Part shown: positions 1 through 64,000 of the stretch, in pieces
How the letters are laid out: every line of letters begins with the position of its first letter
Position numbering within the stretch: position 1 is the stretch's first letter
Assembly (NCBI RefSeq): GCF_050920415.1
Contig: NZ_CP169309.1
DNA length: 64,000 nucleotides
Source of the DNA: Escherichia coli
GTDB taxonomy: Bacteria; Pseudomonadota; Gammaproteobacteria; Enterobacterales; Enterobacteriaceae
Direction: 5' to 3' (one strand)
Program-made: the position numbers and the translations under genes
Notes under the pieces: generated by a model
Told to the model about the DNA's origin: nothing
What the model saw: only the letters and a program-made list of their open reading frames with translations
Databases searched by the model: none

Positions 1-942
1 GGTTCGCTTGGCCTGCGGGCCGGTATTCAGCGCTATAACAACGGCGACAGCAGCGCCAATACAGGGAAATATATCGCTCTCGATCTCTCGCTACCACTGG
101 GCAACTGGTTTAGCGCAGGGATGACCCATCAAAACGGCTACACCATGGCAAACCTGTCAGCACGCAAACAGTTTGATGAAGGAACCATTCGCACTTTTGG
201 TGCCAATCTGTCACGAGCCATCTCCGGCGATACCGGTGATGACAAAACTCTCAGTGGTGGGGCGTATGCACAGTTCGACGCTCGTTACGCCAGCGGAACG
301 CTGAACGTCAATAGCGCGGCGGACGGCTACGTCAATACCAACTTAACTGCCAATGGCAGCGTTGGCTGGCAGGGTAAAAACATTGCTGCCAGCGGGCGGA
401 CTGATGGCAACGCCGGGGTGATATTCAATACCGGGCTGGAGGACGACGGTCAGATCAGCGCCAAAATCAACGGACGGATTTTCCCGCTTAACGGCAAGCG
501 CAACTACCTCCCGCTCTCTCCGTATGGGAGATATGAGGTGGAGTTGCAGAACAGCAAAAACTCACTCGACAGCTACGATATCGTCAGCGGCCGCAAAAGC
601 CATCTGACCCTCTATCCAGGCAATGTCGCCGTCATTGAGCCAGAGGTGAAGCAGATGGTTACCGTCTCCGGTCGTATCCGTGCAGAAGACGGCACAGTGC
701 TGGCTAACGCACGGATTAACAACCATATCGGCCGAACCCGAACCGATGAAAACGGCGAGTTTGTCATGGACGTGGATAAGAAATACCCCACTATCGATTT
801 TCGCTACAGTGGCAATAAAACCTGCGAAGTGGCACTGGAACTCAACCAGGCGCGCGGTGCCGTCTGGGTCGGTGATGTGGTCTGCAGCGGCCTCTCATCG
901 TGGGCGGCGGTGACGCAGACAGGAGAAGAGAATGAGAGTTAA
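1..942 (+). CDS. ecpC: Fimbrial usher, C-terminal fragment (5-prime end lies outside the window)
   Basis: Frame 1 is open from base 1 to the stop at 942; usher-like C-terminal sequence; followed by ecpD and ecpE in conserved order. Confidence 0.7.
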
Positions 943-2575
943 CCTACTGATAGCAATGATAATCTTTGCGCTATTCTGGCCAGCAACCGCGCTCAGAGCG
1001 GCAGTGAGCAAAACAACCTGGGCGGATGCACCGGCACGCGAGTTTGTGTTTGTCGAAAACAACTCAGACGACAACTTTTTCGTCACTCCTGGCGGGGCGC
1101 TGGATCCGCGCCTGACCGGTGCCAACCGCTGGACCGGTTTAAAATACACTGGCTCAGGAACCATCTATCAACAAAGCCTCGGCTACATTGATAACGGTTA
1201 CAACACCGGCCTTTATACCAACTGGAAGTTTGATATGTGGCTGGAAAATTCGCCGGTTTCATCTCCTTTAACTGGCTTGCGCTGCATCAACTGGTACACA
1301 GGGTGTAATATGACCACCAGTCTTATCCTGCCGCAAACCACCGACGCCAGTGGATTTTATGGCGCGACGGTGACCAGCGGCGGCTCGAAGTGGATGCACG
1401 GCATGTTGTCAGACGCGTTTTACCAGTATCTGCAACAAATGCCCGTTGGCAGCAGCTTTACGATGACCATCAATGCCTGCCAAACCTCAGTGAACTATGA
1501 CGCCAGCAGCGGCGCGCGCTGTAAGGATCAGGCCTCCGGCAACTGGTATGTTCGCAACGTCACCCATACGAAAGCAGCAAATTTGCGGTTGATAAATACC
1601 CACTCGCTGGCGGAGGTATTTATCAACAGCGACGGAGTACCGACTCTGGGCGAAGGGAACGCCGACTGCCGGACGCAAACCATCGGCAGCCGTTCAGGAT
1701 TAAGTTGTAAGATGGTTAACTATACCCTGCAAACAAACGGGCTCAGCAACACCTCAATCCATATATTCCCGGCGATCGCCAACTCGTCGTTAGCCTCGGC
1801 CGTCGGGGCGTACGATATGCAGTTCAGTCTGAATGGCAGTTCATGGAAACCGGTGAGCAATACCGCCTATTACTACACCTTCAACGAGATGAAGAGCGCA
1901 GACTCGATCTATGTTTTCTTCTCGAGCAACTTCTTTAAGCAGATGGTGAACCTGGGGATCAGCGATATCAACACCAAAGATCTATTCAACTTTCGCTTTC
2001 AGAACACCACATCACCGGAGTCTGGCTGGTATGAATTTTCTACCTCCAACACGCTGATTATCAAACCCCGTGATTTCAGCATCAGTATTATCTCCGATGA
2101 ATATACTCAGACACCGTCGCGAGAGGGATATGTCGGCAGCGGCGAACCGGCACTAGATTTCGGCTATATCGTAACCACCAGCGGTAAAACAGCTGCCGAC
2201 GAAGTGCTGATCAAGGTGACCGGACCCGCGCAGGTGATTGGCGGGCGCTCCTATTGTGTCTTCAGCTCCGATGACGGTAAGGCGAAAGTACCATTCCCGG
2301 CGATGCTTTCCTTTATTACCCGCAACGGAGCTACAAAAACCTACGATGCCGGGTGCGATGATAGCTGGCGGGATATGACCGATGCGCTGTGGCTAACCAC
2401 ACCGTGGACTGATATCTCTGGCGAAGTGGGGCAGATGGATAAGACCACTGTCAAATTTTCAATTCCAATGGATAACGCCATTTCGCTGCGTACGGTAGAT
2501 GATAACGGCTGGTTTGGCGAAGTCAGCGCTTCAGGAGAGATTCATGTTCAGGCGACGTGGCGTAACATTAACTAA
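932..2575 (+). CDS. ecpD: E. coli common pilus tip adhesin subunit
   Basis: 547 aa with N-terminal signal peptide; size and position match EcpD (YagW); start overlaps the usher stop. Confidence 0.75.
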
Positions 2576-3254
2576 GGCGCTGCTGACAGTGGTCTGTATG
2601 CTGGCGGCACCTTTGACACAGGCGATTTCGGTCGGCAATCTGACATTTTCGCTGCCGTCCGAGACTGACTTTGTCAGCAAACGTGTAGTGAATAACAACA
2701 AAAGCGCACGGATATACCGTATTGCCATCAGTGCCATCGATAGCCCAGGCAGCAGTGAATTGCGCACTCGACCGGTGGATGGTGAACTGCTTTTCGCTCC
2801 CCGCCAGCTGGCGTTGCAGGCTGGTGAGAGTGAGTATTTTAAATTTTACTATCATGGCCCCCAGGATAAACGCGAGCGCTACTACCGGGTCTCATTCCGC
2901 GAGGTCCCCACTCGCAACCAGACAAGACGTAGCCCAACCGGCGGCGAGGTCAGCACAGAGCCGGTGGTGGTGATGGATACCATTCTGGTAGTACGACCAC
3001 GTCAGGTTCAGTTTAAATGGTCCTTCGACCAGGTGACAGGAACGGTAAGTAACACCGGCAACACGTGGTTTAAGCTACTGATTAAACCAGGATGTGATTC
3101 GACCGAAGAGGAAGGCGACGCCTGGTACCTACGTCCAGGGGACGTGGTTCATCAGCCTGCGTTACGTCAACCGGGGAATCATTATCTGGTCTATAACGAC
3201 AAATTCATTAAGATTAGCGATTCCTGTCCGGCTAAGCCCCCTTCGGCGGACTAA
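2544..3254 (+). CDS. ecpE: Ecp pilus periplasmic chaperone
   Basis: Start taken at internal Met ([14 protein letters not shown]..., signal peptide), giving 236 aa as for YagV/EcpE; overlaps ecpD 3-prime end. Confidence 0.75.
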
Positions 3255-3567
3255 GACTTATCCATCGGACGAGGGAAGAATTCCACCTCAGAGACTCAAA
3301 TAATCGTTTAAATGATGTGGAAGCGATCGTCAATGTCACCTGTAATGATGGGCTTTCTCATATGTACACCATAGTGTTCAGGAGACACGGAAAGGTGCCA
3401 GGCAGCCTGCTAACGAGTGGTTTCTTCACGAATTAGTACGTAAAATCGGTAACGGCTGGAAATCATTCAATACTCACACTATCGAAAGTTCCCCAGCCAA
3501 CCGCGGTACGTTCTTACATACGAGGTACCGCTGTTCTCTTTACGATTTATAGCTGTACTGGTGAATT

Positions 3568-3897
3568 ATGAGCAATCTGAATCCATGCATGACGTGTGGT
3601 GCCTGTTGTGCATTTTTCCGCGTCTCTTTTTACTGGGCCGAAGCCGACGATGCTGGCGGTACCATTCCCGCCAGGCTCACTGAACAAATATCCCCTTTTC
3701 ACCGATGCATGAGCGGTACCAATCAGAAAAACCCCCGATGTATTGCCCTTGCAGGAACACCGGGCAAAAATGCCTGCTGCACGATATATAAAAATCGATC
3801 GTCCACGTGCAGAGAATTCGCCATGTCTGGTGAGAACGGAGTCGTCAATGAGGCTTGCAATCGTGCAAGAGCTAAATACGGGCTGACACCGTTATAA
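3568..3897 (+). CDS. ykgJ: Cys-rich YkgJ-family protein
   Basis: 109 aa, CxxCxxCC near the N-terminus; synteny ecpE-ykgJ-yagU-pao as in E. coli. Confidence 0.7.
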
Positions 3898-3920
3898 ATA
3901 TGCAATAATTAATTGCACTG

Positions 3921-3954
3921 CCCCGCCAGCTATAATCGCGGGGCTTCGTTTTTC
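3921..3954 (+). terminator. Rho-independent terminator downstream of ykgJ
   Basis: ccccgc...gcgggg stem followed by cttcgttttt. Confidence 0.5.
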
Positions 3955-4104
3955 AGGGATAACAAAACCCGAGACTTCTTCCATCTGCCAGCAACAATGC
4001 CTCTTCCTCTACAGTGTTCTCCGGATCTACAGCATCCTGAAGTAGCGCGATGTACTCACTGGCTATCTGCATCAGAAAGTTAAAAACAATGTTTTTAACC
4101 TATA

Positions 4105-4133
4105 AAAATGGCGCTGTATTTGCGCCATTTTTA
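4105..4133 (-). terminator. Hairpin terminator downstream of yagU (possibly bidirectional)
   Basis: aatggcgc / gcgccatt stem flanked by A-run and T-run. Confidence 0.45.
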
Positions 4134-4145
4134 TCATTCAATGCA

Positions 4146-4760
4146 TTATCTGTTTGAGCCTAAAGGGATCTCAGGGTCTGGCTCATGAGTAATTCTGTTT
4201 CGTAAATCTCTGCGAATAATTTCAATGGACCAGAACCAGACTAAATGTCCAAAAATTTCAGAAACATTCTCATACCACGGGAGATCAAACAGAGGTGGCG
4301 TCAGTCCCATGAGAGGGAATGAAATCATATGAACAAAAAGTTGGGCTAAAGCACCTGCCAGTAAGCCCTGCCAGAGTTTAATTTTTGGAAATACTTCAGC
4401 GACCACACAATAACCGACAGCAAACACTATCGAAAAGATAATGTGCGTAACACCAACCCAGTTAAAGACATGCCCGGCAAAGGTATAAACAGCCGCATTG
4501 GGATCTGTCAGCCCCAGCCAGTCTCGAAGAAAAATATACGGAGGATTGAGAAAATTACGGGAGCAATCAATTTGCCCAGCAGCCCTGATTAATGATTCCG
4601 GGCCACACGCTGCATTAAACATATCCACCGGGCTACGTGGCGGCAATGGAACTTCTGCCCCCCACTTCACAAATGCGGAAACAACGCCAGCAATCAGCCC
4701 AATGAATGCAGCAAGACCATAACGTCTGCGGTTCGGTGGAGTTTGTTCAAATATATTCAT
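4146..4760 (-). CDS. yagU: Inner-membrane protein, DUF1440 family
   Basis: 204 aa, several hydrophobic helices; size and synteny match YagU. Confidence 0.75.
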
Positions 4761-5165
4761 ATTTACCCTGTTTGTTTCATTATGTTGTACACCTCTTCAG
4801 GAGTATTCATAAAACAAGATAAATGTAAAGAACTGTATTGTTTTGTATAATGCAATGGTGACTAATCGCCAATTAATATAAGCACCATCATTTCTCCATA
4901 TTTTTATGTTAGAAGTGACAACGATTTGCAGGGTGATGCAGAGCTGACAATCACAGGTTTCCTTATCGGTTTTTGCATCGCACAACTAAAGCAATAAACT
5001 AGCTCCCGTCATCGGCGAATATGAATTAATTAGCCGGGCTCATAGCTGCATTCGCGTTTTAAGAATAATCCTCCTGCTCTCACCGACTATGCTTAACGTT
5101 TAAAAAAGCATCAACACTCTCGCAACGCACTCTTATTTTCCCCTTTAGAATACCGGAGGCCTGGT

Positions 5166-5855
5166 ATGAGCAACCAAGGCGAATACCCCGAAGATAATCG
5201 GGTTGGGAAGCACGAGCCGCACGATTTTAGTTTGACCCGCCGCGATCTGATTAAAGTGAGCGCCGCAACGGCGGCGACCGCCGTGGTTTATCCTCATTCT
5301 ACGCTTGCGGCAAGCGTTCCGGCAGCTACACCCGCGCCAGAGATAATGCCCCTGACACTTATGGTGAACGGCAAAACCGAGCAGCTTGAGGTGGATACCC
5401 GAACCACGCTACTGGACGCTTTGCGTGAAAATCTGCATCTGATCGGTACCAAGAAAGGTTGCGATCACGGACAGTGCGGAGCCTGTACCGTGCTGGTCAA
5501 TGGTCGCAGGCTTAATGCCTGCCTGACGCTGGCAGTCATGCATCAGGGGGCCGAGATCACCACCATTGAAGGCCTGGGTTCACCAGAGAATCTTCACCCC
5601 ATGCAGGCGGCCTTTATCAAGCATGATGGCTTCCAGTGCGGCTACTGCACCTCCGGGCAAATTTGCTCATCAGTAGCGGTGCTAAAAGAGATTCAGGACG
5701 GCATTCCCAGTCACGTCACGGTCGATTTGGTTTCCCCTCCAGAAAGAACTGCCGATGAGATCCGTGAACGTATGAGCGGCAACATCTGTCGCTGTGGTGC
5801 ATACGCTAACATCCTTGCCGCCATTGAAGATGCTGCGGGGGAGATAAAATCATGA
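5166..5855 (+). CDS. paoA: Periplasmic aldehyde oxidoreductase, 2Fe-2S subunit
   Basis: 229 aa, Tat-type signal ([14 protein letters not shown]), two Cys clusters typical of 2Fe-2S ferredoxin-like subunits. Confidence 0.9.
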
Positions 5856-6808
5856 AGGCGTTTACCTATGAACGTGTGAACACCCCTGCCGAGGCGGCAC
5901 TTAGCGCTCAGCGCGTACCCGGCGCAAAATTTATCGCTGGCGGGACCAATCTGCTGGACCTGATGAAGCTGGAAATTGAAACGCCAACCCACCTTATCGA
6001 TGTGAACGGGCTCGGGCTCGATAAGATTGAAGTGACCGACGCGGGTGGGCTGCGCATCGGCGCACTGGTACGGAACACCGACCTGGCGGCTCACGAGCGC
6101 GTGCGTCGTGATTACGCGGTACTCTCCCGCGCTCTGCTCGCTGGCGCGTCTGGTCAGTTACGTAATCAGGCAACCACCGCAGGTAATCTGCTCCAGCGCA
6201 CGCGCTGCCCCTATTTTTACGACACCAATCAGCCCTGCAATAAGCGCCTGCCCGGGAGCGGCTGCGCGGCACTTGAAGGCTTTAGCCGTCAGCACGCGGT
6301 GGTAGGCGTAAGCGAAGCCTGCATTGCCACCCATCCGAGCGATATGGCGGTCGCAATGCGGTTGCTGGATGCGGTGGTGGAAACCATCACGCCGGAGGGA
6401 AAAACTCGCAGTATCACACTGGCTGATTTTTATCACCCACCGGGGAAAACGCCGCACATTGAAACCGCCCTGCTTCCCGGTGAGCTTATCGTTGCGGTGA
6501 CGTTACCTCCGCCGCTCGGCGGAAAACATATCTACCGCAAGGTGCGCGATCGCGCCTCCTACGCCTTTGCCCTGGTATCGGTCGCGGCGATTATTCAGCC
6601 TGACGGCAGCGGGCGCGTCGCGCTGGGCGGAGTAGCACATAAGCCCTGGCGCATTGAGGCTGCGGATGCTCAGCTATCCCAGGGGGCGCAGGCCGTGTAT
6701 GACGCGCTGTTCGCCAGCGCCCATCCCACCGCTGAAAATACCTTTAAACTCCTGTTGGCGAAGCGAACGCTTGCCTCCGTACTGGCTGAAGCGAGGGCAC
6801 AGGCATGA
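5852..6808 (+). CDS. paoB: Aldehyde oxidoreductase FAD-binding subunit
   Basis: 318 aa, CO dehydrogenase/xanthine dehydrogenase FAD-subunit-like; 4-bp overlap with paoA. Confidence 0.9.
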
Positions 6809-9003
6809 AATTTGATAAACCCGCAGGGGAAAACCCGATCGATCAGCTGAAGGTTGTCGGTCGTCCCCATGACCGCATCGACGGACCGCTGAAAACTACC
6901 GGCACGGCACGCTACGCCTACGAATGGCATGAAGAAGCCCCCAACGCCGCCTATGGCTATATCGTCGGTTCCGCCATTGCCAAAGGGCGCCTCACCGCCC
7001 TTGATACGGACGCCGCGCAAAAAGCGCCGGGCGTACTGGCTGTCATTACCGCCAGTAACGCTGGGGCACTCGGCAAAGGCGACAAAAACACCGCCAGGCT
7101 GTTAGGCGGCCCCACTATTGAGCACTATCATCAGGCCATTGCGCTGGTAGTGGCCGAGACCTTCGAACAGGCGCGAGCGGCGGCCTCGCTGGTGCAGGCG
7201 CACTATCGCCGTAATAAAGGAGCTTACTCCCTGGCGGACGAGAAACAGGCCGTCAGTCAGCCGCCGGAAGACACGCCCGATAAAAACGTTGGTGACTTTG
7301 ACGGGGCTTTCACCTCCGCTGCGGTGAAAATTGATGCTACATACACGACCCCGGACCAGAGCCATATGGCGATGGAGCCGCATGCCTCGATGGCCGTCTG
7401 GGATGGAAATAAGCTTACCCTCTGGACCTCAAATCAGATGATTGACTGGTGCCGCACCGATCTGGCAAAAACGCTGAAAGTGCCCGTGGAGAATGTGCGT
7501 ATTATCTCCCCGTATATCGGCGGAGGGTTTGGCGGCAAGCTATTCCTGAGAAGCGATGCGCTGCTGGCGGCCCTCGCCGCCCGTGCGGTGAAACGTCCGG
7601 TTAAAGTGATGCTCCCCCGCCCCACTATTCCCAATAACACCACGCACCGCCCCGCCACCCTTCAGCACCTGCGTATCGGTGCCGACCAGAGCGGGAAAAT
7701 CACCGCTATCTCACATGAAAGCTGGTCCGGAAACCTGCCCGGCGGCACGCCGGAAACGGCGGTACAGCAAAGCGAATTACTCTACGCAGGGGCAAACCGT
7801 CATACCGGCCTGCGGCTCGCCGCGCTTGATTTGCCGGAAGGGAACGCCATGCGTGCGCCCGGCGAAGCCCCCGGTCTGATGGCGCTCGAAATCGCGATCG
7901 ACGAACTGGCGGAAAAAGCGGGCATCGATCCCGTCGAGTTTCGCATCCTGAATGACACTCAGGTTGACCCCGCCGACCCGACGCGCCGCTTCTCTCGCCG
8001 TCAGCTTATCGAGTGCTTGCGCACCGGAGCGGATAAATTTGGCTGGAAGCAGCGCAACGCCACACCCGGACAGGTGCGCGACGGGGAGTGGCTAGTCGGC
8101 CACGGTGTTGCGGCGGGCTTTCGCAATAATCTGCTGGAAAAATCGGGTGCTCGGGTTCACCTCGAACAAAATGGCACCGTTACCGTAGAAACGGACATGA
8201 CCGACATTGGCACCGGCAGCTACACCATTCTGGCCCAGACGGCAGCGGAAATGCTTGGCGTACCGCTGGAGCAGGTTGCGGTTCACCTCGGCGATTCCAG
8301 TTTCCCGGTTTCTGCGGGTTCTGGTGGACAATGGGGCGCGAATACCTCCACCTCCGGCGTTTACGCCGCCTGTGTGAAACTTCGCGAAATGATTGCCTCG
8401 GCGGTCGGGTTTGATCCTGAGCAGTCGCAGTTTGCCGACGGCAAGATTACCAACGGTACCCGAAGCGCCACGCTACATGAGGCCACCGCAGGCGGCAGAC
8501 TGACAGCGGAAGAGAGCATTGAGTTCGGCACTCTCAGCAAGGAGTACCAGCAATCGACCTTTGCCGGGCATTTTGTGGAGGTCGGCGTGCATAGCGCGAC
8601 GGGAGAAGTTCGGGTCCGGCGTATGCTCGCCGTGTGCGCAGCGGGGCGCATTCTGAATCCGAAAACTGCACGCAGCCAGGTCATTGGCGCGATGACTATG
8701 GGCATGGGCGCGGCACTGATGGAGGAGCTGGCGGTAGATGACCGTTTGGGCTACTTCGTTAATCACGATATGGCGGGGTATGAGGTGCCGGTTCATGCGG
8801 ATATCCCAAAACAGGAGGTGATTTTCCTGGATGATACCGACCCCATCTCCTCCCCGATGAAGGCCAAAGGTGTCGGTGAGCTGGGCCTGTGCGGCGTGAG
8901 CGCGGCTATCGCCAACGCGGTGTATAACGCCACCGGTATTCGGGTACGGGATTATCCCATCACTCTGGATAAGCTGCTCGATAAACTGCCGGATGTGGTT
9001 TAA
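6805..9003 (+). CDS. paoC: Aldehyde oxidoreductase molybdopterin-binding subunit
   Basis: 732 aa xanthine-dehydrogenase-family Mo subunit; overlaps paoB stop. Confidence 0.9.
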
Positions 9004-9012
9004 GGAGGAACA

Positions 9013-9969
9013 ATGTCATACTCGCTTTTTGACAAAGACGAGCACTGGCATAAGCCAGAGCAGGCGTTTCTCACCGATGACCACCGGACCATTCTGCGCT
9101 TCGCCGTAGAGGCGCTAATGTCCGGTAAAGGAGCGGTGCTGGTGACGCTGGTGGAGATACGCGGCGGCGCGGCGCGCCCGCTCGGAGCACAGATGGTGGT
9201 GCGCGAAGATGGTCGTTACTGCGGTTTTGTCTCTGGCGGCTGCGTGGAGGCCGCTGCCGCTTTTGAAGCGCTGGAGGTGATGGGCTCAGGCTGCGATCGC
9301 GAAATTCGCTATGGCGAAGGTTCGCCGTGGTTTGACATCGTTCTGCCCTGCGGCGGTGGGATCACGCTGACGCTCCATAAACTACGCTCGACACAGCCTC
9401 TGCTCGCCGTGCTGAACCGCCTGGAACAGAGAAAACCGGCGGGTCTGCGCTACGATCCGCAAGCTCAATCGCTGGTGTGCCTGCCCACGCAAACCCGAAC
9501 GGGCTGGAATCTCAATGGCTTTGAGATGGGGTTCAGGCCATGCGTCAGGCTGATGATTTACGGACGTTCTCTTGAGGCGCAGGCAACCGCGAGTCTTGCA
9601 GCAGCCACAGGCTATGACAGCCATATCTTCGATATTTTTCCGGCCTCAGCCAGCGCTCAGATCGATACCGATACGGCGGTCATTTTGCTGTGCCATGATC
9701 TCAACCGGGAGCTGCCAGTGTTGCAGGCCGCGCGAGAGGCAAAACCCTTTTATCTCGGCGCATTGGGCAGCTATCGAACCCACACGTTACGTCTGCAAAA
9801 GCTCCACGAGCTAGGATGGTCCAGGGAGGAGACAGCGCAAATCCGGGCACCCATCGGGATATTCCCCAAAGCCCGGGATGCGCATACTCTGGCACTCTCC
9901 GTGCTGGCAGAAGTCGCTTCTGTACGTCTCCATCAGGAGGAGGATTCATGCCTGCCCCCGTCGTCGTGA
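9013..9969 (+). CDS. paoD: Molybdenum cofactor insertion chaperone (XdhC-like)
   Basis: 318 aa XdhC/CoxI-like; last gene of the pao operon; AGGAG RBS upstream. Confidence 0.85.
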   Translation: MSYSLFDKDEHWHKPEQAFLTDDHRTILRFAVEALMSGKGAVLVTLVEIRGGAARPLGAQMVVREDGRYCGFVSGGCVEAAAAFEALEVMGSGCDREIRYGEGSPWFDIVLPCGGGITLTLHKLRSTQPLLAVLNRLEQRKPAGLRYDPQAQSLVCLPTQTRTGWNLNGFEMGFRPCVRLMIYGRSLEAQATASLAAATGYDSHIFDIFPASASAQIDTDTAVILLCHDLNRELPVLQAAREAKPFYLGALGSYRTHTLRLQKLHELGWSREETAQIRAPIGIFPKARDAHTLALSVLAEVASVRLHQEEDSCLPPSS

Positions 9970-10070
9970 TCCTTGCGGCCGGGCGTGGAGAGCGCTTTCT
10001 CGCCTCCGGGGGAAATACCATAAATTAAGAGAAAAATCTGCAGTAGCCGTTTTAGAAAATCACCTAAATC

Positions 10071-10104
10071 GTTTAAAAGAGCGCCCAACCCATAGTGGGC
10101 GCTC
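10071..10104 (-). terminator. Rho-independent terminator for the MFS transporter gene
   Basis: 9-bp stem gagcgccca / tgggcgctc followed on the minus strand by a T-run. Confidence 0.45.
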
Positions 10105-10147
10105 ATCGCCTTGTGTAACTTATTCAGCAACGCGCGCCCTCGCCGGA

Positions 10148-11341
10148 CTAAAGCGCACCGGCCTTCTGGCGTGCGGTAACAAAGGTCAGTACGCCAGCGC
10201 ATAGGAGCAGCACGCTACTCATGGCAAACGTACTCTGCCAGCCGAGGTGGTCAAACACGATGCCTCCTGCCGTCGATCCAAGGGCGATTGAAAGCTGAAT
10301 CACCGCGACCATTAGCCCGCCTCCGGCTTCCGCGTTGTCGGGCAACGTACGCGCAATCCATGTCCACCACCCGGTTGGCGCGGCGGTTGCCAGCATGCCC
10401 CAGAGGCCTAACAGCAGCGAGACCATCCAGACGTGATGCCCGGTAAGCATCAGGCTGATGGCAATGACGGCCATCAGTCCAGGTATAGCCATCAGCGTGG
10501 GGTAGAATTTCCTGTTGAGGAATGTCGAAACAACCAGCGTGCCGATAAAACCGGCTACTCCGATAATCAGCAAAATCAACGACAAGCCTGAGGAATCAAC
10601 CAGCGTCACGGTCTCCAGGAACGGGCGCACATAGGTGAATAGCGCAAACTGCCCCATGAAAAACAGGCCACAAGCTATCATGCCGACCACAACCATGCGG
10701 CGGCTAAATAAGCGGAATACCGTGCCAAATGACGTGTGGCTTTTATTCGCATCCATACTGGGCAGGCTGATGCACTGCCAGATAAAGGCGACAACCGCCA
10801 TGGGCACCAGGCACAAGAAAGCGCCTCGCCATCCGACCGTAGCCCCCAGATAGCTTCCCAGCGGTGCGGCCACGACCGTCGCCAGCGCATTACCGGCATT
10901 GAAAATCGCCAGCGCACGCGTGACCTGTTGCTGCGGCACCAGACGAATCGCCGTTGCCGCAGACATCGACCAGAATCCGCCAATCGCCACACCAATCATC
11001 GCGCGACCGATCATATACATCAGATAACTGGAAGCCAGCGCAATAATAAGCCCCGATACGGCCATCAGAACCGTCATTCCCAGCAGCAGGAATTTACGAT
11101 TCATCTTTCCTGCTAGCGTTGAAAGCGTCAGGCTGGTCAGAACCGCCAGTGCGCCGGAGATAGCAATCCCCTGCCCAGCCAACCCCTCCGTCACGCCTAA
11201 ATCGCGGGCAATCGGCGTGAGCAGGCTGACGGGCATAAATTCAGAAGCAATCAGCACAAACACGCACAGGGTCATGGCAAAAATACCGCCCCAGTATGCG
11301 CGCTGATGATGAGGTGATGGTGTTTGGTTTAGCGTCGACAT
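10148..11341 (-). CDS. MFS transporter (DHA1-like, 12 predicted TM helices)
   Basis: 397 aa, hydrophobic helices throughout, MFS-type loop motifs. Confidence 0.8.
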   Translation of the reverse strand: MSTLNQTPSPHHQRAYWGGIFAMTLCVFVLIASEFMPVSLLTPIARDLGVTEGLAGQGIAISGALAVLTSLTLSTLAGKMNRKFLLLGMTVLMAVSGLIIALASSYLMYMIGRAMIGVAIGGFWSMSAATAIRLVPQQQVTRALAIFNAGNALATVVAAPLGSYLGATVGWRGAFLCLVPMAVVAFIWQCISLPSMDANKSHTSFGTVFRLFSRRMVVVGMIACGLFFMGQFALFTYVRPFLETVTLVDSSGLSLILLIIGVAGFIGTLVVSTFLNRKFYPTLMAIPGLMAVIAISLMLTGHHVWMVSLLLGLWGMLATAAPTGWWTWIARTLPDNAEAGGGLMVAVIQLSIALGSTAGGIVFDHLGWQSTFAMSSVLLLCAGVLTFVTARQKAGAL

Positions 11342-11416
11342 AGTGAAATTTCACGAAGGCCAGGATAAAAGCCACCAGCCTATGGCCGGTGGCTTTGCAT
11401 CAATTCAGGAGAGGTT

Positions 11417-12553
11417 TTATTTCAGTTTGGTCTGGAAAAATTGTTCGAACTTCGCGAAAGGTATTTTTCCGGCCACGTTATCGTACAGGTCCACGTGATT
11501 TGCCCCAGGTACCACCACCAGCTCTTTATCTTTACTGCCAACCGCCTTGTAAGCATCTTCAGCAAAATAGCGTGAATGTGCTTTCTCACCGGTCACAATC
11601 AGCGTCGGAATGGTGATTTCACTGGCGTAACTCAACAGCGGCATATTCATAAATGACAGCGGCATCGTTGCCGTCCACGCCCCGGTAGAGTTAACGGAAC
11701 GTTCGTGGAAGCCGCGCGGCATGCGATAGTAGTCAAAGAACTCTTTCAGTACCGAATGAGGATTTGCCGGCAGCGTTTCTGGCAGAATGCGCTCGCCCGC
11801 ACTGACCTTGCCGTTGCTATCGACATTAATATCATGACCACCATGAGCGAACGTTCCGCTCTGCGCATCCTTCCAGCGCTGTTCATTCAGATATTGCAGA
11901 ACAGCACGACGGTCGGCGGTAGAATAACGGTCTTCGCCATCCCCCACACCATGGCCCATCGCCCGGCTCATGTCATACATCACGCTGGTAGCAACCGCTT
12001 TAACGCGGGTATCCATCGCCACGTCGTTCAGCGCCATGCCGCCCCAGCCACAAATACCGAGCAGCCCGATACGGTTGCGATCTACCTCTTTTTGCAGCCC
12101 TAAGAAATCCACCGCCGCGCTGAAATCTTCAGTGTTGATATCCGGTGAGGCGACGTTTCGCGGATAGCCGCCGCTTTCCCCGGTGTAAGAAGGATCGAAC
12201 GCCAGGGTAACAAACCCTCGTTCCGCCAGCGTCTGCGCATACAGGCCGCTGGATTGCTCTTTCACCGCGCCAAATGGCCCACTGACCGCAATCGCCGCCA
12301 GCTTGCGATCGCCACGGTCTTTAGGCAGGTAAAGATCGCCCACTAAGGTGATGCCATATCGGTTCGGGAACGAGACTTTACGGTGATCGACTTTCTGGCT
12401 CTCGGCGAACGTTTTATCCCATTTATCTGTCATGGACACAGGGGCATTAGGATTGGTTGAATCAGCATAACTCATTGTCGTGACTCCACTTAATGATGCG
12501 AAAAGCAGCATGGTCGGCATCGCGGTTTTTAGCGTTCGGGTGAAGGCTTTCAT
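11417..12553 (-). CDS. Secreted alpha/beta hydrolase with Cys nucleophile elbow (dienelactone-hydrolase-like)
   Basis: Signal peptide; GICGWGG elbow; start placed at internal ATG because the ORF-track start is a TTG; no clear RBS. Confidence 0.7.
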   Translation of the reverse strand: MKAFTRTLKTAMPTMLLFASLSGVTTMSYADSTNPNAPVSMTDKWDKTFAESQKVDHRKVSFPNRYGITLVGDLYLPKDRGDRKLAAIAVSGPFGAVKEQSSGLYAQTLAERGFVTLAFDPSYTGESGGYPRNVASPDINTEDFSAAVDFLGLQKEVDRNRIGLLGICGWGGMALNDVAMDTRVKAVATSVMYDMSRAMGHGVGDGEDRYSTADRRAVLQYLNEQRWKDAQSGTFAHGGHDINVDSNGKVSAGERILPETLPANPHSVLKEFFDYYRMPRGFHERSVNSTGAWTATMPLSFMNMPLLSYASEITIPTLIVTGEKAHSRYFAEDAYKAVGSKDKELVVVPGANHVDLYDNVAGKIPFAKFEQFFQTKLK

Positions 12554-12739
12554 AAAAATCCCCATAAAAAACAACAGAGAGATACAGGTTTCCGACGGAC
12601 AACACTGCGGTGCTTTACTTTGATGGGGTCATTATAGTGAGCAGAATTAGTGCTGATTAGGGGGCGATTAATGCTAAGATTAATACCATATTGTTATAAA
12701 TTAATGCGGAGATTGCCGGCATGAAGGGGGGATGTTTCA

Positions 12740-13624
12740 ATGGCGAAAAGGGAGAACTACAACGAGCTGTACCTGCTTATGCAGGTGGTGCGGGAAGGCA
12801 GCTTTACCGCAGCGGCTCAGCGGCTGGGTCTTGCTCAGTCAGGAGTCAGCCGTTCTGTTCGCGAGCTTGAAGAAAGGCTCGGCGTCCAGCTGCTAGTGCG
12901 CACCACGCGTAAACTGTCGCTGACGCAAGCAGGCGAGCAGCTCTACCAGAAGACGGCATCTGGATTTGAAATGTTAGATCTTGGGCTTGCCACACTGGCG
13001 CACTATCGAGAGACGCCCTCCGGCACGGTGCGTATCAATGCCAGCCAGCACGCGATTGATAAATGCCTGCTGCCAAAGCTGGCGGTATTTAAACAGCGAT
13101 ATCCTGATATCCGGCTTGAACTGATAAATGAGAGCCGGTTCGTCGATATCATCGAGGAAAGATTCGATGCTGGTGTCCGCCTGGGGCCTGAAGTCGGCCA
13201 GGGTATGGTCGCGGTACGCATCACGCCCGATATGGAGATGGCAATTGTGGGGACTCCGGAACATTTTCGTCGCTATGGTTTTCCGCAAACCCCGACTGAT
13301 TTAAAGGCACATCCCTGTATCGCCTATCAGTTTGCCGACGGCAGCGTATACCAGTGGGAACTCAATCAGGATGATAAAAAAATTACCCACCGGCCTGAAG
13401 GGCAATGGGCCCTATCCGACAGCTATATGGAAGCAGAAGCCGCACGGCTGGGCCTCGGATTGGCCTATGTTCCTGTTGAACTGGTTGCGGATGATTTAGA
13501 ACACGGTAAGCTTATCAGAGTGTTGCAGCGTTACAGCCTGCGAATGGAGGGATTGTTTCTCTATTACCCTCATCGCAACGTCTCCCCCGCTCTGCGGATG
13601 GTCATTGATACATTGAAAATCTGA
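12740..13624 (+). CDS. LysR-family transcriptional regulator
   Basis: N-terminal HTH (FTAAAQRLGLAQSGVSRSVRELEERLGVQLL), 294 aa; divergent from the hydrolase gene. Confidence 0.85.
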   Translation: MAKRENYNELYLLMQVVREGSFTAAAQRLGLAQSGVSRSVRELEERLGVQLLVRTTRKLSLTQAGEQLYQKTASGFEMLDLGLATLAHYRETPSGTVRINASQHAIDKCLLPKLAVFKQRYPDIRLELINESRFVDIIEERFDAGVRLGPEVGQGMVAVRITPDMEMAIVGTPEHFRRYGFPQTPTDLKAHPCIAYQFADGSVYQWELNQDDKKITHRPEGQWALSDSYMEAEAARLGLGLAYVPVELVADDLEHGKLIRVLQRYSLRMEGLFLYYPHRNVSPALRMVIDTLKI

Positions 13625-14333
13625 ACGTTAACAACGACCGACTCTTCACTGTGCAATATTGTGTCAGGTAGTCACTCTGCGTTCAATTCCAGGGGCCGCT
13701 TTGAGCGAGAAAGAGCGGACTTATCTGTACAAGGGGACTATCCAGCAATGGAGATCACCCATAAGAAAAAAGTACCAGGCTCCCTCGACAACCTTCATCC
13801 GGGAATTTAGCCTCAATCAACATTTTTATATCTGTCAGGTTACTTCATTATGAAAACCGATCAATATCGTTGTTTTTGTTGCAATAGTAGAATACGCGTA
13901 TTTATTCCTCCATTTCTATTAATAACGGCCATAAACTGTTCACTTCACTGATATTTAAAATATGCATCCTTTTCCTGTTTTTCAAGTTGTTCAGCGGCGT
14001 AAGAAAAAGTATTAATTATGAATTCGACGATTTAACCATTTCTGTCTGATTGGTAATCATCCGTGATTAATGCTGGTCTATTGATTACGCCAGCATTAAC
14101 CGCTTAGGGATGTATTCTTCCTGATCATATACCTCCCTCGAAAAGAGAGAAAATAAAACTGTGTCCAATATTACTCTACCACTCCAGACCGAAGCATCGG
14201 TAGAATTAGCAGAACGACTGGTACAATAGATTGGGATAGCGTCATTTGTCAGGTATTCCATTGCCTGACAAATGACAATTTTGAGTCAATAGACGTGCTT
14301 CTTGATCATGTCTTAAAAATTATACCATGAGCC

Positions 14334-14564
14334 TTATGAAGCATCATTTTTACTGACTGGTGTTAACTTTGCTATCATATAAACTCTGTTCTTAAAAAAC
14401 GCGCCCAGAATTTTATATGATTTCCCTTGTTTTTCTGCCTGTAAAGAAATTTCTTTTTCAGTGCTGTTAATGGTTGAACCGACGGCAGTAATCGTTTTGG
14501 CGACGCTACTGAATGATAATAAAGACAGTGTAACCACAACAATTAAAGAACAGATAGTATTCAC
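14334..14564 (-). CDS. Small secreted protein, possibly YhcN/BhsA (DUF1471) family
   Basis: GTG start 7 nt after an AGGAG RBS; signal peptide; C-terminal pattern resembling DUF1471; lies in AT-rich DNA. Confidence 0.4.
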   Translation of the reverse strand: MNTICSLIVVVTLSLLSFSSVAKTITAVGSTINSTEKEISLQAEKQGKSYKILGAFFKNRVYMIAKLTPVSKNDAS

Positions 14565-14775
14565 GTTAATTCTCCTGACAATTGAGAGGGTGAGTTTTAT
14601 ATACATAGGTATTAAACATGAGTCATATTTACTCCAAGAGAAAATACTCCTTCTGTAATTAAACCTTCATCTCCTTCGGGGTGAGAAATACATAATGCAT
14701 CTTACTATGAAAAACAGGTGGATATAAATTTTCCTCCCTACCTATTTAATAAAACGTGAATATAAAAGTTATTCT

Positions 14776-15498
14776 TCAGTTTGCAGATGCAGTAGGTCTG
14801 ATGGTAATTTCGGTTGTATCAACGCTTTCGGGAGATTCAATAATATGCCTTACAGCACGGGCAATATCCGCGGGTTGAAGTGCAACAGAACGGTAGGCGT
14901 CCATTGACTTCATGGTTTCCACATGGGTCATGGTTGAAGCCAGTTCACTTTCTACAACCCCAGGATTTACGCAGGTCACACGGATTTTCGAGCTTTCCTG
15001 CCGTAAGCCATCAGAAATAGCCCGTACTGCAAATTTTGATGCGCAATAGACTGCGCCTGTGGGCACAACAGAAAGGGCACCAATAGAACCAAGATTGATT
15101 ATCTGACCGGAACCCTGTGCGTCCATCACCGGAAGTACAGCGCCAATTCCCCAAAGTACGCCTTTGATATTCACGTCAATAGTGAGCTCCCATTCATTTT
15201 GTTTTCCTGCTGCAAGCGGTGAAAGCGGCATAACGCCCGCATTATTGATAAGAACATAAACTCGCCCCCAGCTATCCAGCGCTGCTTGCACGAAATCTGC
15301 CATGGACTGTCGGTCTGTGACATCCAACTCCCGCGCTTTAGCAATTCCTCCTGCGCGGCAGATTTCTTTTGCAATGGCTTCGATACGCTCAAGTCTGCGT
15401 GCTCCCAGTAAAACCTTTGCACCTGTCGTTCCCAGCTCTCTGGCAATACCTTCCCCAATACCACTTGATGCGCCGGTGATTAATATGACCTTATCCAT
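14776..15498 (-). CDS. Short-chain dehydrogenase/reductase (SDR)
   Basis: TGASSGIG cofactor motif and YxxxK catalytic motif; start at ATG preceded by GAAGGAG. Confidence 0.85.
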   Translation of the reverse strand: MDKVILITGASSGIGEGIARELGTTGAKVLLGARRLERIEAIAKEICRAGGIAKARELDVTDRQSMADFVQAALDSWGRVYVLINNAGVMPLSPLAAGKQNEWELTIDVNIKGVLWGIGAVLPVMDAQGSGQIINLGSIGALSVVPTGAVYCASKFAVRAISDGLRQESSKIRVTCVNPGVVESELASTMTHVETMKSMDAYRSVALQPADIARAVRHIIESPESVDTTEITIRPTASAN

Positions 15499-15596
15499 TA
15501 CGTTCTCCTTCAAATGTGTTCGGAGAGATAATAGAACTTTATGATTGGTTCCAGTATCCTGCTTTCAATGTACTCAATGGTTAGCGGCATTAAACA

Positions 15597-16496
15597 ATGA
15601 AAATCGATCTTAATCTTTTACCCATTTTTATCGCGGTAGCAGAAGAGAGTAATTTCAGTAAAGCCGCCGCACGACTGGGCGTTACCCGTTCAGCGGTCAG
15701 TCAGGGAATAAGACGTCTTGAAGATGCATTCGGGACAATGCTTGTAATGCGGACCACGCGCTCAGTTAATTTGACGGAAGCGGGAGAACGGCTGCATAAA
15801 TCGTTGTCATTACCTTTATCCGGTATTGAGGCAGCGTTCGAAGAGATGGTCTCTGACCATGTACCACGTGGACATCTCAGAATCGCGGTGACGTCGATAG
15901 CAGAAGAATTTCTTTCAGGTCCGCTAATCGCTTCGTTTGCAGCTGCCAATCCAGCCGTTACGCTTGATATTGTTGTCACGGATGAGGAATTCGATATCGT
16001 TACCGCAGGTTACGATGCTGGCGTAAGGCTCGGAGAGGTCATTGAAAAAGACATGATTGCTGTTCCCCTTACCGGTAAGCAGCGTGAAATGGTCGTTGCC
16101 TCTCCCTCCTATCTCGCAGCCAACAGCACACCTGTTCATCCGCGCGAACTTGTGAATCATAAGTGTATCGGCTGGCGTCAGTCCCCGGAGGTTGCGCCTT
16201 ATCGCTGGCCATTTGAAGAAAACGGTAGAGCTTTCGACCTTGCGATTGAACCGCAGATTACGACGAATGATCTGCGTCTGATGTTGAGGCTGGCTCTTGC
16301 CGGCGGAGGAATAACAATTGCCACTCAGGAAACGTTCAGGCCATATATTGAAAGCGGTAAGCTTGTATCGCTGCTTGATGACTTTCTTCCACAATTTCCG
16401 GGCTTCTATCTGTATTTCCCACAGCGTCGCAATATTGCACCAAAGCTCCGCGCCCTGATTGACCACGTCAAGGAATGGCGGCAGCAATTGGCTTAA
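15597..16496 (+). CDS. LysR-family transcriptional regulator
   Basis: HTH (FSKAAARLGVTRSAVSQGIRRLE), 299 aa; divergent from the SDR gene. Confidence 0.85.
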   Translation: MKIDLNLLPIFIAVAEESNFSKAAARLGVTRSAVSQGIRRLEDAFGTMLVMRTTRSVNLTEAGERLHKSLSLPLSGIEAAFEEMVSDHVPRGHLRIAVTSIAEEFLSGPLIASFAAANPAVTLDIVVTDEEFDIVTAGYDAGVRLGEVIEKDMIAVPLTGKQREMVVASPSYLAANSTPVHPRELVNHKCIGWRQSPEVAPYRWPFEENGRAFDLAIEPQITTNDLRLMLRLALAGGGITIATQETFRPYIESGKLVSLLDDFLPQFPGFYLYFPQRRNIAPKLRALIDHVKEWRQQLA

Positions 16497-16623
16497 ATGT
16501 CTGCACCTGCACTGCCTGATGTCAGAACAGTATTTTGAGAAATTGCCAGGGTTACAATGGCACAAATATGGCACAGGAGGAAAACGTGGTGTAATTGAAT
16601 ATGAGGTAACTACTTGATTTAAA

Positions 16624-16699
16624 TGGTGCCGATAATAGGAGTCGAACCTACGACCTTCGCATTACGAATGCGCTGCTCTACCAACTGAGCTATATCGGC
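16624..16699 (-). tRNA. thrW: tRNA-Thr, anticodon CGT
   Basis: 76-nt cloverleaf reading GCCGATATAGCTCAGTTGGTAGAGC...GGTTCGACTCC...CACCA on the minus strand; anticodon loop ..CGT..; upstream of proA as in E. coli. Confidence 0.9.
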
Positions 16700-16813
16700 C
16701 CTGAAAGGACATGTTCACGAGCGTGAATCACGGTGGACAAGGTTAAAACTAACCGGGCGATGCGTCAATGGCCTTGTGAATCAAATGGCTACTTTTGCAT
16801 CACCCGGTTTTAT

Positions 16814-18067
16814 TTATGCACGAATGGTGTAATCACCAATGCCGATCCACTTGTAGGTGGTCAGAGCTTCCAGCCCCATTGGGCCGCGCGCGTGGAGTTT
16901 TTGTGTGCTTACCGCAACTTCCGCCCCCAGACCAAACTGGCCGCCGTCGGTAAAACGCGTAGAGGCGTTAACGTAAACAGCGGAGGAATCCACTTCGTTG
17001 ACAAAACGCTGGGCATTACGCATATCGCGGGTCAGGATCGCATCGGAGTGTTGCGTACCGTGTTCACGAATATGGGCGATGGCATCGTCAAGATCGCTGA
17101 CGATTTTGACGTTCAAGTCTAATGACAGGAACTCATCGTCATACTCTTCGGCTTTAACAGCCACCACCTTCGCGGGACCTGCCTGCAACTGCGCCAGCGC
17201 AGTTGCGTCAGCGTGTAATGTCACGCCGCTTTCCGCCATTTGCTTGCTTAATGCGGGCAGGAAGCTATCTGCGATGTTTTTATTTACCAGCAACGTTTCT
17301 ACCGTATTACACGTGCTCGGGCGCTGAGTTTTCGCGTTGACAATCACTTTCAATGCTTCAGCGATCTCTGCACTTTCATCAACGTAAATATGGCATACGC
17401 CTATACCACCTGTGATTACCGGAATCGTCGACTGCTCGCGGCACAGTTTATGCAAACCAGCCCCGCCGCGTGGGATCAGCATGTCGATGTATTTATCCAT
17501 ACGCAGCATTTCACTGACCAGTGCACGGTCAGGATTATCAATCGCCTGCACGGCACCCGCCGGTAATCCGCAGGAATTCAGAGCATCCTGAATCACCGCT
17601 ACCGTTGCAGCATTAGTGCGGCAGGTTTCTTTACCGCCACGCAGAATCACCGCGTTACCGGTTTTCAGGCACAGTGAAGCAACATCAACCGTCACGTTCG
17701 GGCGCGCTTCATAAATCACGCCAATCACCCCCAGCGGCACGCGACGGCGTTCCAGGCGCAGGCCACTGTCCAGCACGCCACCATCAATCACCTGCCCCAC
17801 TGGATCGGCGAGGTTACACACCTGGCGCACATCATCGGCAATGCTTTTCAGCCGTGCGGGCGTCAGTGCCAGGCGGTCAAGCATCGCGTCACTAAGACCA
17901 TTGGCACGCGCGTCAGCAACATCCTGGGCGTTAGCATTGAGGATGCTTTCGCTTTGTGCTTCCAGTTCATCGGCGATTTTTTCCAGCACGCGATTTTTTT
18001 CGCGGCTGGAGAGTTGCGCTAATTTATACGAGGCTTGCTTCGCGGCAATGCCCATTTTTTCCAGCAT
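16814..18067 (-). CDS. proA: Gamma-glutamyl phosphate reductase
   Basis: 417 aa, recognisable ProA sequence. Confidence 0.95.
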
Positions 18068-18078
18068 CGGCCTGCTCC

Positions 18079-19182
18079 TTAACGGGTAATCATGTCATCA
18101 CGGTGAACGGCAACCGGGCCGTATTCATATCCCAGTATTGCATCAATTTCTTGCGAGTGGTGTCCGGCAATACGGCGTAATGCATCGCTGTTGTAACGAC
18201 TGACGCCGTGGGCGATATCGCGACCTTCGAGGTTGCAAATGCGAATGACTTCACCACGCGAGAAGTTGCCGGTTACGCTTTTAATGCCTTTCGGCAACAG
18301 GGAGCTGCCGCGTTCAAGAATGGCGGCGGTTGCCCCTTCATCTACCGTGATTTCACCCGCAGGTGGCGCACCAAAAATCCAGCGTTTACGGTTTTCAAGC
18401 GGAGTTGCCTGGGCATGGAACAGCGTACCGACGGAAATGCCTTCCATCACATCACCAATGACGCCCGGCTTGCTGCCCGCGGCAATAATGGTGTCGATAC
18501 CCGCGCGGCAAGCCACGTCAGCGGCCTGCAATTTGGTGCTCATGCCGCCGGTTCCAAGACCTGAAACGCTGTCACCGGCAATCGCGCGCAGAGCGTCATC
18601 AATGCCGTACACATCTTTAATCAGTTCTGCCTGCGGATTGCTACGCGGGTCAGCGGTATACAAACCTTTTTGATCGGTCAGCAACAACAGTTTATCGGCA
18701 CCGGCCAGAATCGCCGCCAGTGCCGAAAGGTTATCGTTATCGCCGACTTTAATCTCTGCAGTAGCGACAGCATCGTTCTCATTGATTACCGGAACGATGT
18801 TGTTATCGAGCAGTGCACGCAAGGTGTCGCGGGCGTTCAGGAAGCGTTCACGGTCTTCCATATCAGCACGAGTTAGCAGCATCTGCCCGACGTGAATACC
18901 ATAAATCGAAAACAGCTGTTCCCACAGTTGAATCAGTCGACTCTGCCCTACCGCCGCCAGAAGTTGTTTCGAGGCGATAGTCGCTGGCAGTTCCGGGTAA
19001 CCCAGGTGCTCACGTCCGGCGGCAATCGCCCCCGACGTCACAATTACAATCCGATGCCCGGCGGCATGTAGCTGCGCGCACTGGCGAACAAGTTCAACGA
19101 TATGGGCACGGTTCAGGCGGCGCGATCCGCCTGTTAGCACACTGGTGCCGAGTTTTACCACCAGCGTCTGGCTGTCACTCAT
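18079..19182 (-). CDS. proB: Glutamate 5-kinase
   Basis: Start at internal ATG ([19 protein letters not shown]...) gives the canonical 367 aa. Confidence 0.95.
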
Positions 19183-19370
19183 GATTCTCTGCCATTCAAT
19201 TTTAGGGAAAATGATATCAAACGAACGTTTTAGCAGGACTGTCGCCGGTTGCCAACCATCTGCAAGCAAAGCATGGCGTTTTGTTGCGCGGGATCAGCAA
19301 GCGTAGCGGCAGTTGTTTACGCTTTTATTACAGATTTAATAAATTACCACATTTTAAGAATATCATTAAT

Positions 19371-19392
19371 CTGTAATATATCTTTAACAATC
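19371..19392 (+). promoter_or_regulatory. Pho box (PhoB binding site) of the phoE promoter
   Basis: ctgtaatatatctttaacaatc about 80 bp upstream of the phoE start; direct CTGT..-type repeats. Confidence 0.45.
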
Positions 19393-19469
19393 TCAGGTTA
19401 AAAACTTTCCTGTTTTCAACGGGACACTCCCGCTGAATATTCGCGCGTTAATTAAAATCAGGAATGAAA

Positions 19470-20525
19470 ATGAAAAAGAGCACTCTGGCATTAGTGGTGA
19501 TGGGCATTGTGGCATCGGCATCCGTACAGGCCGCAGAAATATATAACAAAGACGGTAATAAACTGGATATCTATGGCAAAGTTAAAGCCATGCATTATAT
19601 GAGTGATAATGACAGTAAAGATGGCGACCAAAGTTATATCCGTTTTGGTTTTAAAGGCGAAACACAAATTAACGATCAACTGACCGGTTATGGTCGCTGG
19701 GAAGCCGAGTTTGCCGGAAATAAAGCAGAGAGTGATACTGCTCAGCAAAAAACGCGTCTTGCCTTTGCCGGGTTGAAATATAAAGATTTGGGTTCTTTCG
19801 ACTATGGTCGTAACCTGGGGGCGCTGTATGACGTGGAAGCATGGACCGATATGTTCCCGGAATTCGGCGGCGATTCCTCCGCGCAGACCGACAACTTTAT
19901 GACCAAACGCGCCAGCGGACTGGCAACGTATCGGAACACCGACTTCTTCGGCGTTATCGATGGTCTGAACTTAACCCTGCAATATCAAGGAAAAAACGAA
20001 AACCGCGACGTTAAAAAGCAAAACGGTGATGGCTTCGGCACGTCATTGACATATGACTTTGGCGGCAGCGATTTCGCCATTAGTGGGGCCTATACCAACT
20101 CCGATCGCACCAACGAGCAGAACCTGCAAAGCCGTGGCACGGGCAAGCGTGCAGAAGCATGGGCAACAGGCCTGAAATACGATGCCAATAATATTTACCT
20201 GGCAACTTTCTATTCTGAAACGCGTAAAATGACGCCAATCTCTGGCGGCTTTGCCAATAAGACGCAGAACTTTGAAGCAGTCGCTCAATACCAATTCGAC
20301 TTTGGCCTGCGTCCATCGCTGGGTTATGTCTTATCGAAAGGGAAAGATATTGAGGGCATCGGTGATGAGGATCTGGTCAATTATATTGATGTCGGTGCTA
20401 CATATTATTTCAACAAAAATATGTCAGCGTTTGTTGATTATAAAATCAACCAACTGGACAGCGATAACAAATTAAATATTAATAATGATGATATTGTCGC
20501 GGTTGGGATGACCTATCAGTTTTAA
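19470..20525 (+). CDS. phoE: Phosphate-starvation outer-membrane porin
   Basis: Signal peptide [21 protein letters not shown]; start at second ATG gives 351 aa. Confidence 0.95.
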
Positions 20526-20563
20526 TGGAGATTGCCGGATGCGGCGCATCCGGCACTTTTCAC

Positions 20564-21022
<459 letters not shown>

Positions 21023-22267
21023 TTAACACAATCGTTTTTCGATCCAGCTCGTGATTTCCTGAAGACCTTTGTCAAAATTCCGATACACCGGATTAAATGG
21101 AATCTCTAACAATTTACCATCAGCAGATGATGAGGTGATTAAGCGTGAGTCCTCTTCCGGGCTGAACGGATCGTTCTTCCAGTAGCCTGATAACATTGGC
21201 GTTGGGCAGCGACGGCCCAGCAATCCTTGCACTTTTAATGAATAACGATTCAGTTCCACACGCAACGCTTCATCGGAAGCATCATGCATCCCCAAACGAC
21301 TCGCCAGAACGTCAAGATACATTTCCGGCACCTGTTGCTGGCACTTAAAATCACTCAACAGGGTATGAACTACTGGACCAAGACAAGCAACCGCTTTCAG
21401 ACGCGGCGATTCAAGATATGCCAGACGCACAGCAACGTTAGCGCCAAAACGGAAACCAAAGGCCGCGACACGGGTGTGATCCACCCACGGGACGTTAGGC
21501 AGCGCCTTTAAGACGTGCTGATGCAACAGGCTGGAGTCCTGAGTGAGCTTCCATTTTGAAGAAAAGCCCACCGACGGCATATCAATAGTCAGCATCGCAA
21601 TGCCGCGCGGGGCAAAATAACGTTCATACAGACTGTAATAATCCGTCTGCATCGCATCCAGACCACCACACATTAATACCGTCGGGAACGGGCCATCGCC
21701 TTTCGGCATATGCAAAAAGCCGGTGATGGGCGCACCGCCTGGTACGGTAAACTCCATCTGCCGCATCGTGCCCGGCAGACGTTGGGCGGCCTCTTCATAG
21801 GCACGGTTTGACAAAGCCTGCGCTTGCTCGGCCAGGTCATCCCCTTTCAGATGAGGATAGGCGGCAATGTTGTACAACGTGGCCGCATGCAGCCAGTGAC
21901 GACCACTGAGTTGTGGATCTTCTTCCGCACAAGCTTTTTGTTGCCACACCATCGCCTGGGTGGCCCATTCATAAATCCAGTTGCCGCCGCGGTAGCCAAT
22001 CACCGTATCGTATAAATCATCGTCGGTACGTTCAGCATCGCTCATCACAATACGCGCCTGAACGTCGAGGATTTCACGTGGGTCAATGCCGCGCCAGATC
22101 CACATCAGACGGTTTATCATGCGATACCAGTGGGGGATGGTTTTACCATCAAGGGCCGACTGCACAGGCGGTTGTGCGCCGTGATTAAAGCGGCGGACTA
22201 GCGTCGAGGTTTCAGGATGTTTAAAGCGGGGTTTGAACAGGGTTTCGCTCAGGTTTGCCTGTGTCAT
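21023..22267 (-). CDS. frsA: Esterase FrsA
   Basis: 414 aa alpha/beta hydrolase; synteny crl-frsA-gpt. Confidence 0.9.
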
Positions 22268-22358
22268 GGATGCAGCCTCCAGAATACTTACTGGAAACTA
22301 TTGTAACCTGCCTGAAGTTAAAAAGAACAACGCCCGGCAGTGCCAGGCGTTGAAAAGA

Positions 22359-22817
22359 TTAGCGACCGGAGATTGGCGGGACGAATACGACGCCCATATC
22401 CCACGGTTGTTCAATCCAGGTATCTTGTGGGATATCAACAACATAATCATCAACCAGCGGACGACCTGCCGGTTTAGCGAAGATGGTGACAAAGTGCGCT
22501 TTTGGATACATTTCACGAATCGCAACCGCAGTACCGCCGGTATCCACCAGATCATCAATAACGATGAAGCCTTCGCCATCGCCTTCTGCGCGTTTCAGCA
22601 CTTTAAGCTCGCGCTGGTTGTCGTGATCGTAGCTGGAAATACAAACGGTATCGACATGACGAATACCCAGTTCACGCGCCAGTAACGCACCCGGTACCAG
22701 ACCGCCACGGCTTACGGCAATAATGCCTTTCCATTGTTCAGAAGGCATCAGTCGGCTTGCGAGTTTACGTGCATGGATCTGCAACATGTCCCAGGTGACG
22801 ATGTATTTTTCGCTCAT
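22359..22817 (-). CDS. gpt: Xanthine-guanine phosphoribosyltransferase
   Basis: 152 aa, PRPP-binding motif ([11 protein letters not shown]). Confidence 0.95.
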
Positions 22818-23077
22818 GTGAAGTGTCCCAGCCTGTTTATCTACGGCTTAAAAAGTGTTCGAGGGGAAAATAGGTTGCGCGAGATTATAGAGATCTGACG
22901 CACTAAAAACCAGTATTTCACATGAGTCCGCGTCTTTTTACGCACAGCCTCTCCCTGACGCGGGATAAAGTGGTATTCTCAAACATATCTCGCAAGCCTG
23001 TCTTGTGTTGACAACATTTTCTGCTAACCCTGTGACCTGCAATACTGTTTTGCGGGTGATCGACAAGGAGACTTAAC

Positions 23078-24535
23078 GTGTCTGAACTGTCTCAATTATC
23101 TCCACAGCCGCTGTGGGATATTTTTGCCAAAATCTGTTCTATTCCTCACCCGTCCTATCATGAAGAGCAACTCGCTGAATACATTGTTGGTTGGGCAAAA
23201 GAGAAAGGTTTCCATGTCGAACGCGATCAGGTGGGTAATATCCTGATTCGTAAACCTGCTACCGCAGGTATGGAAAATCGTAAACCAGTCGTCTTGCAGG
23301 CCCACCTCGATATGGTGCCGCAGAAAAATAACGATACCGTGCACGATTTCACTAAAGATCCTATCCAGCCTTATATTGATGGCGAATGGGTTAAAGCGCG
23401 CGGTACCACGCTGGGCGCGGATAACGGCATTGGTATGGCCTCTGCACTGGCGGTTCTGGCTGACGAAAACGTGGTTCACGGCCCGCTGGAAGTGCTGCTA
23501 ACCATGACCGAAGAAGCCGGTATGGACGGGGCGTTCGGCTTACAGAGCAACTGGTTGCAGGCTGACATTCTGATTAACACCGACTCCGAAGAAGAAGGTG
23601 AAATCTACATGGGTTGTGCTGGGGGGATCGACTTCACCTCCAACCTGCATTTAGATCGTGAAGCCGTTCCGGCTGGTTTTGAAACCTTCAAATTAACCTT
23701 AAAAGGTCTGAAAGGCGGTCACTCCGGCGGTGAAATCCACGTTGGCCTGGGTAACGCGAACAAACTGCTGGTGCGCTTCCTGGCGGGACATGCAGAAGAA
23801 CTGGACCTGCGTCTTATCGATTTCAACGGCGGCACACTGCGTAACGCCATCCCGCGTGAAGCCTTTGCGACCATTGCTGTCGCAGCTGATAAAGTCGACG
23901 CGCTGAAAACGCTGGTGAATACCTATCAGGACATCCTGAAAAACGAGCTGGCAGAGAAAGAGAAAAATCTGGCCTTGTTGCTGGACTCTGTTGCGAACGA
24001 TAAAGCTGCCCTGATTGCGAAATCTCGCGATACCTTTATTCGTCTGTTGAACGCCACCCCTAACGGTGTGATCCGCAACTCCGACGTAGCAAAAGGCGTG
24101 GTTGAAACCTCACTGAACGTCGGTGTCGTGACCATGACCGACAACAACGTAGAAATTCACTGCCTGATCCGTTCTCTGATCGACAGCGGTAAAGACTACG
24201 TGGTGAGCATGCTGGATTCGCTGGGTAAACTGGCAGGCGCGAAAACAGAAGCGAAAGGCGCATATCCTGGCTGGCAGCCGGACGCTAACTCCCCGGTGAT
24301 GCATCTGGTACGCGAAACCTATCAGCGTCTGTTCAACAAGACGCCGAACATCCAGATTATCCACGCGGGTCTGGAATGTGGTCTGTTTAAAAAGCCGTAT
24401 CCGGAAATGGACATGGTTTCTATCGGGCCAACCATTACCGGTCCACACTCTCCGGATGAGCAAGTTCACATCGAAAGCGTAGGCCATTACTGGACACTGC
24501 TGACTGAACTGCTGAAAGAAATTCCGGCGAAGTAA
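23078..24535 (+). CDS. pepD: Cytosol non-specific dipeptidase (aminoacyl-histidine dipeptidase)
   Basis: 485 aa, recognisable PepD sequence. Confidence 0.95.
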   Translation: MSELSQLSPQPLWDIFAKICSIPHPSYHEEQLAEYIVGWAKEKGFHVERDQVGNILIRKPATAGMENRKPVVLQAHLDMVPQKNNDTVHDFTKDPIQPYIDGEWVKARGTTLGADNGIGMASALAVLADENVVHGPLEVLLTMTEEAGMDGAFGLQSNWLQADILINTDSEEEGEIYMGCAGGIDFTSNLHLDREAVPAGFETFKLTLKGLKGGHSGGEIHVGLGNANKLLVRFLAGHAEELDLRLIDFNGGTLRNAIPREAFATIAVAADKVDALKTLVNTYQDILKNELAEKEKNLALLLDSVANDKAALIAKSRDTFIRLLNATPNGVIRNSDVAKGVVETSLNVGVVTMTDNNVEIHCLIRSLIDSGKDYVVSMLDSLGKLAGAKTEAKGAYPGWQPDANSPVMHLVRETYQRLFNKTPNIQIIHAGLECGLFKKPYPEMDMVSIGPTITGPHSPDEQVHIESVGHYWTLLTELLKEIPAK

Positions 24536-24545
24536 TTACAATAAT

Positions 24546-24575
24546 GTCCACGCCTGCGGGCGTGGACTACTGTTT
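24546..24575 (+). terminator. Rho-independent terminator of pepD
   Basis: 9-bp stem gtccacgcc / ggcgtggac with a 4-nt loop, then a T-containing tail. Confidence 0.55.
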
Positions 24576-24833
24576 GAAGCCAATGGCTATCTATATCGAA
24601 ATAACAAAACATTATGAAACTCATGAAAAGGTCGCATATTTATATAGCTGCGACCATATTTCATGGGGAGAATTTCTGATCACCAAAGAAAGTTTTGCGC
24701 TGGAATCCGTGAAAGAACTTAAGGGTGAAAAGCAGAATTTTTATATGTTCAGAGCCTGGGGCAAAGTCAGGAAAACATACTTAGCCACGGGAGAATTTCC
24801 CCTGGAAACATGTTACGCCGCTTAAAGTCAGAA

Positions 24834-25373
24834 TCATTTTTTCACGCGTTTTACATTTACCATTTTAGCATTACGCCTGCACCACATAGCAATGGCGGCA
24901 GCTACTAATGCCAGTTCCAGTAAAAAAGACCAGTGTAATAAAAAATTGAGCCACCACGGATGATGTACCGCTGTAATATGAAAGAATGCAAATGGCTGGT
25001 TAACGAAAGGCATCAACCACCAGATATCACCGACCAGCGTATCGAGTAATAAATGCGCGATACTATTCAGGCAAAACACCACGCCCAACCACGCCGGAAG
25101 TTTATTCTTCGCAATTGCGGCCCAGACTAATGTCGCCGCCAGCAGAGCAAACCATAATAATGGCCAATGAGACGGGTAAAGATGATGATGTCGTTGCCCG
25201 TTATCCACCAGATAACACCAGAAGAGATCAAAATCGGGTGCAACGGCCCCGACTAAGCCAATAACCATCGCCCACCGCGCATGACGAGAAATCAGCGGTA
25301 GGCGTTTCACTAAAGTACAAGTTATTAAATATCCAGCCGGAAGATGACCGATAAACATGACGAATCCTTTCAT
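24834..25373 (-). CDS. Integral membrane protein, possibly YdjM-like metal-dependent hydrolase
   Basis: 179 aa, several TM helices and His-rich segments; no K-12 counterpart at this position that I recall. Confidence 0.55.
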   Translation of the reverse strand: MKGFVMFIGHLPAGYLITCTLVKRLPLISRHARWAMVIGLVGAVAPDFDLFWCYLVDNGQRHHHLYPSHWPLLWFALLAATLVWAAIAKNKLPAWLGVVFCLNSIAHLLLDTLVGDIWWLMPFVNQPFAFFHITAVHHPWWLNFLLHWSFLLELALVAAAIAMWCRRNAKMVNVKRVKK

Positions 25374-25420
25374 TTTTGCCCGCCGCTTTCACGAAGAAAA
25401 CGGCGGGTGACATTCCTCAA

Positions 25421-26035
25421 TTACACAGCGATAAAAGCCATCCCTGTAAACGTCCGTCGCGGGTTGCCACGTTCAATCTGGTGATGGAACATTCGCCGCT
25501 GCGATTTCAGCGCCGCGCTATTTTCCTGTCGCTGTTGTTCCAGCTTCCAGGCAATCAGTAATCGCGCCAGCCGTTTGTTAGCATGCTGACTGCGCTCTGA
25601 CTGAACCTTCACCCTAATACCGGATGCCAGATGCGTGGCGCGCACAGCCGAGTCGGTTTTATTGACATGTTGACCGCCCGGCCCCGACGAACGCAGCGTC
25701 TCATAATGGATCGCATCGGATTGCTCCTGCTCATCTGCAGTAAAACGCCCAATGCCCAGAAACCAGTTTTTGCGCCCATGATGAGGGCGATACGGACTCG
25801 GACAAATCCACTGGATAGTGCCACACCAGCTTTCGCTTAGTGCCCATGCGTTGTCGCCATCAAGTGAAACCAGCGCCGAACGTAGTGTGTCAGAGTAGCG
25901 ACCCGTTTCTGTTTCCAGCACCGTTACCGCGACGTCTTGTCGGGCAGCTTCTTTAATCAGCCTGTCCAGTGCCTTTTTCACTGCGAGACAACATTCTTCC
26001 GGTCCCTGAGCTGAGGAGAGTTGTAGCAAGATCAT
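25421..26035 (-). CDS. prfH: Peptide chain release factor homolog PrfH (full length)
   Basis: GGQ motif ([16 protein letters not shown]); start at internal ATG (MILLQLSS...) gives about 204 aa; start overlaps the rtcB stop by 4 bp. Confidence 0.85.
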
Positions 26036-27171
26036 CCTTTTTTCCCTCCACTGTTTTTGAGCGTCAGCACCGGACGCAGTCGCGCGACAGGAATAATTAA
26101 ACCGGCCTGCACCAGACATTGCACCACACTTTCAGCCGATTTATAGGCTTGTGGCGCTTCTTCAAAGATGAGTTGTTTATCGCGACAAATTACCCGGCTG
26201 CCAAGTTCAGTACGTGAGAGCTGCGTCGCTGTGTATTTCGCTGCCAGACGCCCTTTACACTCGGTGCGCCCCCATTTACGCCCTGCCCCATGCGCCAGCG
26301 AGTGGAGCGTTTTTTCGTTCGCAACAGGCTTAACCAGCCAGGAGTAATCACCGCGTGAACCGGGAATAATCACCAGACCGTTGTCATCCGGCGTAGCCCC
26401 TTTACGGTGTAACCATCCTTGTTGATCGCCGATTCGACATGCGCTAACAAAGTTATGCGCCACATCCAGAACCGAATTTCCGTTGGCCTTAACTTGTTGC
26501 ATTATGCGCAAAGCGATCAGCTGGCGATTAATACGCGCAAACGCCAGCGCATCATCATGTTCCGCAATATAACTTAGCGCGTCGTCACTGCCTTCAGGCA
26601 AACCATGATGCGAAAACGAGGCAATATGCCGCTGTAAAATAGACTGCCCTAAACCACGCGAGCCGCTATGGACCAGCAGTTGCAGATGCTGCGCATCCAG
26701 ACCTGACAGTGCAAACAGTTCAGCGTCGATAATTTGATCAACTTGTTGCAGTTCTGCGAAGTGGTTTCCGCCACCGATAGAGCCAAGCGCGCAGCGCCAC
26801 GGATGCTGTGCAAACGCTGACGGCAGGTTTTCCTCCAGCCAGCTTTCTTCAGCAACGTCATCCAGCACAGATAATCGCTTTTCAAACTTATCGGCGTTGT
26901 ATTTACGCGCGAGAATATCTGTTTGCCATAGCGCCATGCCGCAGCCGATATCATTGCCGACCAGTGCCGGGTAAAAACGGCCTACGGAGAAGAACGCTGC
27001 GCCAATCGGATAGCCGCGTCCGGGGTGTAAATCTGGCATCCCTACTACGCGTTGCATGTCGGGTAAATTTGCCGTGATGTGTAATTGTTGGATCGCTGAA
27101 CTCTCGATCCACAGGTCATCAGATGCAATGGTAAATACCGCATCGGATAAGGGACGAATATATTTGCCCAT
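26032..27171 (-). CDS. rtcB: RtcB-family RNA ligase (RtcB2-type, partner of PrfH)
   Basis: 379 aa with RtcB-like His/Cys metal-ligand motifs; translationally coupled to prfH. Confidence 0.85.
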
Positions 27172-27184
27172 GTATCATTCCATT

Positions 27185-27312
27185 TATACTCGTCATACTT
27201 CAAGTTGCATGTACTGCGACTGCGTTCGTTCACCCCAGTCACTTACTTTAGTAAGCTCCTGGGGATTCACTCGCTTGTCGCCTTCCTGCAACTCGAATTA
27301 TTTAGAGTATAT
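27185..27312. repeat. ERIC / IRU element
   Basis: Contains the reverse complement of the ERIC core GTGAATCCCCAGGAGCTTAC..AAGTAAGTGACTGGGGTGAACG between rtcB and yafP. Confidence 0.8.
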
Positions 27313-27488
27313 AAATATAAAAATCAGGAAATGGCAGACGAATCCAGGGCAAGAAAAAAAGAATTAATCCTGGAAAGGTCTGCAAAGAGTCATTGATAAA
27401 GGATTTTTCATGATTTACCTCCTTGCAGTTTGTGGAATAAGAAAACGCGCACATATTAGGCGGGCGTTATTTTCATTGCAAGCTGGAT

Positions 27489-27941
27489 TTAGTGTTGCGG
27501 TTTATATCGCATATGAAAATTAGTAAACCACGCTCCCCGGCATTCAACGCGCTGCTGCTTAACTGTCTGAAAACCATAACGTTCAAAAAAGGGTTTTGCG
27601 GTTATGCTGGCGTCCACCGTAAGTTCGGATTCAGACTTAATCAAAGGTTTTAACAAAGCGCTGGCAACCCCACGGCGGGTATATTCAGGGTCAACAAATA
27701 ACATATCGATATAATGTTCAATGCGGGAAATAAAACCAACCGGTTGTGCATTAATCACAGCAACCCGCACTTGTGATTTCGCGAGTTTCTCTTTCCATCG
27801 ATGTTCATCAATCTGCGCCCAGGCGGCAATTTGTTGTGGTGAATAATGCTGACTGGCGGTCATCGTAACCGCTCTAATAAAAATAGCGCATAGTTGCTGA
27901 AAATCGCCAGGCTGATAGTCTCTTATTTGTATATTATTCAT
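27489..27941 (-). CDS. yafP: GNAT-family N-acetyltransferase
   Basis: 150 aa; start overlaps the dinB stop. Confidence 0.85.
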
Positions 27942-28993
27942 AATCCCAACACCAGTTGTCTTTCCATTTGCGGATCCAGCAACGTCACATGCAGCCCCAC
28001 CAGCCGCACACCGCGCCCGCCACGGCGTTCATCCCAGGTTTTACGCGCAGTGGCGATCAAGTCAGCTTTATTCAGCCGCGGCCAGACGTGTTCCTGAGTG
28101 GTTTGCTGAAAATCGTCGAACTTTAATTTCACCCCCTGGCGGGCAATCAGCAAATCAGGTTTTACCTTTGCCAGACGGCGTTCAAGTTCCGGATACAACC
28201 GCTCGATAATCGCTTCACATTCAGACCAATGATGAATATCTTCCGCCATCGTGCGTTCCACACCAACGGATTTTCGCAACCTTTCGCTGTTAACGTCGCG
28301 CTCGTCAATGCCCTGGCTACGCTCCCACAAAATGCGGCCAAATTTGCCAAAGCGTTTAAGCAACGTCACCAGATCACACTTTTGTACATCGCCACAGGTT
28401 CGTAGCCCCATCGCTTCCAGTTTTGCCGCCGAGACTTTGCCGACACCGGGAATTTTTGCCAGCGGTAAGGTTTGCAGAAATGCCGGAACTTCTGCCGGCG
28501 TAATCACAAACTGACCGTTGGGTTTATTCATGTCTGAGGCGATTTTGGCGAGAAACTTGACCGGCGCAACGCCCGCAGACGCCGTCAGTTGCAGCTCGTT
28601 GAAGATCGTCTGGCGGATTTCCTGAGCGATAAGGGTCGCAGAGCCGTGGCAATGTACGCTGTCGGTGACGTCGAGATAAGCTTCATCCAGCGACAACGGC
28701 TCAATACGCGATGTGTAGCGAGAGAAGATTTCGCGGATATGATTTGACGCTTCTTTGTAGGCGTCAAAGCGCCCTGGAAGCAAGGTGAGATGCGGACACA
28801 GTTTGAGCGCCATGCCGGTTGGCATTGCGCTACGCACGCCAAATTTACGCGCGGGATAATTGGCGGTGCTGATCACCCCCCGGCGTTCGCGGCTGCCGCC
28901 AATAGCAATAGGGATATCGCGCAGGGCGGGATTGTCGCGCATCTCCACCGCGGCGAAAAAGCAGTCCATATCCACATGAATGATTTTACGCAT
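27938..28993 (-). CDS. dinB: DNA polymerase IV
   Basis: 351 aa, Y-family polymerase N-terminus ([22 protein letters not shown]...). Confidence 0.95.
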
Positions 28994-29063
28994 TGCTCAC
29001 CTCTCAATACTGGTAAAGTATACAGTGATTTCAGAGTTTGAGAAATGCGTAAAGATTCAGCAT

Positions 29064-29987
29064 TTAACGCGTTCGCTGCGAAAGCACCTGCTGCTTATCC
29101 AGCTTTTTCACCAACGGCTGCACCACCTTATCCCCATGCTGACCAAAATATTGATACAACGTATCGGACGCGCTTTTGGTGAGCACCATAATCTCAATGC
29201 GCCGGTTACCCGCGCTTTGCGGATTTTTGGCATCCAGCAGCATCTGGTCCGCCATCGCGCTCACCTGCATTACTTTATCTTCCGGCATCCCGGCGTCTTC
29301 CAGCACCCGACGGGCCGAGAGCGCGCGGTCACCCGAAAGGTTCCAGTTGTTGTAGATATTGCTTTTATAGGCCATCGCATCGGTATGCCCGGTAATAATA
29401 ATTTTGTTATCGAGCGAGTCGAATACCGGCGCGAGCTCCACCAGCAGCGTTTTAAAGAACGGCATAATCTTCGCGCTGCCGCGTTCAAACATATTGCGGT
29501 TCTGGTCATCTTTAATCAGCACGCGTAATCCCTGCGGAACAATCTCCATCTCCAGATTGGCTTCCATATGCGCATCGCGGGCGATGGTGTTGATACTGGT
29601 CGCCAGCTCGCCAAGCTCAGTGGCGGACTTCTTCTTCAGTAGCGCCGTTTTCTCGTTGACGTCGCGGGCTTTTTTCTCCGTCTCTTCCGGCACCGCCACG
29701 GTGGCAGGTTTCAGCGGATGCGTCGGGCTGATTTTATTTAACGGCGATAGCCCGCCGCCGTTGAAAATCGACTGCCCGTGCAGCGCGGCGATAATGCTTT
29801 CACGCTCGGATTTACTGACGCTGTTGACAATCCACAGCGTCATAAACAGCGCCATCATTGCCAAAGTAAAGTCGGCGAACGCCACCTTCCACGCCCCGCC
29901 GTGATGCCCGGCATGATTCTTTTTGATCTGCCGCCGGACGATGGTGGTTTTTGCCCCTCGCTCGCGGCGGTTGCCCGTCTTCCTCAT
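29064..29987 (-). CDS. lafU: Lateral-flagellar stator protein, MotB-like (OmpA-type C-terminal domain)
   Basis: Single TM helix then peptidoglycan-binding domain; start at internal ATG just after the lafT stop; last gene of Flag-2 next to dinB. Confidence 0.8.
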   Translation of the reverse strand: MRKTGNRRERGAKTTIVRRQIKKNHAGHHGGAWKVAFADFTLAMMALFMTLWIVNSVSKSERESIIAALHGQSIFNGGGLSPLNKISPTHPLKPATVAVPEETEKKARDVNEKTALLKKKSATELGELATSINTIARDAHMEANLEMEIVPQGLRVLIKDDQNRNMFERGSAKIMPFFKTLLVELAPVFDSLDNKIIITGHTDAMAYKSNIYNNWNLSGDRALSARRVLEDAGMPEDKVMQVSAMADQMLLDAKNPQSAGNRRIEIMVLTKSASDTLYQYFGQHGDKVVQPLVKKLDKQQVLSQRTR

Positions 29988-29989
29988 GC

Positions 29990-30853
29990 TTATTCTTGCT
30001 CCAGCATCGCATTCACCCACGCGTCGAGGTTGGCGAAAGTCGGTTTTGACGCCAGATGCAGCAGCTTACGCCCGGCATCCACCGCCAGCAGCGTCGGTTT
30101 GCCGCCCGCCTGCGCCACCAGCACGGTACGCACGCACTCCAGCAGCGAATGTTCCGCCCGCGCCTGCTGTTCCATGGCGTTGGCGAGCGGGTCCATCAGG
30201 CAGTAGCAGATAAAGACGCCTAAAAACGTCCCCACCAGCGCCGCCGCCACTTTCAGGCCAATCAGGGCGATAGAGCCGTCAATCGACTGCATGGTGATGA
30301 TGATGCCGAGCACTGCCGCGCAAATGCCAAACCCCGGCATCGCTTCGGCGGTACGTTGCAATGAGCGCGACGGCGTGAGCAGCGACTCTTCGGCGGTGTC
30401 CAGCTCCTGATCGAGAATGCCTTCCAGTTCATGGGCGTCGATTTTGCCCATCGCCATCAGGCGAAAGTTATCGGCAATAAAAGTCACCAGCCGCTTCTGG
30501 GTTAATATCAGCGGGTATTTCTGGAAAATGGTGCTCTCTTCCGGCTGCTCGATATGCTGATCCAGCATACGCAGGCCGCCGTTTTGCACCATTTCGAGCA
30601 ACTCATACAGACACATTAAAAGCTGACGCTGAAACTCCGGCCCGAGCTGTTTTTTACTGATCACGCCTTTAATTTGATGGGCAATCTCTTTCAGCACATG
30701 TTTTGGGTTACCAATAATCATCGCCCCGAAACCCGCGCCTAAAATAATGATCATTTCCGCCGGTTGCCAGATAGCGACTAATTGTCCACCGGCTTCAAAA
30801 TATCCGCCAAATACGCAGCCGAGCACCACCAGTAAACCTAATATTTTTTGCAT
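29990..30853 (-). CDS. lafT: Lateral-flagellar stator protein, MotA-like
   Basis: 287 aa, four TM helices with a MotA-like cytoplasmic loop. Confidence 0.85.
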   Translation of the reverse strand: MQKILGLLVVLGCVFGGYFEAGGQLVAIWQPAEMIIILGAGFGAMIIGNPKHVLKEIAHQIKGVISKKQLGPEFQRQLLMCLYELLEMVQNGGLRMLDQHIEQPEESTIFQKYPLILTQKRLVTFIADNFRLMAMGKIDAHELEGILDQELDTAEESLLTPSRSLQRTAEAMPGFGICAAVLGIIITMQSIDGSIALIGLKVAAALVGTFLGVFICYCLMDPLANAMEQQARAEHSLLECVRTVLVAQAGGKPTLLAVDAGRKLLHLASKPTFANLDAWVNAMLEQE

Positions 30854-30865
30854 GATTTCTTCACT

Positions 30866-31582
30866 TTAATTCGGATAGACAAAATCACGAATTTTCTGCG
30901 CGATCTGTTTATTCAGTTGACAAATTCGGGCCTCGGTTAGCCCTAATACCAGCGCAATTTCTTTGAGATTCATCTCATGCTGGTAATACATGGCGAGGAT
31001 CAGTTGCTCTTTTTCACTTAATTGTGAAAGCGCCTGTTGCAGCATTTGCTGAGTAATAAACTGATCTTCCAGTTCCCTGCCAGCAAGCGGAATGCCAGGC
31101 CCTTCGCCGTTCAGCAGTTCGTCAAGGCTGGCGAGCGTTTCCGCTCCTTCCAGTTGCTGATATTCGAGATAATCTTCATGCGAAATCCCTTCCACAGCCA
31201 GTTCTGACCACTCCGGTTCGTGCCCCAGTTTCTTACGCGTTTCGCGTATCAGGTCTTTCATCTGATGATATTTCTGCCGCAGCTGGCGCGGTCGCCAGTC
31301 GAGAGCGCGCAGCTCATCCAGGATCGCACCGCGAATACGGTGCACAGCATAGCCCGCAAAACCTTCATCCGGCAGCCCGTAGCGGCGAATGGCGTTAAGC
31401 AGCCCCATTAACGCCGTTTGTTCCATATCCTGACGGTCAATAATGCAGTTACATTGCGGGGCAAGTTGCCGCACCACTTTACGCACCAACGGTAAATAGG
31501 CCTGCAAATAGTGGCTCTCCTGCTGCGCGGTTAATACCGGCGCGGCAGCAAATTCTTCTGACTCGAATACGTCCTGTAGCAT
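30866..31582 (-). CDS. lafS: Lateral-flagellar sigma factor (FliA / sigma-28 family)
   Basis: 238 aa with sigma-70 regions 2 and 4; C-terminal HTH (LKEIALVLGLTEARICQLNKQ). Confidence 0.8.
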   Translation of the reverse strand: MLQDVFESEEFAAAPVLTAQQESHYLQAYLPLVRKVVRQLAPQCNCIIDRQDMEQTALMGLLNAIRRYGLPDEGFAGYAVHRIRGAILDELRALDWRPRQLRQKYHQMKDLIRETRKKLGHEPEWSELAVEGISHEDYLEYQQLEGAETLASLDELLNGEGPGIPLAGRELEDQFITQQMLQQALSQLSEKEQLILAMYYQHEMNLKEIALVLGLTEARICQLNKQIAQKIRDFVYPN

Positions 31583-31601
31583 ATTTATATCCGCCTGGTG
31601 A

Positions 31602-32069
31602 TTACTGGAAGACCACTTTTTTCACCAGTAAATCCTTATACGGTGCGCTCATTTTGCGACGCTGAAGATCTTGCTTTAGCGCATCAGAAATCAGTTTGCG
31701 GATGGCAGATATTTTCATGCCACGCAAATCTTCAAATTTCATTTCCGTCAGGCATTCAACTGCAATACTTTGATACAGCGGTTCCTGATGTTTTATTTTT
31801 TCCGCCTCTTTGTCACTGGCGACCACCATGACTAACTCCGCCGACAAATAATGATCCGCGCCGTTGTTGTCATGCAGCGTGACAATGGTTTCCGGTAAGG
31901 TCACAAATACACTTTTGCTCTCATCCAGAGTTTCCACGGATTCCGTCTGCGCGGCGGCAGTCGGTTTTCCTTTTCCGGCATAGTGATGCCAGACTCCCCA
32001 TCCTGCTCCGGCACCTACCACTAACGCCAGCACGGCGCTGACCACGCCCGCCACCACGATTTTCTTCAT
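31602..32069 (-). CDS. lafF: FliL-like flagellar basal-body-associated protein
   Basis: 155 aa with N-terminal TM anchor; position between lafE and lafS. Confidence 0.7.
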   Translation of the reverse strand: MKKIVVAGVVSAVLALVVGAGAGWGVWHHYAGKGKPTAAAQTESVETLDESKSVFVTLPETIVTLHDNNGADHYLSAELVMVVASDKEAEKIKHQEPLYQSIAVECLTEMKFEDLRGMKISAIRKLISDALKQDLQRRKMSAPYKDLLVKKVVFQ

Positions 32070-32076
32070 CTTGCCT

Positions 32077-33141
32077 TTACACTTTGATTAAAACGGATTC
32101 GTTCTGTGGAAATTGAGGCGCATCGTCAAGAAGTAAGGCGGCACTCACCTCTTCCTGCTGATGGCCCGACTGTTGTTGCTGTTGCTGCGACTGCCCTTCG
32201 GAGGAGACCTGTACGTTCACCTCCATAAAATTTTGCGCCGTCAGATGCTGGCGGAGATCGTCGCTAAACTGCTGTAACGCGCGACAAACCTCGCTTTGGT
32301 TCGCGCCGAGGTGCACCGTCAGTTTGCCGTTGTCGAGTTGCACGGCGATCTCGAGCTTGCCAAGCGACGGCGGATCAAGACGTATCGTGGAGATCTGCTG
32401 TTGTTTGTTGAGCTGAAAGTGGATCTGATCTTTCAGAAGCGTCGTCAGCTTTTCGCCCAGTTCGTCCATCGAAAGCGTGGCTGGTTTGGCGACAATCTCC
32501 TGATGATCGCTGACCAGCTCCGGCGTCTTAACCTGCAACACGGCCCTCGCAATAACCGGCTCGCTGTCTGCTACTTTTTCCGTTTTACGCTCGACCTGCG
32601 GGCGCGCGGTCACGCGGTTTGGCTCAGGTTTCGGACGAGCGGGCTGTGCCGATACGCGCGGCTGCGTCGGCGCAATGGCATGTAAATCTTCACTGGCGTA
32701 AGTCGCCAGTCTGGCCTGCTGCTCCGGTTTCGCCTGTGGCAACTGGCCGACCAGCGCCTGCAACTGCGGCGGCAACGGCGTGGGCTCCTGCTGTTGCGTC
32801 GGGTATTGTGGCGCGTTTTGCGCCACCGCTTTCGTCAAGTGCTGGATAACCGGCGATGTTGCGACATTTCGCGGCTGCGGCGTGTCCTGATGCGGCGCGG
32901 CAGGTTGCGGAAGTAAGAGCGCCATTAGCGCCTGCATCGCCACCGGATCGTTCTCCTGCGGATGCGTCGCCTGTTGCTGGCTGGTTTTAGCGTTATGAAC
33001 GCGCTCTGCCACCGCGGCCACCGCCATTTTCGGCAGGGTAAACGCGGGCGCGTTTTCACCGCTCACCGACGGTAAAATATCCGCCTTCAACGACGCGGTT
33101 TCCGCAAGTGTTCCGAGCGTGGCAAGCAATGCCGGATTCAT
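32077..33141 (-). CDS. lafE: Hook-length control protein, FliK-like
   Basis: 354 aa, Pro/Gln-rich middle region and FliK-like C-terminal domain. Confidence 0.7.
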   Translation of the reverse strand: MNPALLATLGTLAETASLKADILPSVSGENAPAFTLPKMAVAAVAERVHNAKTSQQQATHPQENDPVAMQALMALLLPQPAAPHQDTPQPRNVATSPVIQHLTKAVAQNAPQYPTQQQEPTPLPPQLQALVGQLPQAKPEQQARLATYASEDLHAIAPTQPRVSAQPARPKPEPNRVTARPQVERKTEKVADSEPVIARAVLQVKTPELVSDHQEIVAKPATLSMDELGEKLTTLLKDQIHFQLNKQQQISTIRLDPPSLGKLEIAVQLDNGKLTVHLGANQSEVCRALQQFSDDLRQHLTAQNFMEVNVQVSSEGQSQQQQQQSGHQQEEVSAALLLDDAPQFPQNESVLIKV

Positions 33142-33449
33142 GACTTCTCCGATAATAAATTAACAATTGAGTAGGCCAGCACGCCTTCCTGATGGCGCTG
33201 ATGCTGTTCCATACGCGCCTTCAACACTTCTGCACGCTGCTCGCGCCGTTTAATCAGGGCATTAAACGCGCCGTACAATTGTGCTTTCACCGCACACAAC
33301 TGCGCCGCATCGGTTTCCGCCGCCGCGTAATCGTGAAACTGGCGCATCAATTGCTGATGCAGTGCCGGAAGGCGTCGCCAGCGTTGTTTATCCAGTGCCT
33401 CATTCATCGCCTCAACCAGCGCGAAAAGTTGCCTGCATTGTTTTTCCAT
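33138..33449 (-). CDS. lafD: Small helical protein, possibly FliT-like chaperone
   Basis: 103 aa helical; position between FliS-like and FliK-like genes; 4-bp overlap with lafE. Confidence 0.5.
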   Translation of the reverse strand: MEKQCRQLFALVEAMNEALDKQRWRRLPALHQQLMRQFHDYAAAETDAAQLCAVKAQLYGAFNALIKRREQRAEVLKARMEQHQRHQEGVLAYSIVNLLSEKS

Positions 33450-33453
33450 CGTC

Positions 33454-33846
33454 TTAACCCAGCTTGCCCGAAAGCCCTTCCCAGCCTTCGCGCAGGTTGC
33501 TTAAAATCAGCATCACTTCATCGATTTTCTCTGCCGACAGTTCGCCGCTGGCCTCATACAAGCGATACACACAGTGGTCATAGAGGCGTGAAAGGTTGAC
33601 CACCAGCTCGCCGCCGGTTTCAAATTCCAGCGAACTGGTGAGCGCATTGAGAATGTCGATGCATTTATTGATGCTCTGGGCTTTCTTCTCGAAACGCCGC
33701 CCTTCAATATGACTTTTGGCGCGTTCCAGCTCGTCCATCAGGCCAGAAAACAGCACCAGCACCAGTTCCAGAGGCGATGCCGCCGCTGTACGCGCCGCGA
33801 GATCGATCTCTTTATATTGCGAATAGCCATCCTGTACTTGGTACAT
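33454..33846 (-). CDS. lafC: Flagellin export chaperone FliS-like
   Basis: 130 aa, FliS-like sequence. Confidence 0.8.
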   Translation of the reverse strand: MYQVQDGYSQYKEIDLAARTAAASPLELVLVLFSGLMDELERAKSHIEGRRFEKKAQSINKCIDILNALTSSLEFETGGELVVNLSRLYDHCVYRLYEASGELSAEKIDEVMLILSNLREGWEGLSGKLG

Positions 33847-33868
33847 CTTTAGGGATATTCCTTCTGAG

Positions 33869-35185
33869 TTACGCGAATGCCGCCATGCTGGCTTTCATGG
33901 TGTACACCTCAACCAGCGTGTTGGTGTACTCCTCCAGATAACGGTCGTAGTTGGCGTTATAGGTATCGGTAAGCTGATCGCCTTCGTCCTGAATTTTGCT
34001 CATCTGATCGTCAATGTTCTGCTGGCGCAGGGTGATGATGCCGTTGCTGGAGTCCGTGTAGGTGTTAATCAGATCGTCCATCTGTGCCACCATGCTGTTG
34101 TCGCCAACGAAAATAGAGGTCAGACCGTCAGGATTTTTCGCCATTTCGTCGTTGAACTGGTCGGAGTCAATCTGTAAGTGGCCGTGAGAATCAAGCGTGA
34201 TGCCATAGTCAACAATCGACACCCCGTTGTAGCTGGCATGGGCGATATCATCGAGCTGGTTCGCCAGTGAGCTGAGTCCGGCATCACCCGCAAATACCCC
34301 GGCGCTGGTACTGTCATCACCGTGGGTGGTCAATGAATCAACCGTATCAATCAAGGTGTTATAGGCATCAACAAAGGTCTGTACTTTCTCCTGGCTGGCG
34401 CTGGAATCTTCGCTGATGTTAAAGGTAGTGAGATCGCTGTCAGAATCGCTGACTTCGGTAAAAGTCATGGTGACGCCGGGGATCACATCATCAAAGGTGT
34501 TGCTGCTATTGGTGATGGCGGGCCCCGTGGCACTGCCGAGATGAATAATCGCGTCCTGAGCGGAGGAAACATCCGTAGCAACGGGCGCGCTGGCGCTGTC
34601 GTTGCTGGCATCATGCCCCGTTACGCTCACCGAAAACGCGCTCTGCGCCCCGGTGCTATCCGAGGTGAGCATAATGGTGGTGGTGCCATCGGTTTTTACC
34701 AGTGCCGCTGAAACGCCGGGGTTATCGTCAGAGTCGTTAATCGCATTCACCAGCTCGCTGGCGTCGATAAAACCGTCGCCGTCACCGTTCTGATCCGCCG
34801 CCGCCAGGTCGATATCCATGGTGCTGTCGCCCATCGTCAGCTCGAAGGTGCCGGTAGCGGAAAAGGCGTCGTCGCCCATACTGAACGTGGTCTGCTGCCC
34901 CTGCGCCAGTTGCTCAACGAAAAATGAGTAGCTTCCCGCCTGTGCCTGCGAGTTAGCGGAAACGGTCGCTGAGTCATTATTGCTGGTGGCGGCAAATGTT
35001 ACCGGGCCGTCGGTATCGCTGTTCAGCGCATCGACGGCACTTTGAAAGTCGCTCAACGCCGAGCTGAGCGTATCCAGGCCGCTGCTTTCGGCATCCAGCT
35101 CCGTTTGCTTCTCCTGCAAATTTGCCGCCTGAGTGGCGACATCCGCATAAGCGATTTCCTGGGCAATAGTTCTTGGGTTAATCAT
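33869..35185 (-). CDS. lafB: Filament cap protein FliD-like (HAP2)
   Basis: 438 aa with FliD-type N- and C-terminal helical regions. Confidence 0.85.
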   Translation of the reverse strand: MINPRTIAQEIAYADVATQAANLQEKQTELDAESSGLDTLSSALSDFQSAVDALNSDTDGPVTFAATSNNDSATVSANSQAQAGSYSFFVEQLAQGQQTTFSMGDDAFSATGTFELTMGDSTMDIDLAAADQNGDGDGFIDASELVNAINDSDDNPGVSAALVKTDGTTTIMLTSDSTGAQSAFSVSVTGHDASNDSASAPVATDVSSAQDAIIHLGSATGPAITNSSNTFDDVIPGVTMTFTEVSDSDSDLTTFNISEDSSASQEKVQTFVDAYNTLIDTVDSLTTHGDDSTSAGVFAGDAGLSSLANQLDDIAHASYNGVSIVDYGITLDSHGHLQIDSDQFNDEMAKNPDGLTSIFVGDNSMVAQMDDLINTYTDSSNGIITLRQQNIDDQMSKIQDEGDQLTDTYNANYDRYLEEYTNTLVEVYTMKASMAAFA

Positions 35186-35216
35186 TGATGACTCCGGTTA
35201 ACGATGTCAGGTTATT

Positions 35217-35233
35217 GGCAAAAGGCGTGCCAA
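35217..35233 (-). promoter_or_regulatory. Sigma-54 (RpoN) promoter upstream of lafB
   Basis: Minus strand reads TTGGCACGCCTTTTGCC (TGGCAC-N5-TTGC); about 30 nt upstream of the lafB ATG, which has a GGAG RBS. Confidence 0.6.
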
Positions 35234-35367
35234 TATTTTTTATGTTAATAATCAATAATTTGAAAAATGGGCGGAAAGCGTGTTTCCGGTTCGGCGGAAA
35301 AGTGCCTGCCGCAAAAAGCACAACACCGCCCGCAGGCGGTATTGAGACTGATGACAAACGCAACACT

Positions 35368-35466
35368 GCCTGATGCGCTGCGCTTATCAGGCCTACAAGG
35401 TTTCTGCAATATATTGAATTTGCAATATTTTGTAGGCCGGATAAGGCGTTCACGCCGCATCCGGCA
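35368..35466. repeat. BIME: two inverted REP units between lafA and lafB
   Basis: gcctgatgcgctgcgcttatcaggcctac ... gtaggccggataaggcgttcacgccgcatccggca. Confidence 0.85.
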
Positions 35467-35474
35467 ATCCCGCA

Positions 35475-36389
35475 CTACTGCAGCAGGCTGGAAACCATGC
35501 TGGACATGCTGTTGGACTGTTTCAGCATGGTGATACCGGTCTGCATCAGCACCTGCTGTTTGGTCATGTTGGACGCTTCCGTCGCGTAGTCGGTATCCAT
35601 AATGTTGCCGATAGCGACTTCGGTGTTGTCCTGCATGCTGGTCAGGTTGTTGGCAGTGTCGTTCAGACGGTTAATAGACGCACCCAGCTTGGATTGGATC
35701 TGCGAAACATCATCCATCGCGGTAGAAATGCTGGTAATCATCTGGTTAGCTGAGCCAGACGCAGTCAGTTCAGTACCGCCAGACACGCCTGCGGTGCCCG
35801 TGGTGTCAGCCTGATCCGCACTAAAGGAGTTGCTGATAGCAGAAAGATCCGTCACCAGCGTGTTCAGTTGGCTTGAAATGTTCACGGTCATGGTATCGGA
35901 AGATTCCGCTCCCACCTGGAAAGTCACCGCGCTCTGGAACAGGCCGTCAGTACCGGTGTTGCTGGTGCCGGAAACACCGAACAGGTTGGTGCCGCCGTAA
36001 GTGGTGTTTTGCAGCATGTCAGACATCTGCTGGCCCAGTTCGTCGTATTCGTCCTGCATCGCCTGCAGGTCATCGTCGCTGTAGGTGCCGTTCGCTGCCT
36101 GAGTTGACAGGTCTTTCATACGACCCAGCACATCAGACATTTCGTCGAACATGCTGTCAGCGGTTTGCAGCATCGCCGTTGCATCATTAATGTTGCTCAG
36201 TGCCACCCCCATACCGCTGGACTGTGCAGTCAGACGGTTAGCAATCTGTTTGCCTGCGGCGTCATCGGCAGAAGAGTTAATCCGGTTACCTGTTGCCAGG
36301 CGTTCCATAGATGTAGACAAAGAAGAACTGCTTTTGCTGATTGCATTAACGGCGGCCATTGAGGCGTTATTGGTGTTAATAGATAACAT
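35475..36389 (-). CDS. lafA: Lateral flagellin
   Basis: Start at ATG preceded by AAGGAG; 304 aa; conserved flagellin N- and C-termini with Ser/Thr-rich centre; the 26 extra codons in the ORF track are upstream read-through. Confidence 0.9.
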   Translation of the reverse strand: MLSINTNNASMAAVNAISKSSSSLSTSMERLATGNRINSSADDAAGKQIANRLTAQSSGMGVALSNINDATAMLQTADSMFDEMSDVLGRMKDLSTQAANGTYSDDDLQAMQDEYDELGQQMSDMLQNTTYGGTNLFGVSGTSNTGTDGLFQSAVTFQVGAESSDTMTVNISSQLNTLVTDLSAISNSFSADQADTTGTAGVSGGTELTASGSANQMITSISTAMDDVSQIQSKLGASINRLNDTANNLTSMQDNTEVAIGNIMDTDYATEASNMTKQQVLMQTGITMLKQSNSMSSMVSSLLQ

Positions 36390-36874
36390 GATACTGCTCC
36401 TTGGGATTAATCGTTTTCGTTTCGATACCCTGTAAAAACGACACCTCAGGCGCAAACTTAAAATCACTATGAAAAAAATTTCGCCACGTATTATCCGATG
36501 CCACTTTTAGCTAAAAAAAGCAGAGGTTAAATTCAGATAAAAAGATTATTAGCAATATCTGCCACATGGCCAGGTATCAAAATATGTCTTTATCAATTGC
36601 TTGATATAGTTAAGATTGTCATCAATTAACGCGTTTTCTTCACAATGTACTGATGCCAAAATTTACATTGCGTTGCAAATAGTACACATTTGGCTATTGT
36701 ACCTGTCCTGTCATTTCGTTACATTCCCACGCCATATAGTGATTAAGAATAATCCTATTACCATAAAATATTAATTATCACGCAGAAAAATCATCTTCTC
36801 AGGGACGTATAAGACTGTGCTTTATGTAAAGCACTATCAGGAACCATTTATCCCTTGCTAAGGTAAACTCAACT

Positions 36875-37717
36875 ATGAGTATTATTATCAACAACTGGCG
36901 GATGGACCCGTCACTCAATGCCTTAATACATTGCGAAACGGGTGAAACACGTCGTCTCGGCGAATACCATTTTATTTTGCTGGAAACATTAGCAAAAAAT
37001 GCCGATGTGGTTTTATCGCGATCTTATTTATGTGCCGAAGTATGGAAGAACCGCATTGTCGGCGGTAACAGCCTGCCGACGGCGATCCATGCGTTGCGCG
37101 TTGCTATCGACGATGATGGCAAACAACAGAACATTATCAAAACCATCCCGAAAAAAGGTTACTTGTGCAATAAAGAGTATGTGTCTTTGCCGGAATCATC
37201 GCCTGCGGAAAAGCTGATGATTACCGACCAGGTACAGAAAACTGTGCCAGAAAAGATATCTTCGACAACACCGCCTTTACCTGGTAGAAAAAAATATAAA
37301 GAAATGATAGGGCTGGCGTTGAGCGCAGCTGTTATTTTTGTTGGCTCGACCGTGGGCTATTCACACTTGAAAAGTACACCTGACGCCCCGCAACTGGTAA
37401 AAGAGTCAATTAACAGTCCAAGAATAAAAATATTTCATTTAACTTCTGCTGGAGAAAATACTTCCGTACCGTTACTATCACAAACCCTCGCACCAGGAAA
37501 AGACAAACTCGATAATTTATTGTCAGCGCATAATATGACAATGACAACCTATTATAAATATGTTCGTAACCGACTGGAGAGTGATATTGTTCTGCGCAAC
37601 CAGTGCAATGGTAGCTGGCAATTAACCTTTAATGTGGAAGGCTGGCAGAACAGTGATATTAATAGCACGATGTATCAGAATTTAGAGAAGTTGTTAAATA
37701 CTGTGCAGAAGTGCTGA
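36875..37717 (+). CDS. lafZ: Membrane-anchored transcriptional regulator, ToxR/CadC-like winged helix plus TM and periplasmic domain
   Basis: N-terminal OmpR/PhoB-type winged-helix region, one TM helix (MIGLALSAAVIFVGSTVGY), AT-rich gene; divergent from lafA. Confidence 0.7.
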   Translation: MSIIINNWRMDPSLNALIHCETGETRRLGEYHFILLETLAKNADVVLSRSYLCAEVWKNRIVGGNSLPTAIHALRVAIDDDGKQQNIIKTIPKKGYLCNKEYVSLPESSPAEKLMITDQVQKTVPEKISSTTPPLPGRKKYKEMIGLALSAAVIFVGSTVGYSHLKSTPDAPQLVKESINSPRIKIFHLTSAGENTSVPLLSQTLAPGKDKLDNLLSAHNMTMTTYYKYVRNRLESDIVLRNQCNGSWQLTFNVEGWQNSDINSTMYQNLEKLLNTVQKC

Positions 37718-37730
37718 TGAATACGAATAT

Positions 37731-37769
37731 ATGCCGGATGCGACGCTAAACGCGTCTTATCCGGCCTAC
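37731..37769. repeat. REP element between convergent lafZ and lafW
   Basis: atgccggatgcgacgctaaacgcgtcttatccggcctac. Confidence 0.75.
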
Positions 37770-37775
37770 CGATAA

Positions 37776-38753
37776 TTACCCCAATAAATTCCTCACCGTC
37801 TGGCTGGAAATTCGCGCCTGACCGTTCACCGCCTGCAATAAAACCTGATAGTTATGATTGGCGCTGTCGAGCACACCGCCGAGATTTTCCGACGCCTGTA
37901 CCGCACTTTCTGTCTGCGGGAAGCGGGACATGCCGTCGATCAACTGGCGGGCCTTTTCCTGCTGCACAGCCATCTTCGCGCGCTGCTGATTAATGTTTTC
38001 TAACGTCTGAGAAATCCCCGCCCCGCCCTGTTGCAGGCTTTGAGCTAACCGCTCAGCCTCAGAGGGTTCGGCAAAGGTTTTTAGTGGCATAAACGCTGAT
38101 TTATCGCCATCGGTGCGCACGCTTAACGTGCGTTCAATGTCAGGCCACTGTTTTTCGGTGGTGGAGAAGCTGATGCCATCCGCTTGCTGATGCAGCTGCA
38201 CGCCTACGCGGCGCAGGGCGTTGGTCAGCCGTGTCTGGTACTGCCCGGCGTTATCATCCTCAGACAGCATCACCGCCGAAAGCTGGGTCTGCCGCCCGTC
38301 AGAAACGCTGAACATCCGCGTTCCCAGTGTGGGGTTGTTGACGAGATTCGCCAAATCCGGCGAGTGAAAGGTCACCCGCGCTTCCCCCTGCAACACCGGC
38401 TGCAACTGGCGGTCCACCGCGCCGCCGGAAAGTGCGGTGCGTTTGTCCAGCATCTGCGTGAGCGCCGTACTCTGCGCCTGCCCGCCCTTACGCAGGCTGT
38501 GACGATAATCGAGCAACTGCTGTTCCAGTTGCCCGAGATAGTGATCCGCCTGCTGCAAGGTGGTGAGCTGGTCGTTAAGCTGCACGCTGTAACGCTGCGG
38601 GCGAGTGGTAATCAGCGGCGAGGCCGGATATTCACTCGCCGTCGCCGGGAGCTTTTGCCGCACCGCCTGAGTGGGCGCAACGGTTGACGACGATACCGCA
38701 GCGCTATGCGCACCGCCGGTGGCGAGTGATGAAGATGTAAGTCCGACCTGCAT
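37776..38753 (-). CDS. lafW: Flag-2 protein of unknown function, LafW position
   Basis: 325 aa, Ser/Ala/Gln-rich; immediately downstream of lfgL in the same orientation; symbol assigned by synteny only. Confidence 0.5.
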   Translation of the reverse strand: MQVGLTSSSLATGGAHSAAVSSSTVAPTQAVRQKLPATASEYPASPLITTRPQRYSVQLNDQLTTLQQADHYLGQLEQQLLDYRHSLRKGGQAQSTALTQMLDKRTALSGGAVDRQLQPVLQGEARVTFHSPDLANLVNNPTLGTRMFSVSDGRQTQLSAVMLSEDDNAGQYQTRLTNALRRVGVQLHQQADGISFSTTEKQWPDIERTLSVRTDGDKSAFMPLKTFAEPSEAERLAQSLQQGGAGISQTLENINQQRAKMAVQQEKARQLIDGMSRFPQTESAVQASENLGGVLDSANHNYQVLLQAVNGQARISSQTVRNLLG

Positions 38754-38769
38754 ACTGTTCCTGAAAGAG

Positions 38770-39597
38770 TTAGAGAACGCTGAATAAATTCAACTCACTC
38801 ACTTTCGAGTAAGTCTTGAGGGTAGCTTCCATTGCCACTTCCAGTCCGGTAAAGGTGATCGACGCAGGGCCGTAATCGAGATCCTGCAATGAACCAATCA
38901 ACTCATCATTAGAGGTAGAGATATCGGTCTGCGCATCGCTCAGCATCGACATGGTGTTTTGTGTCTCGCCGAGCGACGCAATCGAGGCGTTGAGGTCGTC
39001 CGAGGCGGTGTCCACCACATTAACGGCGTTTTGAATATCGCTTTGTACCTGCGGATCTGCCGGGTCAACGTTAGGGTCTTGCAACTCCTGAGAGAGCGAA
39101 TTGAGCGTGTTGAGCACATCTAAATTACTTCCGAAGAAATCGCTCACCGCCACGTTGGTATCCACTTCAACGCCGTTCGACACCGTCGTCTGGCGATGGT
39201 CGCTGTTACCCTGATAGCTGTAGCTATCGGTCACGCCATCACCGTCATCGTCCAACGCCACAATCGGCGGCTGATCGTTGATGGTGCCGCCAAAGACGTA
39301 ATGCCCGTCTTCATCCTGATAGTTGAGCGCCGCCAGCAGGCTGTTGTTGACGCCATCGAGAATCGACTCCTGCTGGCTTAACCCCGCCGACGCAGAGTCA
39401 ATATTGCTTTGATACTGCTCAATCGCCGACTGCTGGCGGTTCAACTGAGTGATGCGTGTGGCGGCGATAGGATCATCCGATGGCTGCAAAATTTCCTTGC
39501 CGGTTGCCATCTGCTCGACCACGTGCGCCAGTTCGCCAGAAAGATTATTAAAACTTTGCGTCATCGAGACGTAGGTTTGTTGAGTGGTTACTCGCAT
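38770..39597 (-). CDS. lfgL: Hook-filament junction protein FlgL-like (HAP3)
   Basis: Start at internal ATG (MRVTTQQTYVSMTQS...) matching FlgL N-termini. Confidence 0.8.
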   Translation of the reverse strand: MRVTTQQTYVSMTQSFNNLSGELAHVVEQMATGKEILQPSDDPIAATRITQLNRQQSAIEQYQSNIDSASAGLSQQESILDGVNNSLLAALNYQDEDGHYVFGGTINDQPPIVALDDDGDGVTDSYSYQGNSDHRQTTVSNGVEVDTNVAVSDFFGSNLDVLNTLNSLSQELQDPNVDPADPQVQSDIQNAVNVVDTASDDLNASIASLGETQNTMSMLSDAQTDISTSNDELIGSLQDLDYGPASITFTGLEVAMEATLKTYSKVSELNLFSVL

Positions 39598-39611
39598 TTT
39601 CGCGCTCCCGC

Positions 39612-40988
39612 TTAGCTGCACATTTCCAGCACCGAATCGAAAATCTCGGCCCCGGCGGAAATGACTTTCAGATTGGCTTCATAAATTTGTTGATAGGTGA
39701 TCAGGTTCACCGCCTCTTCGTCCATGCTGACGCCGCTGACGCTGCTCTGCTGGTTTTGCGCCTCAGAATAGACATTGGACGCAGCGGTCACTTCGGTCTG
39801 GTTTTGCTGAGTGTAAATGCCGATATTGCTGATGATTGACGAGCACGCTTGCCCGACCGTCACGCTGCCGAGGTTGCCTATCTCCAACGGCTCAGTGGAG
39901 ATGTTGATCAGCGCCTGCAGGTTGTCGCTGTTGCCGCTTTCATCCGGCGAACTGGAGAACGCCAGTTCATCGGCGGTGATATCCGGGTTAACGGTCAGCG
40001 GGCCATCGGCATTACTGGCATCGTAAATAAACAGCGGCTCGCCGGGGTTACCGTTGAGATCGTAGCCCTGCGCCAGCTGGTTGTTGACCGCATCGGCAAA
40101 CTGCGACGCCATGCTGTTGATGGTGTCGGTCAGCGGCGTCAGCACGTCGTTTTGATAATCAAAAAGTGCGCCTAATGAACCGCCGGTGTCGGTGGTCATG
40201 GTCGAGGTCGTTCCGGCAAAGGTCAGTGTCATCGTTGGCGTGCCATCGGCGTTGGTTTCCAGCGCAATGGTCGAGCTTTGCTGCCCGCTCACCAGCGGCT
40301 GACCGTTTTGCAGGGTGACGTTGTAGTTGCCCTGGTCGTCGATATTGACCTGCACATCCATCATCCCGCTGAGTTCTTCCACCATCTGGTCGCGGGCATC
40401 GTACAGCGCAGAGGCGTTATCGCCGTTGGCTTCGGCCTGGGCGATTTGCTGGTTATAGCTGGCGATGCCGCTGGTGAGGGTGTTAATTTGCGACACCATC
40501 GCCTGCTGCTGGCTGATGATTTCCGTGCTTTGCGAGTCGATGTAATCGAGCGTGTTATCGATACGCAACGACAGCGCCCCGGCTTCGCTGATCACCTGCT
40601 CGCGCAGGGCAGAATCATCGGGGCTGGTGGTCGCTTCGTTGAGGGCCGCGAAAAAGTTATCGAACCCGCCGCTCAGGCTGCTGTTATCGTCGCTCAATAC
40701 CGCTTCCAGTTGCGTGAGATACCCTTGCTGGGTGTTGTAATAGCCGTAATCGCTGGCGGCATACCACACCTGATTCACCTGATACTGGTTGGAGACGCGA
40801 CGAATGCTGTCGACCTGCACACCGTTTCCGGCGCTGTTCGGCGAACCGCCGCTGGCACCGATGGTGCTGATCTCCGCCACCTGGCGGGTGTAGCCCGTGG
40901 TCATGGCGTTAGCGGTGTTTTGCGCCGTGACGTTCAGCTCCACCTGCGCCGTTGATGCGCCGCTGTAGCCGATGTTAATCATGTCCAT
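39612..40988 (-). CDS. lfgK: Hook-associated protein FlgK-like (HAP1)
   Basis: 458 aa, FlgK-type N-terminus (..TAQNTANAMTTGYTRQ..). Confidence 0.85.
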   Translation of the reverse strand: MDMINIGYSGASTAQVELNVTAQNTANAMTTGYTRQVAEISTIGASGGSPNSAGNGVQVDSIRRVSNQYQVNQVWYAASDYGYYNTQQGYLTQLEAVLSDDNSSLSGGFDNFFAALNEATTSPDDSALREQVISEAGALSLRIDNTLDYIDSQSTEIISQQQAMVSQINTLTSGIASYNQQIAQAEANGDNASALYDARDQMVEELSGMMDVQVNIDDQGNYNVTLQNGQPLVSGQQSSTIALETNADGTPTMTLTFAGTTSTMTTDTGGSLGALFDYQNDVLTPLTDTINSMASQFADAVNNQLAQGYDLNGNPGEPLFIYDASNADGPLTVNPDITADELAFSSSPDESGNSDNLQALINISTEPLEIGNLGSVTVGQACSSIISNIGIYTQQNQTEVTAASNVYSEAQNQQSSVSGVSMDEEAVNLITYQQIYEANLKVISAGAEIFDSVLEMCS

Positions 40989-41051
40989 GTTGGATCCTTA
41001 CCGGTAAATCGTGCCGGATAAAAGCGGCGTGAAGTTGGGGATTCTTAAGTG

Positions 41052-41195
41052 GGAGGGGGTGCGCGCATTGCCCCCTCACCCTAACCCTCTCCCTGAGGGA
41101 GAGGGGACCGATCGAGCACGGTATTGAACAGGGTGCCGGTTTTCTCCCTCTCCCTGTGGGAGAGGGCCGGGGTGAGGGCATCAGCGCGCACCTCC
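41052..41195. repeat. MITE-like composite palindromic repeat, copy A
   Basis: Inverted GC-rich ends (ggtgcgcgc...gcgcgcacc), arms ccctcaccc/gggtgaggg, two internal hairpins ccctctccc-tga-gggagaggg and ctctccc-tgt-gggagag; matches copies B and C. Confidence 0.7.
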
Positions 41196-41197
41196 CC

Positions 41198-41497
41198 TCA
41201 CCTATGCTTCGGCGACAACTGCTTCACAATCATCGCCGCAATCCCTATCCCGTGCTGCTGCGCCAGGGCGTTACACAACTCATCGTCATAAAATCCCTGC
41301 ATCATGCGCACCGAATCGCTGTTAAATGGGTTATCTTTCGAATCAAACAACTCGTTGGTTTTTCGCATCTCTTTGAGCATGTTGCGTAAAAAAATCGCCT
41401 CAAACTGTTCGGCGGCCTGCTTAATATCATTGGCCTGAACCTTCGGCCCCATTAACGCATCGCTGCCGTCAATCCCGCCGCTGGCGTTGACTTTCAT
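41198..41497 (-). CDS. lfgJ: FlgJ-like rod-assembly protein, rod-binding domain only
   Basis: 99 aa resembling the FlgJ N-terminal domain; no muramidase domain. Confidence 0.7.
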   Translation of the reverse strand: MKVNASGGIDGSDALMGPKVQANDIKQAAEQFEAIFLRNMLKEMRKTNELFDSKDNPFNSDSVRMMQGFYDDELCNALAQQHGIGIAAMIVKQLSPKHR

Positions 41498-42612
41498 CAG
41501 ATCACCTCCAGGTCGGCATCCAGCGCGCCCGCTTCATGCAGCGCCTGCAAAATCGACATAATGTCGTCCGGCGTTGCGCCTAAACTGTTCAGCGCATTGA
41601 CCAACGTTTTCAGGCTGCTCGATTCCGGCAAACTCACCACGCCCGGACGGGCATGATTCACCGCGATATTGCTCTGCGGCGTCACCGCCGTGCGCCCGCC
41701 AGCAAAGGCATTCGGCTGGCTGACGTTGCTGGTTTCGTTAATTGAGACGGTCAGGCTGCCGTGCGACACCGCCGCCGCGTGCAGCGCGATGCCATCGCCC
41801 ATCACCACCGTACCGGTACGCGAGTTAAACACCACGCGGGCGCGGATTTTCTCCGCCTGTACCTGCACATCATCCAGTTGCGACATAAACGCCACCCGCG
41901 CGCCGGGGCTGGTGGGCGCACGCACGGTGACGTTGGTGGAACTCTGCGCCGTGGCAATGCCGCCAAACGAGGCGTTGATCGCCGCCGCAATGTTGTTGGC
42001 GTCTTTAAACGACGGACGTTTCAGGTTAAGCGTGATGGTGTCGCCCATCTGAAAATCGCTGGGAATTTCGCGCTCCACCGTCGCGCCATTGGGGATTAAT
42101 CCGGCGGTCGGCGTATTAACCGTTACGCTCGAGCCGCTGGCCCCGGTGGCGTTCATCCCGCCCACCACCACGCTGCCCTGCGCCAGGGCATACACTTCGC
42201 CATCTGCGCCGTGCAACTGGGTCAGCAGCAAGGTGCCGCCGCGAATACTTTTGGCATCGCCAATCGACGAGACGGTGACATCAATGGTCTGCCCGCGCGA
42301 GTACATCGGCGGCAACGTGGCACTCACCGCCACCGCGGCGACGTTTTTCACCTTCGGGTCGATTTTATTTGGCAACTGCACGCCAAACTGGCGCAGCATA
42401 TTGGTGATGGTCTGGTTGGTGAATTTGACCTGGTTTTTATCGCCCGTACCGTCGAGGCCGACCACCAGGCTGTAGCCGACCAGTTGGTTTTCACGCACGC
42501 CCTGTACGTTGACCAGCGACTCCAGCGATTGCGCCAGCGCCACGCCGGGTAGCGCCAGGGTTACGGCTACCATCACCGTTTTTATCCAGTTTTGCATTGC
42601 ACTCTCCGGCAT
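41497..42612 (-). CDS. lfgI: Flagellar P-ring protein FlgI-like
   Basis: 371 aa, signal peptide, conserved [11 protein letters not shown] motif. Confidence 0.9.
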
Positions 42613-43277
42613 TAAATCGGGAACAGAGGATGGTTAAACAGCCGGGTCAGCCAGCCTGCGGCGTTGGCGTCACTTAACGCGCCACGTCCGGCATAGGAGA
42701 TACGGGCATCGGCGATCCGCTGGGAAGAAACCGAGTTGTCATTCTGGATATCGTCGGCGCGCACCAGGCCGCTTAAGCGGATGTACTCATCGCCCTGATT
42801 GAGGGTGAGCCATTTCTCGCCGCGAATTTCCAGGATGCCGTTGGGCTGCACCGCATGAACGGAAACGGTGATCTCCCCGCGCAGGCTGTTCTGCTGCTGG
42901 GAGGTGGCGCTGCCGTCAAAGTCGCGGTTGGCGTCGATGGAGCCGGAAAGGTTATTTTTGGTGTGACCAAATACCGTTGGCGCGGTAATATCGACGCTGT
43001 TGCTTTTGCCAAAGTTGGTTTTCGCCTGTTTGCTCGACTGGGTGGATTCTTCGAGGATCACTGTCAGAATATCGCCCACGCGGTAAGCCCGCCGATCGGC
43101 GGTTAGCGACCAGTTGTAGCCCGTTTCAAACAAGCCCCCGGCACGCCCGTCTGCCGGAGGCGGCGCTTCGGTTTTCGGTGGCGCAAAGTATGCGTCGTCT
43201 TTTTTGACCAGAATGGCCTGCGATTCACACCCGCTAAGCAGGGGAAGCAGCGCCACCAGCCAGAGATAATTTTTCAC
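42612..43277 (-). CDS. lfgH: Flagellar L-ring lipoprotein FlgH-like
   Basis: 221 aa, lipoprotein signal (LLSGC). Confidence 0.9.
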
Positions 43278-43326
43278 GTTCTGCCTGTTTAGTGTTGCAG
43301 GCCACGGGGGTGGCCGGTTGTTTGGT

Positions 43327-43473
43327 GGGTGCGGAGCTGTTTGTTCCCCCTCACCCTAACCCTCTCCCTCAAGGGAGAGGGGACTGACCTGTGCGCGTTG
43401 TTACATTGTGCACCGCTTTTCTCCCTCTCCCTGTGGGAGAGGGCCGGGGTGAGGGCATCAGGCCGCACCGCCC
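43327..43473. repeat. MITE-like composite palindromic repeat, copy B
   Basis: Same architecture and near-identical core as copy A; lies between lfgH and lfgG. Confidence 0.7.
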
Positions 43474-43481
43474 TTAACGCC

Positions 43482-44267
43482 TTACAGCGTCTGACTGATG
43501 TACTGCAACATATCGTCCGCCGCCGAAACCATTTTGGCGTTCATCTCGTACGCGCGTTGCACCGTAATCATCGCCACCATTTCGTTGACGATATCCACGT
43601 TCGAGCCTTCGAGCGCATTGTCCTGCAAGGTGCCAAGCCCATCTTCGCCCGGTACGCCTTCGGTCGGCTGACCGCTGGCGGCGGTTTCCAGATAGAGGTT
43701 GTCGCCCTCGGCGGAAAGCCCCGCCGGGTTGGCGAAGTTCACCAGCGTCAGTTGCCCTAACTCGGTCACGTCGCTGTCGCCGGGTAAGATAGCCGTCACC
43801 GTACCGTCCTCACCAAACGCAACATTCGTCGCCCCCGCCGGAACGTCGATTTCCGGCTGCAATGGCAAGCCCTGCGAGTTGGTTAGCACGCCGTCGGCAT
43901 TCACCTGCAAATTGCCGTCGCGGGTATAGGCGATATCGCCGTTGGCCTTTTGCACCTGCAAAAACCCCTGCCCCATAATGGCGACATTCATCGCGTTGTC
44001 GGTGGTTTCGACGTTGCCTTCGGTAAAGGTTTTCTGAGTGCCGACAATGCGCACGCCGCTACCGAATTGCAGCCCGGTCGGCATGATGTTGTTCTGGTCG
44101 AGCATCGCGCCCGGCGCTTCCTGGGTCTGGTAGAACAGATCCTGAAACATCACCCGGTCGCGCTTGAAGCCGGTGGTGTTAACGTTGGCGATGTTGTTGG
44201 CAATCGCGCTCATTTCAGCATCCTGCGCCGAGAGGCCGGTTTTGCTGATCCATAATGCTGCGTTCAT
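43482..44267 (-). CDS. lfgG: Distal rod protein FlgG-like
   Basis: 261 aa, FlgG N-terminus (MNAALWISKTGLSAQ...). Confidence 0.9.
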   Translation of the reverse strand: MNAALWISKTGLSAQDAEMSAIANNIANVNTTGFKRDRVMFQDLFYQTQEAPGAMLDQNNIMPTGLQFGSGVRIVGTQKTFTEGNVETTDNAMNVAIMGQGFLQVQKANGDIAYTRDGNLQVNADGVLTNSQGLPLQPEIDVPAGATNVAFGEDGTVTAILPGDSDVTELGQLTLVNFANPAGLSAEGDNLYLETAASGQPTEGVPGEDGLGTLQDNALEGSNVDIVNEMVAMITVQRAYEMNAKMVSAADDMLQYISQTL

Positions 44268-44293
44268 GGTGCTTTATTCCCTGATGTCTGTTA

Positions 44294-45031
44294 TCACGAG
44301 CCGCGCAATAAGCGGTTGCCCGCGTCGCTGATATCTTCGGCAGTTTTCATCATCTTGATCTGCGCTTCAAACTGGCGATTCATGGCGATGGACGACATCA
44401 TTTCGCTCACCGCCGAGACGTTGCTGCCTTCGAGAAAACCGCCGCTGACTTTGATGTTTTCATCGCGCTGGGCCGGAATGCCGTCGCTAGTCACCAGCAT
44501 CCCTTCAGGATTTTTCGCCAGGTTAGCGACAGGGATATCCACCAGCTTCAGGCGGTCGATATCCATCGTGGCGGTCACGTCGCCGTCATCGGGCGTCACC
44601 GAGAGCGTGCCGTCGCTGCCAAAAGAGGCGATGGCGTTCGGCGGCAGAATGATCGGGCCGTTATCCCCCAGCACCAGATTGCCGTCGATGGTCAGTTGCC
44701 CCTGATCGTTCTGCTGAATATTGCCGTTGCGGGTATAGACTTCGTTGCCGTTTTTATCCTGCACCGCAATGTAACCCGCCCCCTGAATCGCCACGTCCAG
44801 CGGGCGTTCGGTTTTCTCCGCCACACCCGTGCTGTCGTTCACGCCGCTGGCCCCTTCCTGCGCCATATAGCGCGTGTCGAAGCCGCCACCTTTCACCTTG
44901 TCGTTGGTCGCCATCGCCATATCGGCGCGAAAACCGTTGGTGTTGACGTTCGCCAGGTTGTTGGCGCTAATCTGCTGCTCATACAACGTCTGCGAAGCCC
45001 CGCTCAGGGCGGTATAAATCAGGCGATCCAT
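44294..45031 (-). CDS. lfgF: Proximal rod protein FlgF-like
   Basis: 245 aa with rod-protein N- and C-terminal motifs. Confidence 0.85.
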   Translation of the reverse strand: MDRLIYTALSGASQTLYEQQISANNLANVNTNGFRADMAMATNDKVKGGGFDTRYMAQEGASGVNDSTGVAEKTERPLDVAIQGAGYIAVQDKNGNEVYTRNGNIQQNDQGQLTIDGNLVLGDNGPIILPPNAIASFGSDGTLSVTPDDGDVTATMDIDRLKLVDIPVANLAKNPEGMLVTSDGIPAQRDENIKVSGGFLEGSNVSAVSEMMSSIAMNRQFEAQIKMMKTAEDISDAGNRLLRGS

Positions 45032-46233
45032 TACATTGCCTGGAACAGCGCGTCATCGAGCTGCGTGCTGGTGGCGATAACTTTGGTGTTGGCCTGATAG
45101 TTACGCTGGGCGGTCATCAGGTTAACCAGTTCGCTGGTGATATCGACGTTAGAGCTCTCAAGCGCTCCCGACGTGAGCGTGCCGCAGGTGCCGGAGCCGG
45201 GAACACCAATCAGTGGCGTGCCGGATTCCCCGGTTTGTACCCACGCGGTGCCGCTTACGGCTTGTAGGCCATCATCGTTAGGGAACGTCGCCAGCACTAC
45301 CTGCCCCTGCAACATGCGCTCGCCGTTGCTGTAGGTGGCGTAAACTTTGCCGTCGTCATCGACCTGCACACCGTTCTGAGTGGCAGAGGCGTAGCCATCG
45401 GCGGCGTTGGTGGTAACCGAGAAGTCAGAGCCGTATTGCGTACAGGTGGAGTAATCGACGGTCAAATCGATGGGCGCGGCGGCGTCGGTCTGAAACTCAA
45501 TGGTCTGCGGGGTGGTGGGCGAAGTCAGTTTTCCGGTATTCGGGTCGAAGGTTAAGGTCGTCGCCGGAACACCGGTCTGCTGCTGACCGTCGAAGGTGTA
45601 CTGCACTTCCCAGGTGTTATCGCTGGTTTTGGTGAAGTACTGGCATACCGAGTGTTCGTTACCTAATGAGTCATACACCGTGGTGGTGTAACTGTCGGTG
45701 TACGAACTGCTGTTGGTCGGATCGAACGGCACGGTAGTGCGGTCGATAGCGTCGTCGCTGGCATCGAGGTTGGCGGTAAAGGTCAGGCTGCTGCTGGCCT
45801 GCGCCGGGATATTGCCGGTTTTGATCTGGATATCCGTCACCGTACCGGTTTGCAAAGTGCCGCTGTCATCGACCGGATAGCCCTGCAAATAAGCGCCCGA
45901 GGCGTTGACGATATAGCCGTCTTTGTCCGTTTCAAACGATCCGGCGCGGGTATAAGAGATGTTGCCCGCGCTGTCGCACATCACAAAAAAGCCGTCGTCG
46001 TTAATCGCCAGATCCAGCGCATTACCGGTGGAGACCAGCGAACCGCCGCGCGAAATACTTTGCGCGGTGCCCGCCACGCTGACGCCCATTGCCTGGCTTC
46101 CGGCATACATGGCTGAAAACTGGGTAGTCATCGACTTATACCCCACCGTTCCGGCGTTAGCGATGTTGTTACTGATCCCGTCCAGCTGTTCGTTAACGGC
46201 ATTCAGCCCCGTTGCGGCAATTTCATAACTCAT
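45031..46233 (-). CDS. lfgE: Hook protein FlgE-like
   Basis: 400 aa with FlgE-type termini. Confidence 0.9.
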   Translation of the reverse strand: MSYEIAATGLNAVNEQLDGISNNIANAGTVGYKSMTTQFSAMYAGSQAMGVSVAGTAQSISRGGSLVSTGNALDLAINDDGFFVMCDSAGNISYTRAGSFETDKDGYIVNASGAYLQGYPVDDSGTLQTGTVTDIQIKTGNIPAQASSSLTFTANLDASDDAIDRTTVPFDPTNSSSYTDSYTTTVYDSLGNEHSVCQYFTKTSDNTWEVQYTFDGQQQTGVPATTLTFDPNTGKLTSPTTPQTIEFQTDAAAPIDLTVDYSTCTQYGSDFSVTTNAADGYASATQNGVQVDDDGKVYATYSNGERMLQGQVVLATFPNDDGLQAVSGTAWVQTGESGTPLIGVPGSGTCGTLTSGALESSNVDITSELVNLMTAQRNYQANTKVIATSTQLDDALFQAM

Positions 46234-46256
46234 TGTTTCTTCCTGTTAATTGATTC

Positions 46257-46970
46257 TTACGCCACATCACTGTCGGCATCGGGTACGCCAAACTGGCTAA
46301 TCATGGTGAACGGCACTTCGCCCACACCTGCAACGTTGAGCACCGGAGAGCTGCCGTCGAGCGGGATACGTACATCCTCCACTTCGCCGGAGACTTCAAT
46401 CGGTACCTCTTCTTCCCCGGTGTTGGTCACCACCGAAACGTCGTAATCACCCGGCGGGATGCCGTAATCCGCCGGATTAATCGAGAAATCAACCTGGCCT
46501 GGTCCAACCGACGAACTCCCTTCCGGGATCAGCGAGACGGTGTAGTCATCGCCCGCGGCATCGGTAAAGTGGAGTTCGGCGGTGGTACAGGCGTCGTCCA
46601 GTGTGGCGCGACCGTTAATGGTCTGGTCACTCACCTGCAAGGCGGTGGTCTGCACCATAATGTCGTCGCCCACCAGGTTGCCGAGCGCCATCACCTGAAT
46701 GTTGCTCATCAGCACCGCGTTGGTATTGGCCTGCACGCTCATCTCTTCCATCATCGCCACCTGCGCCATCGACGAAAGCTGGTCGATATATTCGGTGGCA
46801 TCGGTCGGGTCGGTCGGGTCCTGGTTTTGGATCTCGGCGACAAACAGCGTCAGAAAGGTATCAACGGGCGAGCTATCGCTGCTGCTTGTCGTGTCGCTGG
46901 CCGCCACAGTGTTGCTTTCCGCCGTGGCGGTCGGCTGCGGTGATTGCGCATTCAGCGCCAGGGTATTCAT
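46257..46970 (-). CDS. lfgD: Hook capping protein FlgD-like
   Basis: 237 aa FlgD-like. Confidence 0.8.
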   Translation of the reverse strand: MNTLALNAQSPQPTATAESNTVAASDTTSSSDSSPVDTFLTLFVAEIQNQDPTDPTDATEYIDQLSSMAQVAMMEEMSVQANTNAVLMSNIQVMALGNLVGDDIMVQTTALQVSDQTINGRATLDDACTTAELHFTDAAGDDYTVSLIPEGSSSVGPGQVDFSINPADYGIPPGDYDVSVVTNTGEEEVPIEVSGEVEDVRIPLDGSSPVLNVAGVGEVPFTMISQFGVPDADSDVA

Positions 46971-47401
46971 CAGGCTTCTCCCAGTTTCAGCAGGCTTTGC
47001 TGCATACTTTTCACGTTGTTGAGCACATCGACGTTAGTTTCAAAATCGCGCGAAGCCGACATCATGTCCGCCATCTGTTCCACCACGTTGACATCGGGAT
47101 ACCAGACATCACCGTTGGCATCCGCCAGCGGCGAATGCGGTTCATAGCGTTTCACCGCCCCGCCGGTTTGCAGCACGTCCTGCACCTGCACGCTGGCACC
47201 GTCAATGGCATGGCGATGCGTTCCCGCCAGCAAGCTGTGGTGATAGACCGCCGCAAACACCGGGCTGCGCGCTTTATACGCCTGCGCCTCGCTGCCAGCG
47301 GGCGCATTGGCATTTGCCAGGTTACTGGCAACGGTATTCAGACGTAGCGTTTGCGCCGTCATCGCCGAGCCGGAAATCTGATAGATATCAGTAAATGACA
47401 T
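46970..47401 (-). CDS. lfgC: Rod protein FlgC-like
   Basis: 143 aa, FlgC N-terminus (..ISGSAMTAQ..RLN..ASNLANANAP..). Confidence 0.9.
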   Translation of the reverse strand: MSFTDIYQISGSAMTAQTLRLNTVASNLANANAPAGSEAQAYKARSPVFAAVYHHSLLAGTHRHAIDGASVQVQDVLQTGGAVKRYEPHSPLADANGDVWYPDVNVVEQMADMMSASRDFETNVDVLNNVKSMQQSLLKLGEA

Positions 47402-47403
47402 GC

Positions 47404-47739
47404 TTATTTCCCTTCAATGGCCTCTCTGATGCCGCTGATTTGCAGATTCAGAAAGGTCAGACTGCTTTGATAATCCATACTATTTTGTGAAAACCGCGCC
47501 TGTTCGCTGTTCAGTTCCACGGTGTTACCATCTTCCGATGGCTGCATCGGTACGCGATACTGGACATCCACCGCCGCGTTATTTGCCCGTTGCATCTCCC
47601 TGGCAAAATCAATATCTTTAGCCTTGAAATTTGGCGTATCGACATTCGCCAGATTCGCAGTCAGTAGCTCGGTCCTCTCAAGACGTAACTTCACTGCCTG
47701 CGGATGTACTCCCAATGCTTGTTGAAAACTGATCCCCAT
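47404..47739 (-). CDS. lfgB: Rod protein FlgB-like
   Basis: Start at internal ATG with GGAG RBS, aligning with canonical FlgB N-termini; the longer ORF-track start would sit on the promoter. Confidence 0.85.
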   Translation of the reverse strand: MGISFQQALGVHPQAVKLRLERTELLTANLANVDTPNFKAKDIDFAREMQRANNAAVDVQYRVPMQPSEDGNTVELNSEQARFSQNSMDYQSSLTFLNLQISGIREAIEGK

Positions 47740-47776
47740 TTCTTGCGCCACTCCCGCTTCAATCCGCATACGCTAA

Positions 47777-47792
47777 GCAATCGCTGTGCCAA
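47777..47792 (-). promoter_or_regulatory. Sigma-54 (RpoN) promoter of the lfgB-L operon
   Basis: Minus strand reads TTGGCACAGCGATTGCT (TGGCAC-N5-TTGC) about 40 nt upstream of the lfgB start. Confidence 0.6.
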
Positions 47793-47820
47793 TTTTTAAG
47801 TGACTGATGAGAAAGGGTTT

Positions 47821-48558
47821 ATGAGGTTTCAATTTTGCAGGCGGAAGTTGTATTTCCTCCTGGCGCTGGCCTTACCGGGCTACGCCGCCGTCCATCCCGT
47901 GCAACATAGCGCGCGGGAACAAATCAACGCCCAGGTGCTGAATGCCGCGAGCCAGCAGATTGAATCGCTGGCGCAACAGCGGCAGTGGCATGACTATCGC
48001 TACACCTTTAAGGTCTACATTCCCTCGCAGATTGCGACCGCCGCGCCCTGCGCTACGGCCCCCGGCGTCACGCTGACGTCGCCTGCGGAAATCGCTCTCA
48101 ACCGGATGAACTTCACCGTCAGTTGCCCGCAAAGCTGGCAGATGAACGTTGCGGTGCGCCCGGATGTTCTGGTGCCGGTGGTGATGGCGAAGTCACTGGT
48201 TGCCCGCGATACGCCGCTCACGGCAAATGATGTGGAGCTGAAGCCCTACAACGTCAGCGCCCAGCGGCGGGATGTGCTGATGGATCTCAATGAAGCGATT
48301 GGTTTAAGCAGCAAACATGCCCTGCAACCAGGCAGGCCGCTTACCAAAGAAGAACTGGTTTCGCCAGTGCTGATCGAGCGCGATCAGCCGGTGATGATTG
48401 TTTACCAGAGCGCGGGGATCACCGCCTCGATGCCCGGCGTGGCGCTGAAAAATGGTCGCAAAGGGGAAATGGTGAAAGTACGTAACGCCAGCAGCCAGCG
48501 GGTCATTAGCGCGATGGTGGCCGAAAGCGGCGTGGTGACAACGGTAAGCGCGGAGTAA
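47821..48558 (+). CDS. lfgA: P-ring assembly chaperone FlgA-like
   Basis: Signal peptide and SAF-type C-terminal domain; divergent from lfgB; start at second ATG. Confidence 0.75.
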   Translation: MRFQFCRRKLYFLLALALPGYAAVHPVQHSAREQINAQVLNAASQQIESLAQQRQWHDYRYTFKVYIPSQIATAAPCATAPGVTLTSPAEIALNRMNFTVSCPQSWQMNVAVRPDVLVPVVMAKSLVARDTPLTANDVELKPYNVSAQRRDVLMDLNEAIGLSSKHALQPGRPLTKEELVSPVLIERDQPVMIVYQSAGITASMPGVALKNGRKGEMVKVRNASSQRVISAMVAESGVVTTVSAE

Positions 48559-48746
48559 TTTGCTTCGATACCGCGTAGCATATGTATGACTATCTCCCAA
48601 TATTATGACTTTCTGACAAATTTCATCGTGTCTTTTGGATAATTATTGAGCACTCAATCACTACTGTTTAAATATCCAGATGGTAACTATTTCATCTGGG
48701 TCAAATGAGTGATACTGTATCACCAATAAGACCTATGGGGGATGCT

Positions 48747-50171
48747 ATGTCTGAATTTGAATTACTCGTGAAAGATCTTCTTTTAAAATCAGAAGAAGAC
48801 GAGAAAAAGCGACAAGAAAAAGATCGAGAATTAATTTCAAAGGTCCTTGAAATCTATGATCAAAAATATGTTGCAGAACTCTTACGAAAACTAGGAAAAA
48901 ATGAATGGAGCAGAGAAACACTTAACCGTTGGATAAATGGTAAGTGCAATCCTAAGCAATTAACTTCTGCGGAGGAAACTTTACTCCGCAAGATGCTTCC
49001 AGAACCTCCTGAACATCATCCTAACTACACATTTCGTTTTATTGATTTATTCGCAGGGATTGGTGGTATTCGTAAAGGTTTCGAAAACATTGGTGGACAG
49101 TGTGTTTTTACCAGCGAATGGAATAAAGAAGCGGTAAGAACCTACAAAGCTAATTGGTTTAATGATGAACTAAATCATAAATTTAATCTTGATATACGAG
49201 AAGTCACTTTAAGTGATAGAGATGATGTTTCCGAAGTAGAAGCCTATAATCATATAGACAAAAATATTCCAGATCATGATGTCCTTCTGGCCGGTTTTCC
49301 ATGTCAGCCCTTTAGTCTGGCTGGGGTAAGCAAGAAAAACTCTCTGGGGCGTGCACATGGTTTTGAATGTGAGGCACAAGGAACACTATTTTTTGATGTC
49401 GCTCGGATTATTAAATCAAAAAAACCAGCTATTTTTGTGCTTGAGAATGTGAAAAACCTTAAAAGTCATGATAAAGGTAAGACTTTTAAAGTCATCATGG
49501 AAACACTCGATGAATTAGGATATGAAGTCGCCGATGCTGGTGTTACTGGCTCAGATGATCCCAAAATTATAGATGGAAAACATTTTTTACCCCAACATCG
49601 TGAGCGTATAGTGTTGGTAGGATTTCGTAGAGATCTGAATATTCACAAGGATTTCACGTTACGAAACATTAACCGCTTTTACCCTCAAAACAGGCCAACA
49701 TTTGGTGAATTATTAGATCATGATGTTGACGATAAATATATTTTGACTCCAAGGTTATGGGAATATCTTTACAATTATGCAAAAAAACATGCAGCAAAAG
49801 GCAATGGGTTTGGTTTTGGTTTAGTGGATCCTAAAAATCCAGATAGTATCGCAAGGACTCTGTCTGCTCGTTATCATAAAGATGGCTCTGAAATATTGAT
49901 TGATCGTGGCTGGGATAAGGCTGTCGGTGAAATTGACTTTAGTAATCCAGCGAATCAAGAGCATCGTCCAAGAAGACTGACACCTCACGAATGTGCCAGG
50001 CTAATGGGTTTTGAAAAACCAGGGGGAAGACCTTTTAGAATACCTGTATCGGATACACAAGCCTATAGACAATTTGGGAACTCAGTTGTTGTTCCAGTAT
50101 TTGAAGCTGTAGCAAGATTACTAGAACCATATATACAAAAGGCAGTCAATATGCATATTATTAACGATTAA
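48747..50171 (+). CDS. DNA cytosine-5 methyltransferase, EcoRII/Dcm family (CCWGG specificity predicted)
   Basis: Motifs [30 protein letters not shown]; near-colinear with the M.EcoRII/Dcm sequence as I recall it; GGGGA RBS before the ATG; AT-rich relative to flanks. Confidence 0.9.
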
Positions 50172-50194
50172 TAATAATTAATTTTCACTATTGT

Positions 50195-50217
50195 GAGGCC
50201 TTTTTATTAAAGGCCTC
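50195..50217. terminator. Bidirectional hairpin terminator between the convergent M and R genes
   Basis: gaggccttt-ttatt-aaaggcctc flanked by A/T runs. Confidence 0.5.
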
Positions 50218-50257
50218 TAAATATATAATCATGAGTTTTTACAAGTATGTTTTTATA

Positions 50258-51463
50258 TTATACAAAATCTTCATAAAGCGTTATTAACTGTGTAATAAAA
50301 CCATCTAATGTTAATATTTCCTCCCTGATTTCCTCCGGGTATTTTTTATGAAGAGGGGAAGGTACAACCAAGGTGACACCTTCAGCTCTCATTTCGTTAA
50401 ATTGAGCAACAGAGACACCCTCTTGCAAGGTAAACAAATATATCTTGTTGATTTTATTTGCTTCATTAAGCGCCTGTCGCCACCGATCCTTACATGTTGT
50501 TTTTACAGCAAGCATACGGAGTTTTTCTCTTGGAAAGTGATCATCATGGTAAGCTGCCGCTGATGGGAAAAGAAAATCGGGTTTCTTTTTTCCTTCAGTA
50601 ATACATTGAGTAGCAAAATGATGCAGTCCATGCTCAATAAAAATTTGCTCAAGATGTAGCTCCAGTGATTTCCCGGCTCGAGATTTTCTTCTATTACTAA
50701 CAGAGTTAGCCATAGCTATAAAATCATCTACAGAACCAAATCCTTGACGGATGATGTCCAGTACGTGAATTTCTTCAACCATTAGAAAGAGATCATATTC
50801 AATACGGCGGCGTTCTAAAAGTTGGTCATCTGGACTGGTTACGCCTGTTGGGTAATAACCTGCCGCATATTGGATAATATCTAAGCCAGAAGGAAAACTA
50901 TGTTTCCAGCTTTCCGGAATAACATATTCCTTTTGAGAGATTTTTGGCCTTGATGCGAGTACACCAAGTATTTCACTGGCAGGCCCAAACATTAAAGTTC
51001 CTGGAATGATCTCCCCAACAGCTGATTCCAGTACATCCTCTTCTTCTGGGCTTACACAAACCCATACATCAACACTTTTGCTGTCTCTCCCAGGCTCATG
51101 TTCAAACGCAAGCACAGACAAAGCACCTGTATTTTCCGGATCTTGTAGGGGACTGCCAGCCCCCCACCGAGTGATACGTTTTTCATTTCTTGTTTGCCCG
51201 AAATACTTATTATTGTAGTAAATAGCGCGAACCTCACTGTCTACACATTCATGAGAGGAATAAGTTGCGCGCAATAAAACCGAAGGATTTTTTTCTGACG
51301 TATGATCTATAGATGGGAAAAGTTCACCGACGATACCGGAAGGGATATATACCCCCACTTGATGCCCTCCTGTTGCACCAGTGTCGTTTGCTGAAAGACG
51401 TTTGATATAGAGATAATTGTTACCACCGACCTTATCAAGCAGCCAATCTTGTAATCCTGACAT
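50258..51463 (-). CDS. Type IIE restriction endonuclease, EcoRII family
   Basis: 401 aa; long conserved blocks matching R.EcoRII as I recall it (YIKRLSANDTGATGGHQVG, RNEKRITRWG, SPLQDPENTGAL, SVSNRRKSRAGKSLELHLE, KPDFLFPS, LRMLAVKTTCKDRWRQ); convergent with the methyltransferase. Confidence 0.85.
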   Translation of the reverse strand: MSGLQDWLLDKVGGNNYLYIKRLSANDTGATGGHQVGVYIPSGIVGELFPSIDHTSEKNPSVLLRATYSSHECVDSEVRAIYYNNKYFGQTRNEKRITRWGAGSPLQDPENTGALSVLAFEHEPGRDSKSVDVWVCVSPEEEDVLESAVGEIIPGTLMFGPASEILGVLASRPKISQKEYVIPESWKHSFPSGLDIIQYAAGYYPTGVTSPDDQLLERRRIEYDLFLMVEEIHVLDIIRQGFGSVDDFIAMANSVSNRRKSRAGKSLELHLEQIFIEHGLHHFATQCITEGKKKPDFLFPSAAAYHDDHFPREKLRMLAVKTTCKDRWRQALNEANKINKIYLFTLQEGVSVAQFNEMRAEGVTLVVPSPLHKKYPEEIREEILTLDGFITQLITLYEDFV

Positions 51464-51633
51464 AAGACATCCTTATTTTTGCATAGTATCCGATTCAGAT
51501 TTTTCCACATATCCATCAGAACGACCAGAACCAACATATCTGAACAAAAAGTAAATATGCGATAACGATTAAAGTTTTGCCGCCTGTTAACCGCTTTACC
51601 GGAGTAACCACCCAATACCGAGACGAGGTTGCG

Positions 51634-51912
51634 ATGAAAATCACCCCGACGATGCCAGGCAATCGCCCGACAGCCACAACGGCAGGCTCCAGCCAGCCGC
51701 GTAAAAGTACGGCGACCACCACCACGACGCTGAGTGCCGACGACATTACCCAGGCGGGATTGCAGTCTGCCCAGCAAACGCTGAACGACCAGCAAGAGAG
51801 CGATATCGACAGCGATAAAGTGGCGCAAATGCAGGCGATGCTGGCGTCCGGCAGCCTGCAAGTGGACACCGAACAGTTAGCCAGCGACATGCTGAGTTTT
51901 TTCCAGAACTAA
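51634..51912 (+). CDS. lfgM: Anti-sigma-28 factor FlgM-like
   Basis: Start at internal ATG with GAGG RBS; about 92 aa, Thr/Ser-rich N-terminus, C-terminal sigma-binding-like helix. Confidence 0.7.
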   Translation: MKITPTMPGNRPTATTAGSSQPRKSTATTTTTLSADDITQAGLQSAQQTLNDQQESDIDSDKVAQMQAMLASGSLQVDTEQLASDMLSFFQN

Positions 51913-51924
51913 GAGGCCGATGAA

Positions 51925-52353
51925 GTGAGTATCCGGTTACAACAGGTGAAGGCGTTGTTGCAGGGCATTCGTGACGATGACGCGCTGTACGATTCCCTGC
52001 GCGAACTTCTCCAGCGTCAGCGGATCTGCATGATTCGCCGCGCCAGTGAAGAGTTGCTGGCGGTAAACGACGAGATAACGCAGCACTATGAGCAGTTGCA
52101 TGGACATAGCCATCAGCGCCATAGCCTGCTGAAAATGCTCGGTGTTAGCGTCAATCGTGACGGTCTGGCGCAGGTGTTTGCCTGGCTTCCGGCGGTACAA
52201 AAAGCGGCAGCACAACAGTTGTGGCAACGCCTGGAGCAAAAAACGGAACGCTGCAAAGCCTATAACGATAAAAACGGCGAGCTGTTGATTCGTCAGTATG
52301 AATTTATTCAGTCTTTTTTAGGCAGCGAAGCGGATTTTCTGTATCAGGAATAA
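51925..52353 (+). CDS. lfgN: Flagellar export chaperone FlgN-like
   Basis: GTG start 8 nt after AAGAGG; 142 aa helical; follows lfgM. Confidence 0.65.
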   Translation: MSIRLQQVKALLQGIRDDDALYDSLRELLQRQRICMIRRASEELLAVNDEITQHYEQLHGHSHQRHSLLKMLGVSVNRDGLAQVFAWLPAVQKAAAQQLWQRLEQKTERCKAYNDKNGELLIRQYEFIQSFLGSEADFLYQE

Positions 52354-52430
52354 CGCGAATACCTTCCCCATAGCGGAAACGGATTTTCCGCCTGATTTCC
52401 AATCCTTTGTTTTTGATTAAAAAAATTCCC

Positions 52431-52445
52431 GGCACGCTTATTGCA
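52431..52445 (+). promoter_or_regulatory. Sigma-54-type promoter upstream of the 309-aa hypothetical gene
   Basis: GGCACGCTTATTGCA (GG-N10-GC spacing, TTGCA -12 element) about 35 nt before the ATG at 52480. Confidence 0.45.
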
Positions 52446-52479
52446 CATCCTGCACAGCATTAAAGACTGGAAGCCACCT

Positions 52480-53409
52480 ATGAGTTTTATTGAATGTTAC
52501 GAACCGGAATATGCGCGCAATTTTATGGCGCAATATCCCGATTCGCCTTTATACGTCCGCAAGGTGTGGAAGAATGAGATTCGCCAGAGCCTGGCATTGA
52601 CCGATATTGCCAGTTGCAAAGCAGTGCTCAACAATGCCAGGGCCTTTGAATTACAGCTTACCTATCGCCCTGTGGAAGAAAATGCCGCAGCGCTATCTGC
52701 GCGCGATGCGATAGTAAACCAGATAATTTTGAGCACCCTCACGCTCCCGGATTTAACCCCAGAGCTTTCACTGTATGCCGTCGGGATTTTGCTCTCCCGC
52801 GCCAGTAAAATGCCGGGCAGAGACGGCGACACTCTCGCCCGGCTGACAGCACTGCCGCAGGCGCTGGCCGATCACGCACAAAAAGGCACGTTACAGGCAC
52901 AGTTCGCACAGCTACCGCCTGTGCCACAGCTGGCGCGCCAACTGGTGACGCTGCTCGGGAGTTTTGCGTTTGACTGGTCGATTCTGCCGAAAAGCCCGCG
53001 CAAAGCCTCACTGCCGTTGCAGGTTACCTTGCTGACGCTGCACGACGCCAACAGCGAAGCCCTGTTGCAGCAGCAGCTTCAGACACAGTGGCAAACTACC
53101 TGGCAACAGCATTTTGCCACCGCGCCGTGGATGATGCGTAACTGGCTAATTTACCGGGTTTATCACGATGTGATTGGCCAGGCAGACGGGGCGGATTATT
53201 TCCCGCTGGTGTGCGATTTTTACCTCATCCGCACGTTAATCAGTTTATGGACGCTGGATGATTCACCGCTGCGGCAGGAGGATATTTTCGCCCTCTTCGC
53301 GGTGTTTGAACGCTGGCGAACCAGTGAAAATGCCGTGCTGATTCGCCAGCAAATTCAGTCATTATGTGCCGCCGACCCGCTGCTTTCAGCGTTTTCGTTG
53401 CTGACGTGA
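52480..53409 (+). CDS. Hypothetical protein, no recognisable domain; apparent sigma-54 regulon member within Flag-2
   Basis: 309 aa from the first ATG downstream of the promoter; typical GC content; the ORF-track start at 52441 is a TTG inside the promoter. Confidence 0.6.
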   Translation: MSFIECYEPEYARNFMAQYPDSPLYVRKVWKNEIRQSLALTDIASCKAVLNNARAFELQLTYRPVEENAAALSARDAIVNQIILSTLTLPDLTPELSLYAVGILLSRASKMPGRDGDTLARLTALPQALADHAQKGTLQAQFAQLPPVPQLARQLVTLLGSFAFDWSILPKSPRKASLPLQVTLLTLHDANSEALLQQQLQTQWQTTWQQHFATAPWMMRNWLIYRVYHDVIGQADGADYFPLVCDFYLIRTLISLWTLDDSPLRQEDIFALFAVFERWRTSENAVLIRQQIQSLCAADPLLSAFSLLT

Positions 53410-53416
53410 GTCGCTC

Positions 53417-53553
53417 TGTGCGCGCTTTGCCCTCACCCCGGCCCTCTCCCACAGGGAGAGGGAGAAACCCTGCGCCCAATTCAGCACCGCGCTCGATCGG
53501 TCCCCTCGCCCCTTCGGGGAGAGGGTTAGGGTGAGGGACATCAGCGCGCGCAT
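53417..53553. repeat. MITE-like composite palindromic repeat, copy C (inverted relative to A and B)
   Basis: Reverse complement of the copy A/B core: ccctcaccccggccctctcccacagggagaggg ... ggggagagggttagggtgaggg with gcgcgc ends. Confidence 0.7.
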
Positions 53554-53596
53554 TCAGCACCTCCATCACATTCACCCACTAACTCACCCAAACACC

Positions 53597-56041
53597 ATGC
53601 CAACACCAAGCATCATCAAAACACTCGCCACCCACCGCGAAAAACCGTTCGTCAGCGTCGTCACGCCAACATGGAACCGCGGCGCATTCCTCCCGTACCT
53701 GCTCTATATGTACCGCTATCAGGACTACCCGGCAGACCGCCGCGAACTGGTCATCCTTGACGACTCGCCGCAAAGCCATCAACACATCATCGACCGCCTG
53801 ACCAATGGCACGCCGGAAGCCTTTAACATCCGCTACATCCATCACCCGGAAAAACTGCCGCTGGGAAAAAAACGCAATATGCTCAACGAACTGGCGAGCG
53901 GCGAATATATCCTCTGCATGGATGACGACGACTACTACCCGGCAGATAAAATCTCTTACACCATCGCCATGATGCAAAAACACCGGGCGCTGATCTCCGG
54001 TTCCGACCAGATCCCCATCTGGTACAGCCATATCAACCGCATCTTTCAAAGCCGCAGCTTTGGCCCGCGTAACATCCTCAACGGCACCTTTTGTTATCAC
54101 CGTAACTACCTGAAAAAGCACCGTTACAATGACGATTGCAATTTAGGCGAAGAGAAAAGTTTCACCGACAATTTCAGCGTAAACCCGCTGCAACTGCCCG
54201 GCGAGCGCACGATTTTGTGTATTTCGCATAGCCACAACACCTTTGATAAAGACTTTATTCTCGGGGCCAGCACGCCAGTAAACGCGGCGCTTACGGATAT
54301 CGTCACCGATCCGCTGCTCCGCAATGCTTATCTGAGTCTGCATAACGCCACGCATCACCAGGGGATCAACCATCAGGCGATCTATCAGATCGTTCTGCTG
54401 AATCTGGATAAACGCCCGGATCGTTTACGGCAGATCCGTGAAGAGCTGGCATTGCTGCATATTCCGCCTGAAAAAATTACCCGCCTTGCCGCCTGTGAAG
54501 ATGAAAACGGTCAACGGGGCCGCCGCCTGTCGCACTTGCAGGCGCTACGCCTGGCGCAACAGCACGGCTGGCAAAACTATCTGCTGCTGGAAGATGACGC
54601 GGTTATTCTCAAGCAGGAGAAACATATTCAGGTGCTGAACACGCTGCTGGCGAGCCTGGCGAAAATTCCCTGGCAGGTGATGATCCTCGGAGGCGAAATT
54701 TCGCAAGGAACAATGCTAAAAAGCCTGCCGGGGCTGGTGCACGCGCAGGACTGCCGCAAAGTGTGCGCTTATCTGGTGAACAGCCGGTACTACCCACAAC
54801 TGGCGCAGCAGATGAGTAACGATGAGCACTCGCTGGAAGACGGCTGGCAGCCACTGCTGCGTGCCGACAAATGGCTGGCCTGTTACCCGAGCCTTAGTTA
54901 TCAGCGACCGGGCTTTAGCGATATCGAGAAAAAAGCGACTGATAACATTAACCACTACTTCAATAAGTTACCCGTAGCCACCAAGCCATCTACATTACCT
55001 ATCGCCGACACCATCGGCTTTTTAATGGAAACCTCATTCCACTACGCGCTCTATCGCCCAATCATCACCGCTCTACAGGCGCAGGGGCAGAGCTGCACGC
55101 TGGTGATCAACGACCGCGTGTTTAAACCGTTTCTGGATGAAATGCTGGAGACGCTAAAAACCATCGACGATCCGCAGCTCAAAGGTATGCGCTTGTCTGA
55201 GATGCAGGCACACGGTCAGCGGGTGAAATGCCTGGTCAGCCCCTACCACACGCCCGCGCTCAATGGCCTGGCAGCGGTGAACATCCGCGCTATGTACGGC
55301 TTAGCCAAAGAAACGTGGAACCACGCCGACTGGAACCGTTTTTATCAGCGCATTTTGTGTTATAGCCACTACAGTCAGCAGGCGCTGGCGCATTTCGGCA
55401 GCGCAAAAGTGGTCGGCAATCCACGCTTCGACGCCTGGCATAACGGCACGTTCGACCGTGCGTTGCCGGAAAATATCCAACCAGATTACCGTAAACCTAC
55501 GGTGCTCTACGCCCCAACATTTGGCGCATTAAGCTCCCTGCCCCACTGGGCAGAAAAATTGGGCCGCTTAAGCGGTGATGTGAACCTGATTTGCAAACTG
55601 CACCACGGTACCTGCTCGCGCCCGGAAGAAGCCGCATCGCTGACCCTGGCACGCAGGCATTTAAAGCAGAGCACCGACTCCGCCCGTCACACGCTGGCGA
55701 TGCTGGCAAAAGCCGATTACGTGCTCACCGATAACAGCGGCTTTATTTTCGATGCTATCCACGTTGATAAGCGGGTGATCCTGCTCGACTTTCCGGGCAT
55801 GACGGAACTGCTCGACGGTGAGAAAAGTTATTCCACACCGGAGAGCGCCGACCAGCGAATCCGCGAAATATTACCGGTGGCTCATGATATGGCTGAGCTG
55901 CGTTACTTATTGTCAGAGGCGTTTGACTGGGGGGCGGTACAGGCGCGGCTTACGGAGATTCGCCATCACTATTGTGACGCGTTTATGGATGGCAAGGCGG
56001 GAGAACGGGCGGCGATGGTGGTTGTGGAGGCATTGGGGTAA
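53597..56041 (+). CDS. Three-domain glycosyltransferase: GT2-like N-terminus, GT25-like middle, TagF-like CDP-glycerol glycerophosphotransferase C-terminus
   Basis: About 815 aa; N-terminus VSVVTPTWNR and DDD motif; middle LNLDKRPDRL..LLLEDDAV; C-terminus PTVLYAPTFG and YVLTDNSGFIFDA; ORF-track start at 53531 lies inside repeat C. Confidence 0.8.
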   Translation: MPTPSIIKTLATHREKPFVSVVTPTWNRGAFLPYLLYMYRYQDYPADRRELVILDDSPQSHQHIIDRLTNGTPEAFNIRYIHHPEKLPLGKKRNMLNELASGEYILCMDDDDYYPADKISYTIAMMQKHRALISGSDQIPIWYSHINRIFQSRSFGPRNILNGTFCYHRNYLKKHRYNDDCNLGEEKSFTDNFSVNPLQLPGERTILCISHSHNTFDKDFILGASTPVNAALTDIVTDPLLRNAYLSLHNATHHQGINHQAIYQIVLLNLDKRPDRLRQIREELALLHIPPEKITRLAACEDENGQRGRRLSHLQALRLAQQHGWQNYLLLEDDAVILKQEKHIQVLNTLLASLAKIPWQVMILGGEISQGTMLKSLPGLVHAQDCRKVCAYLVNSRYYPQLAQQMSNDEHSLEDGWQPLLRADKWLACYPSLSYQRPGFSDIEKKATDNINHYFNKLPVATKPSTLPIADTIGFLMETSFHYALYRPIITALQAQGQSCTLVINDRVFKPFLDEMLETLKTIDDPQLKGMRLSEMQAHGQRVKCLVSPYHTPALNGLAAVNIRAMYGLAKETWNHADWNRFYQRILCYSHYSQQALAHFGSAKVVGNPRFDAWHNGTFDRALPENIQPDYRKPTVLYAPTFGALSSLPHWAEKLGRLSGDVNLICKLHHGTCSRPEEAASLTLARRHLKQSTDSARHTLAMLAKADYVLTDNSGFIFDAIHVDKRVILLDFPGMTELLDGEKSYSTPESADQRIREILPVAHDMAELRYLLSEAFDWGAVQARLTEIRHHYCDAFMDGKAGERAAMVVVEALG

Positions 56042-56052
56042 ACCGCAGAAGT

Positions 56053-56150
<98 letters not shown>

Positions 56151-56367
56151 CGAACAGCGCACTTATCTACCCTTCGATTTTAAATACATCTCTTTATGGC
56201 TGGTGAATCGGTAAAGTCGTAGATTGTGGGGGAGCGATCTTTATGAATTCTGAAAAAACCCTGAATCTTGCTAAACATATTGCTTATCATAAATATAGGT
56301 TACACACTATAAAAATTACTGCGTAATTTAACATCTTGCCTAAAAATGATAGAGCGTAAACGATAAT

Positions 56368-57189
56368 ATGACTTCTGATAAAAAAGTAACTTCCGGTACG
56401 ACAAGCCAGAAACAAAACAACATTGTCACTCAAAAAATATCACGCCAGAAGGAATTGTTTCTATTATTTTGGGTTGATGAGTCCGATGATAGCCGACGTT
56501 CTATTTTTGAAGAAGCATGTCTGACGCGTTATTTCAATATCCTTTATTCCCCCGAGTATAAAAAAGAAACACAGATAGTTTATCATTTATCAATTAACAC
56601 ATTTAATCAAATCAAAGAAATATTAGAAATCTTTATAAACAAGAATGGAGGTAAAACTAAAGCAAAGGTTAAAGAAGTCAGTTTATTCTCACATGGGGGG
56701 CCAATTCATGGTCCTACAACCTCAAACTCTATAAATACACCTTCCGTGCCTAAATACCCACAACAAATGGACATATCCGGAGGATGGGATTCAATTGATT
56801 TTAACTGGTCAAACAATGCTATGTTTGTTATGTATGGTTGTCGCACTAGTTATGCAAGTGATGATTCAGGACAAGGTTTTGCCAGTAAATTATCCCTATT
56901 AGATAATTTTAAGGACGTGAATGTCTGGGGTCAAACAGAAAGTACTTATCCATCTTATTTCCCAGATATCAGGACAACGTCGATTATGAGGTCAATAAAT
57001 ATAGGTTGGTCTTTTTCACCAACATATATGGTTGCCAATTCTGAAGGTCAAGGATGGGATGCATTATTCCCGGATAATCGAAATCCATTAAAAGCTCTCC
57101 CTATGCAGTGTTATAATAATGGGACATTGATTTTAACCTGCGATCAAAGCAATTTTAATGATCACCGGAAGAATAAATCAAATGATTAG
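56368..57189 (+). CDS. Hypothetical protein in AT-rich DNA, no assignable domain (candidate toxin/effector of a two-gene cassette)
   Basis: 273 aa single long ORF in strongly AT-rich DNA; no signal peptide; possible His...Cys pair (FSHGGPIHG ... MYGCRTS); weak RBS. Confidence 0.55.
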   Translation: MTSDKKVTSGTTSQKQNNIVTQKISRQKELFLLFWVDESDDSRRSIFEEACLTRYFNILYSPEYKKETQIVYHLSINTFNQIKEILEIFINKNGGKTKAKVKEVSLFSHGGPIHGPTTSNSINTPSVPKYPQQMDISGGWDSIDFNWSNNAMFVMYGCRTSYASDDSGQGFASKLSLLDNFKDVNVWGQTESTYPSYFPDIRTTSIMRSINIGWSFSPTYMVANSEGQGWDALFPDNRNPLKALPMQCYNNGTLILTCDQSNFNDHRKNKSND

Positions 57190-57721
57190 CATTGTATTGA
57201 GAAGCTTTATTTTATTATTCATAATAATAGTGTATCCGGATTATAATAAAAACCCACCTGCCTTTGAAGTATATGGGGAAAATGACATACTTAAGGATAT
57301 GGTTATTAATATGAAAACTTATAGATACCATAGTAAGGAAAACTCTTCCCCCACAGCTATAGTGCAAACCATCCTTTTTAAAGGAAATATACAGCAAGTT
57401 TTTGAAAGCAATGACATGGGTGGTGCGAGCTTCTTTTTTTCTTATAATAATAAGGTTGAAACGCTGGTAACAGACGCTTTCTTTTTAAATAAAAAATTAG
57501 ACAAACTGCATGATGCAAATATTTTTGAGGTTATAAAGCATAAGGAAAACATCGTTATTAGATATTACAAGTGCAAAATTGAATATATGCAAAGAGAAAA
57601 ATTTATCGAAATAGAGATATCAACAAACAAAAATAGTTATTTTAACAAGAATGGAATAAAACAAAAAGATACAAATAAATATAACACATATTTCTTCAAT
57701 TACTTTGAGTCTCAAAAATAA
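57182..57721 (+). CDS. Hypothetical protein with N-terminal hydrophobic anchor, AT-rich (candidate immunity/partner protein)
   Basis: ATG overlaps the stop of the upstream gene (ATGATTAG); N-terminal SIVLRSFILLFIIIVY hydrophobic segment; Asn/Lys/Tyr-rich; alternative start at 57158. Confidence 0.5.
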   Translation: MISIVLRSFILLFIIIVYPDYNKNPPAFEVYGENDILKDMVINMKTYRYHSKENSSPTAIVQTILFKGNIQQVFESNDMGGASFFFSYNNKVETLVTDAFFLNKKLDKLHDANIFEVIKHKENIVIRYYKCKIEYMQREKFIEIEISTNKNSYFNKNGIKQKDTNKYNTYFFNYFESQK

Positions 57722-57724
57722 ATT

Positions 57725-58129
57725 TTATTTTGTCATGCGCGCCCTCCTAATCACCTCAATAATCCCCGTCGTCGACACCGACGGCGTGCGGGGGAAATAG
57801 ACCACCTCACAAATATACGCGAAGCTATCAAACTTCCCTGCCCAGTCATCGCCCATCACCAAAACATCCGCACTGTACCCCCGCAGATATTCCGCTTTCT
57901 GCGCCAGCGATTCCTCGAGAAATACGCCATCCACGCACGCCAGCCCGGCGATAATCGCCATGCGGTCATCCTGAGGGTAAACCGGTGCCCTGCCCTTTTT
58001 GGCAATATTTAAGGCGTCGGACGACACGCCAACCAGCAGCCGTTCGCCCAGCGTGCGGGCGCGTTGTAAAAGGCGCAGATGACCGACATGAAACACATCG
58101 AAGGTGCCGAAGGTGATGACCGTTTTCAT
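57725..58129 (-). CDS. Cytidylyltransferase, TagD-like (glycerol-3-phosphate cytidylyltransferase family)
   Basis: N-terminal FGTFDVFHVGH nucleotidyltransferase motif; about 134 aa; ATG 2 nt after the lfiJ stop with a GGAG RBS inside the lfiJ 3-prime end. Confidence 0.8.
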   Translation of the reverse strand: MKTVITFGTFDVFHVGHLRLLQRARTLGERLLVGVSSDALNIAKKGRAPVYPQDDRMAIIAGLACVDGVFLEESLAQKAEYLRGYSADVLVMGDDWAGKFDSFAYICEVVYFPRTPSVSTTGIIEVIRRARMTK

Positions 58130-58131
58130 GG

Positions 58132-58566
58132 CTACTCCGCTAATTTGTGCCGTAGCCAGCACTGAACGGCGATGTCATCCACCGCTTTTTGCGCTTTCGC
58201 CGTGGCACTTTCTTGCTGCTCGCGGCGTTTGTCATCCAGCGTCAGGGCCACCACTTTCTCTTCGCATGCCGCCGCCGTCAGGTTTTTCTGCATTCGCGTA
58301 GCCTTGATGTTAGCCAGCGTTTTTTCCTGCTCCTGCCAGGCGATCACTTTGCGCAAGGTGCCTTTGTAGCCGCTGACGTTTTTCAGCGATTCCACCGACG
58401 CCGCCGCGCCCGCAGATGTTTTCTCCACCAGGTAGCCTAACGCTTTGATATTGTTGTCATAGCCCGCGCAAATCTGTTTTTGCTTTGCCAGCTCGACGGT
58501 TTTGTCTTTGACCGATTTATCCCGCAGGCGCTGCAATTGCGCGAGGGTGTCGATGATTTGTCGCAT
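58132..58566 (-). CDS. lfiJ: FliJ-like flagellar export protein
   Basis: 144 aa coiled-coil protein immediately downstream of the FliI-like ATPase. Confidence 0.65.
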   Translation of the reverse strand: MRQIIDTLAQLQRLRDKSVKDKTVELAKQKQICAGYDNNIKALGYLVEKTSAGAAASVESLKNVSGYKGTLRKVIAWQEQEKTLANIKATRMQKNLTAAACEEKVVALTLDDKRREQQESATAKAQKAVDDIAVQCWLRHKLAE

Positions 58567-58568
58567 AG

Positions 58569-59906
58569 TTACTGTTCTGCCTTTTTGGCACCAGGAAAGA
58601 GGATTTGCAGGCGGCTTTGTACCAGTTCGAGGGAGGCGGGTTCGCGCATCTCCTGGCGTAAAAATCGCTCGATGGCCGGGAACATTTTCACCGCTTTGTC
58701 GACGCTGGCATCCGCGCCTGCCACGTAGCCACCGAGTGGGATCAGCGGTTTGATCTCCATATAGGCGGCGTAGTTTTGCTTTAACGCGCGAGCGGATTGC
58801 TGATGTTCCGGGCGGGTGACCTGGTTCATGCAGCGGCTGATCGACTGGCCGATATCGATGGCCGGATAGTGCCCCGCTTCCGCCAGTTTGCGGGTTAATA
58901 CGATATGCCCGTCCAGCACCGCGCGGGCGCAGTCGACGATGGGATCTTGCTGGTCGTCGCCTTCCGCCAGCACGGTGTAGATGGCAGTCATCGATCCCGC
59001 GCTTTCGCTGTTGCCTGCGCTTTCGACCAGTTTGGGGATCATGCCGAATGCCGACGGCGGATAGCCTTTGGTAGCGGGCGGTTCGCCAAGAGAGAGCGCA
59101 ATTTCACGCTGCGCCATCGCATAGCGGGTCAGGGAATCCACCAGCAGCAAAACGTGATGCCCGCGGTCGCGAAACCAGGCGGCGATGGAGTGACACAGTT
59201 CGGTGGCTTTCAGGCGCATCAGCGGCGATTCATCGGCGGGCGCGACGACGACGATAGACTTCGCCAGCCCGTCCGCGCCCAAGGAATGGTCGATAAACTC
59301 TTTCACTTCGCGCCCGCGTTCTCCTATCAGCCCAACCACCACAATATCGGCTTTAGTCTGGCGGGTGATCATCCCCAGCAGCACGCTTTTCCCGACGCCG
59401 CTACCCGCCATTAGCCCGACGCGCTGGCCTTTGCCGATGGTCAGCAGACCGTTGATCGCTTTCACACCCACGTCTAAGGGTTCGTCCACCGAACGGCGGG
59501 TTAAGGGATTGACCGAGGGCGGCAACGGCGGCAGAAGGTCGTTGCCGTTCAGGCGGCCTTTACCATCCAGCGGTTCGCCGAGGCCATTCACCACGCGGCC
59601 TAACCAGCTTTCGCCTATCAGGATGTCGTGGGCTTTTTCTTCCGGGAAGACACGCGCCCCCGCCATCAGGCCGACCGGCTGTTTAAACGGCATTAAATAG
59701 GTGATGTCACGATTAAAGCCCACGGCCTGCGCGTCAATTAGCGTGTGATTAGCGCTTTCGATGCGGCACAACTGCCCGGTCATTAATGGGCAGCCGACGC
59801 TCTCCAGCAGAATGCCGTTCAGGCGCACCAGCCGTCCGGCGACGCGAGCCAGCGGGATCGACTCCAGCGAACGCAGGGCGTTATCGAAAGCAGAAAAATC
59901 ACTCAC
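58569..59906 (-). CDS. lfiI: Flagellum-specific ATPase FliI-like
   Basis: 445 aa with Walker A GSGVGKS and Walker B. Confidence 0.9.
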   Translation of the reverse strand: MSDFSAFDNALRSLESIPLARVAGRLVRLNGILLESVGCPLMTGQLCRIESANHTLIDAQAVGFNRDITYLMPFKQPVGLMAGARVFPEEKAHDILIGESWLGRVVNGLGEPLDGKGRLNGNDLLPPLPPSVNPLTRRSVDEPLDVGVKAINGLLTIGKGQRVGLMAGSGVGKSVLLGMITRQTKADIVVVGLIGERGREVKEFIDHSLGADGLAKSIVVVAPADESPLMRLKATELCHSIAAWFRDRGHHVLLLVDSLTRYAMAQREIALSLGEPPATKGYPPSAFGMIPKLVESAGNSESAGSMTAIYTVLAEGDDQQDPIVDCARAVLDGHIVLTRKLAEAGHYPAIDIGQSISRCMNQVTRPEHQQSARALKQNYAAYMEIKPLIPLGGYVAGADASVDKAVKMFPAIERFLRQEMREPASLELVQSRLQILFPGAKKAEQ

Positions 59907-60609
59907 TCTGCGTCTCCGGCGTCAGCGTCTCTTGCAGTGCGGTCATGCATTGTTCAAGGCGATGCTCGCAGCCGATGTCCAGTTCTGATTTATCGGTGAT
60001 CACCCGGCATTCCCCCGGCGGCAAATCCGGCGAAGGCGTCAGCCCCCATTCGCTGACCTTTTCCGGCACCGCGTCGCGCAGGCGGTTAAACTCTTCCGTG
60101 CTCAGCATCACTTGCAGGGTTTCCGGCATCGCCGGGAAGGCCGCCAGCGCCTCTTCCACCAGCGCCAGTAACTGCGTCGGTTGCAGCGCCAGTTCGCAGC
60201 GGATCACCTGGCGGGTGACTTTCTCCACCAGTTGCAGCAAATCTTCCCGCTGTTTACGTTCGATATGGGCGAGGAAGTCGTTCACTTTTCCAGTGATGGC
60301 TTCCAGCGGCTGCGCTGCCTCAACAAACTGCTTGCGCCCTTCCTGCTGCCCGGCGAGGCTGCCTTCGGTGTAGCCCTGACGTCGCCCCTCGGCAAAACCT
60401 TGCTGATGACCTTCGCTAAAGCCCTGCTCCTGACCCTCGGTCATGCCCTGAGCAAACCCTTTTTGCAGTCCTTCCTGAAAACCATCCATCAACTGGCGCT
60501 GGTAATCGGCGGCGCTAATGCTGGCAGTGAGCGGTTCTCCGGTCACCGCACGCTGACGCGGCGGGAAACGGTGCAGGCGATAGCGCCCGCGCAGTGTTTC
60601 AATGGTCAT
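59899..60609 (-). CDS. lfiH: FliH-like export apparatus protein
   Basis: 236 aa with Glu/Gln-rich repeats typical of FliH; overlaps the lfiI start. Confidence 0.7.
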   Translation of the reverse strand: MTIETLRGRYRLHRFPPRQRAVTGEPLTASISAADYQRQLMDGFQEGLQKGFAQGMTEGQEQGFSEGHQQGFAEGRRQGYTEGSLAGQQEGRKQFVEAAQPLEAITGKVNDFLAHIERKQREDLLQLVEKVTRQVIRCELALQPTQLLALVEEALAAFPAMPETLQVMLSTEEFNRLRDAVPEKVSEWGLTPSPDLPPGECRVITDKSELDIGCEHRLEQCMTALQETLTPETQSE

Positions 60610-60612
60610 GGG

Positions 60613-61623
60613 TTACTCCGCCGTCTGTTCCGCAAAGAGCTGTAGCTGAAGTTCGCCCGCCTCTTCCAGTTCACGGGCGATACCCATGATTTCGCGGCGG
60701 ATCTGTTCGATACGGCTGACCGGCACCGGCCCCAGGCGCGCGGTAATTGCTTCCAGTTGCTGCACCTGACGTTTTGGCATCACCGCGTAAATGGAGCGAC
60801 GCAGCAGAGCTTCGGTGCCTTTCAGCGCCACCGCCCAGTCTTCCATTGGCACTTCGTCGAGCAGGCGACGGCGCACCTCTTCGTTCTGGCGGCTGAGAAT
60901 AAAGAAGTCGTACATCTCATCCTGGAGCTGCTCCAGCACGTCTTCGTCGCGCTCGCGCATCTGGTCGAGGATCACCTGCTGGTTTCCCTGGAAGCGGTTG
61001 ACAATATCCGCCGCCTGTTTGATGCCCTTCACCTTCGAGCCATGCTCTGAAAGCACCGACAGGCCGCGTTCGATCAGACGATCCAGTTCATCCACCACAT
61101 CGCGGTTGACGTCGTTGAGTTTTGCTACCCGGTAAAGAATTTCGTTTTGCACCGATTCGTTGAGATAAGAGAGCACCGCCGCCGAGATTTCCGGCGTCAG
61201 AAACGCGAGGAACACCGCCTGCAATTGCAGATGTTCTTCGGAGATCAGCATCGCCAGCTGGCGCGGTTCCACCCATTGCAGGCGCGCCATCCGCGAGCGG
61301 ATCTCATCGCCGTAGATGCCGTTGATCACGCTGCTGGCGATCTCGGTGCCCAACGCCTTGTTAAGAATGCCCTGCAACATGGAGCGCGACGCACCGTTGA
61401 TCCCGCTCTGTTCGCGGAACTCATCAAAGAAGTTATTGATCACCTTGCGCGCCATGCTGGTTTTGACGCCGGAAAGCCGCGCCATGTTTTCGCTCAGGCG
61501 CACTACTTCTTCGCGGCTGAGTTTTTGCATCACCGTTGCCGCTGCTTCTTCGCCCAGACACAGTAGCAGGATCGCCGCCTGTTCGAGGTAGCTGTTGCTC
61601 TTATTTATTGTCAATTCGCTCAT
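60613..61623 (-). CDS. lfiG: Rotor/switch protein FliG-like
   Basis: FliG-like sequence; start placed at internal ATG (MSELTINKSNSYLEQAAILLL...), overlapping the lfiF 3-prime end; start uncertain. Confidence 0.8.
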   Translation of the reverse strand: MSELTINKSNSYLEQAAILLLCLGEEAAATVMQKLSREEVVRLSENMARLSGVKTSMARKVINNFFDEFREQSGINGASRSMLQGILNKALGTEIASSVINGIYGDEIRSRMARLQWVEPRQLAMLISEEHLQLQAVFLAFLTPEISAAVLSYLNESVQNEILYRVAKLNDVNRDVVDELDRLIERGLSVLSEHGSKVKGIKQAADIVNRFQGNQQVILDQMRERDEDVLEQLQDEMYDFFILSRQNEEVRRRLLDEVPMEDWAVALKGTEALLRRSIYAVMPKRQVQQLEAITARLGPVPVSRIEQIRREIMGIARELEEAGELQLQLFAEQTAE

Positions 61624-63247
61624 TGCTGGTAATCCATTGTCTGAGAACTTCGGCAACGCGATCGGTGTCGCTCATGGCCAGTTTTTGCAGGAACTCGAGT
61701 TTCACTTCGAGGCCAGAACTCTGGGACGGCAGGCTGTCATCGCCAGGCAGCGACGGCAGGTCGACATTTTTACGCTCCTCTTCCGGCACGGCGATCCACG
61801 GTTCGCTGATGGCTTCCGGTTCTGGTGTGATAACCGGCGCACGTACCGCCGTCAGTCGTTTCATCAGCGGGCGCACCACAAAGAACAGCAGCAACAGGGC
61901 CAGCAGGCCGCAGCCAATCAGCCGCACCCACGCCAGTACGCTGTCATCTTTCCACAGTGGAATAACCGGTTCGACAGGCACCGCCTGCGGCACAAAGTTG
62001 AGCAGTGATAAGGTGAGATTGTCACCACGCTGGGCGTCGATTCCGGCGGCATTGTTCAGCAACGCGGTCAGTTGCGTGGTTTGCTCCGGCTTCCAGTTTT
62101 TCAGCGCCGGGGCGTTTTGATTGAGCACCACCGCCACGTTGAGGCGTTTCACCGCAAAGCCGGGATGCTGAATATGCTGGACGCTGCGGTCGTAAGAGTA
62201 GTCGCGCTTACTTTCGCTGTGTTTGGAAAGCGCTTCCGGCGAGCGGTTTTCTTCCGCACCGTTGGTCATCTGATTCGCTGCAATCGGCGGACGGTTACTG
62301 AGCGAACCGGGCACGCCCATCGCCACCTGATTGGTGTCGCTGTCCAGCACGCTCTCTTCGCGGTTGATTTTCGGCGCGTCACCGTAGTGTTCCTGGGTTT
62401 CGTCGATGGTGCTGAGGTCGAGATCCGGCATCACGCTGACGCGGTAATTCCCGCTGCCAACCAGCGAATCCAGTACGTTCGCCACGCTGGCACGGGTTTT
62501 GTCCTGAATGTCTTTGAGGATCTGATCGCGTTTACGGGTCGCGGCAGAAACCGCCTCGCCCGCGCCAATGCCGTCGGTCAGCAGATTTCCCGCCTGATCG
62601 ACGACGCTGACTTTGCTGGCCTGTAGCCCTGGAATACTGCCGGACACCAGATGCACAATGGCGTTCACCTGGTCCATATTCAGTTTCGCGCCGTAATGCA
62701 AGCGCACCACCACCGAGGCACTGTTTTGCGGCTCATCGCTGACCACAAACGAGCTTTCTTCGTTAAGCGCCAGATGCACCCGCGCGCTCTCCACCGCGTC
62801 CAGCGACATGATGCTCTGCGCCAGCTCCCCTTCGAGACTGCGTTTATAGCGCACGTTCTGCATGAACTGACTGCTGCCGAGCACTTCGTCTTTGTCCATC
62901 AGCTCGTAGCCGCTGGGCAATATCGCCTGCACGCCTTTGGCGGCAAGGGTCATGCGCGTTTTCGACAGTTCGTCTTCCGGCACCAGTATCTGCCCGCTTT
63001 GCGGGTCGATGCGGTAGGTGAGCTTTTCGCCGTCCAGCACGGTGACAATCTGCGACACGGGCAGATTTTCCTGGCGTCCGTAGAGCGAGACGTAGCCGCG
63101 ATTCCCCGTCCACAGCACGCTAACGATAATCGCCGTTGCCGCAACGGCAAGCCCCACTCCCGCCATCAACGCCCAGCGTTTGTTATCTGCGAGACGCAGT
63201 CGAAACGCCGGAAACGCCTGGGTTAACTTCTTTATTTGTGCATTCAT
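61601..63247 (-). CDS. lfiF: MS-ring protein FliF-like
   Basis: 548 aa with N- and C-terminal TM helices and a periplasmic ring domain. Confidence 0.85.
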   Translation of the reverse strand: MNAQIKKLTQAFPAFRLRLADNKRWALMAGVGLAVAATAIIVSVLWTGNRGYVSLYGRQENLPVSQIVTVLDGEKLTYRIDPQSGQILVPEDELSKTRMTLAAKGVQAILPSGYELMDKDEVLGSSQFMQNVRYKRSLEGELAQSIMSLDAVESARVHLALNEESSFVVSDEPQNSASVVVRLHYGAKLNMDQVNAIVHLVSGSIPGLQASKVSVVDQAGNLLTDGIGAGEAVSAATRKRDQILKDIQDKTRASVANVLDSLVGSGNYRVSVMPDLDLSTIDETQEHYGDAPKINREESVLDSDTNQVAMGVPGSLSNRPPIAANQMTNGAEENRSPEALSKHSESKRDYSYDRSVQHIQHPGFAVKRLNVAVVLNQNAPALKNWKPEQTTQLTALLNNAAGIDAQRGDNLTLSLLNFVPQAVPVEPVIPLWKDDSVLAWVRLIGCGLLALLLLFFVVRPLMKRLTAVRAPVITPEPEAISEPWIAVPEEERKNVDLPSLPGDDSLPSQSSGLEVKLEFLQKLAMSDTDRVAEVLRQWITSNERIDNK

Positions 63248-63251
63248 AGGG

Positions 63252-63593
63252 TTAGATCGACATACTCATCAGATCGTTAAATCCGGTGGCGATTTTGTTG
63301 CGCACCTGCACCAGCGCGGAGAAAGAAAGCGACGCCTGCTGGCTGGCGATCATCGCCCCGGCGAGGTCATCACTTTTGCCCGTGTCGACAGCCGTTTGCT
63401 GCTGCTCCGCCACCTGCTGGAACTGGTCAACGTGACCGAGCGCGCCGGACATAATGCGATTAAACGACACGTCCGGGTCGGTGGAACTGAAGGTCATGGC
63501 GGGTAGCACTGGCGCCTGGGCGTTGGCCTGCATCCGCTGCACGTCCTGCATAATTTGCGCCTGCATGGTGCTGTTGATTGTGGTAATGCTCAT
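63252..63593 (-). CDS. lfiE: Hook-basal body protein FliE-like
   Basis: 113 aa FliE-like; upstream of lfiF. Confidence 0.75.
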   Translation of the reverse strand: MSITTINSTMQAQIMQDVQRMQANAQAPVLPAMTFSSTDPDVSFNRIMSGALGHVDQFQQVAEQQQTAVDTGKSDDLAGAMIASQQASLSFSALVQVRNKIATGFNDLMSMSI

Positions 63594-63607
63594 TTTTAAC
63601 TTCCGGG

Positions 63608-64000
63608 TCAGGAGAAAACTTCGATACCGTGCTTGCGCATGGAGGCCAGTCGATAGCGCAGGGCGCGCGGGGTAATGCCTAACAAGTCGGCGATTTTGCT
63701 GCGGTTGCCCTGATATTTACGCATCAGGTCGGCGATATATTGATACTGCGCGCTTCGTCCGTGCTGGCCTAAATCACCGGTTTCGGCAATGTGGACGGCG
63801 GGCTGAACAGGCCATTGCAGATCGCTGTGGTCTGCAATATCGGTGTCCGGCAGGCCTAATGCATCCGGGTAAATTACGCCGTCGCGATTTAAAATCATTC
63901 CCCGCTGAATGGCGTTTTCCAGTTGACGCACGTTACCGGGCCAGCGGTAATTAAGCAGCGCGCGGCGGGTGGATTCGGACAGGGTGATATTTTTCACCAG
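63608..64000 (-). CDS. lafK: Sigma-54-dependent transcriptional activator, 3-prime fragment (5-prime end outside the window)
   Basis: C-terminal AAA+ signature (PGNVRQLENAIQRGMIL) and Fis-type HTH (KIADLLGITPRALRYRLASMRK); open to the window edge. Confidence 0.75.
   Translation of the reverse strand: MVKNITLSESTRRALLNYRWPGNVRQLENAIQRGMILNRDGVIYPDALGLPDTDIADHSDLQWPVQPAVHIAETGDLGQHGRSAQYQYIADLMRKYQGNRSKIADLLGITPRALRYRLASMRKHGIEVFS

What the first reader, a model, noticed from the sequence alone, without database searches (positions are those of the whole stretch)
36390..37717. ToxR/CadC-like membrane regulator (lafZ) divergent from the flagellin gene across an AT-rich intergenic region
lafZ encodes an N-terminal winged-helix DNA-binding domain, one TM helix and a periplasmic domain, the architecture of one-component envelope-signal transcription factors. 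It is markedly AT-rich, and its roughly 480 bp intergenic region shared with lafA is AT-rich. It may couple an external or surface signal directly to lateral flagellin expression, a layer absent from the primary flagellar system.
Basis: partly seen in the sequence, partly recalled or inferred. Interest (0 to 1): 0.35.

Follow-up and report, generated by a model that had tools for sequence, protein, structure and literature searches.

The report
Membrane-tethered regulator LafZ, missing its partner
lafZ in the E. coli second (lateral) flagellar gene cluster really does encode a ToxR/VtrA-type membrane-spanning transcription factor, a gene named in 2005 but never tested, and E. coli has lost the small partner gene that accompanies it in almost every other genus.

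Summary
The window is an E. coli Flag-2 locus. lafZ (36875-37717, +) encodes 280 aa with four parts:
- a ToxR-like winged helix (Pfam PF00486, E 1.4e-13; best solved relative is the ToxR DNA-binding domain);
- a disordered tether;
- one TM helix;
- a 115-aa periplasmic domain.

lafZ is 42% GC and the 485-bp spacer to lafA is 35% GC, against 52% for the window.

New findings:
- In 68 of 73 non-Escherichia loci a ~155-aa gene overlaps the lafZ 3' end, in the position ToxS and VtrC occupy.
- Escherichia and Pseudocitrobacter lack this partner gene. A REP element sits in its place, yet lafZ stays under purifying selection.
- lafA has its own conserved sigma-28-type promoter, so direct LafZ control of lafA is unproven.
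- In several genera lafZ, its partner, lafK and lafS survive together without flagellar structural genes. This suggests LafZ belongs to the regulatory circuit.

The gene was already named and annotated as a putative regulator. Its function is untested. Interest is moderate.

The parts
36875..37717 (+). lafZ coding sequence, 280 aa plus stop
36875..37174 (+). Cytoplasmic OmpR/ToxR-type winged-helix DNA-binding domain, residues 1-100. Invariant residues include W57, R60, N65-S66-L67, L74-R75, T90, P92 and G95-Y96.
   Evidence: Pfam PF00486 E 1.4e-13. PDB phmmer: ToxR 8b4b E 3e-8, CadC 5ju7 E 2e-6. pLDDT above 90. Invariant columns.
37214..37285 (+). Disordered, fast-evolving juxtamembrane tether, residues 114-137
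   Evidence: pLDDT below 50. The linker plus TM segment has dN/dS 0.4-0.7. Its length varies widely between homologues.
37292..37363 (+). Single transmembrane helix, residues 140-163, in N-in orientation (GRKKYKE lies on the cytoplasmic side)
37367..37714 (+). Periplasmic beta2-alpha-beta3-alpha sensor domain, residues 165-280, with invariant Cys244 (37604-37606) and Cys280 (37712-37714)
36390..36874 (.). 485-bp AT-rich (34.9% GC) divergent spacer between lafA and lafZ
   Evidence: This spacer is on average 18.5 GC points below its flanks in 48 of 48 loci.
36435..36461 (-). lafA sigma-28-type promoter: -35 TTAAGTTT (36461-36454), 11-nt spacer, -10 GTCGTTTT (36442-36435). It is followed by the AAGGAG ribosome site at 36402-36397.
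   Evidence: Invariant in alignment A4. It lies at a near-fixed distance from the lafA ATG (72-109 nt) in 36 of 49 loci. It is the only perfect copy in the window. The sigma-28 assignment rests on resemblance to the E. coli FliA consensus TAAAGTTT-N11-GCCGATAA, which is my own knowledge.
36542..36558 (+). Conserved box B2, AAGATTATTAGCAATAT
   Evidence: Nearly invariant from Escherichia to Citrobacter and Phytobacter. Its 7-mers occur in 17-18 of 18 loci, against a maximum of 8 in shuffles.
36610..36629 (+). Conserved box B3, TTAAGATTGTCATCAATTAA. It is a direct repeat of B2 (AAGATTRT...AAT) 70 bp away.
   Evidence: (repeat family D2)
36662..36680 (+). Conserved box B4, TTTACATTGCGTTGCAAAT. 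It reads as two 10-bp half-sites resembling OmpR-type tandem sites, and is the candidate operator for a winged-helix protein.
   Evidence: Present in 18 of 18 Escherichia and Citrobacter loci. Unique across the window and L082 at up to 3 mismatches. The resemblance to OmpR sites is my own knowledge and no binding was tested.
36673..36700 (+). Putative sigma-70 lafZ promoter: -35 TTGCAA (36673-36678), 16-nt spacer, -10 TATTGT (36695-36700)
   Evidence: Both hexamers are conserved in A4. This is inference only: the match is weak (8 of 12) and the promoter scan did not call it.
36714..36725 (+). Conserved box B5, TTTCGTTACATT. It repeats the TTACATT core of B4.
37733..37765 (.). REP hairpin in the 58-bp lafZ-lafW gap. 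It occupies the slot where other genera carry the partner gene.
   Evidence: Folding energy -25 kcal/mol, z -4.2. Weak Rfam naRNA4/REP match, E 0.05. No + strand ORF of 20 aa or more starts here.
35475..36389 (-). lafA, the lateral flagellin gene, divergent neighbour of lafZ
37776..38753 (-). lafW-position gene (325 aa), convergent neighbour of lafZ. It has no Pfam or NCBIfam family.

Best explanation
lafZ encodes a bitopic inner-membrane transcription factor of the ToxR/VtrA class. Residues 1-100 form a cytoplasmic ToxR-like winged helix. Residues 114-137 are a flexible tether. Residues 140-163 cross the membrane once. Residues 165-280 form a small periplasmic beta2-alpha-beta3-alpha domain. 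That domain most resembles the VtrA bile-sensor domain and carries two invariant cysteines placed as in ToxR.

In nearly every other enterobacterial genus the gene is half of a two-gene 'co-component' cassette. A ~155-aa secreted or membrane-anchored partner gene overlaps the lafZ 3' end. The Escherichia/Pseudocitrobacter lineage has lost the partner, and a REP element sits in its place. It still keeps both LafZ domains under purifying selection. All of the above is shown.

The rest is inferred. LafZ is probably a signal-input regulator of the Flag-2 circuit rather than a dedicated lafA activator. Tethered at the membrane, it would read an envelope cue through the periplasmic domain, for example disulfide state, oligomerisation, pH or a lipid. 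It would bind AT-rich DNA in its own upstream region; the best candidate is the OmpR-like tandem site TTTACATTGC/GTTGCAAATA, which overlaps a putative lafZ promoter. It would counteract silencing of this AT-rich segment. It would feed, directly or indirectly, into the cascade LafK (sigma-54), then LafS (sigma-28), then lafA.
For: Architecture:
- Winged helix and relatives.
- Cys244 and Cys280 are invariant, and the last cysteine lies 0-5 residues from the C-terminus in 45 of 47 homologues.

Partner gene:
- It is present in 68 of 73 non-Escherichia loci and overlaps lafZ by roughly 20-115 nt.
- Its two sequence classes are homologous (hhalign probability 96.8%, E 2e-10).
- It is absent from all 8 Escherichia/Pseudocitrobacter loci and from the whole window.
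- None of the 120 listed partner-family clusters (of 127) is labelled Escherichia coli.

Selection: dN/dS is 0-0.06 for the DNA-binding domain and 0.05-0.21 for the periplasmic domain.

Link to the regulatory circuit:
- lafZ lies in Flag-2 between lafW and lafA in about 60 loci.
- In Winslowiella, Erwinia mallotivora, Silvania and Kosakonia a compact island holds lafS-like, lafZ-like, partner and lafK-like genes, flanked by housekeeping genes with no flagellar structural genes within 4 kb. A sigma-54-type site lies upstream of lafS in three of these four.
- No sigma-54 or sigma-28 site precedes lafZ, whereas lafB and lfgB have sigma-54 sites and lafA a sigma-28 site.
- Flag-2 is silent in laboratory culture of E. 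coli EC958, so an unknown inducing signal is expected (PMC4637896).
Against: - No experiment on LafZ was found in the literature searched.
- The target DNA is unknown. Box B4 could equally be bound by OmpR or another winged-helix protein.
- No motif is shared between the lafZ spacer and the lafK upstream region.
- VtrA needs VtrC, and ToxR is destabilised without ToxS. A partner-less LafZ might therefore be inactive or constitutive.
- Erwinia species keep lafZ-like plus partner with no Flag-2 genes nearby, so the family can act outside flagella.
Confidence: 0.5

Rival explanations
1. LafZ binds the shared spacer and directly activates, or is required for, lafA transcription. This would tie flagellin synthesis to a surface or envelope signal independently of the LafK/LafS hierarchy.
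For: - The divergent lafA-lafZ arrangement with a 360-1050-bp spacer is conserved in 49 loci.
- Conserved boxes B2 and B3 lie about 115-200 nt upstream of the inferred lafA start.
- ToxR-like regulators usually act on an adjacent gene (my own knowledge).
Against: - lafA has a complete, position-fixed sigma-28-type promoter within 75 nt of its ribosome site.
- lafZ-like genes and their long AT-rich upstream region persist in loci with no lafA at all.
- Boxes B2-B5 are conserved only within the Escherichia/Citrobacter group.
Confidence: 0.2
2. In E. coli lafZ is a functionless remnant. Having lost its obligate partner, and sitting in a locus that is usually silent or damaged, it no longer regulates anything.
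For: - The partner is absent.
- VtrA/VtrC is an obligate heterodimer and ToxS protects ToxR (PMC9214523, PMC7265457).
- LafA is not detected in EC958.
- Flag-2 loci often carry deletions (PMC6993521).
- This window itself has a 102-nt deletion in lfgL.
Against: - dN/dS is far below 1 in both the DNA-binding and periplasmic domains across partner-less lineages, with dN up to 0.2.
- A full-length match is present in 1261 of 1275 Flag-2-positive complete E. coli genomes.
- The cysteine pair and every winged-helix signature residue are retained.
Confidence: 0.15
3. LafZ mainly controls genes outside Flag-2, such as envelope, adhesion or other surface-lifestyle genes. It is only genetically linked to the flagellar cluster.
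For: - lafZ-like plus partner cassettes lie among housekeeping genes in about ten Erwinia-type loci with no Flag-2 genes within 4 kb.
- Regulator-only islands exist.
- Other members of the superfamily control secretion systems, adhesins and porins (PMC9214523).
Against: - In about 60 of 80 species the gene sits inside Flag-2 at a fixed position.
- It is co-retained specifically with the two Flag-2 regulators LafK and LafS.
- No non-flagellar target is suggested by anything in the window.
Confidence: 0.15

Closest known systems
VtrA/VtrC bile-acid receptor of Vibrio parahaemolyticus, the founding 'co-component signal transduction system' (Li 2016 PMC4933562; Kinch 2022 PMC9214523)
   Same: - In the LafZ family at large, a downstream gene overlaps the 3' end and encodes a protein of about 155 aa with an N-terminal signal or anchor.
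   Different: - The E. coli gene has no partner.
- No sequence similarity is detectable outside the DNA-binding domain.
- The partner family's fold was not predicted here, and it hits no Pfam, NCBIfam or PDB sequence.
- The genomic setting is a flagellar locus, not a type III secretion island.
- LafZ has a conserved cysteine pair. From memory, and not checked here, VtrA does not.
ToxR/ToxS of Vibrio
   Same: - The closest solved DNA-binding domain by sequence (8b4b, E 3e-8).
- Two periplasmic cysteines with the second at the extreme C-terminus. ToxR has C236 and C293 of 294 residues, which is my own knowledge; the disulfide is described in PMC7265457.
   Different: - No ToxS-like gene in E. 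coli.
- Only about 30% identity in the winged helix and none beyond it.
- The targets are unknown.
CadC of E. coli, the one-component pH/lysine sensor
   Different: - CadC has a periplasmic sensor of about 320 aa with a second, helical subdomain; LafZ has only 115 aa.
- The NCBIfam CadC equivalog scores 35 bits against a cut-off of 400, matching the N-terminal region only (residues 35-133).
- LafZ is not next to cadBA.
YqeI/YqeJ, GrvA/FidL, MarT/FidL, PsaE/PsaF and TcpP/TcpH (enteric co-component cassettes, PMC9214523)
   Same: The same gene architecture, with overlapping reading frames in the LafZ family at large.
   Different: - LafZ against E. coli YqeI shows only 24% identity over 119 residues of the DNA-binding region and adjacent linker (E 0.009).
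- The partner profile against YqeJ gives no signal (hhalign probability 0.2%).
- The LafZ periplasmic domain keeps the C-terminal helix that most of these are reported to lack.
LafZ as defined by Ren et al. 2005 and De Maayer et al. 2020 (PMC6993521)
   Same: The same gene: between lafW and lafA in Flag-2 cluster 3, annotated as a putative transmembrane regulator with no equivalent in flag-1.
   Different: Those papers treat the lafW-lafZ slot as variable region 'VR2', carrying cargo hypothetical proteins averaging one protein and 0.6 kb. Here that slot is shown to hold, in most genera, a conserved gene that overlaps lafZ.

Membership tests
ToxR-like membrane-bound transcription factors | N-terminal cytoplasmic OmpR/PhoB-type winged-helix DNA-binding domain | tested here: met
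   Pfam PF00486, residues 25-97, E 1.4e-13. ToxR and CadC DNA-binding domains are the best PDB sequence hits.
ToxR-like membrane-bound transcription factors | No receiver domain, so activity is not controlled by phosphorylation | tested here: met
   The winged helix starts at residue 1. The only Pfam hit is Trans_reg_C. Response-regulator models match only their C-terminal output region.
ToxR-like membrane-bound transcription factors | A single transmembrane helix with the N-terminus inside and the C-terminus in the periplasm | tested here: met
   There is one hydrophobic segment, at 144-162, with lysine and arginine on its N-terminal side. AlphaFold2 gives a helix at 140-163. All 47 homologues have one such segment. 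Topology is predicted, not measured.
ToxR-like membrane-bound transcription factors | Binds DNA and activates transcription while membrane-bound | not testable with these tools
   Only candidate sites B2-B5 were identified.
VtrA/VtrC-type co-component systems (PMC9214523) | Periplasmic domain of the transcription factor has the VtrA/ToxR beta2-alpha-beta3-alpha fold | tested here: met
   [not shown]
VtrA/VtrC-type co-component systems (PMC9214523) | An adjacent downstream gene on the same strand, usually overlapping, encoding a periplasmic partner | tested here: not met
   In the window the gap to lafW is 58 bp and holds a REP element. No ORF of 20 aa or more starts there and no partner homologue occurs in the 64 kb. 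In the wider LafZ family the feature is met in 68 of 73 non-Escherichia loci.
VtrA/VtrC-type co-component systems (PMC9214523) | The partner adopts a lipocalin-like eight-stranded barrel | not tested
The partner family has no Pfam, NCBIfam or PDB sequence match and no hhalign signal to YqeJ.
VtrA/VtrC-type co-component systems (PMC9214523) | A periplasmic cysteine pair forming an intrachain disulfide, as in ToxR | tested here: inconclusive
   C244 and C280 are invariant in 47 homologues. Disulfide formation cannot be tested here.
CadC (lysine decarboxylase activator) | A large two-subdomain periplasmic pH/lysine sensor, and a full-length match to the CadC equivalog model | tested here: not met
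   NF007540 scores 34.8 bits against a cut-off of 400, matching residues 35-133 only. The periplasmic part is 115 aa.
Flag-2 LafZ orthologous group (Ren 2005; PMC6993521) | Encoded in Flag-2 cluster 3, between lafW and lafA, divergent from lafA | tested here: met
   Annotated neighbours in NZ_CP169399.1. The same synteny holds in about 60 loci.
Flag-2 LafZ orthologous group (Ren 2005; PMC6993521) | Sequence identity to E. coli 042 LafZ (CAH19147.1) | not tested
   The reference sequence and the 2005 paper are not held. Indirectly, the region is 90-95% identical in DNA to 1238 E. coli genomes. The dominant E. coli protein cluster is 92% identical (P0006, 2295 members).
OmpR/PhoB two-component response regulators | N-terminal receiver domain with a phospho-acceptor aspartate | tested here: not met
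   There is no receiver domain, and the protein has a TM helix and a periplasmic domain instead.

The most novel reading that the evidence does not exclude
LafZ and its overlapping partner may be the missing signal-input module of the enterobacterial lateral-flagella hierarchy. It would be a VtrA/VtrC-type lipid or envelope sensor acting above LafK and LafS. E. coli would carry a naturally partner-less version that has evolved to signal through the bare VtrA-like domain. In some genera the LafZ/partner, LafK and LafS circuit would have outlived the flagellum and been re-used to control other genes.
Probability: 0.2. Interest if true: 0.6.

Novelty: new member of a known kind. Interest (0 to 1): 0.38.

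Why it matters
Roughly a quarter of complete E. coli genomes (1275 of 5426) carry Flag-2. Nobody knows what switches it on: LafA is undetectable in laboratory cultures of the pandemic ST131 strain EC958. LafZ is the only protein in the locus built to read the outside of the cell, so it is the obvious handle on that question.

Three results make the question testable:
- Placing LafZ in the VtrA/ToxR co-component superfamily points to candidate signals: bile salts or lipids, pH, and disulfide state.
- It also shows that the 'VR2 cargo' slot of Flag-2 is in most genera a conserved partner gene.
- It offers a natural experiment, because the E. coli protein lacks the partner and the Citrobacter and Enterobacter proteins have it.

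The scope is niche. The gene was named twenty years ago, and nothing here shows an unusual mechanism.

Tried and rejected
- Partner family identity: Pfam, NCBIfam and a PDB profile search found nothing beyond a spurious match to a TM segment.
- Homology of LafZ and its partner to E. coli YqeI/YqeJ: only a weak match in the DNA-binding domain, and none for the periplasmic domain or the partner.
- A motif shared between the lafA-lafZ spacer and the lafK upstream region: none beyond chance 8-9-mers. Box B4 has no second copy in the window or L082.
- Known RNA families in the spacer: none. Only REP-derived families matched, outside the spacer.
- The terminator-like call at 36441-36453 is rejected. 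It is the spacer of the lafA sigma-28 promoter.
- The sigma-70 promoter calls of the generic scan do not coincide with conserved blocks and were not used.
- The convergent 330-350-aa ORF next to the Erwinia-type cassettes is not a LafW homologue (HMM E above 1). In L029 it has no family. In other genera the ORF at that position is LafK-like.
- My first LafA query was one base out of frame. The LafA columns are therefore invalid; one search corrects them.
- The afdb50 fold library was unavailable. Model coordinates could not be read to measure the Cys-Cys distance.
- Ren et al. 2005 is not held.
- Whether the Yersinia pseudotuberculosis cassette BZ17_3283/3282 of Kinch et al. is the Flag-2 pair could not be checked, because no supplements are held.
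Full report
**What the window is.** The region 36300-37800 is 100% identical to E. coli strain MFDS1022581. A match is present in 1275 of 5426 complete E. coli genomes, mostly at 90-95% identity. The annotation there shows the Flag-2 (lateral flagella) locus between dinB and yafL. The local order is lafU-motA-sigma(lafS)-fliL-fliK-...-fliS-fliD-lafA, then a 'winged helix-turn-helix domain-containing protein', then a hypothetical protein in the lafW position, then flgL-flgK and so on. From 16601 onward the window is 99.97% identical to that genome. It ends inside lafK.

**The observation.** The ORF 36875-37717 (+) encodes 280 aa.
- lafA is 35475-36389 (-), so the shared spacer is 36390-36874, 485 bp.
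- GC content: lafZ 42.2%, spacer 34.9%, window 52.4%, lafA 53%, lafW 59%.
- Pfam finds Trans_reg_C at residues 25-97 (E 1.4e-13).
- The best solved relatives by sequence are the Vibrio cholerae ToxR DNA-binding domain (E 3e-8) and then CadC (E 2e-6).
- One hydrophobic segment (144-162) follows GRKKYKE.
- The full-length AlphaFold2 model (47-sequence alignment, mean pLDDT 87.5) has four parts. They are a winged helix at 1-100, a disordered stretch at 114-137, a helix at 140-163 and a folded domain at 173-274.

**What is already known.** lafZ was named by Ren et al. 2005, a paper that is not held. De Maayer et al. 2020 describe LafZ as a 'putative transmembrane regulator' with no orthologue in the primary flagellar locus. 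They report only 38.9% average identity among Enterobacterales and use LafZ as a marker for Flag-2 (PMC6993521). I found no experimental study of it in the library. In E. coli ST131 EC958, LafA was undetectable in LB broth or soft agar at 28 and 37 °C (PMC4637896). The inducing condition for Flag-2 in E. coli is therefore unknown.

**The periplasmic domain.** A search of 1.8 billion representative proteins gave 43 clusters at E ≤ 1e-30.
- In an alignment of 47 full-length members, down to 28% identity, two classes of position are invariant. One is the winged-helix signature residues (W57, R60, N65-S66-L67, L74-R75, T90, P92, G95-Y96). The other is two periplasmic cysteines, C244 and C280.
- Every member has one TM segment.
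- The last cysteine lies 0-5 residues from the C-terminus in 45 of 47 members.
- Residues 165-280 modelled with pLDDT 92 as beta-beta-alpha-beta-beta-beta-alpha.
- Foldseek against the PDB was weak: the best E-value was 3e-3, with VtrA at 0.011.

The case for homology rests on the combination. It has a tethered ToxR-like winged helix, the same fold in the same compartment and a ToxR-like cysteine pair. It also has the gene arrangement described next.

**A partner gene that E. coli lacks.** A scan of one genome per species returned 80 loci across Enterobacterales.
- In 68 of the 73 loci outside Escherichia and Pseudocitrobacter, an ORF of 150-200 aa (most 150-165 aa) on the same strand starts before the lafZ stop. 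The overlap runs from about 20 to 115 nt in the longest-ORF calls and is 22-29 nt in many loci.
- The five exceptions are truncated lafZ genes or contig ends.
- In Citrobacter youngae, lafZ ends ...AAT GAA ATG CCA AAA TGC AAA TAA (N E M P K C K *). The partner reads A|ATG AAA TGC CAA... (M K C Q...) in the next frame. Enterobacter cloacae shows the same arrangement.
- The partners have an N-terminal signal or anchor and a conserved (Q)xG(F/Y)YDL motif. Their two sequence classes are homologous (hhalign 96.8%, E 2e-10).
- They hit no Pfam, NCBIfam or PDB sequence.
- All named database members are 'hypothetical protein', none of them labelled Escherichia coli (120 of 127 clusters listed).

[quoted passage not shown] 2022, PMC9214523). 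That paper does not mention flagella. De Maayer et al. counted this slot as variable region VR2, carrying on average one hypothetical 'cargo' protein.

**The partner-less lineage.** All eight Escherichia and Pseudocitrobacter loci, with LafZ of 280-282 aa, lack the gene.
- In the window, 58 bp separate the lafZ stop from the lafW stop. They hold a REP hairpin (37733-37765, -25 kcal/mol, z -4.2).
- No ORF of ≥ 20 aa starts there.
- No partner homologue exists anywhere in the 64 kb.
- The E. coli C-terminus reads NTVQKC instead of the family's NEMxxC. This fits release from the overlapping-frame constraint.

Since every other branch has the partner, loss in this lineage is the parsimonious reading.

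**Is the orphan still functional?** I computed Nei-Gojobori dN/dS between the window and five (four for LfgK and LafW rows using L004) other partner-less loci.

| Region | dN/dS |
|---|---|
| Whole lafZ | 0.09-0.28 |
| DNA-binding domain | 0-0.06 |
| Periplasmic domain | 0.05-0.21 |
| Tether plus TM | 0.4-0.7 |

Both functional domains are under purifying selection, which argues against a dead remnant. A side observation: synonymous divergence of lafZ between E. coli and Pseudocitrobacter is saturated (dS 2.3-3.1). The flanking lafW, lafB and lfgK have dS 0.05-0.48. The lafZ segment therefore has a different history from its neighbours.

**The spacer.** I aligned 13 spacers from Escherichia to Enterobacter.
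- The first feature is a sigma-28-type promoter for lafA. It reads TTAAGTTT (36461-36454), then 11 nt, then GTCGTTTT (36442-36435). An A-tract lies upstream and AAGGAG downstream.
- The same motif class lies 72-109 nt upstream of the lafA ATG in 36 of 49 loci.
- It has only one perfect copy in the window.
- Four blocks are conserved in all 18 Escherichia/Citrobacter-group loci, against at most 8 in shuffles.
  - B2 is AAGATTATTAGCAATAT (36542-36558).
  - B3 (36610-36629) is a direct repeat of B2 lying 70 bp away.
  - B4 is TTTACATTGCGTTGCAAAT (36662-36680).
  - B5 is TTTCGTTACATT (36714-36725).
- From my own knowledge of OmpR sites, B4 reads as two 10-bp half-sites of the TTTACA/GTTACA type. 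It overlaps a conserved TTGCAA-N16-TATTGT that could be the lafZ promoter.
- B4 is unique in the window and in the rest of the locus.

These are candidates only. Nothing identifies the protein that binds them, and they are not conserved in more distant genera.

The window has sigma-54-type sites upstream of lafB (35232) and lfgB (47791) and inside lafS (31097). It has none upstream of lafZ. lafZ therefore does not look like a class 2 or class 3 gene of the hierarchy.

**Context elsewhere.**
- About 60 of the 80 loci keep the Flag-2 arrangement. lafA (and usually lafB) is divergent upstream, and lafW-lfgL-lfgK is convergent downstream.
- About ten Erwinia-type loci hold only lafZ-like plus partner among housekeeping genes.
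- In Winslowiella arboricola, Erwinia mallotivora, Silvania hatchlandensis and Kosakonia oryzendophytica the cassette sits in a compact island.
  - It lies between a LafS-like sigma factor (48-55% identity to E. coli LafS) and a LafK-like sigma-54 activator (56-59%).
  - The flanks are transporters and metabolic genes.
  - Three further genera show partial versions.
  - The lafS-lafZ spacer is again long and AT-rich in most of these islands. In three of the four complete islands (not Kosakonia) it carries a sigma-54-type site upstream of lafS.
- AT-richness is a property of the whole family. lafZ is 6.8 GC points below its flanks in 79 of 80 loci, and the lafA-lafZ spacer 18.5 points below in 48 of 48. 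It is therefore not evidence of recent transfer into E. coli.

Keeping all the Flag-2 regulators together after the structural genes have gone suggests that LafZ works within that regulatory circuit. It is hard to reconcile with a protein whose only job is lafA.

**Mechanism.**
- Shown: the architecture, the fold, the cysteine pair, the partner and its loss, purifying selection, and the lafA promoter.
- Inferred: LafZ reads an envelope cue through its periplasmic domain. It binds AT-rich DNA near its own gene, probably autoregulating and opposing silencing. It feeds the LafK-LafS-lafA cascade.

I put about 0.5 on this. The alternatives are direct lafA control at 0.2, a functionless remnant at 0.15, and mainly non-flagellar targets at 0.15.

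**Verdict.** The finding is real and correctly read at the level of architecture. The gene is already named and annotated, so the bare observation is not new. The new elements are the placement in the VtrA/ToxR co-component superfamily, the reinterpretation of 'VR2', the natural loss of the partner in E. coli, and the regulator-only islands. These make it a modestly interesting, testable lead on how Flag-2 is switched on.

Noticed in passing
window 39327-39335 (inside lfgL, ORF 38770-39621, - strand): Compared with the otherwise 99.97%-identical genome NZ_CP169399.1, the window lacks 102 nt (34 codons) of the flgL-like hook-filament junction gene. The deletion is in frame, and the two alignment segments overlap by 9 nt at the junction. 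The ORF stays open, but the protein is shortened (LfgL only 83-89% identical to relatives).
   Followed up: partly
L035, L040, L045, L065 (partial versions in L030, L053, L057): These are 'regulator-only' islands. A LafS-like sigma factor, lafZ-like, partner and LafK-like genes sit together, flanked by housekeeping genes, with no flagellar structural genes within 4 kb. A sigma-54-type site lies upstream of the sigma gene in L035, L040 and L045. What they regulate is unknown.
   Followed up: partly
L029, L031, L033, L034, L047, L048, L052, L054, L058 (Erwinia and relatives): lafZ-like plus partner cassettes with no Flag-2 gene nearby. Each has a convergent 330-350-aa ORF; the L029 copy has no Pfam or NCBIfam family, and none of them matches a LafW HMM.
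   Followed up: partly
window 35178-35475 (lafA-lafB spacer): The spacer is made of REP/BIME elements (Rfam ES036 above its gathering score at 35389-35431; naRNA4 at 35435-35501). The 91-aa 'hypothetical protein' annotated there in RefSeq (35178-35453) is probably not a gene.
   Followed up: partly
window 35217-35232, 47776-47791 and 31082-31097 (all - strand): Sigma-54-type promoter matches (TGGCAC/T-N5-TTGC) lie upstream of lafB and lfgB and inside lafS upstream of the motA-like gene. This fits LafK-dependent class 2 operons.
   Followed up: no
window 36875-37717 compared with its flanks; L007, L008: lafZ is a mosaic segment. Between E. coli and Pseudocitrobacter its synonymous divergence is saturated (dS 2.3-3.1), while neighbouring lafW, lafB and lfgK have dS 0.05-0.48. 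The window's own lafZ allele is rare: only 3 genomes match at 99% or above, and 1238 match at 90-95%.
   Followed up: partly
window about 48747-51463: A type II restriction-modification pair (cytosine methyltransferase and endonuclease) is inserted between the flgA-like and flgM-like genes of Flag-2. This is inferred from colinearity with the annotated genome.
   Followed up: no
window 1-16600: Similarity to NZ_CP169399.1 stops next to a tRNA-Thr gene and a tyrosine recombinase. This suggests that a different integrated element lies upstream in the window's strain.
   Followed up: no
L082 7219-7604 (lafK-lfiM spacer, just beyond the window end): The lafK upstream region is 42% GC and contains REP-like palindromes. 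It has no sigma-54 or sigma-28 match and no copy of the lafZ-spacer boxes. The window itself is cut inside lafK at 63608-64000.
   Followed up: partly
window 37776-38753 (lafW): The protein called a 'putative hook-associated protein' in the literature has no Pfam or NCBIfam match and is annotated as hypothetical. It is nevertheless conserved next to lafZ in most Flag-2 loci.
   Followed up: no

Follow-up and report, generated by a model that had tools for sequence, protein, structure and literature searches.

Three palindromic repeats of an Escherichia coli Flag-2 region match the BoxC family and are very probably passengers of tolerated intergenic gaps

The window analysed here is a stretch of 64,000 nucleotides from Escherichia coli (contig NZ_CP169309.1 of assembly GCF_050920415.1) that carries Flag-2 lfg genes and a glycosylation island. 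Three palindromic, GC-rich elements of ~133-140 bp lie in this window, and all three are intergenic: the first occupies the lfgJ-lfgK gap, the second the lfgG-lfgH gap, and the third the gap between a hypothetical gene and a glycosyltransferase gene, both of which belong to the glycosylation island. The flanking genes were named from the annotation of a genome that is 99.97-100% identical, and they bear out the placement by an earlier note of two copies inside the lfg operon, after lfgJ and after lfgG. The three repeat copies described in that note are confirmed, with limits that were refined by taking each element from a terminal GTGCGCGC to a terminal GCGCGCAC, the termini of copy B being degenerate. 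The composites and their units are given below, with each unit compared with the K-12 TM_ECO sequences in Table 1 of PMC4666352.

41059..41191 (133 bp), no strand given: composite copy A, in the lfgJ-lfgK gap, co-transcribed on the - strand
41072..41105, - strand: type A unit of copy A, CCCTCTCCC-TCA-GGGAGAGGG-TTA-GGGTGAGGGG, 33/34 nt identical to K-12 TM_ECO no. 17
41146..41179, + strand: type B unit of copy A, CCCTCTCCC-TGT-GGGAGAGGG-CCG-GGGTGAGGGC, 34/34 nt identical to K-12 TM_ECO nos. 1 and 4
43329..43468 (140 bp), no strand given: composite copy B, in the lfgG-lfgH gap, co-transcribed on the - strand
43347..43381, - strand: type A unit of copy B, 34/35 nt identical to TM_ECO no. 2
43423..43456, + strand: type B unit of copy B, 34/34 nt identical to TM_ECO no. 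1
53418..53551 (134 bp), no strand given: composite copy C, between the hypothetical gene (52480-53409, +) and the glycosyltransferase gene (53597-56041, +)
53429..53462, - strand: type B unit of copy C, 34/34 nt identical to TM_ECO no. 1
53503..53538, + strand: type A "mm" unit of copy C, with one hairpin mismatch, 34/36 nt identical to TM_ECO no. 7

Read along the + strand, copy A consists of a terminus, GTGCGCGC-ATTG, a type A unit in reverse complement, a spacer of ~40 bp, a type B unit and a second terminus, CATCAGCGCGCAC, and its palindrome reaches weakly to ~41041-41201. Copy B has the same layout, but its termini are degenerate (GTGCGGAG and GGCCGCAC) and its spacer has diverged further. 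In copy C the core is flipped, so that a type B unit in reverse complement comes first and the type A unit second. All three pairs therefore combine a type A with a type B unit in inverted arrangement. The ends of the elements, GTGCGCGC..CCCTCACCC and GGGTGAGGG..GCGCGCAC, form terminal inverted repeats around 133-140 bp of non-coding DNA, a feature that is trivially expected for any long palindrome. The outer-arm 9-mer GGGTGAGGG occurs six times in the window, always within the three elements (0.23 expected), and the pattern CCCTCTCCC-N2-6-GGGAGAGGG occurs five times (0 expected); the sixth hairpin, formed by the right-hand unit of copy C, contains a single mismatch (CCCTCGCCCC..GGGGAGAGGG). 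The earlier description of inverted termini, outer arms and internal hairpins holds up in all but the predicted fold, which is taken up below. When the three copies are aligned, the mean column identity is 83% over ~170 columns. Pairwise likeness is only 85-88%, and the copies are thus not recent copies of one another; on the same grounds a recent local duplication inside Flag-2 was rejected.

The family to which these elements belong was identified by searching the literature with the sequence itself. All six units match K-12 TM_ECO sequences, three of them over 34/34 nt and the others over 33/34, 34/35 and 34/36 nt, and the plan of a BoxC unit is found in them: three blocks of 9-10 nt in the order CCCTC[T/G]CCC, a loop, GGGAGAGGG, a 3-nt loop and GGGTGAGGG. 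The second loop distinguishes the BoxC subtypes, with TTA in type A and CCG in type B, and both are found here. The name BoxC (Bergler et al. 1992; Bachellier et al. 1999) covers the same family as PIT (Hoyne et al. 2000; Hoyne & Maher 2002) and TM_ECO (Holder et al. 2015, PMC4666352), and it is PMC4666352 that equates TM_ECO both with the BoxC of Bergler 1992 (envM) and with PIT elements, citing Bergler 1992 as its source for BoxC. The K-12 ycjD-fabI gap, upstream of fabI (envM), carries ccctcaccctaaccctctccccagaggggcgagggg, which is TM_ECO no. 9, and this unit at the BoxC locus of Bergler 1992 supports the BoxC naming. Paired units are also known from K-12, in which five inverted pairs were described, each made of A plus B (Holder et al. 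2015, PMC4666352). The K-12 lldD-trmL gap has the same A+B layout as the copies in the window. The abstract of the 1999 survey by Bachellier and colleagues is said to place boxC repeats within a composite element, and reportedly gives RSA and boxC as separate families.

Judged by their sequence, the three elements are ordinary BoxC composites, that is, inverted A+B pairs of an already-known family. The window units are identical to published BoxC/PIT/TM_ECO sequences or differ by 1-2 nt, they come in A and B variants, and they are strictly intergenic; the pairs are inverted A plus B, their alleles are unstable between strains, and they are dispersed in nearly all E. coli. We see no essential difference between the window copies and this family. 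The suggestion in the earlier note of a Box C-like family was thus correct, and since that note held that a match to a named family would make the observation descriptive rather than new, it is to be read as descriptive. Its separation of the element from REP/BIME and ERIC is also sustained. Matches to the REP consensus (GCCGGATGCGGCG...CTTATCCGGCCTAC) fall in the window only at 35432-35465 and 56116-56149, the ERIC core consensus has a single match at 27227-27270, and neither the REP/BIME consensus nor the ERIC/IRU core consensus matches within the three elements. Rfam covariance models gave no match at gathering score in the elements, and relaxed thresholds gave only chance-level matches (E of at least 0.38).

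The same units have also been met under another name. The G-rich parts of the window A and B units coincide exactly with the 21-mers GGGAGAGGGTTAGGGTGAGGG and GGGAGAGGGCCGGGGTGAGGG of HPG1/HPG2 (Kaplan et al. 2016, PMC5100583), and the upstream C-rich block and, before type B, the T-run are shared as well. Unlike the present reading, PMC5100583 treats HPG1/HPG2 as putative regulatory G-quadruplexes, with no link to BoxC or to a paired composite, and terms the motifs a "G-quadruplex-hairpin-duplex switch". Identical oligonucleotides form an intrastrand triplex or a G-quadruplex in vitro by CD and NMR (PMC4666352, PMC5100583); in vivo DMS footprinting did not show it.

The alleles of these gaps vary between strains. 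Among ~1268 E. coli genomes with the lfg region, those with a BoxC allele number at most 39 at lfgJ-K, 192 at lfgG-H and 747 at the site of copy C. The three other alleles that were read, those of EC958, PC6 and APEC37, have REP/BIME in the lfgJ-K and lfgG-H gaps and further BIMEs in the lfgF-G and lfgD-E gaps, which hold nothing in the window. Some palindromic repeat, either BoxC or REP, is present in all lfgJ-K and lfgG-H alleles read, and a structured spacer of some kind could be useful there. The rarity of BoxC at these two gaps, where most Flag-2-positive E. coli have REP/BIME or another allele instead, argues against the Flag-2-specific role that the earlier note had entertained. The copy C site is nearly empty in EC958, with a gap of 46 bp, and across strains this site shows a core flip and trimmed forms, while lldD-trmL shows a decay series; with the replaced gaps, this is raised instability between strains, consisting of allelic turnover, core inversion and trimming. 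Local sequence instability of TM_ECO is reported in PMC4666352 as well. Copy C had been described as inverted, and this is true of its core but not of its termini, which keep the left/right polarity of copy A and of strains PC6 and XD35. All three cores have one orientation relative to transcription, for which the chance is 1 in 4, and the PC6 core at the copy C site is oriented opposite to that of the window. To our knowledge, neither the Flag-2 insertion sites nor the in-place core flip at site C have been described previously.

The reading that we favor, and consider very probable, is that the Flag-2 repeats are BoxC composites that sit as non-coding passengers in tolerated gaps and are not a dedicated Flag-2 control device. 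Each has a type A and a type B unit inverted around a ~40-bp spacer and is capped by GTGCGCGC.../...GCGCGCAC. In the DNA, so long an imperfect palindrome would promote hairpin or slipped structures in replication, and these structures would be the cause of the flips, partial deletions and replacements by which the strains differ. In the RNA, the hairpin would be carried within lfg and glycosylation-gene transcripts without terminating transcription, and would serve at most as a generic structured spacer, either a 3'-exonuclease barrier or a substrate for a double-strand RNase, by analogy with what is known for other intergenic palindromes. The repeats of the window can accordingly be annotated as BoxC/PIT/TM_ECO composites, and the Flag-2 operon requires no new regulatory hypothesis. 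One observation that a pure random-passenger model does not explain is the clustering of the copies. The nearest genome has seven places of the element, three of them within 12.5 kb of Flag-2. Of 5426 complete E. coli genomes, 5096 carry the family, and the median number of places is six, so that the claim of the earlier note that the element is confined to Flag-2 holds within the window but not genome-wide.

An unlikely alternative sees in the composite a mobile element of MITE- or REPIN-like type that is non-autonomous, is mobilised in trans and was inserted three times independently in Flag-2. The elements do resemble one in being small, non-coding and dispersed, with inverted termini and with presence/absence differences between strains. 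BoxC elements occur in many enterobacterial genera and beyond: exact A..B composites with unrelated spacers are found in distant phyla, with exact 21+21-nt matches outside Enterobacteriaceae in Pseudomonas, Devosia, Planctomycetota and Verrucomicrobiia assemblies, and Pseudocitrobacter has tandem arrays and dozens of near-identical copies that are up to 94% identical to copy A with its spacer included. The doublet architecture is also REPIN-like, in that two inverted short palindromic units surround a spacer and form one long hairpin, and BoxC composites, like REPINs, are intergenic, multi-copy and sometimes arranged in tandem arrays. Against mobility, no direct repeats were found at the ends of copies A, B and C, and there was no clean empty allele at the three Flag-2 gaps or at K-12 lldD-trmL, where the differences are replacements or internal deletions that suggest decay or replacement rather than excision. 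The BoxC sequence is unrelated to that of REPINs and has no GTAG-type REP head, and a tblastn search with E. coli RayT, a single query against the limited sample of 1.05 Mb flanking 120 composites, gave no RAYT match. The RAYT of E. coli itself is tied to REP/BIME and not to BoxC. The divergence of the window copies from one another counts against recent spread, and BoxC loci are largely conserved between E. coli strains (62 conserved loci in 56 strains; PMC4666352). No link of TM_ECO to mobile elements, whether by transposon, phage or plasmid association, was found by Holder et al. (PMC4666352). A plasmid-borne origin was considered here; plasmid matches were few, several of them lay on chromosome-sized records, and few were genuine. 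Known MITEs such as ERIC/IRU, the Correia elements of Neisseria and the YPAL of Yersinia share with BoxC composites their small, non-coding, palindromic form, and they are often co-transcribed and can form long RNA hairpins, a feature that they have in common with BoxC. BoxC composites differ from them in having no detectable target-site duplication, known parent IS or demonstrated RNA processing. The term "MITE-like" that had been applied to these repeats finds no support in its strict sense, given that neither a target-site duplication nor a clean empty site was found, nor, with the RAYT query, an associated transposase.

A more daring version of this alternative, which we regard as a long shot, holds that what replicates is the inverted A+B composite as a whole rather than the single BoxC unit, in the manner of a broad-host-range REPIN-like element with a putative mobilising enzyme, and that the core flip between the 9-nt outer arms is a regular by-product of the palindrome. 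If true, it would explain the conservation of the A/B asymmetry, the exact 21+21-nt matches in distant genomes, and the burst and tandem arrays in Pseudocitrobacter.

Also quite improbable is selected operon punctuation, an idea of the earlier note, in which the hairpins would stabilise mRNA or be processed by RNases and in this way uncouple the rod/ring genes lfgB-J from the hook-associated genes lfgK-L, and lfgG from lfgH, and so tune protein stoichiometry. Two copies are indeed co-transcribed within the lfg gene string, a palindromic repeat of some kind is present in each lfgJ-K and lfgG-H allele examined, and the RNA hairpins are predicted to be extremely stable. REP elements are known to stabilise upstream mRNA. 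The mRNA-strand folds have energies of -108 kcal/mol for copy A (z-score -8.4), -90 kcal/mol for copy B (z-score -7.4) and -92 kcal/mol for copy C (z-score -6.7). Each copy is predicted to fold as a single long, imperfect hairpin, which is more stable by 7-12 kcal/mol than a stem bearing two hairpins; the cruciform or compound stem-loop proposed earlier is right as to the palindromic structure, but thermodynamic prediction favors the single hairpin. What comes after the hairpins on the mRNA strand is AGAAAA or UUAGGG and no U tract, which indicates that they are not intrinsic terminators or attenuators. Inside the elements, no terminator-like sites or sigma-70 promoter patterns were found on the transcribed strand. 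According to the summary given in PMC4666352, PIT/BoxC has no promoter or terminator activity and does not affect RNA polymerase, and the attenuator idea of the earlier note finds no support on either count. Punctuation also fits poorly with the alleles, since BoxC is rare among Flag-2 loci, a different family fills these gaps in the other alleles read, the occupied gaps vary by strain (lfgD-E and lfgF-G being empty here and filled elsewhere), and the copy C site can be almost empty, as in EC958. An effect on lfg mRNA stability or processing is possible. Finally, chance or low-complexity G/C-rich sequence is excluded as the source of the likeness of the three sites by motif counts well over those of shuffled sequence, by the column identity of the aligned copies and by homologous copies that number thousands across E. 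coli genomes.

With the window repeats read as BoxC composites, they bear on questions that have attended the family since the 1990s, namely its manner of spread, the constant pairing of A with B and any effect at the RNA level. For these questions the Flag-2 locus is a handy natural allelic series, in which the gaps hold BoxC pairs, BIMEs or nothing depending on the strain, and one core has been flipped in place.

Three intergenic repeats of the window, copies A, B, and C, were delimited at their terminal GTGCGCGC and GCGCGCAC sequences, and genes were assigned from the annotation of E. coli MFDS1022581 (NZ_CP169399.1), to which the window region is 99.97-100% identical.

Copies A-C and neighboring genes
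39612-40988, - strand, lfgK, one neighbor of copy A
41059-41191, copy A, lfgJ-lfgK gap
41198-41497, - strand, lfgJ, rod-binding gene, other neighbor of copy A
42612-43277, - strand, lfgH, one neighbor of copy B
43329-43468, copy B, lfgG-lfgH gap
43482-44267, - strand, lfgG, other neighbor of copy B
52480-53409, + strand, hypothetical gene, one neighbor of copy C
53418-53551, copy C, hypothetical gene-glycosyltransferase gene gap
53597-56041, + strand, glycosyltransferase gene, other neighbor of copy C

The three copies align with 83% mean column identity over ~170 columns, including two invariant blocks, one on each side (CCCTCACCCTAACCCTCTCCC and TTTCTCCCTCTCCCTGTGGGAGAGGGCCGGGGTGAGGGCA). All six occurrences of the 9-mer GGGTGAGGG in the 64-kb window lie inside copies A-C, against an expectation of 0.23, and the hairpin CCCTCTCCC-N2-6-GGGAGAGGG occurs five times versus none in shuffles, with a sixth in copy C carrying one mismatch. 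The repeats are therefore real rather than chance. Direct reading thus agrees with the earlier note on the three copies and their positions, and the NZ_CP169399.1 gene coordinates confirm that two of them follow lfgJ and lfgG. Because the flanking genes are codirectional at all three sites, the copies are presumably transcribed. In each element, two related units of about 50-56 bp lie in inverted orientation on either side of a spacer of ~40 bp. On the + strand of copies A and B, the left unit (type A) is the reverse complement of CCCTCTCCC-loop-GGGAGAGGG-TTA-GGGTGAGGG, and the right unit (type B), preceded by TTTTCT, reads CCCTCTCCC-loop-GGGAGAGGG-CCG-GGGTGAGGG; the outer caps are GTGCGCGC(A/T)TTG... 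and ...CATCAGCGCGCAC.

Searching the literature with the repeat sequence itself led to the family. Holder et al. (2015, PMC4666352) catalogued 23 "TM_ECO" motifs in K-12 MG1655, always intergenic, and state that the motif had already been named BoxC (Bergler et al. 1992, envM) and that Hoyne and Maher later found it again as the PIT element. All three type B units of the window match TM_ECO nos. 1 and 4 at 34/34 nt (Table 1 of PMC4666352), and the type A units of copies A, B, and C match nos. 17, 2, and 7 at 33/34, 34/35, and 34/36. On this agreement, which bears out the earlier "Box C-like" guess, the window repeats belong to the already known BoxC/PIT/TM_ECO family. Holder et al. also count five inverted pairs in K-12, each type A plus type B and "comparable" to those of Hoyne et al. 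(PMC4666352), and the conserved G-quadruplex motifs HPG1 and HPG2 of Kaplan et al. (2016, PMC5100583), with a C-rich block upstream and a T-run ahead of HPG2, are the same two 21-mers as in the A and B units. Our own check of K-12 places a BoxC unit in the gap preceding fabI (envM) and A+B pairs in the hrpB-mrcB, ygfF-gcvP, alx-sstT, fepB-entC, and lldD-trmL gaps, the last in the A(reverse complement)..B layout seen in the window. Of 5426 complete E. coli genomes, 5096 carry the family, at a median of 6 places. RSA and boxC are reportedly listed as distinct families, and boxC described as part of a composite element, in the abstract of the 1999 survey by Bachellier, Clement and Hofnung.

The window region has ~94-95% identity to the Flag-2 lfg region in ~1268 other complete E. 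coli genomes. The repeats in its gaps vary. The lfgJ-K and lfgG-H gaps of EC958, PC6, and APEC37 hold REP/BIME sequences, not BoxC pairs; their lfgF-G and lfgD-E gaps carry BIMEs of up to 439 bp, against window gap lengths of 26 and 23 bp, respectively; and the Flag-2 gaps of compared strains (loci L005/L006/L007) contain one to several REP/BIME units. A match covering at least 80% of the query (each element plus flanks) was found in only 39 genomes for lfgJ-K, 192 for lfgG-H, and 747 for the copy C site. The copy C site reads A(reverse complement)..B, the canonical order, in PC6 and XD35; in the window it reads B(reverse complement)..A, and the spacer is reversed too (compared with loci L006 23505-23650, L134, L007, and L135). 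The left GTGCGCGCTTTG and right CATCAGCGCGC termini have identical polarity in the window and in PC6/XD35. Copy C is an in-place core flip between inverted CCCTCACCC/GGGTGAGGG arms, an arrangement that suggests recombination between these 9-nt arms. APEC37 and TUM18530 carry a trimmed allele without the outer arms, equivalent to what Holder et al. call the "palindrome effect" (PMC4666352), and EC958 has an unrelated 46-bp gap. A similar decay series is seen for the K-12 lldD-trmL pair, whose gap measures 197, 185, 153, 72, and 47 bp in other strains. In E. coli WP4-S18-ESBL-08 (L138), a short palindrome containing CTGTCTCTTGATCAGATCT stands in place of the core of this pair; the palindrome resembles an IS50/Tn5 end. 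The Flag-2 cluster is a hot spot of repeat turnover and reproduces the published instability of BoxC between strains, which is significantly elevated locally at the motif (PMC4666352).

On the transcribed strand, each copy is predicted to fold as one long imperfect hairpin (copy A, -108.4 kcal/mol, z = -8.4 versus shuffles; copy B, -89.7 kcal/mol, z = -7.4; copy C, -91.5 kcal/mol, z = -6.7). Forcing two local hairpins costs 7-12 kcal/mol, so the "double hairpin on stem" of the earlier note gives way to the long hairpin as predicted ground state and is retained as a plausible cotranscriptional intermediate. An attenuator role had also been proposed; the hairpins are followed by no U run on the mRNA strand in any of the three copies, a consensus scan of the transcribed strand within the elements detected neither a terminator-like site nor a sigma-70-like promoter, and this proposal is not sustained. 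Rfam returned no matching family for the elements at gathering or relaxed thresholds. According to the work summarized in PMC4666352, PIT elements block DNA polymerase in vitro without effect in vivo, lack promoter and terminator activity, and leave RNA polymerase unaffected. A triplex forms in isolated single strands and is not detectable in duplex DNA, nor in vivo by DMS footprinting, and genes neighboring the motif have no function bias (PMC4666352). Given this published inactivity and the strain-to-strain instability at Flag-2, we take copies A-C to be tolerated passengers; the chief effect that can be shown for them is that the DNA is structurally unstable. A functional reading keeps a low probability, and two points speak for it: some palindromic repeat is present in every lfgJ-K and lfgG-H allele read, and the three cores of the window are all oriented alike with respect to transcription, for which chance alone gives 1 in 4, although the PC6 core at the copy C site is oriented oppositely. 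These presumed passengers may have a generic, unproven effect on RNA, acting as an exonuclease barrier or as a double-strand-RNase substrate.

Recent local duplication as the origin of copies A-C is ruled out because they are only 85-88% alike. In the nearest genome, 3 of 7 places of the element lie within 12.5 kb, a clustering not accounted for by passengers landing purely at random. No direct repeats were found at the ends of copies A-C and no clean empty site at the four loci compared (three Flag-2 sites and lldD-trmL). Of the earlier interpretation, the Box C guess stands, and neither the strict MITE reading nor the attenuator is supported. A RAYT search of 1.05 Mb around 120 composites (inverted A+B pairs around a spacer) gave no match. 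The G/C-rich motif was previously reported as widely distributed (>260 genomes). Our cross-species scan covered one genome per species with the pattern CCCTCACCCTAACCCTCTCCC-N55-85-GGGAGAGGGCCGGGGTGAGGG. Among the matches listed are Enterobacter, Kluyvera, Cedecea, Lelliottia, Buttiauxella, Pantoea, Serratia, and Phytobacter, together with Pseudocitrobacter, which has dozens of composites up to 94% identical to copy A, spacer included, some in tandem arrays with a period of 126 bp. Dozens occur in Pseudocitrobacter faecalis DSM 27453 (locus L032 3897-4292; also L041 and L043). Also among the matches listed are Pseudomonas, Devosia, Polaromonas, Rhodospirillaceae, Desulfobulbaceae, Planctomycetota, and Verrucomicrobiia assemblies. 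Composites of the distant assemblies (L018-L024, L113, L118-L121, L127), some of which are MAGs with possible contamination, have the exact 21+21-nt A..B arrangement with unrelated spacers. The mode of spread is the only part of the finding with residual potential for novelty.

Other features of the region were recorded alongside the repeats. Relative to NZ_CP169399.1 (otherwise 99.97-99.985% identical), lfgL (38770-39621) lacks 102 bp, in frame, at about 39327-39335. Inside Flag-2, between lfgA and lfgM, lie a DNA cytosine methyltransferase gene (48747-50171, + strand) and a type II restriction endonuclease gene (50258-51463, - strand); EC958, PC6, and APEC37 have a gap of only ~80 bp where the window has this pair (48747-51463). 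Upstream of Flag-2, Rfam matches at 3940-4140 and 16627-16699 correspond to IS009 RNA (195 bits) and a tRNA gene. The window further contains a single REP (37751-37769), one ERIC copy (27227-27270), and two BIME-type REP clusters (35356-35466 and 56041-56150), the first of which coincides with an Rfam "ES036 (CssrF) sRNA" match at 35389-35431.

What the first reader, a model, noticed from the sequence alone, without database searches (positions are those of the whole stretch)
41198..41497. FlgJ homolog consists of the rod-binding domain only
The lfgJ product is 99 aa and lacks the C-terminal muramidase domain of E. coli/Salmonella FlgJ. Rod penetration of peptidoglycan would then need a separately encoded lytic enzyme, which is not identifiable in this window.
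Basis: partly seen in the sequence, partly recalled or inferred. Interest (0 to 1): 0.3.

Follow-up and report, generated by a model that had tools for sequence, protein, structure and literature searches.

The report
Short rod-cap protein LfgJ, no hydrolase
The second (Flag-2) flagellar gene cluster of this E. coli encodes a genuine, conserved 99-residue FlgJ that has only the rod-capping domain and no cell-wall-cutting domain. This is a known kind of arrangement and is already annotated, so the finding is correct but ordinary.

Summary
Window 41198-41497 (-) is an intact 99-aa ORF between lfgI and lfgK in an E. coli Flag-2 locus. It matches only Pfam Rod-binding (PF10135), and only positions 20-91 of the 294-position dual-domain FlgJ model.

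It is not a frameshift or truncation artefact:
- The next 209 bp are a palindromic repeat insertion followed by lfgK.
- Strain PCN033 lacks the insertion and still has a 99-aa gene.
- tblastn with glucosaminidase domains finds nothing anywhere in the window.
- All close enterobacterial homologues are about 91-134 aa.
- dN/dS within E. coli is about 0.09.

No peptidoglycan-lytic enzyme is encoded in the window or in the rest of the locus.

Comparison shows three layouts among Flag-2-type clusters:
- Fused: Plesiomonas lateral FlgJ, 328 aa.
- Split: Vogesella, with a standalone glucosaminidase gene after flgN.
- Rod-binding only, with no lytic gene in the cluster: Escherichia, Buttiauxella, Tatumella.

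The most likely mechanism is that LfgJ caps and scaffolds the rod while an enzyme encoded outside the locus opens the wall. This follows precedents in Rhodobacter (SltF) and Borrelia. Which enzyme does this is unknown. Single-domain FlgJ is an established class and RefSeq already names this protein "rod-binding protein". Interest is low.

The parts
41198..41497 (-). lfgJ coding sequence, 99 aa including the stop codon. This is a single-domain FlgJ (rod-binding protein).
   Evidence: ORF list. Pfam PF10135 is the only match. PGAP names it 'rod-binding protein' WP_000867177.1.
41219..41374 (-). Region encoding the Rod-binding domain, residues 42-93.
   Evidence: Pfam match covers residues 42-93 and profile positions 1-51 of 51. 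The AF2 model places helices at 22-51, 61-80 and 86-94.
41441..41497 (-). Codons 1-19, a predicted disordered N-terminus. It is inferred to carry the flagellar type III export signal.
   Evidence: pLDDT is below 50 for residues 1-19. The export-signal role is inferred from established knowledge of flagellar substrates.
41505..41509 (-). GGAGG Shine-Dalgarno for lfgJ, lying inside the 3' end of lfgI. The lfgI stop and lfgJ start overlap as ATGA at 41495-41499.
   Evidence: Read directly from the sequence.
41497..42612 (-). lfgI (P-ring protein), the upstream neighbour, translationally coupled to lfgJ.
39612..40988 (-). lfgK (hook-associated protein 1), the downstream neighbour.
41064..41200 (.). 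GC-rich palindromic repeat insertion of about 135 bp in the lfgJ-lfgK spacer. It abuts the lfgJ stop codon, and the last codon differs from PCN033 (AGG Arg here, AAA Lys there).
   Evidence: Alignment with PCN033, which has a 76-bp spacer. Repeat analysis.
43330..43480 (.). Second copy of the same repeat element, in the lfgH-lfgG spacer.
   Evidence: Direct-repeat families D1, D2 and D8, 91-94% identical.
47777..47791 (-). Sigma-54-type promoter motif TGGCAC-N5-TTGC upstream of lfgB. It is the likely promoter of the lfgB-to-lfgJ operon.
   Evidence: Read directly from the sequence. A sigma-54 activator gene (lafK) lies in the locus. Function is inferred.
29064..64000 (.). The part of the Flag-2 locus that lies in the window, from lafU to lfiE. 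It contains no peptidoglycan-lytic gene.
   Evidence: PGAP annotation. Pfam and NCBIfam scans of the unassigned ORFs. tblastn.

Best explanation
**What it is**
- lfgJ encodes a genuine, selectively maintained single-domain FlgJ.
- It has a short disordered N-terminus followed by a three-helix rod-binding domain.
- It is the last gene of the lfgB-to-lfgJ operon of the Flag-2 (lateral-type) flagellar system.

**How it most likely works (inferred from Flag-1 FlgJ and single-domain FlgJs elsewhere)**
- It is exported through the Flag-2 type III apparatus.
- It sits on the tip of the growing rod as a cap or scaffold for rod-subunit polymerisation.
- It has no enzymatic activity of its own.
- The hole in the peptidoglycan is made by an enzyme encoded outside the Flag-2 locus. 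The most likely candidate is one of the housekeeping, Sec-exported lytic transglycosylases, which LfgJ or the rod proteins may recruit locally. This is how Rhodobacter FlgJ works with SltF and Borrelia FlgJ with BB0259.

**Shown here:** domain content, integrity, conservation, and absence of a lytic gene in the locus.
**Inferred:** export, the cap function, and the identity and recruitment of the lytic partner.
For: - **Domain content:**
- **Integrity:** PCN033, which lacks the repeat insertion, still has a 99-aa gene. No hydrolase remnant occurs in any frame.
- **Conservation of the short form:** the close homologues from Citrobacter, Leclercia, Scandinavium, Dryocola, Pseudescherichia and others are mostly 91-134 aa and carry PF10135 only. 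A minority of the 104 hits are shorter fragments or partial sequences. Buttiauxella (132 aa), Tatumella (124 aa) and Enterobacter ludwigii (117 aa) are also short.
- **Prevalence:** 1272 of 5426 complete E. coli genomes carry the region.
- **Purifying selection:** dN/dS is 0.085 between two E. coli alleles, from 10 synonymous and 4 non-synonymous differences.
- **Synteny:** the flgI-flgJ-flgK order is identical in five other clusters.
- **No lytic gene in any enterobacterial cluster examined:**
- **Literature, single-domain FlgJ with a separate enzyme:** R. sphaeroides FlgJ with Sec-exported SltF (PMC7277832). B. burgdorferi FlgJ with the SLT-domain protein BB0259 (PMC8517470).
- **Literature, flag-2 without flag-1:** Tatumella ptyseos, Budvicia and Pragia have flag-2 but no flag-1, yet are described as motile (PMC6993521). 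Tatumella LfgJ is rod-binding only, in a compact cluster with no lytic gene. This argues that such a system can work without the Flag-1 FlgJ enzyme.
- **Model:** disordered residues 1-19 followed by three helices.
Against: - No partner enzyme is identified, and no interaction or export was tested.
- Flag-2 flagella were not expressed in E. coli EC958 under laboratory conditions (PMC4637896). Function in E. coli is therefore unproven.
- I did not verify that the Tatumella genome lacks every GH73 or FlgJ-type enzyme.
- The AF2 model has only moderate confidence (pLDDT 71), and no solved structure exists for this domain.
- From my own recollection, not checked here: Salmonella FlgJ mutants lacking the hydrolase half retain weak motility (Hirano et al. 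2001). That would mean a dedicated enzyme may not be strictly required.
Confidence: 0.6

Rival explanations
1. The glucosaminidase domain of the resident Flag-1 FlgJ (313 aa, dual-domain) supplies the wall-cutting activity in trans for Flag-2 rods. The Flag-2 copy could therefore lose its own domain.
For: - A near-identical genome encodes an intact Flag-1 flgJ with PF01832.
- Among the Flag-2-type clusters examined here, the ones lacking a hydrolase domain come from enterobacterial genera, and most enterobacterial strains with flag-2 also have functional flag-1 loci (PMC6993521).
- Plesiomonas, whose other flagellar system is polar-type, keeps a fused lateral FlgJ.
Against: - Flag-1 FlgJ would have to be exported by, or localise to, Flag-2 basal bodies. 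Its rod-binding domain is only 35% identical to LfgJ.
- Tatumella ptyseos, Budvicia and Pragia are reported to lack flag-1 yet be motile with flag-2 (PMC6993521), and Tatumella LfgJ is rod-binding only.
Confidence: 0.15
2. No enzyme is needed. The Flag-2 rod passes through existing or transient gaps in the peptidoglycan created by normal turnover, and LfgJ is only a cap.
For: - No lytic gene is present in any enterobacterial Flag-2 cluster examined.
- From my recollection, unverified here: hydrolase-deficient Salmonella FlgJ supports weak motility.
Against: - Related clusters keep a glucosaminidase, either fused (Plesiomonas) or as a separate in-cluster gene (Vogesella).
- Of 137 representative homologues, 53 carry a fused Glucosaminidase, SLT or SLT_2 domain.
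- Loss of the enzyme blocks flagellar completion in Borrelia (PMC8517470).
Confidence: 0.15
3. The lytic partner is one of the unassigned proteins inside the Flag-2 locus, with a fold too diverged for sequence profiles. Candidates are LafW (37776-38753) and the ORFs at 52441-53409, 56368-57189 and 57158-57721.
For: Several ORFs have no confident family assignment.
Against: - LafW orthologues occur equally in clusters that have a fused (Plesiomonas) or split (Vogesella) glucosaminidase, so LafW is not a substitute.
- The ORF at 52441-53409 resembles a flagellin lysine methylase.
- The ORFs at 56-58 kb lie in a low-GC cargo island. The compact Tatumella cluster has no gene between lfiJ and lfgN, where these ORFs lie in E. 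coli.
- None of these ORFs has any lytic-domain hit.
Confidence: 0.05
4. The short gene is an artefact or pseudogene: a truncated dual-domain flgJ produced by a frameshift, a sequencing error or the repeat insertion.
For: A repeat element abuts the stop codon, and the last codon differs from the PCN033 allele.
Against: - PCN033 lacks the insertion and still has a 99-aa gene followed 76 bp later by lfgK.
- The short form is conserved across genera.
- dN/dS is 0.085.
- No glucosaminidase remnant occurs in any frame.
- There is no room for a domain of about 150 aa before lfgK.
Confidence: 0.02

Closest known systems
Flag-1 FlgJ of E. coli/Salmonella (TIGR02541, flagellar assembly peptidoglycan hydrolase FlgJ)
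   Same: - The N-terminal rod-binding domain is homologous: 35% identity over LfgJ residues 22-98 against FlgJ residues 30-102.
- The gene sits in the same position between the P-ring gene and the HAP1 gene.
   Different: - LfgJ lacks the linker and the C-terminal GH73 glucosaminidase domain, PF01832 at residues 160-295 of FlgJ.
- It scores 68.5 bits against a cutoff of 193 for the family model.
Rhodobacter sphaeroides single-domain FlgJ with the flagellar lytic transglycosylase SltF
   Same: FlgJ has the scaffold domain only, and the enzyme is a separate polypeptide (PMC7277832).
   Different: In Rhodobacter the partner SltF is encoded inside the flagellar flgG operon. The E. coli Flag-2 locus has no SLT or other lytic gene.
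Borrelia burgdorferi single-domain FlgJ with BB0259 (LTase-Bb)
   Same: A single-domain FlgJ works with a separately encoded SLT-domain enzyme that binds FlgJ (PMC8517470).
   Different: Borrelia is a spirochaete with periplasmic flagella. There, FlgJ is reported to act in hook and filament formation rather than rod formation. No partner is identified in E. coli.
Plesiomonas shigelloides lateral FlgJ (FlgJ_L, 328 aa)
   Same: It sits in a Flag-2-type cluster with the same gene order. That system is experimentally functional (PMC4481668).
   Different: It is a fused Rod-binding plus Glucosaminidase protein. It is about 36% identical to LfgJ over the shared domain.
Split FlgJ of Vogesella oryzae and related betaproteobacteria
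   Same: A 121-aa rod-binding-only protein sits at the flgJ position of a Flag-2-like cluster.
   Different: The cluster also encodes a standalone 232-aa glucosaminidase directly after flgN (PF01832, E=1e-29). It belongs to a large family of proteins of about 230-250 aa. E. coli has no counterpart in the window or locus.

Membership tests
Single-domain FlgJ / Rod-binding protein (Pfam PF10135) | Match to the Rod-binding profile above Pfam's gathering score | tested here: met
   53.8 bits against a cutoff of 25.1, full profile coverage 1-51 of 51.
Single-domain FlgJ / Rod-binding protein (Pfam PF10135) | No peptidoglycan-hydrolase domain in the polypeptide or in frame downstream | tested here: met
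   The 99-aa length is the same in PCN033, which lacks the repeat insertion.
Single-domain FlgJ / Rod-binding protein (Pfam PF10135) | Encoded at the flgJ position (between flgI and flgK) of a flagellar gene cluster | tested here: met
   The same synteny is seen in L003, L006, L008, L009 and L011.
Single-domain FlgJ / Rod-binding protein (Pfam PF10135) | Exported by the flagellar type III system and required as a rod cap or scaffold | not testable with these tools
   Only indirect support: a disordered N-terminus and no Sec signal.
Dual-domain FlgJ (TIGR02541, flagellar assembly peptidoglycan hydrolase) | C-terminal GH73 glucosaminidase domain (PF01832) | tested here: not met
   No PF01832 hit. 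Only model positions 20-91 of 294 are matched.
Dual-domain FlgJ (TIGR02541, flagellar assembly peptidoglycan hydrolase) | Whole-protein score at or above the curated cutoff | tested here: not met
   68.5 bits against a cutoff of 193.
FlgJ plus in-cluster lytic transglycosylase system (SltF type) | A Sec-exported SLT-domain gene inside the flagellar cluster | tested here: not met
   No SLT or other lytic domain in the window's locus genes or in the remainder of the locus.
Split FlgJ (rod-binding gene plus standalone flagellar glucosaminidase gene, Vogesella type) | A standalone PF01832 gene in the cluster (after flgN) | tested here: not met
   tblastn of the Vogesella protein against the window, L001 and L003 gave no hit better than E=6. 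The position after lfgN is occupied by flagellin-modification cargo genes.
Flag-2 (lateral-type) flagellar locus of Enterobacterales | Gene content and order lafU..lafA..lfgL-lfgB, lfgA, lfgMN, lfiJ-lfiE, lying between dinB and yafL | tested here: met
   PGAP annotation of a 100%-identical record. It agrees with the description in PMC6993521.

The most novel reading that the evidence does not exclude
Enterobacterial Flag-2 flagella, unlike their Plesiomonas (fused) and Vogesella (split) relatives, have dispensed with any dedicated flagellar wall-cutting enzyme. Instead, LfgJ or the Lfg rod proteins would recruit a housekeeping lytic transglycosylase. This would make Flag-2, especially in flag-1-less motile Tatumella or Budvicia, a tractable gammaproteobacterial model for how a general autolysin is targeted to a nascent flagellum.
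Probability: 0.4. Interest if true: 0.4.

Novelty: already known. Interest (0 to 1): 0.2.

Why it matters
The practical value is modest.
- **Annotation:** the protein should not be called a 'peptidoglycan hydrolase'. Several NCBIfam models that match it carry that name even though they are only about 97-140 positions long.
- **An open question:** which enzyme opens the wall for Flag-2 rods is unknown.
- **A possible route to test it:** related clusters fall into three layouts (fused, split, absent). Together with the reported motility of flag-1-less taxa that carry a rod-binding-only LfgJ, this offers a natural comparative series for studying how flagellar wall penetration is outsourced.

None of this overturns current understanding.

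Tried and rejected
- **Frameshift or missed domain.** I translated the downstream sequence. I ran tblastn with the C-terminal halves of three dual-domain relatives and with the Vogesella standalone glucosaminidase. I compared with PCN033, which lacks the repeat insertion. Rejected.
- **Hidden lytic gene in the locus.** Pfam and NCBIfam scans of all unassigned ORFs found no lytic domain. A PDB sequence search of the 273-aa ORF found nothing. LafW was rejected as a substitute on its phyletic pattern.
- **Solved-structure homologue of the rod-binding domain.** A sequence search, a profile search (which found only FlgJ C-terminal domains) and Foldseek on the AF2 model (no hit with E<5) all found none.
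- **Direction of evolution.** A neighbour-joining tree on the 80-residue domain was too noisy to say whether the short form arose by loss. I do not rely on it.
- **A correction to my own work.** I first took P0121 (322 aa) to be the Plesiomonas lateral FlgJ. It is the polar one. The lateral protein is P0224 (328 aa).
- **Rfam scan of the repeat-bearing spacers.** No family matched.
- **Papers not held.** Ren et al. 2005 and Canals et al. 2006 are not in the library. I could not check whether they already state that LfgJ lacks the hydrolase domain.
- **P0204.** This 4064-aa protein had 14 apparent matches but no Rod-binding Pfam hit. The matches are probably compositional.

Full report
**Source and context**

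The window is E. coli chromosome. Two parts of it were compared with strain MFDS1022581 (NZ_CP169399.1), and both are 100% identical: the lfgK-lfgH region and the first 16.5 kb. The window lacks a prophage of about 62 kb that this strain carries at tRNA-Thr.

From about 29.06 kb to its end the window carries most of the Flag-2 (lateral-type) flagellar locus. The gene order is:
- lafU, motA, a sigma-28-type factor, fliL, fliK, fliS, fliD and lafA;
- a winged-helix regulator and LafW;
- lfgL down to lfgB, then lfgA;
- an inserted restriction-modification pair;
- lfgM and lfgN, followed by flagellin-modification cargo genes;
- lfiJ down to lfiE.

The rest of the locus lies just beyond the window: lafK, lfiMNPQR and lfhBA. 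The region is present in 1272 of 5426 complete E. coli genomes. That agrees with the roughly one quarter of strains reported to carry Flag-2 (PMC6993521).

**The observation**

- It is 99 aa with an ATG start.
- The start overlaps the lfgI stop codon as ATGA.
- A GGAGG Shine-Dalgarno precedes it.

Its domain content is limited to the rod-binding part of FlgJ.
- Its only Pfam domain is Rod-binding PF10135, at residues 42-93.
- Against NCBI's dual-domain FlgJ model TIGR02541 it matches only positions 20-91 of 294, and it scores far below the cutoff.
- Residues 22-98 align at 35% identity to residues 30-102 of the 313-aa Flag-1 FlgJ of the near-identical genome.
- That Flag-1 protein continues into a Glucosaminidase domain at residues 160-295.
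- RefSeq already names the Flag-2 protein 'rod-binding protein'.

**Is it a truncation artefact?**

No, for the following reasons.
- The frame closes at once.
- The 209-bp spacer before lfgK consists of a GC-rich palindromic repeat insertion of about 135 bp.
- E. coli PCN033 lacks that insertion. Its spacer is only 76 bp, and it still encodes a 99-aa protein. In the window the last codon reads AGG (Arg), where PCN033 has AAA (Lys).
- tblastn with the hydrolase halves of three dual-domain relatives, and with a standalone flagellar glucosaminidase, found no remnant in any frame of the window.
- Close homologues from Citrobacter, Leclercia, Scandinavium, Dryocola, Pseudescherichia, Buttiauxella, Tatumella and Enterobacter are about 91-134 aa with PF10135 only, apart from shorter fragments and partial sequences.
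- dN/dS between two E. coli alleles is 0.085, from 10 synonymous and 4 non-synonymous differences.

The gene is therefore intact and under purifying selection.

**Is a lytic enzyme nearby?**

No peptidoglycan-lytic gene is present in the window or in the rest of the locus.
- PGAP annotation lists none.
- Pfam and NCBIfam scans of every unassigned ORF gave no lytic domain.
- Some cargo ORFs do have other assignments: a GT2 glycosyltransferase, a cytidylyltransferase, and a weak match to a FliB-like flagellin lysine methylase.
- LafW is the conserved unknown protein after lfgL. Its orthologues occur in clusters that have their own glucosaminidase, so it is not a substitute.

**Comparison with other Flag-2 and lateral-type clusters**

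A HMMER scan of 1.84 billion representative proteins found 1353 relatives. I scanned 137 sequences against Pfam: LfgJ itself and 136 of the best hits. Of these, 47 carry a fused Glucosaminidase domain, 5 a fused SLT domain and 1 an SLT_2 domain. The rest have the rod-binding domain only.

Within clusters that share Flag-2 gene order I found three layouts.

| Layout | Example | Evidence |
|---|---|---|
| Fused | Plesiomonas shigelloides lateral FlgJ, 328 aa, Rod-binding plus Glucosaminidase. This system is experimentally functional. |; PMC4481668, |
| Split | Vogesella oryzae: a 121-aa rod-binding protein at the flgJ position, plus a standalone 232-aa glucosaminidase gene directly after flgN. 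| |
| Rod-binding only, no lytic gene in the cluster | Escherichia, an unnamed enterobacterial metagenome contig, Tatumella, Buttiauxella. | |

The Vogesella standalone glucosaminidase belongs to a large family of proteins of about 230-250 aa. The named members come from betaproteobacterial genera such as Massilia, Jeongeupia and Pseudogulbenkiania.

Buttiauxella and Tatumella LfgJ carry 25-35-residue tails that are rich in Pro, Thr and Gly. These could be remnants of a linker. The 80-residue domain is too short to resolve the direction of change.

**Mechanism**

*Shown here:* LfgJ is a conserved protein with the rod-binding domain only. The AF2 model gives a disordered N-terminus (residues 1-19) and three helices, with pLDDT 71. 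No solved structure of this domain exists.

*Inferred:*
- LfgJ is exported by the Flag-2 type III apparatus and acts as the rod cap or scaffold. This is the role assigned to the N-terminal half of Flag-1 FlgJ and to single-domain FlgJs (PMC7277832; PMC8517470).
- The wall is opened by an enzyme encoded elsewhere.

The precedents are Rhodobacter SltF and Borrelia BB0259, both of which bind FlgJ. De Maayer et al. report that Tatumella ptyseos, Budvicia and Pragia have flag-2 without flag-1 and are nevertheless described as motile. Tatumella LfgJ is rod-binding only. This weighs against dependence on the Flag-1 FlgJ enzyme and towards housekeeping autolysins, or towards no dedicated enzyme at all.

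Two cautions apply. Flag-2 was not expressed in E. coli EC958 under laboratory conditions (PMC4637896). I also did not verify the Tatumella genome myself.

A TGGCAC-N5-TTGC motif upstream of lfgB fits control by LafK and sigma-54. It gives a handle for searching for co-regulated enzymes.

**Novelty and verdict**

Single-domain FlgJ proteins, and their pairing with separate lytic enzymes, are an established class (Nambu et al. 2006 and later work, as cited in PMC8517470). This particular protein is already annotated correctly in RefSeq.

The finding is accurate and its refutation test fails, but it is ordinary. The only mildly new element is the fused, split and absent series among Flag-2-type clusters, together with the open question of which enzyme serves enterobacterial Flag-2.

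Noticed in passing
window 48705-51463: A low-GC pair (about 37-38% GC) is inserted between lfgA and lfgM inside the Flag-2 locus: a DNA cytosine methyltransferase and a type II restriction endonuclease. Only 28 of 5426 complete E. coli genomes carry it.
   Followed up: partly
window 41064-41200, 43330-43480, and a core motif at 53442-53462: Copies of a GC-rich palindromic repeat element with core CCCTCTCCC-N3-GGGAGAGGG flanked by CCCTCACCC/GGGTGAGGG. One copy is inserted next to the lfgJ stop codon, where the last codon differs from PCN033 (Arg here, Lys there). It is absent from PCN033 at this site. Similar sequence probably explains why the 3.7-kb query hit 4544 genomes, although only 1272 of those have the locus. 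No Rfam family matches.
   Followed up: partly
window 56368-57721: A low-GC island (about 37-38% GC) holds two ORFs. The 273-aa ORF has an ...SHGG... then ...YGCR... His-then-Cys pattern and a weak sub-threshold DUF4347 match, so it may be a cysteine peptidase. The overlapping 187-aa ORF has a hydrophobic N-terminus. Neither has a confident family or a PDB match.
   Followed up: partly
window 52441-53409: A 322-aa ORF after lfgN has a sub-threshold match to flagellin lysine-N-methylase FliB (NF038110, E=2.6e-11, 43.6 bits against a cutoff of 85). This fits the flagellin-modification cargo of variable region 1.
   Followed up: no
window 41198-41497 (annotation issue): Four NCBIfam models (NF009349-NF009352, 97-140 positions long) are named 'peptidoglycan hydrolase', but they appear to describe rod-binding-only proteins. 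LfgJ matches them below their cutoffs. The name looks misleading for proteins that have no hydrolase domain.
   Followed up: no
window 47777-47791 (-): A good sigma-54 promoter motif, TGGCAC-AGCGA-TTGC, lies in the lfgA/lfgB divergent spacer, upstream of lfgB.
   Followed up: no
window 41028-41047 (-): A weak sigma-28-like motif, TAAG-N15-GCCGCTTT, lies about 40 nt upstream of the lfgK start, on the lfgK side of the repeat insertion. It suggests that lfgKL has its own late promoter, as flgKL does in Flag-1.
   Followed up: no
L002 9623-16108 (outside the window, beyond lfhA): Core K-12 genes with cell-wall roles flank the far end of the Flag-2 locus: yafL (C40/NlpC-P60 peptidase), dpaA/yafK (peptidoglycan meso-diaminopimelic acid protein amidase) and ivy (lysozyme inhibitor). 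A hicAB toxin-antitoxin pair lies next to lfhA. Nothing links them to Flag-2.
   Followed up: no
window about 16500-16800, compared with L004: The 100%-identical reference strain MFDS1022581 carries a prophage of about 62 kb at tRNA-Thr, next to proA. The window lacks it.
   Followed up: partly
L006 2460-3158: Vogesella oryzae encodes a standalone FlgJ-C-type glucosaminidase (232 aa) directly after flgN in a Flag-2-like cluster. Its roughly 90-residue N-terminal region has no assigned domain. Proteins like it form a family of thousands of sequences, and the named members come from betaproteobacterial genera.
   Followed up: partly
L009 10001-10399 and L008 10001-10375: Buttiauxella (132 aa) and Tatumella (124 aa) LfgJ carry 25-35-residue C-terminal tails rich in Pro, Thr and Gly that E. 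coli lacks. They may be remnants of the inter-domain linker of a dual-domain ancestor.
   Followed up: no

Follow-up and report, generated by a model that had tools for sequence, protein, structure and literature searches.

An EcoRII-family restriction-modification unit, probably of horizontal origin, between lfgA and lfgM in the Flag-2 locus of Escherichia coli

We analysed a 64-kb stretch of the Escherichia coli MFDS1022581 chromosome (the window) in which the Flag-2 genes lfgA and lfgM are separated by an interval at positions 48559–51633 that begins one base past the lfgA stop codon (TAA, 48556–48558) and ends just before the lfgM ATG at 51634. The interval is filled by two convergent ORFs, a methylase (M) on the plus strand followed by an endonuclease (R) on the minus strand. 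The features of the region are:

47821–48558, plus strand: lfgA, Flag-2 flgA homologue and left neighbour (RefSeq annotation of the identical record)
48554–48563: left target repeat AGTAATTTGC, sharing bases with the lfgA stop codon (filled-versus-empty site alignment)
48564–51560: foreign insert, 2,997 bp, 38.2% G+C (empty-site comparison, composition, repeat search)
48747–50171, plus strand: M, Dcm/M.EcoRII-type C5 cytosine methyltransferase, 474 aa (3ME5 match, Pfam, NCBIfam, motifs, dN/dS)
50195–50217: hairpin GAGGCCTTT-TTATT-AAAGGCCTC with a 9-bp stem, between both stop codons (fold, z = -3.7 on both strands)
50258–51463, minus strand: R, EcoRII-family Type IIE restriction endonuclease, 401 aa (1NA6 alignment, Pfam, residue comparison, dN/dS)
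51550–51560: right target repeat AGTAAATATGC, a diverged copy beyond which native sequence restarts (alignment of filled and empty sites)
51570–51597, plus strand: sigma-28 (LafS)-like motif TAAAGTTT-N13-CCGCTTT, just inside the right flank and beside lfgM (by sequence resemblance)
51634–51912, plus strand: lfgM, Flag-2 anti-sigma factor and right neighbour
51925–52353, plus strand: lfgN, Flag-2 chaperone, 3' of lfgM

The G+C content is 34–44% over 48.5–51.5 kb and 56–60% in the flanks, and that of the insert as a whole lies 17 points under the Flag-2 locus (about 55%). Alignment of filled and empty sites placed the left junction at 48563|48564, 5 bp past the lfgA stop codon. The direct repeat flanking the insert is imperfect and 10–11 bp long, perhaps the remainder of an 18-bp repeat, and matches the empty site. 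The 2,997-bp insert has neither a transposase nor an integrase gene, and its ends lack inverted repeats; the repeat search returned chance-level repeats only, and an Rfam scan of 48300–51900 gave zero RNA-family matches. An earlier sequence-only reading had described an AT-rich insert between lfgA and lfgM, which is now confirmed with exact coordinates.

R matches crystallised EcoRII over its full length (PDB 1NA6, E = 2e-188; 68.8% amino-acid identity, 401 versus 404 aa) and contains an N-terminal effector domain (EcoRII-N, PF09217, residues 16–164, E = 1.6e-59) and a C-terminal catalytic domain (EcoRII-C, PF09019, residues 226–390, E = 1.1e-70). We compared R with a list of 28 catalytic, base-reading, flipping-pocket, or phosphate-contact residues of EcoRII (Golovenko et al. 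2009, PMC2770665), of which 27 are identical; the sole change, K92Q, affects a phosphate contact. The active site residues Glu271, Asp299, Lys324, and Glu337 are all kept as E268, D296, K321, and E334. Also identical (EcoRII numbering) are the residues that read out CC:GG (Lys328-Asp329-Arg330 and Asn260), those that form the pocket for the flipped base (Arg222, Glu225, Tyr226, Phe229, Arg265, and Ala266), and the base contacts of the effector domain (His36, Gln37, Arg94, and Glu96). Because 27 of the 28 catalytic and DNA-contact residues are kept, specificity of R for CCWGG is very likely, and an altered specificity at 69% identity to EcoRII is unlikely.

M matches the structure of a Dcm-type methylase (3ME5, E = 7e-212), has the Pfam domains DNA_methylase and, at the N-terminus, DNA_meth_N (PF18284, E = 9e-26), and scores 913.8 bits against the NCBIfam Dcm subfamily model NF007772/PRK10458 (cut-off 710). 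An in-frame ATG upstream at 48705 is an alternative start that extends the protein to 488 aa, and in this numbering the methylase motifs are found at 116 (I, FAGIGG), 199 (IV, PCQPFS), 247 (VI, ENV), 297 (VIII, QHRER), and 458 (X, GNSV). Identity is about 69% to Dcm and 68% to the chromosomal Dcm of the same strain, which has the same domain layout. The expected target of M, from its sequence, is the inner cytosine of CCWGG. The convergent EcoRII-type methylase and endonuclease that the sequence-only reading had proposed are both present; the reading's match to EcoRII stands as membership in the family and not as identity with EcoRII itself, since at about 69% identity to EcoRII and Dcm the pair represents a distinct family member. 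The reading also held that no vsr-like gene accompanies the methylase, in agreement with the lack of any Vsr homologue in the 64-kb window (best tblastn E = 4.5).

The stem of the hairpin between the two stop codons is invariant in 10 alleles. No U-tract follows the stem in either direction, and a scan with the canonical terminator consensus gave no call. The shared hairpin suggested previously is stable and conserved, and it probably acts as a bidirectional transcription stop for both genes.

The plasmid EcoRII system (PDB 1NA6/3HQF/3HQG; M.EcoRII) likewise consists of a two-domain Type IIE endonuclease and a Dcm-like methylase with an extra N-terminal domain. The catalytic, CC:GG-reading, and base-flipping residues are identical in the two systems. 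EcoRII is plasmid-borne, whereas the Flag-2 unit resides on the chromosome, fixed within the Flag-2 locus, and clustering at 90% identity places it in a separate cluster with 252 sequences. Chromosomal Dcm-Vsr differs in that Dcm is an orphan methylase whose gene overlaps vsr, while the Flag-2 M has an endonuclease partner and no vsr. The closest relatives found outside Escherichia are pairs of the Klebsiella oxytoca group (K. spallanzanii, K. grimontii), with 77% (R) and 88% (M) identity in K. spallanzanii; these are also convergent with a hairpin in the same spot, but the hairpin sequences are not homologous and the locus is not flagellar. In genomes of other species, the R relatives found are accompanied by a cognate methylase and have no flagellar neighbours. 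No plasmid carrying the pair was found at the megablast level, where only methylase matches of 74% identity on Phytobacter plasmids were returned. The R-M units described by Furuta, Abe and Kobayashi (2010, NAR 38:2428), which are flanked by target repeats and include insertions into operon-like structures, resemble the Flag-2 unit in that it is a bare R-M pair lacking mobility genes, has a direct repeat spanning a stop codon, and lies inside an operon-like run; its repeat differs in being short and imperfect.

The pair is already known. De Maayer, Pillay and Coutinho (2020, BMC Genomics 21:100, PMC6993521) reported EcoRII and Dcm as cargo of flag-2 loci in 21 Escherichia strains, and by genes, sizes (401 aa, 474 aa), locus, and genus the insert is the same feature. 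Relative to the parts of that paper considered here, the present analysis adds the exact junctions, the Dcm/Vsr redundancy, the selection analysis, and the promoter context.

This part of Flag-2 is present in 1,279 of 5,426 complete E. coli genomes surveyed, and the insert in 28 of these 1,279. Junctions are identical in all ten carriers compared in full, and the empty sites (~1,250 complete genomes) have a clean 80-bp lfgA-lfgM spacer, in line with the short interval that the sequence-only reading had assumed for other flagellar loci. These identical junctions, together with the 80-bp spacer in the remaining genomes, indicate that the pair was gained by insertion, in one single event. The clean empty sites, the deviant G+C content, and the flanking repeats that match the target, albeit imperfectly, are those of a horizontally inserted R-M unit. 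The inserts of the window lineage and of other carriers have diverged by 3.3–4.0%, close to the roughly 4% of neighbouring housekeeping genes, which makes the insertion an old one, possibly earlier than the lineage split. The same similarity in divergence could be taken to mean that the pair is an ancestral component of the Escherichia Flag-2 locus that was deleted from most lineages. We regard this as extremely unlikely given the G+C content 17 points under that of the locus, the R relatives in other species' genomes without flagellar neighbours, and the reported restriction of the pair to 21 Escherichia strains in a survey of 592 enterobacterial flag-2 loci (PMC6993521). Furthermore, no empty site has the sequence expected of a precise deletion between the repeats; a search for this excision scar across the complete E. 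coli genomes gave no 100% match and a best match of 97.5%. The 97.5% match, in ATCC 8739, reflects a naturally occurring spacer variant, CGCTAA. The proposal of an inserted rather than ancestral pair is supported by the distribution.

Distances of insert and flanks disagree among alleles. The inserts of E700025 and ETEC1738 are 0.0% apart and their flanks 3.9%, while the filled allele of A42 and the empty allele of O25b:H4 have flanks just 0.7% apart, which indicates recombinational exchange between Flag-2 alleles.

Both ORFs are full length without internal stops in 10 of 10 carriers, and with dN/dS of 0.04–0.10 for M and 0.04–0.08 for R at dS of up to 0.21 (ten carriers), both genes are under strong purifying selection. 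That the pair is a decaying relic, inactive and persisting as neutral in a dcm+ host in which losing either gene would be harmless, is very unlikely in view of the intact ORFs, these low ratios, and the conservation of every catalytic and base-reading residue. Strong purifying selection on M is unexpected if host Dcm renders M fully redundant.

Intact dcm and vsr genes adjoin each other at 2,025,051–2,026,920 of the same chromosome, 2 Mb from the insert, and 27 of the 28 carriers show a second M-like (Dcm-like) locus. The sequence-only reading had suggested that the pair could act as an addiction module, i.e., that post-segregational restriction kills cells losing the pair and thereby stabilises the dispensable Flag-2 locus. 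Type II R-M units, plasmid EcoRII included, are documented as selfish addictive elements (PMC3424554; PMC2853133), and 3.3–4.0% divergence has accumulated while the unit stayed intact at a single site. An addiction module should, however, have no other methylase guarding the same sites, and here the intact host dcm would do so, with the shared site deduced from sequence; Dcm has moreover been reported to protect E. coli against parasitism by EcoRII (PMC3424554). If M and Dcm share CCWGG, M would be redundant and loss of the unit not lethal, because host dcm is present. Only 28 of the 1,279 Flag-2-bearing genomes have the unit, and a filled and an empty allele differing by 0.7% in their flanks show that loss or gain of the unit can occur while the locus is kept. 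Since deleting the insert alone leaves Flag-2 in place, any protection by addiction would be limited to deletions spanning the insert. The addiction role is thus undermined; we consider it improbable, and the unit is probably unable to act in this way. That reading had also proposed a check for CCWGG depletion, and no special depletion was apparent. Throughout the window, CCWGG counts are near what composition predicts, and against a Markov expectation (observed/expected 0.59–0.74) the modest shortfall is alike in all regions and specific to neither the insert nor the locus.

Taken together, the insert is most probably a horizontally acquired, stand-alone EcoRII-family Type IIE R-M unit that was inserted once into the lfgA-lfgM spacer and rides as Flag-2 cargo, outside flagellar function. 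The N-terminal effector domain of R would bind one copy of CCWGG and its C-terminal PD-(D/E)XK domain would cut another after the central base pair is flipped out, so that incoming DNA without Dcm-type methylation would be restricted. M would methylate the inner cytosine and, if M and Dcm share this site, the host vsr would supply T:G mismatch repair in trans. Transcripts of both genes would halt at the intergenic hairpin. The long persistence of the unit appears better explained by selection for defence, combined with homologous recombination in the flanks that spreads it among Flag-2 alleles, than by addiction. It is an ordinary, previously described defence-gene cargo and a clear instance of two defence genes carried within a flagellar locus, and otherwise of little import. 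The orphan Dcm of E. coli is thought to have evolved to neutralise EcoRII-type systems, and an EcoRII-type system under purifying selection in a dcm-bearing species is a mildly interesting evolutionary point. The 28 carrier strains offer a natural test bed for whether the persistence of R-M units needs addiction at all.

The insertion falls precisely into the gap that separates a stop codon from the putative promoter after it, and broke neither gene. lfgA is intact in 14 of 14 alleles compared, and the sigma-28-like motif is nearly invariant among the filled and empty alleles compared, with similar motifs upstream of lafA and lfgK. Because the insert lies upstream of this motif, which is still attached to lfgM, lfgMN probably retains its own sigma-28-type promoter, from which it would be transcribed, and read-through from lfgA would now enter M. 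The previous suggestion that the insert separates lfgA from the lfgMN promoter therefore applies to the read-through from lfgA, which is cut off, but probably not to the motif adjacent to lfgM. A functional coupling of the R-M unit to the lateral-flagellar programme is distinctly improbable. M could be co-transcribed with lfgA, raising restriction or methylation capacity when Flag-2 is switched on, or methylation by M could tune lfgMN expression; alternatively, the unit could be a balanced defence polymorphism bound to particular Flag-2 alleles. These ideas start from the observation that the unit has remained intact at one site for roughly the time since the divergent Escherichia lineage of the window parted from mainstream E. 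coli, and has done so despite a host Dcm that should make M redundant and cancel addiction.

The interval 48559-51633 is precisely the lfgA-lfgM gap: it opens directly after the TAA stop of lfgA (48556-48558) and runs up to the ATG start of lfgM (51634). The window as a whole matches the E. coli MFDS1022581 chromosome at 100% identity. The gap contains two long convergent ORFs, encoding a Dcm/M.EcoRII-type C5 methylase (M) and an EcoRII-type endonuclease (R), and has a G+C content of 34-44% vs 56-60% on either side; location, convergence and AT-richness are thus as described in the sequence-only reading. The features of the interval are as follows.

48747-50171, plus strand: M, 474 aa with the start used in the RefSeq annotation (an alternative in-frame ATG at 48705 gives 488 aa)
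50195-50217, between both stop codons: hairpin with a 9-bp stem and a 5-nt loop
50258-51463, minus strand: R, 401 aa
51570-51597, nine bases downstream of the right-hand copy of a flanking repeat: promoter-like motif TAAAGTTT-N13-CCGCTTT

R aligned over its whole length with the EcoRII crystal structure (PDB 1NA6, E=2e-188, 68.8% identity) and also with the separately crystallised EcoRII N and C domains, and contains the Pfam domains EcoRII-N and EcoRII-C. We compared 28 EcoRII positions to which Golovenko et al. 2009 (PMC2770665) assign a role in catalysis, base reading, the flipping pocket or phosphate contact, namely the catalytic residues E271, D299, K324, and E337, the CC:GG read-out residues K328, D329, R330, and N260, the flipped-central-base pocket R222, E225, Y226, F229, R265, and A266, the effector-domain base readers H36, Q37, R94, and E96, and ten phosphate contacts. 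R is identical to EcoRII at 27 of them, the sole change (K92Q) being at a phosphate contact, and CCWGG specificity and Type IIE behaviour of R are therefore well supported by residue conservation. M matched the Dcm-type methylase structure 3ME5 (E=7e-212, 69% identity), carries the Pfam domains DNA_methylase and N-terminal DNA_meth_N, scored 914 bits on the NCBIfam Dcm subfamily model (cut-off 710), and has motifs I, IV (PCQ), VI (ENV), VIII, and X. Its identity to the host chromosomal Dcm is 68%. In the EcoRII system the N-terminal part of the methylase is an auto-repressor (reviewed in PMC12707154), and by analogy auto-repression by the N-terminal part of M is plausible. By every sequence criterion testable here, the pair is a member of the EcoRII family, as had been proposed. 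The pair has been described before as flag-2 cargo: De Maayer et al. 2020 (PMC6993521) listed genes for EcoRII (401 aa) and for Dcm (474 aa) among the cargo that 21 Escherichia strains carry in this locus. The present analysis adds the exact junctions, the case for a single event, selection figures, the retained promoter motif, and an argument against addiction from host dcm and vsr; these additions leave the category of the feature unchanged.

This part of Flag-2 was present in 1,279 of 5,426 complete E. coli genomes, the only genomes surveyed, and just 28 carried the insert, all on the chromosome and all at this site. Empty sites have an lfgA-lfgM spacer of 80-81 bp, which bears out the proposed insertion into Flag-2. 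The insert spans 48564-51560 (2,997 bp, G+C 38.2% vs ~55% in the Flag-2 flanks). Because the junctions were identical in all ten carriers read base by base, both divergent insert alleles included, we infer one insertion event. The target sequence recurs at both ends of the insert as an imperfect direct repeat, AGTAATTTGC (48554-48563) and AGTAAATATGC (51550-51560), whose left copy overlaps the lfgA stop codon. The insert contains no mobility genes and no terminal inverted repeats, and an excision scar, the sequence expected from precise deletion between the repeats, was found in none of the genomes searched. Furuta et al. 2010 (PMC2853133) catalogued both naked R-M units with flanking target repeats spanning stop codons and R-M units that had inserted in operon-like runs of genes. 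The closest endonucleases outside Escherichia have 77% (Klebsiella oxytoca group) and 75% (Leclercia) identity to R, and the Flag-2 form constitutes a separate 90% cluster of 252 sequences. The R relatives found in other species come with a cognate methylase and lack flagellar neighbours. In the carrier ETEC1738, the region separating the R start codon from the lfgM promoter motif has two additional copies of the 9-bp unit CAGAACGAC (about 4100-4290 of its stretch L034, corresponding to window position 51516).

The window and N96 share an insert allele 3.3-4.0% from those of other carriers, which are 0-1.7% apart among themselves. The housekeeping genes at 16712-24433 (proA-proB-phoE-crl-frsA-gpt-pepD) were only 95.5-96.0% identical in other complete E. 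coli genomes sampled, with at least 99% identity in just two of 5,424 matching records; from these 7.7 kb the strain therefore seems to belong to a divergent lineage. MFDS1022581 and N96 together seem to form a deep branch of Escherichia that may be a cryptic clade recorded as E. coli, and the insert divergence would be about that expected from vertical descent since the lineage split. Insert and flank distances also conflict: E700025 and ETEC1738 have identical inserts in flanks 3.9% apart, and the flanks of filled A42 and empty O25b:H4 differ by only 0.7%. This disagreement indicates that homologous recombination in the flanking sequence has moved or removed the unit as well. The Flag-2 genes beside the insert (47404-48558 and 51575-52400) are unusually polymorphic in E. 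coli, with nucleotide divergence up to 6.8%, dS of 0.19-0.31 for lfgA and lfgN, and flank divergence exceeding insert divergence.

Both genes were full-length in the ten carriers read and are under purifying selection, with pairwise dN/dS of 0.04-0.10 for M (dS up to 0.21) and 0.04-0.08 for R (dS up to 0.13). The suggestion that the unit is an addiction-type module stabilising the Flag-2 locus is unlikely. Host dcm and vsr are intact (2,025,051-2,026,920 of the same chromosome), and a second Dcm-like locus was found in 27/28 carriers. Dcm shares the EcoRII site and is credited with shielding E. coli against EcoRII parasitism (PMC3424554), so in these hosts the chromosome should stay protected if the unit is lost. 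The insert is moreover rare (2% of Flag-2 loci), and filled and empty alleles can be closely related, as in A42 and O25b:H4. No Vsr homologue was detected within the window, in agreement with the sequence-only reading. Purifying selection on R, where its loss would be harmless, instead argues for a benefit, most plausibly restriction of DNA from dcm-minus sources. M is well conserved too, which is unexpected given host Dcm. CCWGG sites, for which depletion had been raised, showed no special depletion anywhere in the window. NZ_CP090611.1 (4.42-Mb chromosome) is the lone carrier with a single M-like locus in a distant DNA search and may lack host dcm; the Flag-2 M would then be its sole CCWGG methylase, and addiction could operate there.

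On either strand, the hairpin between the genes folds with much greater stability than shuffled controls (z = -3.7), and its stem was unchanged in all ten alleles read; Klebsiella relatives have hairpins at the same position that are non-homologous to it. Both strands lack a U-tract, and the hairpin was not called by the consensus terminator scan. The proposed shared hairpin is thus present, and its role as a terminator is a reasonable inference only.

lfgA, lfgM, and lfgN are all intact. The motif at 51570-51597 is near-invariant across filled and empty alleles and similar to motifs that precede lafA and lfgK within the window; by this resemblance alone, they are candidate LafS (sigma-28-type) promoters. 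If so, lfgMN would be cut off from lfgA read-through, which would enter M, and would keep their own promoter. The proposed separation of lfgA from the lfgMN promoter region would accordingly apply to read-through and not to the motif itself. Elsewhere on this chromosome, outside the window, an IS2 insertion splits fliC, the gene for the primary flagellin, which is annotated as two pseudogene fragments (NZ_CP169399.1 2057795-2060462; 27796-30463 of the stretch L041), and the main flagellar system may be non-functional. In the annotated stretches read, no Flag-2 gene carries a pseudogene flag.

Between lfgN and lfiJ, the variable region of Flag-2 has a second AT-rich block (56000-57750, 29-35% G+C), with two hypothetical genes adjoining an 836-aa glycosyltransferase ORF (53531-56041); also near it is a gene (52480-53409) whose annotation in other strains is lysine-N-methylase. 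G+C-rich palindromic repeats of the GGGAGAGGG...CCCTCTCCC type occur in Flag-2 intergenic regions upstream of lfgK (40990-41197) and of the glycosyltransferase (about 53240-53575) and are a source of spurious ORFs. Positions 1-16600 hold a lambdoid prophage integrated beside tRNA-Thr (16522-16597; integrase 15389-16507); the prophage encodes a DNA methyltransferase of its own (1261-2313), together with an N6-adenine methyltransferase (7207-7860) and a KAP-family NTPase (2929-4260).
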